Assembly (NCBI RefSeq): GCF_021028975.2
Contig: NC_059437.1
Coordinates: forward strand, 53,072,001-53,136,000
From: Sphaerodactylus townsendi
Taxonomy: Eukaryota
DNA: 64,000 nt
Direction: 5' to 3'
The position numbers and the translations under genes were made by a program. The notes below the pieces were generated by a model that saw only the letters and a program-made list of their open reading frames with translations, was not told the origin of the DNA and did not search any database. Shown here piece after piece: positions 1 through 64,000 of the stretch (positions are counted from its first letter, which is position 1; the number at the start of each line of letters is the position of its first letter).

Positions 1-183
1 GGGTGTTCTGAGGACAAATACAGGCTACCACAACCCTCCTTTACTGACAGGTGCAGGAGGCTAAACAGAAAGGATAGGAAGATACCCACAGGATTACAAA
101 ACCACACAGAGTTTAAAAAGCAAACCTTTATGATGAGACTCCTTTTACCTCCACCCAAATGAAAGCCAGGTGGGCATCGTTAC

Positions 184-3100
184 CTCTTTTTTCTTCTCCT
201 CTTTGTGCCGGTTGTCCAAAGAACTGGCTCCCTCTTCCATATCGTGAGTCATCAACAGAGCAAGCTCTTCTTCACTTTCTTTTCGAACTAACTGGTAACC
301 TTTCTGGGTGAGAGAGGGTTAAGAAGTGATGCTCAAGCGCCTTGTAAGCAGCAGTCAGCTCGTTGCTCAGTCTGCTTATTTTGCGCTGCCCTGCAACATT
401 CATTCTGTCGCGAGGGCTGAAGGTGGATCGCAATGGGAGCAAAAACGCAATCAATCCTTCATGGAAATGCTCGCAAGCATGATGTGCTCATGATACAAGA
501 CAGTATAGTGCAGTGATGGCGAACCTTTTTGAGACCGCGTGCCCAAACTGCAACCCAAAACCCACTTATTTATCGCAAAGTGCCAACATGGCAATTTAAC
601 CTGAATACTGAGGTTTTAGTATAGAGAAAACGGTTGGCTCCAAGGCACGCGTTACTCGGGAGTGAGCTTGGTGGCTTTGCTCTGAAGCAACTGTGCCACG
701 CTTCAAACGAGTGAATCACGACTGTAGGAGGGTTTACTCAGAAGCAAACCCCATTGCCAGCAACCAAGCTTACTCGCAGGTAAAGGATCACGCTTTCTTC
801 CCATGAAAATCAGTAGGGTTTAACAGCGCTTAACAGAATTACCTACACTGTTTCCCCAAAACTAGGTCTCAGGTTTAATGCCAATAATCTCCCTGAAATG
901 ATTACACTATTATCACATGACGAACTCTGTGCACGTGTGCCCACAGAGAGGGCTCTGAGTGCCACCTCTGGCACCCGTGCCATAGGTTCGCCACCACTGG
1001 TATAGTGGTTAGCACAGGATTAGGGCTGACAAAGCTAAACTCAAATCCCCCTCAAGTCACAAAGCTCACTGGGTGCTACTGAGCCAGGTAATCTCAGACA
1101 GGGCTGCTGTGAGATAAAGTGGAAAGACTCACGTGCTTGGAGGAAGGCTAAGAGAAACATGGTCTGCTCCCCAAGGATAGCCCAGTCAGAAACTGGTCTA
1201 TTATACACAAAATACAATTTGTTCAACTCTCCAACTGCTACACCTGTGTGCCATTGTTGACGTCTCCCAAACATCAGTTGGGAAGAATATGCTTTAGTTT
1301 AAAAATTAAACATTGCCCCCCCCCAATTCCTCAAAAGGATTCCCCACTCTCACACCCTTCCACTACCTGTTTGTGAGCACTTTGTCACCCGTACTCCCAG
1401 CGGAATATGCTATCTAGCACTACTAGAGAAGGGCATGTGATTCCCCACTCATTTCTTTCCAGTACGTACTCTGTATGGCCCGAATCCTTTGCGCCCGTTG
1501 TTCAACCAGTATAAATAAAGCGGTTTTCCACAAAGCAGCACAGGAACTGAAAGCAGAGCAATAGCCAATAGAAGCCTCTGTACAATCATCTGTTTCAGGA
1601 AGGGAAAAAAAGAAAAACTTTTACAGTTACGGTTTTTTTAGCAACACAACCCCCCCCCTCATTTATTGGGAAGGTGCACCCCTCCTCTCTATTCCCAAGG
1701 GGTGCAACAAAAATATACCGACAAACAATAGTTTCCAGTTACACAGCAGCAACTGGATGTGTGTGGGTTCTTAGCACAAGAGGAACCCTACATAACAACT
1801 GGCTGACCTATTAGCATGATTACCTGGACTCCTGTCATTTGAACACATGGAATAAACATGAAGCTGACTGGAGCACTGCCGTATGGATGACGGGCTCCTT
1901 CATTACCCACATGCCCCCACCCACCACCACCCCCTCAAGACAAGTATCAACTTTGTGCGAAAAGTTCCTTCCTATTATCCCACCAACCCTAACCTTTAAG
2001 CACCCATGTCTGGCTTGGTCTTAGCATCCCATTTATGCAGGGCTTGCCTCTTCACAACCAATACTGCCGTTTGGATCCAGGTATTCTTGAAATACCAAGC
2101 AGCAGGGATGAGTATCTAATTCCACTGTTCTGACTCTTTTCTATCCATTCTCAGCACCAGATTAACGCACGTATTCACCTCTTCCCAGAATTCAAGAGCT
2201 AGTGGACATTTCAAACGGTGGCTCAGAAGCAAGGGAGAGGCCTGCGGAGAGGCTATTTCATCGCTGCCATCTGCCCTACCCTTCCCTGGCAGCTCCCAGG
2301 GCTACAGAGGAAGCCGCCTTCTAGGAAGAGGGAAGGAAATACCAGCCTGCCTGGGCAGAGCTGCTGCCACCCACCCTGACTTATGTACTAACAGCAACTA
2401 GTAATGGAGAAGTTGGGCTAGTCTGTACATCTGTGAAATCTGATTGTCTTGCAGACATTTTGTACATTGTAAACCACTTTGGTACTGTATGGTATGGAGG
2501 AACTTGGGTTGAAAGAGTTCTAAATAAACAAACATATATTCCAGTGTGGCTTCCTGTGTCTCAAACATCTAGCCCAATGTTGAAAAATAAAAGATGCAAT
2601 AAAAGTTTGGGGTAGAAGTTCTTTTTAAGGGGAAAGATCCGAGAACTTGATTGATTTTCCTGCTGAAATGAAATCAAAGGATTGTACTTTCCTCTTTGGA
2701 AAATCCTGATCTCTAAGAATCGAGAAAGGGAAAAGAAAAGGAATTCAGCCCTGGAATGTTCTTTTTCAGAGCATAATGGTTACCAACCTGTCCTTGGAAA
2801 AAGAGCTCCTTTCCTTCCGAAGTAGGAAACAAGAACATGTTAATGAAGTGAATCAAAATGCTGGGAGCAGGCTCTGGGTCGCTAGCGGTACAAGCCAGCC
2901 ATTTAAAGATGATCAAAAACACAAGGTACCCGAAGATGGACAGCATGAACAGAAGTTGAGGAATGAAAACCAAATAAATATTGTACTTCTGTTTGAAATA
3001 CCTGAAGGGAAAAAGAAAAGGATTTTTTTTGTTTCAGCCAAACCAAAAATCCATCTCACACATTCACTTATGCCACTTACATAGGATTCCAGTGGGAACA

Positions 3101-6100
3101 AGACCAACCTATTAACTAGATCAGGGGTAGGGAACCTGCGGCCATGCTGTCAGGGGCTGATGGGAATTGTAGTTCCTGAACATCTGGAGCGCCGCAGGTT
3201 CCCTACCCCTGAACTAGATGAACGAGCATCCACCACACACACTCTCGCCCAATGGCCACTGTCTGCCCTGGCAGTGTTGCTAATTCTGAACCTGGGAGAA
3301 CCTCCTCGCCCCTTGAAGATTCTAGCACAAAGTAAATGCCTATAGAAGGAAATTAGGGGCTGGGGAAAGCCCACAGCTTGGCCAAGCAAACTGGTGAAAA
3401 ATTGTACACCAAATCCTGATTCCTTTGGTCACCAAGACAACAAGCTCCAGGGAAGCCTGCAGATCATAATTTCAGAGCAGCAGTCATATCAGTCTTAACG
3501 TAGCCTGAAAACTTGTACACCAAACCCCAATTCCTTCGGTCACCGAGACAACAAGCTCCAGCAGAATTAAGGGAGGCCTGCAGATCATAATTCCACAGCA
3601 GCAGCCATGTTAGTCTTTAAGATTCCCTGACCTGACCTGGACAGCCCAGGTTGACCTGTTCTTATCAGATCTCAGAAGCCAAGCAGGTTTGACCCTGGTT
3701 AATACTGGATGGAAGACCTTGAAGGAATACCATAGTTGTGACATGGAGGGAGGCAACAGCAAGCCACTTCTGGCTGTCTCTTGCCTTGAAAACCCTAAAG
3801 GGTTGCCATAAGTGAAACTTGTAGGCCAAAAAAAAGACACTACAGTTAATTTTTTGCTGCAACAGACTAAAAAATATTTTATTTCAGGATAAGCTTTCAT
3901 GGACTCGAGCCTGCTACATATATTGGTTTTCTTAACATCATCTCATAAATTTCTAGCAACTATTATGTGCGTTTGACAAGACAAGCCATAGCTCATAAAA
4001 GATGGATCTCATAGATCCCAGTCTCTCTTGCTGCGAGGCGGATAAGGGGGATGGGGAGCCAAGAACATGCTCCACAACCCTTTAAGTGCTCTCCTCAAAT
4101 AAAACCTGCAGACCTACAGCAATTTCAAGCCATTCCCATCTCAAACAAACACAGAAAGCACACAAATCATTGCTGCAATTATGTGACCCCACTGCCATAC
4201 TTACAAGTGGTTAAAGCCCCCCAAGAGAACTCCAAAAGTCATGTGGATCACTCCGAGAATTATGGACATTTTCATTTTGAAGGAATTTAAGAAGCTGAGG
4301 CGATTGCTGGCCAGGCTCCAGATCTGGAGAGGAAACAGACAGACACACACACATATACATTCAAGGTTCTCTCTTTGCTTTGGAAAACAATCCTGAAGAA
4401 GTTCTTCATTCAAATTTTAACCAGAAGCAAGAATCTGAAGATGGCAGTAGCTCCTTCACTCTGGCAAACAAGGAGCTCTTCACAGCTTGTTCACAAACAC
4501 TCTACAGCAGACATAAGCAAACCTAGTTGCAAATGCCTTAGCAGACCAGGTGCTCGGGAACAGCAGCAGCAGAAGGCCATTGCTTTCACCTCCTGCATGT
4601 GAGCTCCCAAAGGCACCTGGTGGGCCTCTGCAAGTAATAGAATGGTGGACTAGATGGACTCTGGTCTGATCCAGCAGGCTCATTCTTATGTTCTTAACCG
4701 ACAGAAGTTTTTCCATTTCGAAAAAGGGGTTTGCGGGGTGGGGTGAGGGGGTTGCTCACAAAGTCTTTGGAGGATCCATTCTTCTATGAAGGGGCAGCTA
4801 CTTCTGAATGGGCGTCCCCTGCAAACACAAAGCTGATGGCTTCTTGGGATCTTCTGAACCTCTTTTTGGTCCAATGAAATCGAGGAAAGCCAAGATAGGC
4901 TCTTTGCTTCAGAGGGGGAATCACTGATTTAGGGTCTTGCATATGGAGCAAAGGAATTTGGCACCATCAGCTGTATCCTGCAAATCACAGGAAGGCAGGC
5001 AACAAGGAATGAATCTTCTGTGGAGTCTCCATAGGGCTCTACTTAGTTCTACAATTCTACTTAGTTCTTTGTTGAAAAGGGTATACGAAGGAGACGAGGT
5101 GCAGAAAAACGGGATTGGAGGAAAAGCTATCACCAATACCATATAGCATCTATAGCCATATCTTAGGGCAAGGAAATTCACAACGGCAGGCAAAGACGCA
5201 CGTGCTCACAAACGAAATGATTTCCACGTGCCCAACTCTATGGTCTATATAATTAACTGCCGCCAAATGGCCAGACCTGTTTTAGGAGCCTATGTTTTTA
5301 TCCAATAAGTTTTTAATCTTCTGTTTTGGGCTACAACTTTAAAAATGGAGAGACGGTTTATTTTAAAAAATCAAAGCTCCCATGACAGGATACAAAGCTG
5401 TAGAAATACAGGTTACCCACCTTCCTCTAAAGCAGCGATTCCCAACCAGGGTTCCGTGGTACCCTGGGGTACCCTGAGCACATCCCAGGGGTTCCATGAC
5501 AATGCTACCGCCTGCCCCCCCCCACTGAAATCAAATGGATTTTGAAGGGGGGGTTGGAAGCCTCATGGGCTCCCTTTAAACAACATTGAAAATGTTCCCT
5601 AAATTCGGTGTGGATGGAGGGGGGGTAGATTTAAAGGGAGCACTCCCTTTAAATCCCCCCAATCCATGCCAAATTTAGGCAAATAACGCAGCTGTCAACG
5701 CTGCTTTCCCTCCTCTCTCCCTGCTTGCCACTCCCCCCATCTAAAGGCCAGAAACGAAAAAAACCATTACAAAATGCAAAAAAAAAAATCAAATGAACCT
5801 CAAGGATACCCTGAGATATGAAGAGCAAGGTCAAGTTACCGCAATGTCGAAAAGGTTGGGAAACACTGCTCTAAGGCCATTACTGTAAGGGTCAGAGGAC
5901 CCTCCATAAAAACACACTCCACAGCAGAGAGCTACAGGATGAATGGTGAATTGGCTGAAGATGCCCCCCCCCCCCCCCATGAGATATTTTTCTGAGGGAG
6001 GGTACTTCTCAGTCCTTTCCTACAGCATTTGGGGAGGCACTGGAGGCTGGAGGGGGGAGGCAGAAAGACCCCAGTTTTGAAAGATCAGCCAGTTCACTGA

Positions 6101-9100
6101 GACCTTGAAGGCTCAACGCTACCAGTGGTGGGACTTTCAGGAAAGAACACTCACCGGGTCTATCCCAAAAGGATACGCTCCTCTGAACACGCCAGTCACT
6201 GCTGAATTCAGCATCAAATGCTGATTCTTCAAATCCTCAGGTCTACAAACAGAAGCGACAGGCAGGATCTGAGAGGTGTTTTTAGCACTTTAGCAGAACT
6301 TGAATCTCATTTTACATTTATGTTTAGCAAGTACTTGTTTTCCATTCAAAGCTACTTAGATAACCATGGTAAGAACACAGAATGACCAGATTAAAGATCA
6401 AAGCCAATACACACAAACAATGTAAAAAGGTAAAGCTTAAAAAAATGTTTACAAGCAAGTAGGCACATATATATAAACAGTGTAAATCAATCCATGCAAA
6501 ATGATGAGCTGCCAGGCTTTCTTGCTCGTTTCGTGGAAGTTCGTGCAGTCTGCTCACTTACATGGCATGGTACGCCTTTCATGCAAATTAATGTTATACA
6601 CATTTAAGCACTCAACAATTCTTTGATCTGTTCTAGAGGTCAAAAATGTGATATTAACCCATAAAACGAGCAAGAAAACAATGGTGGCTCATTTAGAATA
6701 GACTGATTTATACCATTTATATATGTGTGTGTAAGTGTGCACGCCTACTTGCTTGTATGTTTTGATCACTTTAGATTAAATACTTGAATATTTATGCACT
6801 CAGGAAAATGTTTTGGGATTGCCTATGTAGTACTATTTGCTTTTTGGTGTATGGTTCTGGCCCTTGGTGAACTGCTGTTTATTTTGGCTATTTATTATTC
6901 GTGTTCCAGTAAACCAGTAATAATTTTACACGCATTCAGAAGATATCTTGAAAAGCGGCTGAAATAACAAATCAATTACTAGAATGATAAGTATAGAATA
7001 GGTGCATACGTGTACCAGGGCAAAAGTACAGAGCTCCACAGAGACGTACAGTCAACAGTTTCCTATCTAAAGATAGTGGACTGTTTCAGTGCTATTTCAG
7101 ATTAAGCAAGAGCCACCTACTTCCATACATTCTGCTCAAACATTTGCGAAACGTTCCAGTGGGAGCCAAATATATTCAAAGACTTTGAAAAACAGTCATT
7201 GTAGATCAAGCCGGTGTAGACCGAAAACAGGCCCATCAGCAAGATAATGTATCGTCCCTCGAAGAACATTTTCATGATCTGCAAACAGTAATGCACAGGA
7301 CCGGTCAGGGCCAGGTGAACTTTAAAGACAAGAACGTTGATTACAAACTCAACACACAGGCGTGGGATTCACTTTAAACGAGCGAAGAAGAAGAAGAAGA
7401 AGAAGAAGAAGAAGAAGAAGAAGAAGAAGAAGAAGATGATGATGATGATGATGATGGAGGAGGAGGAGGAGGAATATCCCCCCCCCTTTCTCTCCTGAAG
7501 GAGACTTAAAGGGGAATACAATCTCCTTTCCCTTCCCCTCCACCTCCATCTGAGCAGCGCCAGCTGGCAACATAATGGGGCAGGGATACCAGCACTGCTC
7601 AATCGAAGGAAAAGGTTTAGGGGGGGGTTGTTGCAGGGCAGTGGTGGTGTAGTGGTGGGAAGGGCAGCGGGGATAGTTCAGCAGGGGGAGGGAAAGTTTG
7701 GCTGGGGCCATGGGGAAAGAGGGGGCAGGGGACCAAAATGCTCCCCCCCACATGACCCTGAGTAGTGCCTGGGTTAAATGACCCTCCTTGCTCCCCTAGA
7801 TCCACCAGCATTTCTCTGTTCCACAACTGCACACACCGGTAGGAGGGGAGAACAAGAGGCACACTTGCAGGAGGTCCAGAAACAGAAATATCAATTATAA
7901 ATTAAGAGTAAGCTTTCCTTACTTCATCCTGCGATCGCCTCAGCCGCGGGTGTTTTTCAAAGACAACCAACATCAGAGCAAATAGGAACATAAGAAAGCC
8001 ATGTCCACAGTCTCCAAACATAACAGCAAATATAAAAGGGAAGGTGATTATGGTGAACAGAGCTGCAACAATCAGAGAGAGAAAAAATCAGAACAGCTAT
8101 TTTTATATGCACTGTCTTGGAATTCTACAGCTGTTGGCTACCTTGGTTATTTAAGTCAGAGACAAAGTGCTTTTGTTTTTGGCATCATGGTTCCTAAGGA
8201 ACATAAGCAGGCTTTGGGGCAAGGTGGTTTCCAGCCATCAGTAACCACAGCCTCCCCCTTCCTCCTTGTCACAAGAACATCTCTTGGAGCTGCTCAATAC
8301 AGGCTCCAACCAAATGACTGCTGAGGAGGAGGTCTGGGGGAAATAGAGATGGAAAATCTGCACTGATGTGCATACATATGAAACACTGCAGAGAGGAATG
8401 TGCTTCAGTGCTCTTCACAGCAGCTAGTCTGGAAACTCTAATTTCAATTCAGAATCATAGGCTCATTCCACACATACAGAATAATGCACTTTCAAACTGC
8501 TTTCAATGCTTTTTGAAGCTGTGCGGAATGGCAAAATCCACTTGCAAACAGTTGTGAAAGTGGTTTGAAAATGCATTATTTTGCGTGTGCGGAAGGGGAC
8601 AATGCCAACCCCCCTCCCCCATAAAAAACTGTTTTACTTCATTATTTGCAGCACAGCCTACATGCAAGCTTGATATCACACATGCTTAAAAACCAGAGCC
8701 AACTGCATCCCTGCTGTTCCAAGTCTGTCTCTGAAGCAAGACCATTTCCTGAATCACGCAAGTTTCAACTTATACCTACAACCTCTGACACAAGTTGGTT
8801 TCCCCCAATCCCTTTCCCCAGTTCTCATGTGGAAGACCAGGGACCTCTTCCTTCCCCACATTTAGGGTACACGAGGATAACCAAGGTGCCAGGCTGAGAT
8901 TAGGGAGAAATGGTCCAAATCCCCATCAGGCCCTGAAGCACACTGGGTAAACTTGGACCAGTCAGCCTAGTTATTGCATTGATGAATGATGGAACAGAAG
9001 CTCCACTTTCTCTCTGATTTCGGAATTAACAATGACAACATGAATTACAAGAATCAAATAGATGGGGGCAAGGGAGAACTACCTAAGCTGACTTCTGCAC

Positions 9101-12100
9101 TTTGGAGAAAGGGCAGGAGAAAAATATTGTTAACAGAATATGCAACAGCAGTGCTGGACAAACATTACATAGAGACTGTTTGTGATGCATACGTTTCTGG
9201 AAAAGGCTATTCGAGGCATTTTGAAAGAAGGGAGGAACCAGGTAAGGAGTTGCAGGTAAACCCTGGTCTCAAGAAATACTCGTCTACATGCAACAGCACC
9301 TACCCGGATTGACTTCCCTGTAGTTCCCAATCCCATATGCGTCAACAATGTTTTGGAACCCCAAAGTAAATTTATTGGTGCGGATCAAAGTCGGAGGCGT
9401 CTCTGTTGACGGGATTGTATTGATGAATGATGGAACAGAAGCTCCACTTTCTCTCTGATTTCGGAATTAACAATGACAACATGAATTATTCTTTACAAAC
9501 TGGGAAAATAACAATTGCTTTTCACATTCTGTCATCCAAACATTAGTCCCATGAAGATGCTGGGTATGGACATACCACAAGAAACCACAACTGCAGCACC
9601 TTGGTCCCCCCTCCCGATTACTCTCATATTGACTTTCACATCTGCACACAGGCCTAGGATCATAAAGTTGGAAGGGGCCATACAAGCCATCCAGCCCAAC
9701 CTACTAAACGCAGGAGGCAGGACAAGATGGCTTGTACATCTCCTCCCAACTCTATGATTCTAGGCCTGTGTACCTGCACACAGCATGGGTCTGAAAAGCA
9801 TAATCCCTGCACCTCAACTCTGCCATAAACAAATTACAATCCTAAGTGTATGTGCCCCTGTGCAAACAGAAAAACCACCCTAGGTGTAGCATGATCCCAA
9901 TACTCCACTCAACGTACATTCCCAGCATCTGCACAGCATTTCAGTCGACCCTCTTTAAGCCTTACTGTACATTCAGCTTCAACCATCATGATCCATACGT
10001 GTCACTCAGCCCTTTGTTTACTTCTATCGTAAATATATCCAAAATTAACACAATACTAAACCTTGAATGTTATTCAAAAACGGCACAGCCACCCTGCAAG
10101 CGACTTCATTGACTTACAGATCCTTCCTCGAGGGCTCGGCGCATGTTAGGCAGATCTGCAACTGGGCACCAAACTTCAGCAATGAGGCATTTGTTGGTCA
10201 CATCGAAGCTGCAGAGGTTAAGCACGTGATAGATGGCTTTCATCTTCTTCACTTGGACATCCCAGGTGTAGATGGATTCAGACGCTTTGCATAAAACTTG
10301 TCGCAAGTAATCTTCAGTTTTATGCAGTACCTTTGTGGGGGGGGGGGGGAGGTTGGTTTAAAAAAGTGAAATAAGATTTTTAAAATACTTAAACTGTGCC
10401 TATATTCTGGGGAAAAACTGCCAGATAAGAATACAGAAACTTCCCACATTCATTCTCTTCTGTAAAAGGTGCAAAGTGAAATTGTTTCAATGACCCTTCG
10501 GCTGAACTAAAGAATTTCTCCAACTGGCAGATGGTGGTGATATTTATTGCAGGAGTTGCAGGTTGAACATGATTTATCTATTTCAGCTATTTCTTTATTA
10601 ACTGTATGTGTCTGCATTTTACAAGCTGCCTTGGACATTGTAGAAAGATGGGATACTGTCAGGACTCCTGGTCTGCTGACGAAAAGCACTTACGTGTAAG
10701 CAAAAGTCTTTATTCAGTAACAGCAGTTCAGGGAAAGATATGGCATCAGATGTTTATTGACAGAACTGAGAAATCCCGCAAAAAAACCCCTTTCAAATAG
10801 GAAAAGGGACTTGCCATCCTACTCCAAGCCACACCTCCTATCCCAGAGGAGCCAGACTCTTCCCTCTCTGCTGAAGAGGAATGCAGCTGGCCTCTCCTTA
10901 TCACATTCTACTCCAGCCAAGTCAACACAGGAAATAACCCCAGGTCTAACTACAACAGCAGGTGAATTCCCTGGACAACGTATGGGGGGGAGGGGAAAGG
11001 AACACAAACTACTGAACCCACCTCCCGCTAGGAAAGGGCATTATGATCAGGCCTGATATGACTGGGCATGACATGTACAAATATTTAAAAATACCAACAC
11101 ACATAGCAGAAAGGCACTGATCAAACAAAGGGCAATTTACAGAAACTGGACATATCAGATTCTTGCATTATCTGTATTCTAAGCAGGCCTTGTGAGGTTT
11201 GTATCAGGGATACGTAACTGACAGCCTCCAAAGTACTTTTGCCTAGCCCTAGCCAATGGGAAGTGGGCTCACAAAGGTAATAAACAGTCATTCTGTTCTC
11301 CAGCATCATTTGCATTTAATAAGCAAATGTGTATTTGTAATGTGTTGTCTGAGAAGATGTGGTTCATATGGTGTGACGAGCTAACTGCTTCCATCCCAAA
11401 AATACACAGGGCATCTCTAGTTTACAAGAAAGCCCATTTTGACGAAAAGTATTCCTGTCACAATCAGAAGTCCTTTCCTTAGTACAGACTGACACTCAGA
11501 ATAGGGGAAGCTTCCAGACACATTCTTCCACGAGAAAGGGATCTGGGAGTCTTAGTAGACCACAGATTGAACATGAGTCAAGCAGTGTGATGTGGCAGCC
11601 AAGAAAGCCAATGCGATTCTGGGCTGAATCAACAGGAGTATAGCGTCTAGATCGAGGGATGTAATTGTACCTCTCTATTCTGCATTGGTTAGACCTCACC
11701 TGGAATATTGCGAACAGTTCTGGGCACTGCAATTCAAGGATATTGACAAGCTAGAATGGGTCCAGAGGAGGGCAACTAAAATGGCAAAAGGTCCATGCCC
11801 TATGAGGAGAGACTTAGGGAGCTGGGGATGTTTAGTTTGGTGAAGAGAAGGCTAAGATGTGACATGATAGCAATGTTTAGATATCTGAAAGGATGTCATG
11901 TTGGTGAGGGAGCAAGCTTGTTTTCTGCTGCTCTACAGACTAGGACCAGGAATAATGGGTTCAAGGTGAAGGAAGAGAGATTCCACCTAAATATCAGGAA
12001 AAATATCAGTGGAATGCACTACCTCGGTGGAGATGGCGGAGTCTCCTCTGGAGGTTTTTGAAGACTGGCTGTATGGTCATGTGACAGAGTGCTTTGATTG

Positions 12101-15100
12101 TGTGTTCCTGCATTGCGAGGGGTTGGACTTGATGGCTCTTGGTGTCTCTTCCAACTCTATGATTCTATGAATGCACGCACAATGGCTTCTCCAGCTGACA
12201 AATAAGGAACAGTGAATAACTTCCTACTTACAATGTGCAGGTCCTGAATACGAACTTGCAGTCCTTCCATAACCGTCTGGTGATCCTCGGGCGTGTTAGG
12301 ATAAGGGTAGATGTGACAATGGTAGCTGGCAAAAAATATATATCTTGTATACAAAAAAGAAAAACAAAGGAAAGAAACACAGTGCTGCAAAGGGAGGAGT
12401 TGGATCGCACAGAGTCGTTCCATAAGCAAAAGGAACTTTCCCCCAATGCAGGGTGCTCCTGCACTAAAGGAAAGAACCTCTCTGCTGGAGTAATGAGTCC
12501 ACAAGCCAGGTCAGTGACTGCCAAGACTGTCTTGCAAACAAACAAACCCTGCTGGAGGAACAGGAAGGTTTTCAAACTGCAATATGGGATGCCTTGGAAG
12601 GTCAGAGTTTTCTTAAGATGAGAGCAGTAATGGCAGACAAATATGAAATATTGCCATTACCAGCTTTCCCTTTCAATACGTACTTACAAAAATGTACGGA
12701 AGGGTGAAGAGAGCCAGCGTAGTGTAGTGGTTAAGAGCGGCAGACTCTGATCTGGAGAACTGGGTTCAACTGCAAGTAGCAGAGAGCTGGACTAGATGGA
12801 CTCTGGTCTGATCCAGCTGGCTTGTTCTTATGTTCTTAACTCTACCCCCCTTCCATATGAAGCCTGCTGGGTGACCTGAGCCGGTCACAGTTCTCTCAGA
12901 ACTCTCCAGCCCACGTGGAGGCAGACAATGGTAAACCAGCTCTGAACATCTCTTGCCTTGAAAACCTTATGAGGCCGCCATATGTCAGCTTTGACTTGAC
13001 CATGCATACAAATATTGTAGGATGCACATTCAGTTCATTCAGGGCAACAGAGGCCTACAAACCCCTCGCCCTGACTAATTTAAGTGTGCAACCTCAAACC
13101 CCCCTTCCCTACCAATCCCCGGCTATAGGGAGATTAAGTTAATGCGGATTGCATTCCTGGAGAGAAGAACGTCTGGAAAACCAGGGAAGGTCAGAATCTT
13201 CATTTTTTCGGACGGTGAATTAAAACTTGAGCTGATGTAGTGAGTTTGATTAAAACCTCAGTTTGCACACCTTGACAGATCATTGTGCAGTGCAATTATG
13301 TTTGAAAGCAGCTGCTTTGTGAAAGCCCAGAAAGGAAATAAGGACAACACAAGTCACACGTTGATCCCCTCACAGTTTGATCAGACACACCTCTAACCCC
13401 AAAACACCAATGGCTCTTGCTCTTGCTCTCTGAAGCATGGAACAAAAAAAGACTTCAATGAAGCACAAGCCAATTCATTTCCTGTGCATACCGGCCACAA
13501 TATCAAAAGGTCTCGTTTGCACTTTAAAGAGCAAAGAAAGGCTTGCTTCTGGCTCCCTGCAAGTCTGCAACTCGGCAAGCGCCCGGAGGGACTCTCAAAC
13601 CGTGTGCACAGAGCATTTTCTGAGGCATTTTTGTTCAAGCTCAGAAAAGGCAGAATCAGACATTTTCTCAGCATTTCAGCCAAGAAAGCCAAAGCTCAGC
13701 TGCCTGTTGTGCGATTTCCACAAACAGGGCAGCAAACTCAGCTTTGAGATTGTGTGTACATTTGACAGAGACCAGAAGTCAAGCCATCCGTCTGATGAAC
13801 TTATCAATATGAAACATGACATCCCAAAACATTTTGGTTTTATTAACACCCACACATTACATCTTCGGGCTGTGCAGCTAATATTTTTAAGTGCGTACCT
13901 AAACGTGCAATTTGTTCCCAGTATCAAGGGGAATATAGAGGGTCTCACACAAGGCCCCCTTGACTGGGATGGGTAGGGGCTGCATGCCATCATTTTTGCC
14001 TGCATAACTACCTGGCTGCACCACTTAAGCTTTTTTTAAATCTTTAAGATGGTCACCTTCGACAACAAAAAAATCTCTGTAAGGCAAACGTCACAGAACA
14101 TGAATAAGTATGAAGTCTATGATTAAACAGAGGTCAACTCTTACCAGTCACATATCTTCTTAACTTTTTGGCCTATCTGCTCACCCCAGTAAGATATTAA
14201 GAAACAAAACCATCTGGTAGGTTCTCCCTGAAAAGAGAACATAAATGATCAGAGTATAAATCCATTACTGAGTCTACCAACTTTTGATCAATCAGCCATT
14301 TGCATTAAGTTAATAAATGGGGTTTTACATGATTTTCTTAAAATAGGTTTTGTTATACAGAAAATAAGGGGAGTACGTACACTTGAGCAAACATTTCATA
14401 CAAATGGCAGGTCTGAGAAAAGACCCAATTAAAGTGGTTGAGCTAAGCCCAGTCACCCCCACCACCCCAAAATGGATACAGCGACAGGAACCAAACAAAC
14501 CTTTTGGTCACCATGTAAATTAGGGAGGGCAAGGGAAAATCCCTTACCTGTGATTTGGTTTTTGCAGGTTGAACACTAATGAGAGTTTAATCATCAGACC
14601 CCCATATTATGGTTTCATAACCTGGTTTCAGTTAATATTTAGACATTGATTAGGTACCCCGATGCAAAGCTTCACCCAATAAAAGAAAACAAACTGTGGT
14701 AAAACGTTAGATCGATATAGGGACGTGTGCAGCCATCGCAGTTTATATGCAGTTGTCACTTAGGCAGGGAGGGCTGTGCACCATTCATAACCATTCTGTG
14801 TTGTATAACTATCACTGTCACTCACTGTGTCGGGATTGTCGAGACACTCTTCCAGTTCAGAATAAGAAAGAATCGTGTATCCTTTGCAGACCCTCCACAG
14901 CATTTTTTCAAAGGCTTCGATTTTTGCTTGGTGAATTAAGCCGGATACAAATCTACATTTAAAAAAAAAGTCAAAATATAATACAGGTGTAAACCTGGAA
15001 TGTGATTAGATAAGCACTTGGACTTTTATCAAACAAGGACTAAATTATCTCAGTATTTATAGAAGATTTTTTTCAGCTCAATCCGGGGGGTGGGGGGGAT

Positions 15101-18100
15101 CCCTCTCTGGATGTGGCGAGGGTTTAGGCTGGCATAAGGATGTTCATGATGGCGGAGGGGCAAATCCACCGGTGCCCAGCCACTGCAGTGCCCTGCAATG
15201 GCTGGAGGTGATGCTTGGCTTTGAGCTGGCACTTGCATGCCGCCTCCCAGCTACCAGACATTCTGGGGGTGTTCCCAGGGGCGAGGACAACCTTGGCCTC
15301 CAGATCCCTCTTGGGCCCCAATACACCAGCGGAGCTGCTGGCCGAGCTATGCCATGATTTTCATAGCGTAGCTCTACTCTCTCCTATGGGGGAGCTGGAG
15401 GTGTTTTCTTTTAAAAAACAAACTTATTCGGGCTTCCAGCACTGCGGGAAAGTCCTGTGGAGCAAGCGGAGCACCACTGAAGCAGGTCAGTCTCACCCAC
15501 CTCAGCTCTGGATTGAGCTGTTAAAGTATCATTCCCTCCCATTTAATAATACTACAGTTAGGAGGAAACATTATACCATTAATAATCAAGTGGCAAAACC
15601 ACATACAACTGAATGTAAATATTTAACGTGTCCCTTATTTGTACTAAAATGCAGTACAACATTGCAGCAAAATAAATCACATCCATGCATGTACACAAAT
15701 ACATAAAATAGGATTTATACAGATTTCCTTTTCTCAACAGAAGGAGAAGGCTAAAAACAAATAAATACGTGAGCCTCTGTAGTCCAAGAAAACCTATTTT
15801 TTTAAAAAAAGATAAACAGTTTGTCATCAAAATGCCAGACACAAATTAATGCAACATGCTGATTTCCAGCCTTATCCTACAGCACTGTCCTGCTTCATGC
15901 TTGACCAGTACTTACCCCAATTTAGCACCAAGCCTGTGCATGCAGTTGTAGTCCACTAAAGGATCGTTTTCTAACGACGGAAATTCTTCATAATTGGTCT
16001 GTAAACAGGAGTCAAACTAAAAGTCAAGAAACATTATTTTCAGAATGCTTTGATCAAAACAGAATGCAGGAAATAAACGAAATCTAGCATTATTGCATTT
16101 GCCATCGTTGAGACATACTGTGCTCAGCTGATAGGAGAATTTCCCCTGTATTGTTCCTGTTGAAATGAGAAGGGAACTATGTCACTCTCAAATATTTCTT
16201 TCTTTCATTCCTATTTACTCTATCTAATTTAGCTATCAAAACATGTCCTCCCTTTCTTCATTGTTCAAGATGGCTAATAATAATAATAATAAAAAATATT
16301 TCCAGTTATAACCATAATAAAATAAAGCACAAATTGCTCCCCGACTCACACACACACAAATTTCCCACGGGGGCTTACAACTGAGCTGTTCTCAGTTGAT
16401 GCTACCCAAGATTACAACTGAAGCAAAAAAGCATGGGACATTAGAACATCTCTAGCTTAGAAAAGAAGCAAGCAGATACAGCACCTGCCAGGTTTTTCAG
16501 CACAAAGAGTCAGTTTAGTGTAGTAATTAAGAGTCAGACTAATCTCTAGAAGACCCCCGGTCAAATCTACACTTGTGCCACGGGAGTTTCCCGGTGACCT
16601 TGAGTGAGTCACATTCTATCACTAGCAGGACTCAAGTTAAAAATAACCCAAAGAACCTTAAAGTCAAAAAGAAGACTAATCAATTTTAATTAATTAATTT
16701 TGCCAATACAGCAACCTGAGCCTGTCAAACAATCCCTCTCTCCTCCTGAACTGTGTCACCATCATTCCAAAAGCAAGCAAAGCTCCACTACTTTGGCTTC
16801 CGGCTGCTCTTTCAGGCTCATTAAGCACATGCAGAATAATGCACTTTCAAACTGCTTTCAGTGCTCTTTGAAGCTGTGCGGAATAGCAAAATCCACCTGC
16901 AAACAGTTGTGAAAGTGGTTTGCAAACGCATTATTTTGCCTGTGCGGAAGTGGCCTCAGTGTTTGCCCCTTTTTACCATTTCTCTTCTTGATGCAGATTT
17001 GTTTTAAATCACCATTATTTTAATTGGCCATTCGTAATTTTTTGGGGGGTTTTTATATGCATATTTTGGAGACTTTAAGTGGAAAAGCAGCATATAAAAT
17101 AAACAAGATCACTATGCAGTAACCCTGGATCTGCTCACCTACTGAAAAGCAGCAGAAACACCAGACAACTCTTTCCAACTCTAGGAACCAGCAGGCACAA
17201 GTGGGGGCTCACTGCAAGCTGTCCAATGGCCTACAGCCTACCCTCCCCCTCAAAAAAAACCTTGAGTTACAAACAGGACAGAAGTGTGTCCTCCAGACAC
17301 AGGCATACCTCAGTTCTTTTGGCGAAGAACCGCGTCACCCGGAGCATGTGGGTATATTCCGTCAGTTCGAGAAGGTTCTTCCTCAGCTTCTCTTTGTTTC
17401 TCGTCACTTCTCTCAACTCCGCCTCCAGCTTCTGCAGTTGCTCCTACGGCACAGGAAGACAGCAGGGACTCACGGTGGTGATTTTTAACTCTATGCTGCA
17501 TTTTGCCAAGCTAATTACCTACAAGCAGCTGCAAGACAGCATTCAATAGCTAATCCTTGAATTAATTCAAGCCGTTATTTGCCCACAAAACAATAAGCAT
17601 GGGACAAATTCCTTTGCTAATGACAATGAAGCACATATTTCTAAACTTTGCACAGGAACAATGAACTATTTGCTGCACTGGTTAACTGTGAAGCCTCAAC
17701 TCAGCTATGGAGACTACAAGGGCGTAACCTGACTCACAGGGGTTGCTGTGAGCATCACACGCTATCTTTAGGTTTCCCAAAGGGAGAAAAGAGTAGCAGA
17801 CACAAAGCTGGCAAGTTTTCTGGATTACCACCCAAATACAGGAAAAGAAATGCCCTACTTGTATTTCCAAATATTCCTGTTATCCAAAATTACCTGCATC
17901 TCCAACATTTGCTTAAGCAGAGGGGCAGGAGGTGTAGTTTCTCCTTCAGGAAGAGGAATGTCTGCCTTCTTAATTTCTTGCACCAGGTATCCTGGAAAAT
18001 GCAAAGCAAAGAGCTTGAAAAAAACCTCAAAAGGATGTATTTCTATTAAATAAACATAAGAGCTGGATCGGTGTGTCGTTTCACACAGTAGCCAGACAGA

Positions 18101-21100
18101 TGCCCTGGGAGTCCTGAGTTCAAGTCCCCATTTAGCCATGAGAGTGACTGGATGATCCCAGGCCAGCCACTTTCTCAATTTCAGAGCTGTGTGGGGGAGG
18201 GACAAAAGGGAGTTGGGGTTGTGCATGCTGCCCCTTGGAAGCAAGACTGGAGGGGGGGAAAAGATGGACTGATTGATGGTGTCTTCCTCACTTGTAACAT
18301 ACTGAGGATTTGTGTTCAATTTTTGGGATATGGCGGTATAAAAATCAAACTAATAAATAAAAAATAAATAAATTTTAATATCAAAAGGGCATAAGGGAGA
18401 GGTGGCCTGGGCTCCAGCTTATCACCTCACCATCTACCATCTCAGGCTCTGTCATAATCAGTTCATTTGATCCTGCCATGTCTCCTGTCTAGGTTGCGGG
18501 AACTTTTCTCTTCTCATTCCCGCTCCCTGATGTGCTTATGTTTTTTTGCTTTGCTTCTCAGGCCTTATCAGCTCAAACGACACCTGCTGTTGTAGCTCTG
18601 TCAGTAGTGAGGAATGCAGGTTGTTTTGACCCAGGAGCGAGGGATTGGAGGGGTGCCATCCCCCCTTGGGAACTGGTAGGCAGGGGTGGGGTGACATGAT
18701 GTGGGGTATAATGGTGGCTGTAATGCTGGCTATGCTTAGTTCTTGCAACAGAAGTCTAAATGCTTATTCCTGATGCGGTTTCAACCAACTCAATCTCAAT
18801 TATCAGAGCTAAGCTGAAGGAATTTTAGTCAAGGGATCGAAGAGAGGTTTTGGCTAGGGAGTGTCCAACATTTTGCCTCTGAGGCTTTGAAGTACTATTT
18901 CAGCCATAAGAAACGAAGGAAGTATTTATCTGGTGTATTGCCTGAAATCACACCACCTCCCAAAACTGGAATTCACTGTTTACTGATGCTCCTGGCAGAA
19001 ACAGTTTGTCCTAGAAAGAGACCCGGGCAATCAACACATAGCAAAAGTTTGGCACTGCTGCGGAGTTCAAGAGCTTCCAGTCATGTGGCACACTGACAAG
19101 CGCAGGGCACTATAGCAGAGAGAAAGGAGACGAACCCTCACCAGGAACTCCAGTTAGGAAGTGGCAGGATGTAATTTTTTTTATTAATCAAATGAATTAA
19201 GATCAGATTTCTTAAAGGGTGGAGAGAATTAGGACTAATAAAAGGAAACACTTCTTCACGCAACGTGTGATTGGTGTTTGGAATATGCTGCCCCAGGAGG
19301 TGGTGATGGCCACTAACTTGGATAGCTTTAAAAGGGGCTTGGACAGATTTATGGAGGAGAAGTCGATCTATGGCTACCAATCTTGATCCTCTTTGATCTG
19401 AGATTGCAAATGCCTTAACAGTCCAGGTGCTCGGGAGCAACAGCCGCAGAAGGCCATTGCTTTCACATCCTGCATGTGAGCTCCCAAAGGCACCTGGTGG
19501 GCCACTGCGAGTAGCAGAGAGCTGGACTAGATGGACTCTGGTCTGATCCAGCTGGCTTGTTCTTATGTTCTTATTAGATGCACAGAGGCAACACAGAACC
19601 TGAATCACATGGGGTTTGATTTGACTTATAGGCCACACTTTCTCTTATGGGCTCAAGGCACCTTACAACAGATAACTAGATAAAACTATAAAATGATCCA
19701 TAAAACCATAGGATAATCCAGAATAAAACAGAAGATCAACAGTAGATCTTATTTGCATCAACAGTACGATTATATCAACCAAGGGAGGAAATTAACTATA
19801 GTTCCCCATAACATATCACTCATGAATAGGACAAGGAAAAAGAAGGGGCGGGGGACGACGACAAAGAGTTTGGTGGATCGAGCACAGGATCCCCAGTATA
19901 AACTACATTCCAGCTATGTGTTTACTGAGCAATCTTGACCAAGTCATTCTTCCCCCTGGCTCAGAATCATGCTGGAAGGCAAGAGAAAGATACCCTTTTC
20001 TCCTTTGCTGAAATTGTCAGCATCAGGAAAATGTCATATGCAAAACAGCACTGAAGCAAATAAGAACGCTTGCTGGGGAAAGCCTATCTTGTTTCACAGC
20101 AGCTTAAGCACATGAGGAAGCAAGGAACACATACGTACCTAATATCCTTTCCATTTCTTCACATTTCTTTACTTCGCCCACATATTTCCTCTGGAACACA
20201 CTGGTGCTTGGATTGAGCTAGAAAGAAGGAAACGTGTTATTCGTCCTAGCTCGAGTTCCTTTCCATTCCAGGAGTTAATCCAGTGACAAAAATTCTGTTC
20301 TGACTGAAACTGGAACAATGAACAGGAATCTTATGACCCCTTAGAGACCGACAAGTATTTCTTCTAACTTCCGGGGACGAGAACCCAGTTTGTGAGATGC
20401 AGAACTGGGGGCCCTGCAAGAAGAAGTAATGCATCCAGATTCTGATACCAGTCCCTCACTTGTCCTGGCAAGAGAAATGCTTCTTCCTGCACTTGGAGAT
20501 TTATAAGTGTAGGAGTAACTCTGGGGGCACTCAAATGCTTGCATTTTCCCAGTGAACTGCAAGTCCTAACCTCCCCAACACTAGAGATGGCTCTGGAAAC
20601 TCAAAAGAAGAATATAACATACACAGATTTGGAGGTAGTGGGAAAAAAACTGCAACCTAACCCACCTATGACAGAAGGCACTCTGGGAAGAAGAAGCAAT
20701 TTGGACATAAGAACATAAGAACTAGCCTGCTGGATCAGTCCATCTAGTCCAGCACTCTGCTACTCGCAGTGGCTCACCAGGCACCTTTGGAAGCACACAT
20801 GCAGGATGTGAAAGCAATGGCCTCCTGCTGCTGCTGCTCCTGAGCACCTGGACTGTTAAGGCATTTGCAATCTGAGATCAAGGAGGATCAAGATTGGTAA
20901 CCATAGATTGGTAGCCATAGCTCGGTAGCCATACATCGACTTCTCCTCCATAAATCTGTCCAAGCCCTTTTTAAAGCTATCCAGGTTAGTGGCCATCACC
21001 ACCTCCTGCGGCAGCATATTCCAAACACCAATCACACGTTGCGTGAAGAAGTGTTTCCTTTTATTAGTCCTAATTCTTCCCCCCAGCATTTTCAATGGAT

Positions 21101-23359
21101 GCCCCCTGGTTCTAGTATTGTGAGAAAGAGAGAAAAATGTCTCTCTGTCAACATTTTCTACCCCATGCATAATTTTATAGACTTCAGTCAAGACATAAGA
21201 AGAACCTGCAGACCACGAGTCCATCTAGTCCAGAATCATGTCTCACAGAAAGGCATATCAACTGCCTTGGAGGACAACACAAACTGGACATAAAAGCCAA
21301 GTCCTTCTCCTGATGCTGCCTACTAATGCTGGTGTGCGGAGGCTCCTGTCAGTCACCATAACTAATAGCCACTGATGGAACTCTTCTCCTCAAATACATC
21401 TAACCCGCTTTTACAGCCACTTGTGATTGAGACCATAATTACATCCACCGGCAGTGAATTCCAGTTTATTTACACACTGAGTAAAGAACTACTCTTTTTA
21501 TCTGTTCTGAACCCACTACCCATTGACTTTATTAGGTGATCCTCAGTTCTGCTACTATGGGAGAAGAATAACCTCTCTATCCTAAGCATGATTATATAAA
21601 CCTCTATTGTGTCTTCCCTTAACCATCATTTTTCTAGGTGGAAAAGTTCTGCATTCCCCAGTCTTTCCTCGTAGAAAAAGAACATCAGTATCTTAATGAT
21701 CTTGGTTGCCTCTTTTGTACTTCTAGCTGTGTAATATCCTTTTTGAAATACAGTGCACAGAAATTCAAGCTCATACAGTAATCCAGTGAGGCCACAACAT
21801 AGCTCTATAACAGGGGTAGGGAACCTGCGGCTCTCCAGATGTTCAGGAACTACAATTCCCATCAGCCCCTACCAGCATGGCCAATTGGCCATGCTGATAG
21901 AGGCTGATGGGAATTGTAGTTCCTGAACATCTGGAGAGCCGCAGGTTCCCTACCCCTGCTCTATAACATCTTACATAAGCCGTAAAGCTTTTCAACAGCA
22001 GCTGACGCATTCACCTGCCTCCAGTTTACAGCAATTAAGCAATATGTGTACATACAAACATCCGTGCCCTACCTGTGACTTCCGCTCCTCTAACCTTTAC
22101 TCTGTCAGTCAAAGTCTCTCACACTCTGAAATGATTCTGCCCATTGTATCTGTAACTAATTTAATTACGCTTTGCAATTGAATTCAGGCCAAGAAAACAT
22201 CCAATGGATAATCTACTCAGATTCTAACCTTTGAACTGTTCAATATGCTAAAATAAATAATACTTCGTGAAATGTATTGTCGAAGGCTTTCACGGCCGGA
22301 ATCACTGGGATGTTGTGGGGTCTCCGGGCTGTATGGTTGTGTTCTAGCAGCATTCTCTCCTGACGTTTTGACTGCATCTGTGGCTGGCATCTGATGCCAG
22401 TCACAGATGCAGGCAAAACATCAGGAGAAAATGCTGCTGGAACACGACCATACAGCCCGGAAACTCCACAACACCCCAGTTACTTAGTGAATGTATTCAA
22501 ATAATGTTATGTTATTGCTTTTAATCTATTTTATTATTATTCTGCTATGGCCCATACTAAAGACTGAATTACTCTCTTCCTGTTCTTTCTCGCTTTTCTA
22601 TGTACCAGGAACACCCCCAGAACATCAGCATAATGCCTCCTCCGGGCCTTCTTTCCAATACTGCCTTGAAAACCATCCTTTCCCTCTCACCTATCTATTA
22701 ACCTGCACCCTGACCCAGGATGGCCAGACTAGCCCGAGCTCATCAGATCTCAGAAGCTTAAGGAGGGTCAAGCCTGGTTAGTACTTAGACAAGATGTGAA
22801 CCAGATGTGTTTCCACACTTCCACATTCCTGCTGGGTGACCTTGGGCTAGTCACAGTTCTCTCAGAACTCTCTCAACCCCACTTACCTCATAAGGTGTCT
22901 GTTGTGGGGAGAGAAAGGGAAAGGAGCTTGTAAGCCACCTTGAGTCTCCTTACAAGAGAGAAAGGTGGGGTATAAATCCAAAGTCTTTTTTTCTTCTACC
23001 AAAGAAGGGGCTGGCAGGGGCTGATGGGAATCGTAATCCAGGAATACCTGGCGGCCCAGAGCTGGACACCCCTACTGTAAGATCTTCGGGGCAAAGGTCA
23101 CAATCGAGACCCTCCCCCTCAACTACTCTAACGGGATGGAGGCAACAGACCGGGTACGAACCATACAGTCCTAAACTCGGGTTTACGAGCCGCATCACGT
23201 CTGGACGCCACTCTGCGTGACAGACCCGCCCGCCCCACTCACGTCTCTGAAGTGGGCCAGGCCGCGCTCGCCCAGGGCGCTGAGGCACTCGTAGGCCGAG
23301 CCCGCCTGCAGGAAGAGCTGGGCCAGGCACATCGTCTCGCTGCGGAACAGGGAGCCCAT
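184..23359 (-). CDS. ATP6V0A2: V-type proton ATPase 116 kDa subunit a2, coding exons 1-17 (exons 18-20 lie left of the window)
   Basis: Exons (minus strand): 23243-23359, 20139-20217, 17894-17991, 17309-17443, 15916-16016, 14826-14952, 14145-14227, 12232-12325, 10118-10330, 9304-9454, 7923-8062, 7121-7278, 6155-6242, 4205-4323, 2788-3001, 1470-1589, 184-303. All introns are GT-AG with consistent phases. Translation: [18 protein letters not shown]... [29 protein letters not shown]... [14 protein letters not shown]... [27 protein letters not shown]. This is the a2 isoform, and synteny with TCTN2 agrees. Confidence 0.97.
511..999. mobile_element. Non-autonomous hAT (Charlie-type) MITE
   Basis: TIRs CAGTGATGGCGAACCT / AGGTTCGCCACCACTG; exact 8-bp TSD GTATAGTG. 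Confidence 0.85.
3122..3211. mobile_element. Short palindromic hAT MITE (internally deleted)
   Basis: TIR CAGGGGTAGGGAACCTGCGGC; 8-bp TSD AACTAGAT. Confidence 0.8.
3625..3820 (+). mobile_element. 5S rRNA-derived SINE-like element; partial second copy at ~22706-22790
   Basis: ATCAGATCTCAGAAGCCAAGCAGG...CCTGGTTAATACTGGATGGAAGACC...GGAATACC resembles the 5S internal control region. It is followed by a tail (TCTCTTGCCTTGAAAACC) shared with 12950-12990. Confidence 0.6.
5433..5868. mobile_element. hAT MITE
   Basis: Ends CAGCGATTCCCAACC / GGTTGGGAAACACTG; TSD CTCTAAAG / CTCTAAGG; related to 48256-48585. Confidence 0.7.
7384..7472 (+). repeat. Compound microsatellite (GAA)n(GAT)n(GAG)n, expanded SINE tail
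   Basis: Read directly from the sequence; abuts SINE sequence ATATCCCCCCCC...AGGAGACT. Confidence 0.9.
8973..9488. repeat. 75-bp direct duplication (8973-9047 vs 9414-9488) of the ATP6V0A2 exon-10 acceptor
   Basis: 74/75 nt identical, offset 441 bp. Confidence 0.9.
11532..12170 (+). mobile_element. CR1 LINE 3' fragment
   Basis: Degenerate ORF2 C-terminus ([33 protein letters not shown]) and the CR1 tail TTCCAACTCTATGATTCTATGA. Confidence 0.85.
16815..16955. mobile_element. 141-bp non-autonomous DNA element (Harbinger-like); further copies at 8460-8600 and 40000-40140 (inverted)
   Basis: Three highly similar copies with imperfect TIRs (GGCTCATT...GGCC); 3-bp TCA flanks in this copy. Confidence 0.6.
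19217..19573 (+). mobile_element. CR1-clade LINE 3' fragment (TTCTTATG-tailed family); shorter tails at ~4525-4697, ~12773-12838 and ~31897-31999
   Basis: Encodes [21 protein letters not shown]; tail GTTCTTATGTTCTTA; near-identical 5'-truncated copies elsewhere. Confidence 0.8.
20706..21185 (-). mobile_element. CR1-clade LINE 3' fragment (same family, inverted)
   Basis: ORF 20856-21224 encodes [32 protein letters not shown]...[14 protein letters not shown]. Confidence 0.8.
21811..21958. mobile_element. Palindromic hAT MITE
   Basis: Near-perfect 148-bp palindrome; 8-bp TSD CTCTATAA. Confidence 0.85.
22273..22478. mobile_element. Older palindromic Penelope-like-element-derived insertion
   Basis: Diverged copy of the same element (TGTATTGTCGAAGGCTTTCACGGCCGGAATCAC...). 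A single-arm fragment is also present at ~23860-23955. Confidence 0.65.
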
Positions 23360-23800
23360 CGCCGAGGGGAGCCGGAGGAGCGGCGGCGGCGGCTTCTTCA
23401 CCGGCCTTCCGGTCGCCTCCCCGCCCGCGTCGCGGACAGGTGCCGAATCCGGGGTCTGGCAGCGGGGTCTTCCATGGGCTGCACCGGCCGCCGGCGCTTC
23501 CCGCTCCCGGCTCCTTCGGGCTCTCCCTCAGCGCTCCGGCGAACCTGAAGGAAGCGGCCGACCCACCAGGCCGTAGAGATTGAGACCGGAAGTGGGCTAG
23601 AGCGACGCGACGCCTCAGGTAGCCGGCACTTCCGGCTTGGTCCTCTGCCCGTTGTCGAGGTGTCGCCTTGGAGACGGCCGATGCAGCTACCGGCTCTAGC
23701 GGAAGTCTTCTGTGTTTCTCTCCGGAATGGTCCCAGCCGGCTTCTGGGGAGAAGAGGGGACTGAAGCTTCCCTCGCTTTCTGCCGCATTAGTGCCGAGCT
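23190..23800 (-). promoter_or_regulatory. CpG-island promoter of ATP6V0A2
   Basis: Dense CpG around exon 1. ETS/GABP motifs ACCGGAAGT (23585-23593), ACTTCCGG (23628-23635) and GCGGAAGT (23699-23706). RFX-like GTCGCCTTGGAGAC at 23662-23675. Confidence 0.75.
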
Positions 23801-24743
23801 TCGGCTTTTAAGGACATCTATAAAGGAAAGTTTGTCTTGCAATAAAGCAATCTATATTACTGGTTGTGGTGGGCTTTCCGGGCTGTGTGGCCGTGATCTG
23901 GCAGATCTTGTTCCTAACGTTTTGCCTGCATCTGTGGCTGGCATCTTCAGAGGTGTATCATGGAGGGAAATGTGTAGATCCTGACCCTATACCCAACATA
24001 GAGTCCACCATCCAAAGCCACCCATTTTCTCTAGGGTAATTGGTCTCTGTTGGCTGGAGATTAGTCGTAATAGCATACCTCCAGGCCCCCACCTGGAAGC
24101 TGGGAAGCCCACTTTGAAGTAGGGGCAGTCCAGGTTTTTAGCTCAGGAGTCTGCCACCTTATTCTCCTGCTTGCGTGAACCGTGTCTTGAGGATGAGAAT
24201 GGACCTGGACACACGATCTTGTAATTCTGCATGCCAGATCCCTGAACCAGTTCCAAAGGGCCACATGCATGACGTGTATGTCCTGCAACATGTCCAATAG
24301 TTTGTTAAATAAAAACAGTCTGGGCAGCTAGGGTACCAATAAATCAAATGTAGTAACAAAAATTAGTAATCAAAGCACTAAAAGTAAGGCAACAGAAGCT
24401 TAAAAACATTAGACTCAAAATCCATAAAATCACAATTATGAGACTAAAATAAGTAGCAAAACAGTTACTTAAAAGATGTTTAGCAGCCATAAGAACAGGC
24501 TTAAAAAAACCAAAAGGCCTCCCCAATTTCCTGGACCTTCCCTGAATAAACAAAAAAAGTAGTCTTGTGGGTTTAAAGACAGACACATTTTAAAGACAGA
24601 TTTTTATTTCACAATTATTTGCACTTATAAAAATACATAAAAACTGTACATATTCTCTTTCCATACCCGTTCAATACTACTTATTTAAAGGAATAAAAAA
24701 CCCAATATCAAAACAGTTCTTTTTATGCTGGTAAAGTGAAGAC

Positions 24744-27700
24744 TTATGTTTTATTCCACGCTTCACAAATTCTTCTCCCAAGATCACTCAGCATGACAGC
24801 AATTAAGATGAAAAACACCAGCACCAAGCCTTTGGCGAGAGAATGTGAGTAGGGTTCACCTGACAGAATTTGAAACAGAGATTAGCAGCATGACACTTTG
24901 AATCCTTTATGTAAATAACAGTCCAACCCAGACTGCTGTGGTGCTGCCCCCCACCCTTCCAAAGGACTTTCCTGCAGCACAGGAAGCCCAAAAAGTAAAA
25001 AGAAAAAAACTTCTAAGAGTCCCCATGGGGGAAAGCAGAGACAAGCTACAAAAAGTGTGGTGTATCTCTGAGGCTGGCTCCGCTAAAGCATGGGGCATGA
25101 CTGGGCAGTGGAGGCCAACTAAGGTCGGCCCTGCTGGAGTAGCGTTTTGCACCAGCGGGCCTGGGCAATGACGGCAGCTTCCCGGTCGGGCACTGCAGAG
25201 CCACGCGGTGCCCAGCCAAATACCCCCTCTGCTGGCACATTTGCCCCTTGCGCTGGCAGAGTCTACTGCAGTGGTTCTCAACCTTCCTAATGCTGCGACC
25301 CTTTAATACAGTTCCTCATGTTGTGGTGACCCCCAACCCTATATCCATTTTACAGATGAAGAACACTGATGCAGAGAGTCATAGGCGACCCCTGTGAAAG
25401 GGTCGTTCGACCCCCAAAGGGGTCCCGACCCCCAGGTTGAGAACCACTGGTCTACTGTCAGTCAATTTCAGTAGGAGCCCTGGGCTTCAAAAGCAAAATA
25501 AGCTGTAAGAGGGGTAAAGCTATCTGATTATAACACTTCTTACAGATTCTTCTTCCAAAGCTCTAGATGAGACATTGGAATGTCTGTCAACTGTCAAGAG
25601 TTTACTCCCATTACATTGGTGTTGGTTTTTTTACCTGTGTAGAAGCGTGTCAGAGGGTAGAAGAGTTTTGGCCAGCAAACATCATTTCTCTGGCAGTCAA
25701 ATTCCGTGTAGTTAATCTGAAATCTGCAAAACAGTTCAAAACAGTATTACGAACAGGCCACAGTTTCAGCAAAAGGCCAACTAAGAGGGACAGGATTTCC
25801 TCTGGCTCATAGTGGTTCTCCTGGTAGTAATGACTAGGCAATTCCAGTCTAATTTATTTATTTAATGTATTTTATTCAGTTTATCTCACAGGCTCAGGGC
25901 AGCTTCCAGCATATAATAAACAATAAAATCATCACATTAATTACTATTTAAAACACAAATAGCAACTAAAAAATCCATCTTAAATTCATTAAAAGCCTAA
26001 ATGTAATACATTTTGATCATACAAAAACTAAACAGTGGGGAGAGGGAGGGCATTTAGATGGTAAAAACTGTAGCTGCCTCAACCATCTGCATCAAGCCCC
26101 ACAGGGCCCTGGTCTCATTGGACAAAGTGTTTATTTATTTATTTATTTATTTTTGAGGCTTCTATACCGCCCCATCCCCGAAGGGCTCTGGGCAGTGTAC
26201 AACAGATAGAAGTAACAATATAAATTAGTTAAAACATTAAAAGCAGCAATAAAACCAGAGAGTAATTCTAACAATTAAACAGTGAGCATCAAGGAGATGA
26301 AAATATGAATGGCGTCCAATATCCCAATTTTAAGATCCCCTCCCCCCCCCCCAAAAGGGAGGCTTGATGGTCTCGTTAGATGACAAATGGCCCAGATGTC
26401 AGGGCCAAACGAGAGCCAAACGAGGGCCAAACTAGGGAGGGCACCACTATCAGCGGCCAGTTCCTCCAAAGGCCTGGCGGAACAGCTCCGTCTTACAGGC
26501 CCTGTGGAATTCACCAAGGTCCCACAGGGCCCGGACAGCTGGCGGAAGAGCATTCCACCAGAGTGGAGCCAGGGCTGAAAATGCCTTGGTCAAGACCAGT
26601 CGGATATCTTTAGGTCTTTTTTGTTTTTCTATCCAACCAAGCCTACCTTTTCCCTCATACCATTACGATATATCTTTCTAACAGAATCATGATAATTGCA
26701 TCCAAGGGTTACCTTGTCTTTGGGACAGGAGGCTGCGCTGGTATTTTGATAAACTGAACTGCAGCAGAGATGGCAAGAGAGACCGTTCTATCTTCACAGA
26801 TAAGTGGACACTGAGCTTGCCAAGTAATTGTTGAAAAACTGAAGGGTGGAAGGGGAAAACTATTATTTAAAAAAGGGAAACCTCAAGCAGCAACTATTGT
26901 ATTGTTGTAGTATCATTGGTTTATCAGTGTAACAGAATAATTCCTTCTCAACTGGGTCGAAGGTGGATCTTGTTTTTAATACAAAAGCAATGCAGCCTGC
27001 ATTTGGCTAAACAATCTGAAACTTTCAAGGGTTTTTCCTTTCACCCAATAGTCACCAAGCCCCTTCTTCCTTATGCAGCACAGTTATAGCCCTTACGGCT
27101 GGAAGGAAAGCTTCTCAAGTACATGGACAGGAAGGAAAGCTTCTCAAGTACATGGACAGCCCTGATTAAATCTTAGAAACCAGTGTGTGTGCATGGAGGG
27201 GTGTCTGAGAAAGACTTCAAGTGGTTGGGGCAAAAAGCATGAATACAGTTCCTTATCCCTCCCTGTGACTAAACAAAAGAGAATCATGAGGATATGCCTT
27301 ACTTAGCCTTTCTTGGCACACAGCTTTTCCAATGCACACACACAATCCTGATTGTAACAGGCCAAGCAAAGGAGTAACAAATGGAAATTGCTTTTCAACT
27401 GATGACTGTGTCTATTACACTGGCAGGGGATGGAAACCAGTGAGTGAATTTGCAAATGTATGAAACTGCAAAGAAGGTTTTAACAGGAATCTTTGGGCAC
27501 CTTAAAGACTAATAAGTGTCTACTTTAGCAAAAGCTTTTGGGAACCAGAGCTCGCTTTGTAAAGTGCAACTGTGAGACGGTTAGGCAAGTTACAGCAGCT
27601 CTGTCTGATATAGGTACTATCTGATATGAAGTTGCCATACCTGATTTGCACCCCCAGTATTTCTTGCTGTGGAATTCCTTCTACTGCACCCACATCAGCT

Positions 27701-30700
27701 GTTAAAATCTCAATATTCAAGTGAGCAGGAACACCTGGGCACAGGCCTTTTACGACCCCAACACTTTCATTTGAATCGGGACCAAAAGCATCTAAGCCTG
27801 TTAGAGGGGGAAAGGGGAGAATGTTACTCTGAGAAACTGTTGGATCAGAAGTTAATATTATAGCTGATCCTCCTCTTTCTGGTGACACTGAAAATATGCT
27901 CCGGTATTCTGCTGTCTAAAGGTACAGGACATTCCTCTCTCCTTCCCTGAGGACTGGTCTGATATGCAAAAGGGAACCTTTTATTTGCAAATCTGGACCT
28001 TATATTTGTTCCAAAGACAGAAGCTGTTTTTATGCTGGCATTTATGAAGGCTGGACCAAAGTTCTCAAGTGTCCGTGCCTTCCGGCTGGCTCACAGGAGC
28101 TGAGGGAGCACAATGTTGAAGGCGGTGGAATTAACAGGATCTGTTCAGGGCGAAGGCAGGGAGTTCCAGTGTTGAACATTCCTTTATACTTTAAAAAAAG
28201 ACACCAACAAACTCCATGCGAATAGAAAATTAGCACAGCTGGGAGAAAGGGTGTGCCCTCTTATTTTGCTTTGAGGTACTGGCTTTCTATTTGCAGGGTG
28301 CTTTTAAAGTAGAGGAGGAATCTAAAAAGTGATCTTCTTCCACCTGCAATTACAAGTGCCCAAAAGTGATCTTCCACCTGCAATTAGAAGTGGTGCAGTC
28401 TGTTCGACCACTTTGAGCAGTTCCTGCCTCATGCCCTTCAGCATGAGTGAACCAGGCTCCCTTGGTTCGTAAGATCCTTGGTGGAGATAGGTTGGATGAC
28501 ATACTTTTTGTGAGGTTTTATCATATGAACATGCATTGCAGTCAGTATTGTCATGGCTAATGATGTGCAATAACATTTCACTTACATCTTTACTTCTAGG
28601 GTTACAGGGAAAGGAAATACTTTGTAGCCATTGTAAACACAGATTAATTGAGACAAGTTTTCCCAAAAATATTCTTATTATCTAAAATAACAAAGTTCTA
28701 CCCGGGAACAATCCTAAGCAGGACAACTTGGAAGTCCTGTTTTATTCACTGGGGTATACTTCCCAGAAATAATTCCTAGGACTGCATCCACGGTGAGCTT
28801 CTTTTGAACGTGACAGATGTTTATCCTTTGTTGCACTCCAGATGTTTTGCTTATTCTTAGTCCACCTTTTTCACTGAGACTCAAGATAGATTACAGAGCA
28901 AAAACAATGCAATCAGATAGAATAAGTGTTAGGATTTTATAAGTGCCTGCTTCATTCAGTCAAGCAAGAGTTAACGGTTGTAGTATGTAGTACTGAAGTC
29001 ACATGGCTAGAATCATATGAGTTTCTGGAAAGATCTCTCTCCTTCTTCCAGCAAAAACAGGAGAGGCAGACCTATAGGGACAGGCAGACTGCATAGACAC
29101 CCAGACTGAGCACTTGCATCGTATAGAGTTTACTGTCCTATATTTAGTGTAACTTAATTTTGTTATCTAGTAAAGTTCTACAAAACATCTTGCCCTATTA
29201 TTTACTCTAATAAACCAACAATAAGTCACCCAGTGGAACTGTGCTGAAACTTTCACGTATGTATTTCTGCACTCTTGATACTGTGGCTTTTACAAAGGAA
29301 ATCACAGCAGGATTCACTTCAGATCTTGCAACTGATGCTAGAAAATGCTGCTACTCACGTATGATTTCCACCCAGTCATCTGGGATGCTGGAATTGGAAT
29401 TGCCTCTTTTCCCAACCAGGCTCGCTCGCACTAAAGAATTCAGTTTGTTAGCGACATTCTCCCTGCAAAATGTGAGTGCATTATAATTGGACTTTTACAA
29501 ATGCAGTGAAGAAAATAATTTGTCTTGTCTACTTTGGCCCTAAGTAAAATGCAGAAGGTGAGGAAGGAGTTGTTTGCCAACTATTAATTAAGGAGGCAGA
29601 TTTCTTATCAGCAATGCTGGGGGCCAGAGCACCAACCTCTCTTCAAATATGCCACAAGCTAGGAAACCAAAGTTACCACAGCTCACCTTAACTGACTGCA
29701 GTTCTCCTGAAGATCAACTTCTAAAATGCATCCTGAAACCGCATCATATCCGAACAAAATGGGAGTGAAGCTTGCCGACATGCAAAGACTCTGTCCACCT
29801 TTATAAAGACATGTGCTTAAGAAATCTTTGGGTCAACTGGTTTACTTCTAGCTTGCAATTTTACACACAACATTTAATTACAATACTGCAGTGAACAATA
29901 ATGTTAGCTGAATATGACTTTGCTATTATAATGAGAGGTGTTTAATTCAGCTTTTGCTGTTCCACTTAAGAAGAGAAGAAGAAGAAGAGTTTGGATTTAT
30001 ATCCCCCCTTTCTCTCCTGCAGGAGACTCAAAGGGGCTGACAATCTCCTTCCCTTCCCCCCTCACAACAAACACCCTGTGAGGTAGGTGGGGCTGAGAGA
30101 GCTCCGAGAAGCTGTGACTAGCCCAAGGTCACCCAGCTGGCGTGTGTGGGAGTGTACAGGCTAATCTGAATTCCCCAGATAAGCCTCCACAGCTCAGGCA
30201 GCAGAGCTGGGAATCAAACCCGGTTCCTCCAGATTAGATACATGAGCTCTTAAACTCCTACGCCACTGCTGCTCCTGACCGAGCAGTCATAATGCAGTGT
30301 TACAGAGATCTAAAACAATGCTCTCATGTTAGGAAAGTTTTGAACATTCACCTTTTTTCTTCCGGATCCACTGAAGAAAGAATATATATCTATATTTTAA
30401 CTCTGCTTTATAAGTTCATTTTTAATTGTTTTAATGATGTGTATTTGTATCTGGGTAGCACTTGTAAAGGCAGAAAGGCAGGAGACAAATTTTGTAAGTA
30501 TAAAAATAAATAATTGCCTGACAAGGATGCTGATTAGCCCTGTATTCTTCATGTTACATGGATAAAAATTAATATTCCATTCATCAGCACATTTTAAAGT
30601 AACACTTAAAACCTATTTTGCTGCCAGCCACATTGCACCACCTTACCTTGACAATGCATAAGACAAAAGTTACTGTGGCACTCAAGCAAGCTTATTCTGA

Positions 30701-33700
30701 AACATACTTGACTTACATGGCAGTATTCCAATATCCGATATAAAAAATGTCATACCAGACTTCCAGAGATTCAAAGTGGTAACTGAAGAATTCAGGATTA
30801 AAGCTCTGATTGGTTTTCCAACTTGATAACCTGATTAAAAGACAAGAATATTATGTGGGATGGTGTGGATGTTCGATCCATTCCGACCAGCAGTGCTGCC
30901 ATACAGCTATATTGGGGTTCCCACACAGACACACCAGGGGTGTTCTGAATTCCAGTTAAAACTAAAGGGGGTGGTTCACACATTAACACACGAATACGAT
31001 TCAGGAATGTATGTATTTTTAATTCTTGTTTTATGGTTATTTATAGTATTATTGTATTTTATGGACTGTTGGAAGCAGCCCTCAGCCCAAAAGGGGAAGG
31101 GCAGCCTTATAGGAAATGAAATACAGGAAACAAAATACAGCAGGGAACAACTTGAAAAACAGGAGAAGCAACACATGATATTACAAAAAATCAAAAAGGG
31201 ACATGGCTGACCATCAACACGACATTTTGTTCTATATGCAAGAAATTTCACCTGGATTCCCAGAGAATTCTTCTGGGCTGGTCGCATTCATGCTCACAAA
31301 GTTTACAGTGAACCTCTGTCTCAGGGTGTCTGGTGAAAAAAAAAAGACACTGTCTATGTTTAATAAAAGGAAGGGCACTGTTTTCTGTTGCCTTTGTGAA
31401 CCAGCTACCATTGCGCAGTCAGTTGCCAACACCTGTCTAACAGCACACTTTGCAGCACTGGTACATTGTTGAACTCCCACTGATCGAATGATTCGATTGA
31501 TAATTTCAAAGCAGAATTGTGTTGGCTTTTTTTGTGGCTTGGTAAATGGCATAGTGGACACAGGATGAACAGTGCAAAGAGGTGGTTCAAATAGCTACAT
31601 TCAATCTAGGGACTGTGCTACAAACAGAACCGTGGGCTAGGATCCAAATAAGGTTTTAGGCACCTCCCAGTTTTGCTACCACAGGTCTTTGGTCAAAGCT
31701 TCTTTAGACCCCCAGCCCAAACATCTCATGAAAACCAAATCAACTGTTGCGACTGGTTCCACATGACCCTCTTGGGGGGCTACCGTAATAGAAATACAAG
31801 TGATAACCTCTGGGTCCTCACCATGTTCTTTAACACCCTATGGAATGCTCCATTTTCAATCACACTGTTCCAATAAAATGAATTTGCTAGAAAAGGAACT
31901 CCCAAAGGCACCTGGTGGGCCACTGCGAGTAGCAGAGAGCTGGACTAGATGGACTCTGGTCTGATCCAGCTGGCTTGTTCTTATGTTCTTATGTTCTTAA
32001 CTGTGTCTAACCAATGCGTAAAACATACAAAGCTACCTTCTGGGCAGACCTGTCCAAAAAGGATGGAGACGTTCACTTCTATTATTCTCCTGCCTTCCCA
32101 TATGATCGTGTAATCTTCTGCAAATGTCACATTTTTGCATTCTGAAAACAAGGAACAGTCCATATGGAATCTACAGTTTCACGCATCTGTGTATACATAT
32201 ATTGTAACATTAACCACATATTTACCACTGCCAGAACAGCTTCCATTTGTTATTTTCCTCTCGTAGGTAACGTGTGACATAATGGGATCTGATGAGAACA
32301 AAAATTGTGAATGTAAAACAAGTATTTTTTTAAAAGGCTTGCACTGAGACAACACAAATGTGCCTCATTCCAACATGGGGGGTCCCACTTATAAAAGCAA
32401 GAATCTTCTGCATAGGGGACTACGTGCAAAAATCTGTGCAGCTGCAAGTTCCAGTACAGTTTTACTTCCAGTACCAAATCAGGTGAAGAAGAATGGGGAA
32501 GATGCAAGCCCCGTTATAGCCCTCAGGAAGTCACTGACGCTCTCAGTGCTGACTGAATAGTTGACAAGTATCAGCCTTCAAGCTCTTAGCCTAAGTCAAA
32601 CCTAAATCTAGCATAATTCTCAAATCCACAAATGCAGCCAGGCCTTTTCTTATCCTGTATGGTTCCGCCCTGAGATTCAACTAAAGAACAGAGTAGGGCC
32701 ACTCCACTTTCTCCCATATCTGACGAAAACAGCTTGGACTTTCAAAAATTCACACTCCCCAAATCTTGCTGGTCTCTAAGCAAATCACTACATCTGATGG
32801 TAGTGAGTTCCACACAAGCTGTGTCCATTTTTTGCTTATGTAAGTGCCTAAGACATTTGGTGTGGTGGCAGTGCCGCATACATAAACAACAATGGCAGGT
32901 GCCTGACATCAAGAGTGTGTGCCCCAAAAGCGAAAGTGTAGGTATCTGCAAAATCACAGAACCCCTTCGAACAGTCCAAGCTCCAGATGAACAAGCCACA
33001 CAGTAGTTTTGCCCATCCAAAGCTACATACCTCCGGTGCCGCTGTTTATGACCATACTGGGAGGCAAGCGGCTACCCTCCTGGCAAGCGACCAGGCACTC
33101 GACGGCAAAATCCTGAAGGTACGCGACAGGAGCATCGGTTGCACATTGTCCAGCGAGGAACGGCTGCAATTGGATTCATTCTTTGAATTTATTTTCATTT
33201 CTTCTCCCCATCATAGAAATTCAAAGCAAACCCCCAAAGGAGCAGAGGGGTTGTTCAGAAGAGCAAAGAGGCTCTTCTTACCTGAGGAACTGCAAAATAT
33301 TCATTTTCCACTGTCATGATTGGATCCCCTTGCTTGTAGCCAGTAGCAAATCTCCCTGGGATGGTTTGAAATGGAATCTTAAATGAAGACACTTCGGAGG
33401 ATGTCCTGCAAACACATTTTCAAAACGCACTAGTGAAGGACACAAAGAGTTACTTGAGACAGATCCAGAAGCAGCAGAGCACGTGACACTGTCAACGAGG
33501 GGGGGGGGGCGACTCAATGGGGAAGACACTGCTGTTCTCATTCCCCCTCCTCCTTATCCAAACCCCTTCCCCACTTTTTAAAAAAATAAAAGCGATTTGG
33601 ATATATCCTCCACCACCAAACAGATGGGAAATACACAGCCCCTGGTAAAAAAATTTAAATGAGAGATGGAACCCCAGTAGATCATTTGGGAGCATCTGAT

Positions 33701-36700
33701 AGTGCAGAACTGCTAAAGCTTTGATATGATCGTAAACCTAAGAGGAATGAGGAAGGACACACACTCCACATTTGGAGAGGGAAGAAGGAATCACACTGCG
33801 GCTGAACAATTGACATCAAAGTAGGAACTGGGCTGTGCATGCACATTACCCCCATTCTGCAGTCATTCTGATAGTTACCAGGTTCGATTCACTGGCTATC
33901 ACATACAAAGCCTTCTTATCCACAAACACCTCCCCCATGCTCTACCACGACAGCTTCACTCATCTGAGTCAGCCCTTCTGCAGGAGCACCCCACAAATGG
34001 GCGAGATTATGAGATTACCCCCTCATGAGGCCCCTGCAATATTTTGTCGTCCCTGACAGTGCCCTATACTGGTTTCATTCTTAGGCGCTGCCAGCCCCTC
34101 CCGGCCTTAAGACCAGGTGCTACCAACATGGCTTTTAGACTGCCGTCAGTTGATTTGTTATGCTGCATACTGGATTTTAAATGTTTTTAGATGTATTTTA
34201 AGTAATTTATTGGACATGATATTGTATTGTGAACCTCCTAGAGCCCTTAGGGCAGTGGTGGCGAACCTTTGGCACTCCAGGTGTTATGGACTACAATTCC
34301 CATCAGCCCCTGCCAGCATGACCAATTGGCCATGCTGGCAGGGGCTGATGGGAATTATAGTCCGTAACATCTGGAGTGCCAAAGGTTCGCCCCCACGGCC
34401 TTAGGGGATAAGNNNNNNNNNNNNNNNNNNNNNNNNNNNNNNNNNNNNNNNNNNNNNNNNNNNNNNNNNNNNNNNNNNNNNNNNNNNNNNNNNNNNNNNN
34501 NNNNNNNNNNNNNNNNNNNNNNNNNNNNNNNNNNNNNNNNNNATTCTTATCCATTCCCTGTAGTGACCCCCACCCTATGAAATGTACTCCCTGAGGAGAT
34601 CAGGAAGGCTCCTGCAGGTCTGTCATTCTGCAAATGATGTAAGACAGAACTGTTCAAGAAAGCAATATTATAAAGGAACAGGGCTGCATTATAGCAGAAT
34701 GATTCAGGAAAGTATCTGAAAAGAGAGCGGCACTGTGGACTAATCTGTAATCTGTTTTTATCTACTCATTGCACCCTATTATCTACTCATTGCACCATAT
34801 TATCTACTCATTGCACCATATTTCTGTTCAGTCCATTTCCTGCATCAACGTGTCATGCTTAATACTTGTGCCTTGATTCAGATTCCTGAAATCCTAGATG
34901 TCTTTTCCTTCTAACTGTACCAACTTACATTAAGTAATCCTCTTTGATGTATTGTCGAAGGCTTTCACGGCCGGAATCACTTGGGTGCTGTGTGGTTTCC
35001 GGGCTGTATGGCCGTGTTCTAGCAGCATTCTCTCCTGACGTTTCGCCTGCATCTGTGGCTGGCATGATCCTCTGAAGATGCCAGCCACAGATGCAGGCGA
35101 AACGTCAGGAGAGAATGCTGCTAGAACACGGCCATACAGCCCGGAAACCACACAGCACCCAAATCCTCTTTGAGTCTCGGTGAGAAAGGATAAATGAATT
35201 AATATATAAAACATGTTTTTAAAATAATATTGCGGAAATTAAAGTTTGGTTAGGGACCAGTTCATGGACACATTTGTCCCAGACAAGCTTCCATACTTAC
35301 ATAGAACCATGATAAAAATAACCAAGAAAAGGTGTATTGTTCAGCGATGATTGCACACATAAGAAGGGAAACCAGTCAGGGGTGTTGATCCCAGTCTGGG
35401 CAGAGCACAGCTGGTCAAAAGGTGGATTGACATCCCCACCAAACACTCCAGTAAAACACGATCCACCAAACAATTTCTTCATCTCTGGGGTACATTCCTT
35501 GAAACGAAAAAAAACACGCGCAAAGGACTTACACACAACAAAACTGAGTAGAGCCTGTTGCTGATCTCAACAGAATGAGAAGCATCAGGAACGAAGCTGA
35601 CAGCTGCTTCTTGATGAAGGCAAAATGGGGCAGGCAGAATGACATTTGGCAGATGGCACTCCCTGCCTCATCATTAATAGTGTTATATATTTCTACATAT
35701 CAGTTTATTAGGTCACAATACTAACAGTTTAAGCTATTCGTGTATATAAAGGCTACGGTAGAAAAGACAGTTTTCTAATAAATTATTCCATTAACATTTC
35801 AGCAGACTTTCCTGAAGGATACTCATTTTTTTTTAAAAAAAAGATTGTGTAACAAAGCAAGCTTTAAGTTCTAAGTGTAGAATTCATACCTGGTCACAGC
35901 AGCAACGGATATCACAGGCGCCAGCGGTCAGATTACAAGGACAAGGGCCCAAGGGCTGAAACACTTGATTGGGAATTACTGTTGCATTATCTGTTTTGCA
36001 CAGAAAAGACGAACTCAGGGACTGAGATTCACTAACTCTACAGACGATCCAGTTAATCTATGAAGCAACATGGAAATAGGGGAGAGGACTATGGGATAAG
36101 TAACTCATGGGGGTAAGTGACACACAGCAAGGCAGAAGCAGGAGGAAAAGAGACAATGGGGCCTAGACTTGTGTCTCATTGCATGTCCATGTCCTTTCCA
36201 ATATCCTGATGAAGAACATCAGGTCTGACAACCCCACTTCCACAGAGTCCCCAGGCACACAGCCGTTGTGTCAAAAAAGCTCAAATAAAGCCAATGAGAT
36301 TCAAATACCAAAAGTTTCTGTTTTTCCAGTCCCATTCCCCAAGGATGCGTTGGCATAGATCTCAGCTTGGATCAACAGACGAGCCGCCACCATGGACTCC
36401 TGGCAAGCAGAAACCTGCAGAGCGACAACCAAGCAGGGTGCCTCTGTGCAACAGTCAGTGCGGTTAGGCGTGCAGAGCTGTAGATGCCGGGTCAAGTGCA
36501 CGGTCACTCTGGAGATATTCTGAAACAAGACCGTTGGATGGCTGGTTAGACATTTCCTAAGCCTGACATAGCGTGTTGGTCTCTTCCAACTCTACGATTG
36601 CTACCTGCCGAGCCTCAGATGGTGGGGGCACCTGAAGATAACTGTAGTAGTTTGGTAGGCTCATGTGAAGACAAGGCAAACAACCCAAAACTGTAACGCT

Positions 36701-39390
36701 AAGCTAAAAATTGTTTATATTTTATCCAAAGATAAACAGAACAGCAGTTACAAAAGCAACCATGTGCCGATAATATACATTACCACAGTAAACAGGAATG
36801 TGTCCCTTTAAAGTCAAAGCAAAGATCATAGGAAAATGACATAATGCTTCAAGGTGGTCATCATTGGTAAATCCCACAGCTCAGAAATGTCTGAGAAGAG
36901 TGATGGAGTCCTGAACTAGTTTGGGTCAAATAGGATACTTAAGAAGTACATGCAGCATACTTAACTTGCTGAGAGATCCCAGCATTTTACTAACCCCTTG
37001 AGACGTGACATTCAAACTCCAGTCTCCAGTCCTGTTTCTTCCACTACAGTCCTGAAGAGGCAACATTCCTAATAAAAATCAAAAGATGAATGCTTTTACA
37101 TCCATTATTTTATCTCAAGTCTTCACCCAGGTAGTAACTAGAAGATATTACCATCAGGAAAGGCTTGCATCTTTCCCACTGGGTAACCCCCTAGCATTGC
37201 TTCCCCTTAACATTTGAGTCAAGTGGGCCTGTGGAAATCCTGAAGTCAAGTGGGCCTGTGGAAATACAGCAAGATGAATGAGGGCCACTAAACTGAAGCT
37301 TAATCCAGACAAGACCTGGGTGTTGCTGGTTAATGATAAAGCTGCTTGAGGAGTAAGTCAGCCTGTTCTGGAGGGGGCTGCACTTTCCCGAAGGTGCATG
37401 GGGCCATCAATTCCACCCCTTGTCATACAGGAATACATAAACAAACCACTCCTAACCAATGGCTATCCAGCCTCTGTTTACAAACCACCAAAGAAGGCGA
37501 CTCCACCACCCTCTGACAGTGGGTGTATTCCACTGTCAAACAGCCCTTACCATCAGGAAGTTCTTCCTAATGTTTGGGTGGAATATCTTTTCCTGCACTT
37601 TGAATCCATTACTCCTTGTAGCAGCAGAATCCATTACTCTCTGTAGCAGCAGAAAACAAACTCAATTCATCTTCAACATGACATCCCTTCAAATATCGAA
37701 ACACAGTCCAAGGCCACCTGGCAGGTTTCCACAGCATAGTGGGGATTCAAACCTGGATTTCCCAGATCCTAATCTGATACTTGAACCACTACACCACTCT
37801 GGATCTCATCCACATCTTTCTACCCAGAGTTTAAGGAGCTGATTTATAATACCTTTTTTTGCAGCTGTTTGTAGCTTGTTTTTATTGTATATGGTTTTTG
37901 TACTGGAATGAGGCTTTCTAAATGCTGTATTTTAATTGATATATCCTACTGTTTTATTATTTTTATTTAGTACATTGCCTCAGACTCCTGAAGAGGCAAC
38001 GTAAAATATTCTAAATAAGTATGTAAGTGATCTCTGAGGGGGAAAAAAAGCAACATTTCCACCCCTGTTTAATAGCATGAAATCTGGGGAAAAAATGGTT
38101 TCAAAACAATCTTACCTGTTTCATTGTCTGCTACTGAAAGAGAAAAAATATTTGCAGAGCTGCCAACCAAAGAGGCAGTGACCATGGACCCCGACATGTA
38201 GATAAAGGAAGGCTGAAAACCTAAAAAGATCAAATGGATATTAGGTTTCAAACATACACCACTATAAGAAGCATATTTTGATCCTGTAATTTTTCATTTC
38301 AGCTAGAAATGGAGCCTACTCTGACTGGCAGCAATTCTCCAGTTTCTTTTCTGCTTTCACTGATGTTCTGGTTTAGGGAAATAATTGAGCAGATGAGGTA
38401 TTTCTTTTATTTTCTGTTCTGCATGACAGCTCAGGAGCCATGAACGAGGCAGAGTGCCTAATTCTGCCAGCCCACAAAGCCAAACATGCAGCAGCTACCC
38501 TAGAAGCAGGCTGATGATACCGTGTTTCCCCAAAAATAAGACAGTGTCTTATATTAATTTTTGCTCCCAAAGATGCGCTATGTCTTATTTTCAGGGGATG
38601 TCTTATTTTTCTGTGTTCTGTTCATCAGGCATGCTTCCAAACAAAAACTTTGCTATGTCTTACTTTCGGGGGATGCCTTATATTTCGCACTTCAGCAAAA
38701 CCTCTACTACGTCTTATTTTCAGGGGATGTCTTATATTCAGGGAAACAGGGTAGAAGGTGCAAGAGCAGCAGCACCTTCCCCCATGACCAAAAAGAATGA
38801 AAATTTCTGGAACAGCATATTAGATTTTAATCATAAGCACCATCGCTCCTTAACAGACTACATTCTGTCCCAAAATACCTCAAGTCATGTCATACTTATT
38901 TCTCTAAGGCAACTAAGCTAACCAAAAAGAAGGGTCCCTTCACTGAACTATTTATTTGGCCATGAGTACTGTGGATTCAAAACAAGTAGCACTCCTGGTT
39001 CGAGCAAGCATAGCATTGTCGCCTGTCCCCTCCCTGGCAGGGTTCTTGTGCCCAGTTCCCCACGTGGAGATGCAACATCGGGAGAAACTACACCTGCTGG
39101 ATTTCTGCCTGCCCCGTGGGTGTTAAAGGCATGAATTATTCTAGATGTCTGTACACGAAGCGGAGGCCGCTACCAGTTTCTCCCAGGGATACAGGCAGAA
39201 ATAAACAGGCCAGGCTTTTCCAGGCACGGAGATGTAGCGCAGGAGTACCTGCGCCTGTTGGATTTCTGCCTGTCCCACTGTTATGAAAGGCAAGAAAGGG
39301 GCGATTCCTCTGTCACCCACCGGGATTCCCATTCTGAGCCCGAGCGCCGGAGAGCACCAGCAGCCCCCAAAGGAGGTTCCTGAAGACCAT
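24744..39390 (-). CDS. TCTN2: Tectonic-2, ciliary transition-zone protein; complete, 18 coding exons, 679 aa
   Basis: Exons (minus strand): 39321-39390 (signal peptide [18 protein letters not shown]), 38116-38220, 36995-37068, 36309-36519, 35890-35990, 35301-35497, 33282-33405, 33031-33163, 32226-32288, 32037-32141, 31252-31329, 30756-30830, 29687-29798, 29359-29462, 27641-27797, 26713-26838, 25635-25723, 24744-24859. Total 2040 nt, in frame. Tectonic motifs [39 protein letters not shown] and SGNPGYQVGKP are present, plus a C-terminal TM helix. AATAAA on the minus strand at 24603-24608. Confidence 0.95.
25269..25449. mobile_element. SPIN (Space Invader)-type hAT MITE
   Basis: CAGTGGTTCTCAACCTTCCTAATGCTGCGACCCTTTAATACAGTTCCTCATGTTGTGGTGACCCC...AGGTTGAGAACCACTG matches the recalled SPIN/URR1 MITE ends; exact 8-bp TSD GTCTACTG. 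Confidence 0.85.
29969..30275 (-). mobile_element. tRNA-derived CORE-type SINE (Squam3-like); near-identical copies at 43836-44132, 51121-51433 and 52354-52563
   Basis: Pol III A/B boxes on the minus strand (TGGCGTAGGAG.., GGTTTGATTCC), a CORE-like TGGGTGACCTTGGGCTAGTCAC segment, and a (TTC)n tail. Confidence 0.75.
34253..34398. mobile_element. Palindromic hAT MITE
   Basis: TIR CAGTGGTGGCGAACCT; 8-bp TSD CCTTAGGG; same internal core as 21811-21958. Confidence 0.8.
34413..34542. other. Assembly gap (130 N)
   Basis: Run of N. Confidence 0.99.
34948..35161. mobile_element. Palindromic Penelope-like-element-derived insertion
   Basis: 85-bp perfect inverted repeat (34981-35065 / 35078-35162). 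12-bp TSD AATCCTCTTTGA at 34936-34947 and 35162-35173. The sequence resembles squamate Penelope terminal repeats. Confidence 0.75.
35068..35110 (+). ncRNA. Minimal type I hammerhead ribozyme motif (Penelope-like-element associated)
   Basis: TCCT-CTGAAGA-T-GCC(13 nt)GGC-GAAA-C-GTC-AGGA: stem I TCCT/AGGA, core CUGANGA, stem II GCC/GGC, GAAA, palindromic ACGU stem III, GUC cleavage triplet. Confidence 0.7.
38520..38751. mobile_element. Tc1/mariner-superfamily (pogo/Tc2-like) MITE
   Basis: ~24-bp imperfect TIRs CCGTGTTTCCCCAAAAATAAGACA, TA on both flanks, internal repeats of TGTCTTATTTTCAGGGGA. Confidence 0.7.
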
Positions 39391-39480
39391 AGCAGGGCAG
39401 AGCGGTCGCTAAAAGGCGCTGTAGGCCGGGAATGGGCCCGTGAGAGGCACAGCCGCCGCCATCCTGACAACAGGCTCTCA

Positions 39481-39494
39481 GTTGCTATGGAAAC
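39481..39494. promoter_or_regulatory. RFX X-box in the TCTN2 promoter / CpG-rich region
   Basis: GTTGCTATGGAAAC is a near-consensus X-box (GTTGCCATGGCAAC-type), about 90 bp upstream of the TCTN2 ATG. A GC box (~39690) and CCAAT boxes (39721-39725, 39796-39800) are nearby. Confidence 0.8.
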
Positions 39495-41272
39495 GACGGT
39501 GGCGGGTAAGGCCCAAATAAGGTTTCCCGTCCCGAAAGCAAAAGGATAAGCTTCAAAAATAAGCCGGCGGGCTTTGCTTCATTGCTAACCACATTTAAGG
39601 TTGGGTGTTGATGTTTTATAACAAAAAAAATTGTTATAAAAGTTGACACAACAGCCCCCACCCCCGCTGCTTTAGTGGTAAACGCCATAGGGCGGGCCCG
39701 AGAGGAGTTCGCTTGCTCTAATTGGTCAACATGAAGCAAAACCTTTTTTGATAGGTTCGCAGCTGTGTTTGTCGTTGGTGAGTGGTTTCTAATAACCAAT
39801 CACAACCCAGAAACACCTAAGGCCACCCCGCCTCAATATGCTACCGACTTCACACGTGCGGGAGAAGCAGCTGGTAGAACCGGCTGCTTCCTTCGCCAAT
39901 TTATGGCAACCTTCTGAATTAATAACCCCCTATGGAGGACATTGATTCATAGGGTCGCCATGAGTGGGAAGCGACTTGGCACTTAAGACACACAACATAG
40001 GCCCCTTCCGCACATGCAAAATAATGCGTTTTCAAACCACTTTCACAACTGTTTGCAAGTGGATTTTGCCATTCCACACAGCTTCAAAGAGCACTGAAAG
40101 CAGTTTGAAAGTGCATTATTCTGCATGTGCGGAATGAGCCACAGAGACACAAAGTCCTATGGTTAACACCTCTCTTGCAGCCTAAGGGCTGTGATTCGAC
40201 CCATTATCCCTTTTTCCTGCTGCATTACATTTTTTCCTAGCATTATTTTCTTTTTCAGTGACTCCTCTTCTCATAAAGTGACCTCAATGTGACCATGTGT
40301 GTCTTCGCATACTGTGACTATAATGTGGGCTGGCTGACTGCTGCAGCTGGCGAACTCACAGCATGTTTATCAACCCAGACAAGCATGGGGGGCGGGGGGG
40401 TGGCTCATCAAGCCAGATTGGGAAAGTTGGCCCAGCTGGCTCATGGGCCTGATAAGCCCTCTCAAGAGACCAGATCTGGACCTTGGGTTGTGTGTTTGAC
40501 ACCCCTGCCCTAAAGAATTCACTTTAACATTCCTCGCTTCTCATGGATATGCGATGGTTGCTGTTTAACCCCAACAGATGGCATTATTACCCCCTGCAGA
40601 CCAAGCCACACTATGGAGGCTGAACATGAATGATTCATCAGGGTTACAGACCTTATCAAATGAATAACTAGAGTAAATGGGTTTGTGCATACAACTTAGT
40701 TAAATATATATCTCGGAAATGCACATTTTCCTTCCCAGTTGCTATTCTTCAGGCATGAGTTCAGCCCACCTTGCAGCTGTTATATCTGTGGATAGCAGGA
40801 TATTGGCCAGGAATCAGAAAAAGCAGAAAATTCAATCCTATTTGATTAGCTTCTTAACAGAGTAATGGAAGCCATACAGAAACAAAAAAGGAATTCACAA
40901 GTACAAAAAAAACTCTGAATTGTTTTCTATGCATCTCATCCGTCATGGGCCAGGAATCTGTGTTTTGTTTGGAGATATTATGGGTCACTTGCTTGACCTT
41001 CCTTCTGAGGAGATCAAGTCAATGCTTAGCTGAGCGCACCAGCAGAAAGAGATTGAGCAAAACTCCATCTGTCCCTTTGCAAGAGAGGTCTCTTTTGCTC
41101 ATCTGCCAAGCAATTACATCGAGTCCATTCAGAGCTTTCAAAGGACAGAAATCAGCAGTGTTTCCGCCCATCCCTGGAACAGGAATGTGCTGGCACCACT
41201 CAGTCTTCTGAAGTTTTATGTCGCTTTCGTAGACGCACAAAGGAAAAACCACAGACAAACAGAGGGGCGATC

Positions 41273-44200
41273 ATGGATGTTGATCCAAGAGTAGGTCTGT
41301 CATTTCTATACAAGAATGACCCTTTCTACTCGCTCTGCCTTTCCGACTTGATGACAGCACCACAAAGGATTCAGAATAAGTTTCTCAAGGAGCAGAAGAA
41401 CCTCATAACGGTAAGTTGTCTGGCAGAACAACCCACAGCAGAGGCACAGGTGACTCTGACAAAGCCCAGTGCTAAACGCCATCAACAGTAACAGAAGATA
41501 ACCAAGCAAATTATTCATCCTATCTGGCTGATTGATTGGGCTTTCAGAACTTTGCTTCTAACCATTTGTCTAGGGTTACCAATGGTGACAGCAACAGGCT
41601 GGTTGACCAAACACATAATTGAGGATGTTCAAGGAATTGTCTGAACTATTTAGGACTCCTTCAACATTACAGAAGGGTGCATTGAGGAAATCAACAGAAA
41701 TGGTGGTGTCATCTTTGCAGATGAAATGACAACTGCAAATGCACTGCTTGATTCTTTTACGAATGTGGATCTCAGGTTTTCTATGAATGCACATCTCATC
41801 TTTTGCTATGAATGTAAATCTCAGCTTTTTCTGATCTGCTTGTTGGAATGCTTACAGGCAGNNNNNNNNNNNNNNNNNNNNNNNNNNNNNNNNNNNNNNN
41901 NNNNNNNNNNNNNNNNNNNNNNNNNNNNNNNNNNNNNNNNNNNNNNNNNNNNNNNNNNNNNNNNNNNNNNNNNNNNNNNNNNNNNNNNNNNNNNNNNNNN
42001 NNNNNNNNNNNNNNNNNNNNNNNNNNNNNNNNNNNNNNNNNNNNNNNNNTTTTGTAACTTATAACAGTTCCCAGGAAGTTCACCCTCGACTGTCAGGCAC
42101 CTCCTCTCATGTAGTACTAAAATGTATAAGGTTTACTTTGTTCTCCCAATAGATATTAGCAAAGAAGTATAATAGACTCCAGGTGGGATGTCTTAAAAAA
42201 TAACGACTAGTTTTAAAGTGTCTACCCTGTCAGACAGGTGCTCTGGTTTCCATCCAACTCAACGGTACTTTAGGCCCCGCTATAAAGAGCTCAAAGAAAG
42301 CCCTGTTAATGTAACAAATATTGTTGCAAAGCTGATGCTGGAGATATAAGAAAAAAGGGGTGCGAAGATTCACACTGAGTAACTGACAAGGGGTGTGGTG
42401 TGATCTTTGCAGATGAAATCACAAAACAACCTAATTATCAACCAGCACACAAATTGTATGACTTTGTCCTGAAAGAGATGTTTGATGCTTTGTCCTGAAA
42501 GAGATGTTTGATACAGTGCAACAACTTGGGCAGAGTTGCCAAAAGAACAAGCATCTAAGACTCATATTCTAAGAAACATACAAATCATTAGCAAAGGATT
42601 TCAACAGTACATGTACAGAAAATTCACAGTTAGTAAGGGGGAGGGAGATCAGTTGAGTCTACATGATCCTCTTATTAAATATTCTCATTAAAATATTCAG
42701 CATATTCCAGAAAAAGACAGTAATTTAAGCAAGAAGCTGTTAAATTACCGTATATGTCTACAAACAAATATACTTTAAAAACATTTTTATGATATTATGG
42801 CATAGTATCTTTGCACCACAAAACTTTAAAAAAGCATCGTAAGTAGGTATTCTCTGTTTCTGCAGACAATGAAGAAACTGGAGCACCAGAAGCTGACGCG
42901 GCTAAGGCAACTCAATGAAGAGAAAAGGCAATTTAGCCTCCTGATGAAAAAGAGGCTCAGCCGCACAGTGTCTGTCAGAAGAGGGTCATCCTCAGCTACA
43001 GAAAGAGGCTCCCAAAGAACTTACATCAGCGTCAAATTTTCTCCTCTCGCTTCCAGTAAAAGCAGTTTGAACAGTGCAGATGCTAAGCCCGATTCCAAAG
43101 CAGTGTCTAACTCACCTTCCGCTGGCACCCAAGACCTTCCTGCAAGCAGGACTTCGAAGTTTTGCAAAGTAAGTGCAATGCCTCACACACGATGGAGCTT
43201 TAATGCTTTTAGCATTTCAGAAAAATGCAAGGGCCCCTTCTCAAAAGCTTCTGTGTCCCAAAAAAGGGAGAACCTGATGTAAACTTGAAGTCATCATGTC
43301 CTTTTAAGCATTGAGCAGGGGGTTGTGCTAGATGGCAGGTATGGCCCCTTCCAACTCTATGATCTTAACTCCTAGGCATTTGCGGGGGAGAACAACTGCA
43401 AAATCAGGCAGTGACATTTAAACATAGGTAGGTGTGTATGTCCCAAAGCCATGACCACGGCAGGGAAAGAGGGCACTCTGCCCCACGCAGAACACTGATT
43501 GGCTTCAGGAGTCCCCAAAGCATTTTGAATCTATGGGTACCTGTGGAATTCTGACACAAGATGGTGGCACAATCACAAAATGGCTGCCACAGGAGGCAGA
43601 ATCACTCACTCACTCACACACACACACAAAGACAGGACTGTCCAACTCTGGCCCTCCAGATGTTCATGAACTACAATTCCCATCAGTCCCTGCCAGCACG
43701 GTCAATTAGTTATGCTGGCAGGGGCTGATGGGAATAAATATGAACATCTGAAGGGCCAGAGTTGGATACCCCTTCACTAAGAGAAGGTCTAAGTGCCAGG
43801 AGGAACAGCAGCAATTAAAAACAATAAACTGGGAAAGAAGAAGAAGAGAAGAGTTTGGATTTATATCCCCCCTTTCTTTCCTGGAGGAGACTCAAAGGGG
43901 CTTACAATCTCCTTCCCTTCCCCCCTCACAACAAACACCCTGTGAGGTGGGTGGGGCTGAGAGAGCTCTGAGAAGCTGTGACTAGCCCAAGGTCACCCAG
44001 CTGGCGTGTGTGGGAGTGTACAGGCTAATCTGAATTCCCCAGATAAGCCTCCACAGCTCAGGCGGCAGAGCTGGGAATCAAACCCGGTTCCTCCAGACAT
44101 GAGCTCTTAACCTCCTACACCACTGCTGCTCCAGAGGAGTAAGACAGAATAAAACCAACACTGGGATGGCAGATGGTGCTATAACGACATTATTTCAATC

Positions 44201-44796
44201 TGCACGGCCAATCAGAGTGTCAGTGGCCAATCAGAAGGTCCTGCTGGGCAAGATCTCACCCACTTTGTGACAATATTTAATGTGCGCCTGGTAAATTGTT
44301 AGCAGGCACCACTTTGGGGACTCCTGGGTTTCTTTATGGAACTTATTTTTAAGGAATGAAATCATTAGTGGGTTGTGGGTTTTCCGAGTTTTACTTTACA
44401 ATGAAACCATTGTACATAAAAGGCTCTGGACTTCAAGTATTCTTAATGGAACATGCTAATAATTAGTGGACACTAAAATAAATATAGACGTGCTTGGTCT
44501 TAGCAAGTAGGCTCTAGAAATTCTTCTGAGTTTTTGCAAAAACACAGTTTTTTCCCCATCTGAACCCCAGCTAGGCACAAGAAGAGGTGTGATCTCTGAG
44601 GCCTAACCCACCAGGGCAAACTGTTTCCCTGAGCCTAGCCCCTGTTATGTTTTCTAAACCACAGATATCAGACCTTTCTTTCCCAAGCGCTGGACCAGCC
44701 AACATATCCACGTATCTACACAGCAAGCAGCAGCTGACCAGAAGGAAAAACAACTTGCCCTTTCTCAGTCAGACTGGCTCACCAAACTTCCCTTAG
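41273..44796 (+). CDS. Uncharacterised coiled-coil protein, predicted spliced gene of about 184-190 aa
   Basis: Acceptor at 41231-41232; Kozak ATCATGG at 41273; exon ends at 41410 with donor ACG|GTAAGT. The phase-0 acceptor tctctgtttctgcag|ACA at 42866 continues the frame (...QRIQNKFLKEQKNLIT|TMKKLEHQKLTRLRQLNEEKRQF...). It then either reads to TAA at 43280-43282 (184 aa), or uses donor AAA|GTAAGT at 43168 to a phase-0 exon 44665-44796 (190 aa). Confidence 0.68.
41862..42049. other. Assembly gap (188 N)
   Basis: Run of N. Confidence 0.99.
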
Positions 44797-47134
44797 AGGA
44801 GCCGTCAATCAAGGGTATTAAAGGCTTAACATCTGAATGTAACTGCATGTGTTTGGCTCTGATTGGTAGTCTCTGTGTGAGGGTGTTATTCTAGGTATAT
44901 AATGCTATTAATTGTCTACCGGTCAAATGGCAAGGGATATTAAAAGAACTGTGCAATCTCTCCATTGTTACCTCTTCTAGGAATGGACAATACCATCTTC
45001 CTAATGTTCCCACTAGGCCAAAATACAACAAACAAGACATCAAGTCTTCTTAGCTAAAAGTGCCTAGTGGTGCCCCTGGCCTCCAGCAAAAATCACTCAT
45101 AAAATCATTGGACACAAGAGAGGGCTTTTTTTTTCTCCTTTTCAAACTCACCCACCAGTTTTCTTAGGAACAATTTATTAAGGATAAGTTACAAAGTGGC
45201 ATTGACAACAAAATGGGATTCAGCTAGAAAACAGTAAAGGATTTGGTAGAGTACAAAGGAATGACAGAAAACCGATTTGAGAACTGTGTTACCAACAGGA
45301 TTTATGCTCCTTTCTGATAAAATAAAAATGGCTAAGCTCTAAATAGCTCTAGTGTTGAAATATCTGAAGCTGTTGCTATGTTTTTGCTCTGTGTACTGCA
45401 AGTAGAGCAATAATGATCTTTTTATTGTATTTGAAATTCTTGGCACTGGTTTTATGCCTAATGAAGGTTTTTGGATTTGGATTTGGACAGAAAACTTGCG
45501 GCCTCATGTGAATAATATACAGACCCGAGGGAGCAACGATTCCATGGGACCGCCAAACAGAACACAGATGGTTGGGTTCAGAGTCAGGAAGAAAACTGCA
45601 CTGAGACTGTCTCCAAAGGGAGAAAGAACACGTGTTTTCGCACAGTTGGAGGCAAATCAGTGTCTGAAGAACTAAATCACACGTTTGTTTTTGGAGACAC
45701 ACACAACATACTAACATATATATGTCTATATTCTGCACACCAGGCCAATCCCTCCTCGTGATTAGTGAGAGATGAGATGAAATTTGCCATACACTATTAA
45801 AAATCTTGTTTGTGCAAGTCAGGGGAAGACTGAGCTCTTTCCAGCTTTCAAATTGACATCTTAAAAACTGATGTACCCCAAGCCTGTCTGCCTTTTCCAG
45901 AACCAGCTAGAAAACAGAGAAATCTTTCATTGCAGCCAGGAAGACTTGTGGAAGGCTTTTGATAACCCAGATCATGATTATTATTAGGGTGCTTTACACC
46001 ATATCGGATTCTGATGGACAGCCAGGAGAAATCTCAGGCTAGTGAACTAGGATGAGGTCCGTTTGATGGCTTGGGCCAGCCAAAGATCTGGATGCCTGGA
46101 CTATCTGTGTGGAGAGTCTAAACCAAACCCAAACTAAACACAGTTATTGCTATTAGAAGCAAAACGGAAATATCACATTGTTAGCTACACTGGATGAACT
46201 CAGCTGTGGGCAGTTCACAACCCCAATCTTCCGCAGTTTTGAAAACCGGGCAGTTCTTTTTACTAATTCAAATAGAAGCTCACCAGGGCTAGCCCAAGAG
46301 CCTGAACTGAAGCCCCTGAAAAATATTAAGAGTTCTGCTTAAATAAATGGGGGCGAATGAAGGGGCCGAGGCTTCAACTGTTTAAATGGAGACAGTCCAA
46401 GGAGTGCCAGAAAAGATCCTTGGCTTCAGGCATGTTGTCTTCACATCTCAACTAGCTGCAGATTTGGTGTTATGGGGTGGATCCTGCGAGTGTTCAGCTA
46501 GCAAAAAGGGACCTTTCTCCACCTTCTTTAGCCCCCTGAAAAAAATTCTGCTGAGGATCAGGGGACCCTCCCAGGCCAAAGACCACTCAGGTCCAGGGGC
46601 TTCAAAAAGGATGAGAGTCAGATGGGTTGGCCAGTCCTCCCATCAGAGGAATATCTGTAGGGTCAACCCTATGACCTTACAATTTGTGTTATAAAAAACT
46701 AGCACATGAGTTAAATCCCACTGATCTGATCCCCTAACAGCAGTGTCTTCCCCAGCTCAAGGAACCTTTTCTTGTCATAAAAGGTTGTTGCCACACAGAG
46801 ATGCTTTTTGTGCTGGGGGAGAGGCGGAGGCTAATTAATAGTACAGAAGTGTAAGAATCCAACCTCCTTGTGTGAAGGGAAGGCTCCTTGTGTGGGGGCA
46901 CAGGGGAAGGTGGAGCACCACCATTAATGGCATAGATCTGCAGGATCTAATCCGCTGGGCATAGGCAGGTGAAATATATCCAACTTACATGACTCTTCTG
47001 AAAGCTTTAGCTCTCTGTAGGCTTATTTTATTTCAGGACTTGCTCTTTTTCAGCATCCTACAAATGCCACTTGTAGATCCGTCGTCACAACCCTGCGCAG
47101 GGGCAAGAAGCCATTAATGGAAACGGTTAGGCCA

Positions 47135-58931
<11,797 letters not shown>

Positions 58932-59293
58932 AGCGCCCAGCCTGCACCCACAAGCCGAGAGCGCGGTCGCCCGCCAGTGACGTCACGGACAGCCCTGGCC
59001 CGTCCTGTCGGTGTCACCACCAACCCCCCCCCCCCCCCCCCGATAGAAAAAGGCGCAGTGCCGCTTCCGGCCTCCGCTCTAAGTCGCTCTTTGGATTTCC
59101 CCTTCCAACAAGTCAATGCCTAGACTGGACGGCGTTCGAGCCTTACCGAAGCTTCGGCTACGAGGGTCCCTTTTCAGGCTCCCCCCGGAAGTGGGTGCGT
59201 CCGGAAAGGTTTCCGTCGCGGCCGAGCGGTGCTGTGACAAGAGTTCCGCGTGAGATCTGTCTGCCGCCTTCGGGTTGCATCTTCTTCGCCGCC
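58932..59293. promoter_or_regulatory. Bidirectional CpG-island promoter of GTF2H3 and EIF2B1
   Basis: Divergent ATGs are 362 bp apart. Full CRE TGACGTCA at 58978-58985; ETS/GABP CCGGAAGT at 59185-59192 and GCTTCCGG at 59063-59070. Confidence 0.85.
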
Positions 59294-62200
59294 ATGAACG
59301 AAGCAGGTGAGGCGAGGGCCGGCGGCTCTTCGGTCCTTGGAGACCTTCGCTGGTTTCTCATATGGGGTTTAGTTCCTGCTCATCCTGGCTTTCAGCACCT
59401 CCTTTCTGGCTTAGGGGTCTGTCGTCTCAGATGTCAGGAAGGCGAACAACTTTATCTTCTCCCCCCCCCCTCTTCTTACTTTTCTTATTTGCTTAGAGGG
59501 GTGGGGGTACAGAAGTAAAATTATTACTCTAATGGGAGCCTGGAAAGGGTCCGTGGAGTGATTTGTTGTCGCCATCTCTAGAATCTGTTTTGATAACGAC
59601 ACTGTTTTTCTTTATACTTGCTCTCTTCTATGGCATTTTGTATGGTGCATTACGTGTGTGTGAGCTGCCCTGAGCCAGGCCTTGCCTGGGAAAGAGCAGG
59701 ATAGCAAGTCTAATAAAAATAAATAAAAATCTGTTTGATGTCGACATTGCAGGGTACCAAAGCAGAATCCCTGGAGAAAAGGCAGGGAAATAACCGCATG
59801 GATCTTCACAGATTTTCTCTGGTCTTTTCTCTCCCACACCTCTTCTTTTTAGAGCTTGTTGAAGCATTTAAAACCCAGACAAGGACAGATCCTGATGTTG
59901 CTTCTGCCGTGGCTGCCATCCGTGTCTTGCTAGAGTTCTTAAAGAGGGACAAAGGCAAGTAGGAAATTGAAACCAAGTGGATTGAACTGTGGAGGGAGGG
60001 ATGTGTAGCTGAGGATGAATTCAGTGCCACCATGGAGGATCTTCTGGGCTTTTTTTCTAACACGTTGCCTTTCTTACTTCCTCTATTAGGGGAGACAATT
60101 CAAGGGCTAAGAGCAAATCTTAAAAATGCAATAGAAACACTCTCTGGAGTTGATTCATCAGTGGCTGTCTCTTCTGGAGGGGAACTCTTTTTAAGATTCA
60201 TCAGCCTCACTTCTTTGGAGAACCCAGTGAGTATTAATTGGCCATTGAGGGGGGAGAGATTCTGCAGCCTTCTTACAACAATGCCCATTTAGAAATATTG
60301 AACAGGGCCAGGAAAGCTGTAGAACATAATGCTGTGTCCCATCACTTTTGCTCTGAATACTTAGCCCCAGAGTTGTTTTTATATCCAATTTAATTTAATG
60401 GATTTCAAGGGTCCCGCCTCCTCTTTCAAGTTTTGACTCTCAAAATCTTATACCCTGGAAAATCATGTAGTCTTCAAGGTTCTATTGAACTTGAAACTTG
60501 CTCTTCTGTTGCAGACCAACATAGCCGTCTTCTGGAACTAGCCAAAATCAGTCATTTTGCAGTTGAGGTTAATGATGGAGGGCTTTCAAATAACAGAATG
60601 CATTTTCCTAACAGGATGGATCCTGGCCTCTTTTTAAGCATTATGTGCACTGAATGTGTGATCTCATCTCCATCGGTCCAAAACCATCCTCGTCTTCCAA
60701 ATCTTGTTTTTACTACTTTTTTCCAGGACTATTCCAAATGTAAAGAAATCATGATTGAACGGGGAGAACTTTTCCTCCGGAGGATATCTCTTTCCAGAAA
60801 CAAAATTGCCCAACTTTGTCGCACCTTTATCAAAGATGGTGGGGTAAGTAAACATGGATTTCATAGGATCAAAAAATAGAATACTTTTGTGAATGCCACA
60901 GTCATTATATTGTGTAAAATAGGAATTGGTACAGCATACTATATTTAAGGTGCTGTGTTAATATGCGCTGATTGACAATTGGTTAGAGGTTTAAAGATGT
61001 GGGGAAAGAGAACTATAAAAGAAGACTGGCTCGGAAAATAGAATCTAAGCATTCTAGAAAAATTACTTTAGTTCAAAAGTGGCACTTTTAAAAATTGAGA
61101 TTAGTGGTGTGTTTGGTTAGGGTTTTTAAAAATCAAGTTTAATAAAAGCACATAAACTGAGTGATGCGACTTACCTCCACAGAGAATATTAACACATGCT
61201 TACTCAAAAGTAGTCCTGAAAGTATTGGAAGATGCTGCTGAAGCAAAGAAACGTTTCAGCGTCTACATCACTGAATCGCAGCCGGATCAAGCAGGGCAAG
61301 TATAAAGAAAATGTTTGCCTTTTTCACTAGCAAACCAGCTATGGGCAAGAATGGCCTTACTCTTTTGTGAATATCACCTCGCAGCTGGCAAAGCTGTCTG
61401 TGACTGCAGGCACCCGAAGACTTATTGCTATGATAGCCCCACTATGCCACAAAGCCATTTTGTAAACATATATAATTTTCCCCTTCAATTTACTTCATGT
61501 ATAACCCAACTTTCTTCCCAGTGGGAACCCAATAAGTGGCTAATGTCATTCTCCTTTCCTCCATTTTATCCTCACACTACCCTGCGAGGAAGGGTTAGAC
61601 TATGTGTGACCAACGAGCAACCTTCCATAATAGAGTGGGAATTTGACCCTGGGTCATCCAGATCCTAGACCCACAAACTACCCACTATACCACGCTGGCA
61701 CCGTAAGATACATAGGATCGAGATGTGGAATTGCAGAATGTTTGAATTCTCCCCTCCCCCTTTTCTTAAACACAGGCAACAGATGGCAAAGGCCCTCACT
61801 AAGCTTGGTATTCCTGTGACTGTAATACTGGATGCTGCAGTTGGGTGAGTGTTCACTGCTGCAAAACTTTGAAGTGGAGAGAAGTTCCCAGAACTATGAG
61901 AGTGAACTGGGTGGGGGAATGGTTTGCAGTTCAAAGAAAAGCCCCAAAGAAAAGCACACACAAGATCACAATCCTATCTGAAAACAGCCCTTGACGCTCT
62001 GTTGCCATGCCTCCCACTGGGTGGCTGAAGACTAACCCTGAATTCCGTTGCAGTTGTAGAACAGGGCTGTGGAAAGTTATAGCAAGGCTGCAGAGAGTAC
62101 AAGAGCAGAAAATGTAGTGCATGGCCCAGTTCTTACCGATTTGTTCCACCAGTAGAAGCACTTTCCTGTAGTGCAGTGATTCCCAAAGTGGGCGCCACCG

Positions 62201-63103
62201 CCCCCTGGTGGGTGCTGCAGTGATCCAGGGGGGCAGTGATAGCCACAGGTAGAAACATTAATACATATATCTTTCTGTTTAATTGCTACTAAAATTTTAA
62301 AAAAATTAATTTCCAGGGGGCGCTAAGTAATATTTTTTCTGGAAAGGGGGCGGTAGGCCAAATAAGTTTGGGAACCACTGCTGTAGTGGAAGCAGCCGTT
62401 TGAGCATCCAGGCAGGGAAGGGCTCCTTCAGTACCTCCTCTAGCAGAAAGAATCTGTGAGTTCCAGCTTCTTAGTGTGACATGTGACTACTGTTTTTCCC
62501 CTTTTGTCTTTCCCTCAATAGCTACATCATGGAGAAGGTTGACCTGGTAATTGTTGGAGCTGAAGGAGTCGTAGAAAATGGAGGCATCATTAACAAAGTA
62601 AAGTGTGATGCAGTATCTACTGAAATAGCTCTCTGCACATTTAATATTTAAATTTTACCGGTCCCGGAAAGTGCCATTTGTAAGAGCAGCCAGCTTTGCC
62701 GGCATCCACATCCGCCTTGAGTCTCCTTACAGGAGAGAAAGGTGGGGGATAAATCCAAACTCTTCTTCTTCTCAAGCTTTAAACCTCAGGCTGGAAGCTG
62801 GACCCAGGCCACAGGTAGTTCGGGGCTGGGGCACAGTCACAAGGAGGTGGGGTGACCCTGTAATATGCCCCCAAGGAAGTGGTGCCCAGGACTCCAGACC
62901 CCTGCATTTCCCCTGCTACACCACCAACTGCTAGGTTCATCGACCCAACGGTAAACGCCGGTTTTTCCCTTCTGCAGATCGGGACCAATCAAATGGCTGT
63001 GTGCGCCAAAGGTCAGAACAAGCCCTTCTACGTGGTTGCTGAAAGTTTCAAGTTCGTAAGACTTTTCCCTCTGAACCAACAAGATGTCCCTGACAAGTTT
63101 AAG
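59294..63103 (+). CDS. EIF2B1: Translation initiation factor eIF-2B subunit alpha, coding exons 1-8 (last exon lies right of the window)
   Basis: Exons: 59294-59306, 59853-59954, 60090-60226, 60727-60843, 61183-61295, 61776-61844, 62522-62597, 62978-63103. Contains [66 protein letters not shown] and [19 protein letters not shown]. Introns 2 and 5 are GC-AG. Confidence 0.97.
62174..62380. mobile_element. hAT MITE
   Basis: Ends CAGTGATTCCCAAA / TTTGGGAACCACTG; exact TSD CTGTAGTG. Confidence 0.8.
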
Positions 63104-63189
63104 GTGAGGAGGGGGGACAGGGACAGTTCTTTGAAATCAACACGCAGTAGCTTGAAGTTAAGTAGAAACATTAAAGCAATTTAATGGAT

Positions 63190-63382
63190 AATGTATTGTC
63201 GAAGGCTTTCACGGCCGGAATCACTTGGGTGCTGTGTGGCTTCCGGGCTGTATGGCCGTGTTCTAGCAGCATTCTCTCCTGACGTTTCGCCTGCACAGAT
63301 GCCAGCCACAGATGCAGGCGAAACGTCAGGAGAGAATGCTGCTAGAACACGGCCATACAGCCCGGAAACCACACAGCACCCA
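63190..63382. mobile_element. Palindromic Penelope-like-element-derived insertion (same family)
   Basis: Near-identical to 34948-35161, but the CTGAAGA core is deleted at the centre. Flanking direct repeat AATTTAATGGAT. Confidence 0.72.
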
Positions 63383-64000
63383 AATTTAATGGATGGTTTT
63401 TGTTTTAAGCCACAAGGTTCCAGCAGACTATAAGGGTATAGTTGAGGGAGGATCCCCCTCCATTATGAAACCCTGTGGCTGCTAGCACGTTTTCTTTTGA
63501 CCTTTCTTCTCCTTGGTGGCATTTTCTTGCCAAATGTCGAAAAGGAAGGGAAGCAAAACTTAAGTCCTATAGTCCTGTGGTGTGGCAGATGCTGTTCATG
63601 GCACCAGGTGGGCTGCCTGGAGCAGGGGGATGGTCTGGGCCTCCTTTTTCTTGCCAAGTTGTAGTCTCCTGTAGCTGTCCGCATTTTGAAGCAGTAACTG
63701 TTCATTGCTCCATCACTGGGAAAAGAGTCGAATGGAGCAAGCCATTGAGGAGCAGCCTGGAGCACTGAAGGAAGACTGCAGAGACCTGGGTTCAAATCCA
63801 CACTGCATACTCTCTCCACCTAACCTACCACACAAGGTTGGTGTGCAGATGAAATGAGGAAAGGGAGAACCATCTGTTCTGTCCTGAACTGCTTGAAAGT
63901 GGAGGAGGGTGAAAATGAGAGAGAGGCTGCACATCTCGTCGATGCCTGTTTTCAGTGCAGAAAATCTGATGTCCTAAAAAATATACATACTAAACTTAAA

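What the first reader, a model, noticed from the sequence alone, without database searches (positions are those of the whole stretch)
41233..44796. Unrecognised spliced coiled-coil gene between TCTN2 and GTF2H3
Seen: the two separate track ORFs (41273 and 42869) join into one frame through strong splice sites. Acceptor gttttatgtcgctttcgtag at 41232; strong Kozak ATCATGG at 41273; donor ACG|GTAAGT at 41410; acceptor tctctgtttctgcag| at 42866; both phase 0. The junction falls inside one continuous charged helix (QRIQNKFLKEQKNLIT|TMKKLEHQKLTRLRQLNEEKRQFSLLMKKR), followed by a Ser-rich, probably disordered tail with basic kinase motifs (KRLS, RRGS). A second perfect donor, AAA|GTAAGT at 43168, can join a phase-0 exon at 44665-44796 (ISDLSFPSAG...PNFP*). 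The product is 184 or 190 aa. Knowledge: I know of no protein-coding gene between GTF2H3 and TCTN2 in human. Inference: this is a lineage-restricted or mammal-lost gene. Its helix spacing loosely recalls CCDC190-type N-terminal coiled coils, and its head-to-head position with a transition-zone gene suggests a cilia or sperm-flagellum protein.
Basis: partly seen in the sequence, partly recalled or inferred. Interest (0 to 1): 0.88.

Follow-up and report, generated by a model that had tools for sequence, protein, structure and literature searches.

The report
Real small conserved gene, function unknown

Summary
The three + strand coding exons (41273-41410, 42866-43168, 44665-44796) have the stated splice sites and phases. 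One transcript-like contig of a public run joins them at exactly those junctions. The assembly gap (41862-42049) lies inside intron 1 and does not touch the reading frame.

The window is Sphaerodactylus townsendi.

About 40 orthologs exist, all unnamed "uncharacterized LOC" proteins. They occur in squamates, frogs, salamanders, lungfish, bichirs, sturgeons, gar, early-branching teleosts and a horn shark. None came from a mammal, bird, turtle or crocodilian.

The position of intron 1 is conserved. dN/dS against another gecko is 0.02-0.09 in the N-terminal part. The tail-to-tail position with GTF2H3 is shared with the shark.

The protein has a confidently predicted N-terminal helical region of about 80 residues and a disordered, Ser-rich basic tail. 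Pfam, PDB and fold searches gave no match.

The CCDC190 likeness and the cilia or sperm role have no support. Function is unknown. My guess is a small helical adaptor with a regulated tail.

The parts
41233..41272 (+). 5' untranslated part of the first coding exon, behind the AG acceptor at 41231-41232. It stays open in the frame of the ATG.
   Evidence: The X4 transcript contig piece starts at 41232/41233, and 1325 nt of that contig lie further 5' and are unplaced. The sequence was read.
41273..41410 (+). Coding exon 1, 46 codons (MDVDPRVGLSFLYKNDPFYSLC...NLIT). The start is ATCATGG and the donor is ACG|GTAAGT.
   Evidence: It is 51% identical to the horn shark ortholog. dN/dS against Paroedura is 0.09. 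The intron position after codon 46 is shared with Paroedura, Elgaria, Xenopus and gar.
41411..42865 (+). Intron 1 (GT..AG). It holds the assembly gap at 41862-42049.
   Evidence: The X4 contig skips it, and X4 depth is zero over 41422-42730.
42866..43168 (+). Coding exon 2, 101 codons. The first ~31 codons continue the conserved helix, and the rest is a Ser-rich basic tail.
   Evidence: dN/dS is 0.018 for the helix part and 0.46 for the tail.
43169..44664 (+). Intron 2 (GT..AG), with a palindromic repeat at 43642-43765 and a high-copy SINE-like repeat at about 43850-44230.
   Evidence: The X4 contig skips it. The Paroedura and Gekko database models use the read-through form.
44665..44796 (+). 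Coding exon 3, 43 codons plus the TAG stop.
   Evidence: It is present in the species' own database protein P0001. It is 41% identical over 27 residues to Elgaria. In the family alignment it aligns with the last exon of the python, amphibian and fish proteins. The exon count and sizes resemble gar at 46/114/43 codons.
44797..45299 (+). 3' untranslated region as far as the contig reaches. It breaks at a repeat. AATAAA lies at 45321, and the GTF2H3 3' end on the minus strand is within about 100-150 nt.
45109..45270 (.). Conserved non-coding stretch inside this 3' region.
   Evidence: It is 75% identical to Paroedura and 73% to Elgaria. There was no Rfam match.

Best explanation
This is an expressed protein-coding gene of Sphaerodactylus townsendi with three coding exons and at least one further 5' exon. 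It encodes a 190-aa protein.

It belongs to an unnamed, single-copy gene family of jawed vertebrates that has no Pfam model and no literature I could find.

Shown:
- The splicing.
- The orthology, the conserved intron position and the vertical inheritance.
- Strong purifying selection on the first ~78 residues.
- A confidently predicted helical N-terminal region. In the python ortholog it has two short helices and one helix of about 47 residues.
- A low-confidence, Ser-rich, basic tail.

Inferred, with about 0.25 confidence: the protein is a small adaptor or regulator.
- The conserved polar and hydrophobic face of the long helix (Q41, L62-N63-E64-E65, Q68-F69, M73, L77) would bind a specific partner.
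- The disordered tail carries short, positionally conserved motifs that would be regulated by phosphorylation. One is R-x-x-[FY]-S about 25 residues after the helix. Another is F-S-x-L-x-S-x-K-S-S.

The stated confidence is for the gene-level claims, not for the function.
For: - Splicing: one transcript-like contig carries both junctions.
- Identity: there is a 100% match to UniRef A0ACB8FYZ8 of S. townsendi.
- Family: 41 proteins match at E from 1e-74 to 1e-18. They come from squamates, amphibians, lungfish, bichirs, sturgeons, gar and teleosts, plus the horn shark.
- Inheritance: the tree largely follows the species tree, apart from the long-branch shark and the sturgeon/paddlefish rows, with one copy per genome apart from the two X. 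laevis homeologs.
- Intron 1 lies after codon 46 in phase 0 in gecko, Elgaria, Xenopus and gar.
- dN/dS against Paroedura is 0.09 for exon 1, 0.018 for the helix part of exon 2, 0.46 for the tail and 0.19 overall.
- Synteny: TCTN2(-)|gene(+)|GTF2H3(-) is seen in Paroedura and Elgaria. In the horn shark the gene(+) is followed by Tfb4/GTF2H3(-). In Xenopus the gene lies next to EIF2B1.
- Structure: helices 7-17, 19-30 and 33-79 have pLDDT 88-98 and the rest is about 50. The window species' own protein gives the same long helix.
- Invariant columns come from the family alignment. The conserved R-x-x-[FY]-S segment is visible in the listing.
Against: - Nothing points to a function. There was no Pfam, PDB-sequence, Foldseek, VIA or Atlas match beyond generic long helices.
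- Basophilic [RK]xx[ST] motifs in the tail are not enriched over shuffled tails, at 2.33 against 2.36. RxxS is only slightly enriched, at 1.67 against 1.13.
- Run X4 is not on record as RNA. I infer that from its behaviour.
- 1325 nt of its contig lie upstream of 41233 and are unplaced. The frame is open from 41233, so the true 5' end, and with it the start codon in this species, is not proven.
- An exon 3 homolog was not found in Paroedura.
Confidence: 0.88

Rival explanations
1. The three exons are only the 3' end of a longer coding gene. The protein would start in an upstream exon and carry an N-terminal extension, so the 190-aa model is truncated.
For: - The X4 contig has 1325 nt 5' of the 41233 acceptor.
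- The frame of ATG 41273 is open back to 41233.
- Some database isoforms have N-terminal extensions: Sceloporus X2, Spea, Polypterus and the shark.
Against: - Most orthologs, from lungfish to geckos, start at the same Met, aligned with 41273.
- The extensions are not alike between species.
- The ATG has A at -3 and G at +4.
- TCTN2 starts at 39390 on the other strand. The extra contig length is therefore as easily an unstranded merge with TCTN2 mRNA, or a long 5' UTR.
Confidence: 0.1
2. This is the reader's reading: a cilia or sperm-flagellum coiled-coil protein of the CCDC190 type, co-regulated with the transition-zone gene TCTN2 from a shared promoter.
For: - The gene lies head-to-head with TCTN2. 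The start codons at 39390(-) and 41273(+) are about 1.9 kb apart, with a weak CpG-rich stretch at 39000-40000.
- The same layout is seen in two other squamates.
- Some ciliary microtubule proteins are among the generic long-helix fold matches, at Z 5.8.
Against: - There is no sequence similarity to CCDC190 or any named family.
- The fold matches are ties among hundreds of unrelated single helices.
- TCTN2 adjacency is not seen in Xenopus, gar or tarpon within 10 kb.
- The only S. townsendi RNA libraries described by the genome paper are whole male head and whole embryo, not testis.
Confidence: 0.07
3. This is a non-coding divergent or antisense transcript of the TCTN2 promoter, and its open frames are chance.
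For: - It lies near the TCTN2 promoter.
- The product is small and has no known domain.
Against: - dN/dS is 0.02-0.09 while dS is 0.9-1.1.
- Protein-level identity to a shark ortholog is 51-54% and collinear across the splice junction.
- The intron phase and the three-exon structure are conserved.
Confidence: 0.02

Closest known systems
UniRef100_A0ACB8FYZ8, 'Uncharacterized protein', Sphaerodactylus townsendi (P0001, 164 aa)
   Same: It is the same gene, with identical exon 2 and exon 3 and the same two junctions.
   Different: The database model starts at Met27 (MTAPQ...). It therefore lacks the 26 most N-terminal residues, including the family's best conserved motif LSFLYKNDPFYSLCLSDL, which orthologs show to be coding.
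Unnamed vertebrate family of 'uncharacterized protein LOC...' models. Examples: Paroedura picta LOC143822915 (XP_077164739), Elgaria LOC134410797, Sceloporus LOC121916494, Xenopus laevis LOC108705565 and LOC108716549, Protopterus LOC122799471, Lepisosteus LOC107079560, Salmo salar LOC106583623, Heterodontus francisci XP_067910614.
   Same: - Exon 2 is 74% identical to Paroedura.
- The N-terminal region is 51-54% identical to the shark.
- The intron position, the length of about 200 aa and the three-exon layout are shared.
- The genomic neighbourhood is shared with squamates, shark and Xenopus.
   Different: - Squamate proteins have lost the C-terminal Cys motif (C-x-C-G...L-L-x-R-S-x-S-C-x-P) that fish, lungfish and amphibian members keep.
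- Ray-finned fish copies lie next to a Serinc gene instead of GTF2H3 or EIF2B1.
CCDC190
   Same: Both are small proteins with an N-terminal charged helix and a long disordered tail. This is a general likeness only.
   Different: CCDC190 did not appear in a full HMMER scan of 1.84 billion proteins at E<=0.001, in the profile search or in the Pfam scans. I did not compare the two families profile against profile.
Generic single long alpha-helix or coiled-coil segments in solved structures
   Same: Residues 31-86 of the model superpose on many long helices at Z 5.5-5.8.
   Different: The matches are ties across unrelated proteins and lie below the level that means anything for helices. The two short N-terminal helices are not covered.

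Membership tests
Unnamed gnathostome family (LOC143822915 / LOC108705565 type) | N-terminal motif [LS]SFLYKNDP[FI]YSLC[LA]SDLMTA[PS]Q followed by the helix ...KEQ..L...L..LE.Q...R.RQLNEEK.QF..LM...L | tested here: met
   The exon 1 and exon 2 translations carry it. All invariant columns (Q41, E64, E65, F69, M73, L77) are present. The profile E-value for the species' own protein is 1e-52.
Unnamed gnathostome family (LOC143822915 / LOC108705565 type) | Phase-0 intron after codon 46 of the common start, and a three-coding-exon layout | tested here: met
   Window exon 1 ends at codon 46. Exact exon mapping gives the same position in Paroedura, Xenopus and gar, and after codon 48 in Elgaria, whose N-terminus is 2 residues longer.
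Unnamed gnathostome family (LOC143822915 / LOC108705565 type) | Orthologous position in the TCTN2-GTF2H3-EIF2B1 neighbourhood | tested here: met
   The same layout is found in Paroedura and Elgaria. In the horn shark the gene lies tail-to-tail with Tfb4/GTF2H3. In Xenopus it lies next to EIF2B1. This is not so in gar and tarpon.
CCDC190 | Detectable sequence or profile similarity to CCDC190 proteins | tested here: not met
   No such hit came from phmmer against 1.84 billion representatives, the profile search, or Pfam on the exon peptides and on 41 family members.
Ciliary / transition-zone module | Expression in ciliated cells or testis and localisation to cilia | not testable with these tools
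   There is only one RNA-like run of unknown tissue. The genome paper lists head and embryo libraries only.
Ciliary / transition-zone module | Conserved divergent pairing with TCTN2 | tested here: inconclusive
   It is present in three squamates (window). No gene is called within 10 kb upstream in Xenopus, gar or tarpon. No upstream gene is listed within 10 kb in the shark.

The most novel reading that the evidence does not exclude
The family is an ancient gene of jawed vertebrates, at least as old as the shark-bony vertebrate split. It would encode a so far undescribed helical domain and be truly lost in mammals, birds and probably other archelosaurs and most derived teleosts, while staying under strong constraint in sharks, early-branching ray-finned fishes, lungfish, amphibians and squamates. 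It would then be one of the uncharacterised genes kept only in 'cold-blooded' vertebrates, with a specific conserved partner still to be found.
Probability: 0.5. Interest if true: 0.55.

Novelty: already known. Interest (0 to 1): 0.4.

Why it matters
The finding corrects the public S. townsendi model by adding the 26 most conserved N-terminal residues.

It also pulls about 40 scattered "uncharacterized LOC" entries into one family with these shared properties:
- a strongly constrained N-terminal region of about 80 residues;
- a conserved intron position;
- an old position next to GTF2H3;
- a patchy distribution, with no mammal, bird, turtle or crocodilian member among predicted proteins.

That makes it a reasonable candidate for a first functional study in Xenopus, axolotl, gar or salmon. 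It does not bear on any long-standing question that I can name, and many such orphan vertebrate families exist.

Tried and rejected
- Pfam on the three exon peptides at E<=10 gave nothing. Pfam on 41 family members gave only scattered chance hits, none in more than 6 members.
- A PDB sequence profile search gave one hit at E 1.7.
- Foldseek against PDB gave nothing at E<=0.001. VIA wide search gave only tied long helices at Z<=5.8. The Atlas shape search gave TM<=0.37, and the Atlas feature search had no usable hit.
- A homodimer prediction of Paroedura residues 1-85 gave 'no answer' (score 0.01). It is no evidence either way.
- Three literature searches for 18 LOC identifiers of family members found no paper.
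- A second protein search with the N-terminal 80 residues of a 301-aa member, to reach longer proteins, found only known members.
- The test for enrichment of basophilic kinase motifs in the tail was negative.
- The search for an exon 3 homolog in Paroedura by blastn, tblastn and by eye found nothing.
- Rfam on 38000-48000 gave only sub-threshold hairpin hits that are repeat copies.
The exons were searched apart by reference, and database proteins (P0001, P0002, P0005) served as full-length stand-ins.
Full report
**What is in the sequence.**
- An AG acceptor ends at 41232, and ATG sits at 41273 in the context ATCATGG.
- The exon 1 donor is ACG|GTAAGT after 41410. The next acceptor ends at 42865.
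- The exon 2 donor is AAA|GTAAGT after 43168. The last acceptor ends at 44664, and the TAG stop ends at 44796.
- The three pieces translate to 46, 101 and 43 residues, all joined in phase 0.
- The frame of the ATG stays open back to the acceptor at 41233.

**The gap.** The N stretch at 41862-42049 lies inside intron 1 (41411-42865).
- The transcript contig described below joins exon 1 directly to exon 2.
- The shark ortholog is collinear across the junction, with residues 19-63 on exon 1 and 66-100 on exon 2.
- The reading frame therefore does not depend on the gap, and no constitutive exon is hidden in it.
- No genomic contig crossed the gap, so its length stays unknown. I did not try to fill it.

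**Expression and splicing.** Four runs of one study hold exon 2.
- Three of them (X1-X3) behave as genomic DNA, with contigs running straight through exon-intron borders, for example 42134-43591.
- The fourth, X4 (216 million letters), behaves as RNA. It has no depth over 41422-42730.
- X4 has one 2443-nt contig at depth 130.8 that lies on 41232-41409, 42865-43168 and 44665-45299 with nothing between.
The one-base shifts are the same G fitting either side.
- X4 is not on record as RNA, so that label is my inference.
- The genome paper of this species placed its RNA-seq in the same project as the DNA reads. It describes only male whole-head and 11-day embryo libraries (10.1101/2021.08.13.456260). 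Whether X4 is one of those I cannot tell.

**An open point at the 5' end.** 1325 nt of that contig lie 5' of 41233 and were not placed on 40300-41231.
- TCTN2 starts at 39390 on the minus strand, so only about 910 nt are free before 40300.
- The 5' part must therefore either overlap TCTN2 in antisense, or be an unstranded merge of overlapping first exons with TCTN2 mRNA.

**Identity and relatives.** A full HMMER scan with exon 2 found 22 proteins.
- The best is 100% identical: UniRef100_A0ACB8FYZ8, 'Uncharacterized protein', Sphaerodactylus townsendi, 164 aa.
- The window is therefore this gecko, and the gene is already in its public annotation.
- That model has the same exons 2 and 3 but begins at Met27.
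- A profile of 16 members then found 41 proteins. All are 'uncharacterized' or 'hypothetical', apart from two evidently mis-named or fused gene models (Varanus 'Succinate--CoA ligase', Polypterus 'PTN1 phosphatase'). No member carries a Pfam domain except the fused Polypterus model.
- They come from geckos, Sceloporus, Elgaria, Varanus, Podarcis, Lerista, a python, frogs, salamanders, lungfish, bichirs, sturgeon and paddlefish, gar, and teleosts (elopomorphs, Arapaima, clupeiforms, salmonids, Umbra).
- One further member found with exon 2 is from the horn shark Heterodontus francisci.
- No mammal, bird, turtle, crocodilian, zebrafish or percomorph protein appeared. This concerns predicted proteins only, because I had no vertebrate genome collection to search.
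- A maximum-likelihood tree largely follows the species tree with one copy per genome. The shark sits on a long, misplaced branch, and sturgeon and paddlefish join the lobe-finned side.

**Gene structure, selection and synteny.**
- Exact mapping of database proteins on their loci shows the first intron after codon 46, phase 0, in Paroedura, Xenopus and gar. In Elgaria it falls after codon 48, whose N-terminus is 2 residues longer.
- Where the exons could be mapped, there are three coding exons in tarpon (46/104/57 codons) and a 46-codon first and 43-codon last exon in gar. That implies about 46/114/43 for gar, against 46/101/43 here.
- Against Paroedura picta, dN/dS is 0.09 for exon 1. It is 0.018 for the first 31 codons of exon 2, 0.46 for the tail and 0.19 overall, with dS near 0.7-1.1.
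- Paroedura and Elgaria have the same layout as the window: TCTN2(-), gene(+), GTF2H3(-).
- The flanking genes in the window were confirmed by Pfam: DUF1619_N, Tfb4 and V_ATPase_I.
- In the horn shark the gene is again followed tail-to-tail by a Tfb4 gene 2.5 kb away.
- In Xenopus laevis it lies 2.6 kb upstream of EIF2B1.
- In gar and tarpon it lies upstream of a Serinc gene.
- The old, shared neighbour is thus GTF2H3 rather than TCTN2.

**Exon 3.**
- It is present in the transcript contig and in the species' own database protein.
- It is weakly but detectably similar to the Elgaria protein, at 41% over 27 residues.
- In the family alignment it aligns with the last exon of the python, amphibian and fish proteins. 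Those non-squamate proteins carry a Cys motif that squamates lack.
- I could not find it in Paroedura.
- Both forms may exist. The 190-aa form is the one seen here.

**The protein.**
- AlphaFold2 with the family alignment gives, for the python ortholog, helices 7-17, 19-30 and 33-79 at pLDDT 88-98. Residues 80-195 score about 50.
- For the gecko's own database protein it gives one helix across the splice junction, and the rest at 50-60.
- The invariant columns are polar as well as hydrophobic: Q41, E64, E65, F69, M73 and L77, with L62, N63 and Q68 nearly so. To me this speaks for a specific binding face rather than a plain coiled coil.
- The tail is 16% Ser and basic.
- [RK]xx[ST] motifs are no more frequent there than in shuffled tails.
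- One R-x-x-[FY]-S segment keeps its place from shark to gecko, and tetrapods share F-S-x-L-x-S-x-K-S-S.
- No search gave a named relative or fold.
- The dimer prediction gave no verdict.

**Verdict.**
- The claim of an unrecognised gene is only half right. It is predicted in public annotation, here with a truncated N-terminus, but it is unnamed, unstudied and without a family model.
- The gene is not lineage-restricted. It dates to the ancestor of jawed vertebrates.
- Its absence from mammalian and avian predicted proteins fits loss there, but this needs genome-level checks.
- The CCDC190 and cilia or sperm ideas have no support.
- My best mechanistic guess is a small helical adaptor with a regulated disordered tail. 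It is an inference with about one chance in four.

Noticed in passing
window 45109-45270: A non-coding stretch lies between the new gene's stop and the GTF2H3 3' end. It is 75% identical to Paroedura (L001 13202-13353) and 73% to Elgaria (L006 13718-13847), which is better kept than the surrounding DNA. It has no Rfam match. It may be a shared 3' UTR element of the two convergent genes.
   Followed up: partly
window 40300-41232 and upstream to about 38000: The X4 transcript contig has 1325 nt 5' of the 41233 acceptor that could not be placed. TCTN2 starts at 39390(-). The new gene's first exon therefore either overlaps TCTN2 in antisense, or the unstranded assembly merged the two mRNAs.
   Followed up: partly
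window 43642-43765 and 47275-47357: Two copies of a palindromic repeat are 83% alike. They give sub-threshold hits on both strands to several miRNA hairpin families (mir-5408 at 67.9 bits against a gathering score of 90). This looks like a MITE-like element rather than a miRNA gene.
   Followed up: partly
window about 43850-44230 and 45162-45535: These are very high-copy repeats, with summed contig depth up to about 3e7 in the genomic runs. They break both genomic and transcript contigs. The transcript contig ends at 45299 for this reason.
   Followed up: no
window 41273-41350 versus UniRef A0ACB8FYZ8: The public S. townsendi protein model starts at Met27 (41351). It leaves out the 26 N-terminal residues that are the best conserved part of the family.
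   Followed up: yes
L007 (Logan contig of SRR31946006), 298-762: This is an exon 2 homolog with a retained upstream intron, from an organism I could not identify. It is nearest to Elgaria (75% over 236 nt). It could be a further reptile lineage.
   Followed up: partly
L002 (gar) and L005 (tarpon): In ray-finned fishes the family member sits 1.3-3 kb upstream of a Serinc gene. A Polypterus database model fuses it with a PTPN1-like phosphatase. The gene therefore changed neighbourhood on the ray-finned side.
   Followed up: partly
window 1-24000, 24800-39390, 45400-57236, 59300-64000: The window layout, read from ORF translations and Pfam, is ATP6V0A2(-), TCTN2(-), the new gene(+), GTF2H3(-), EIF2B1(+). 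A second assembly gap lies at 34413-34542 inside TCTN2.
   Followed up: partly
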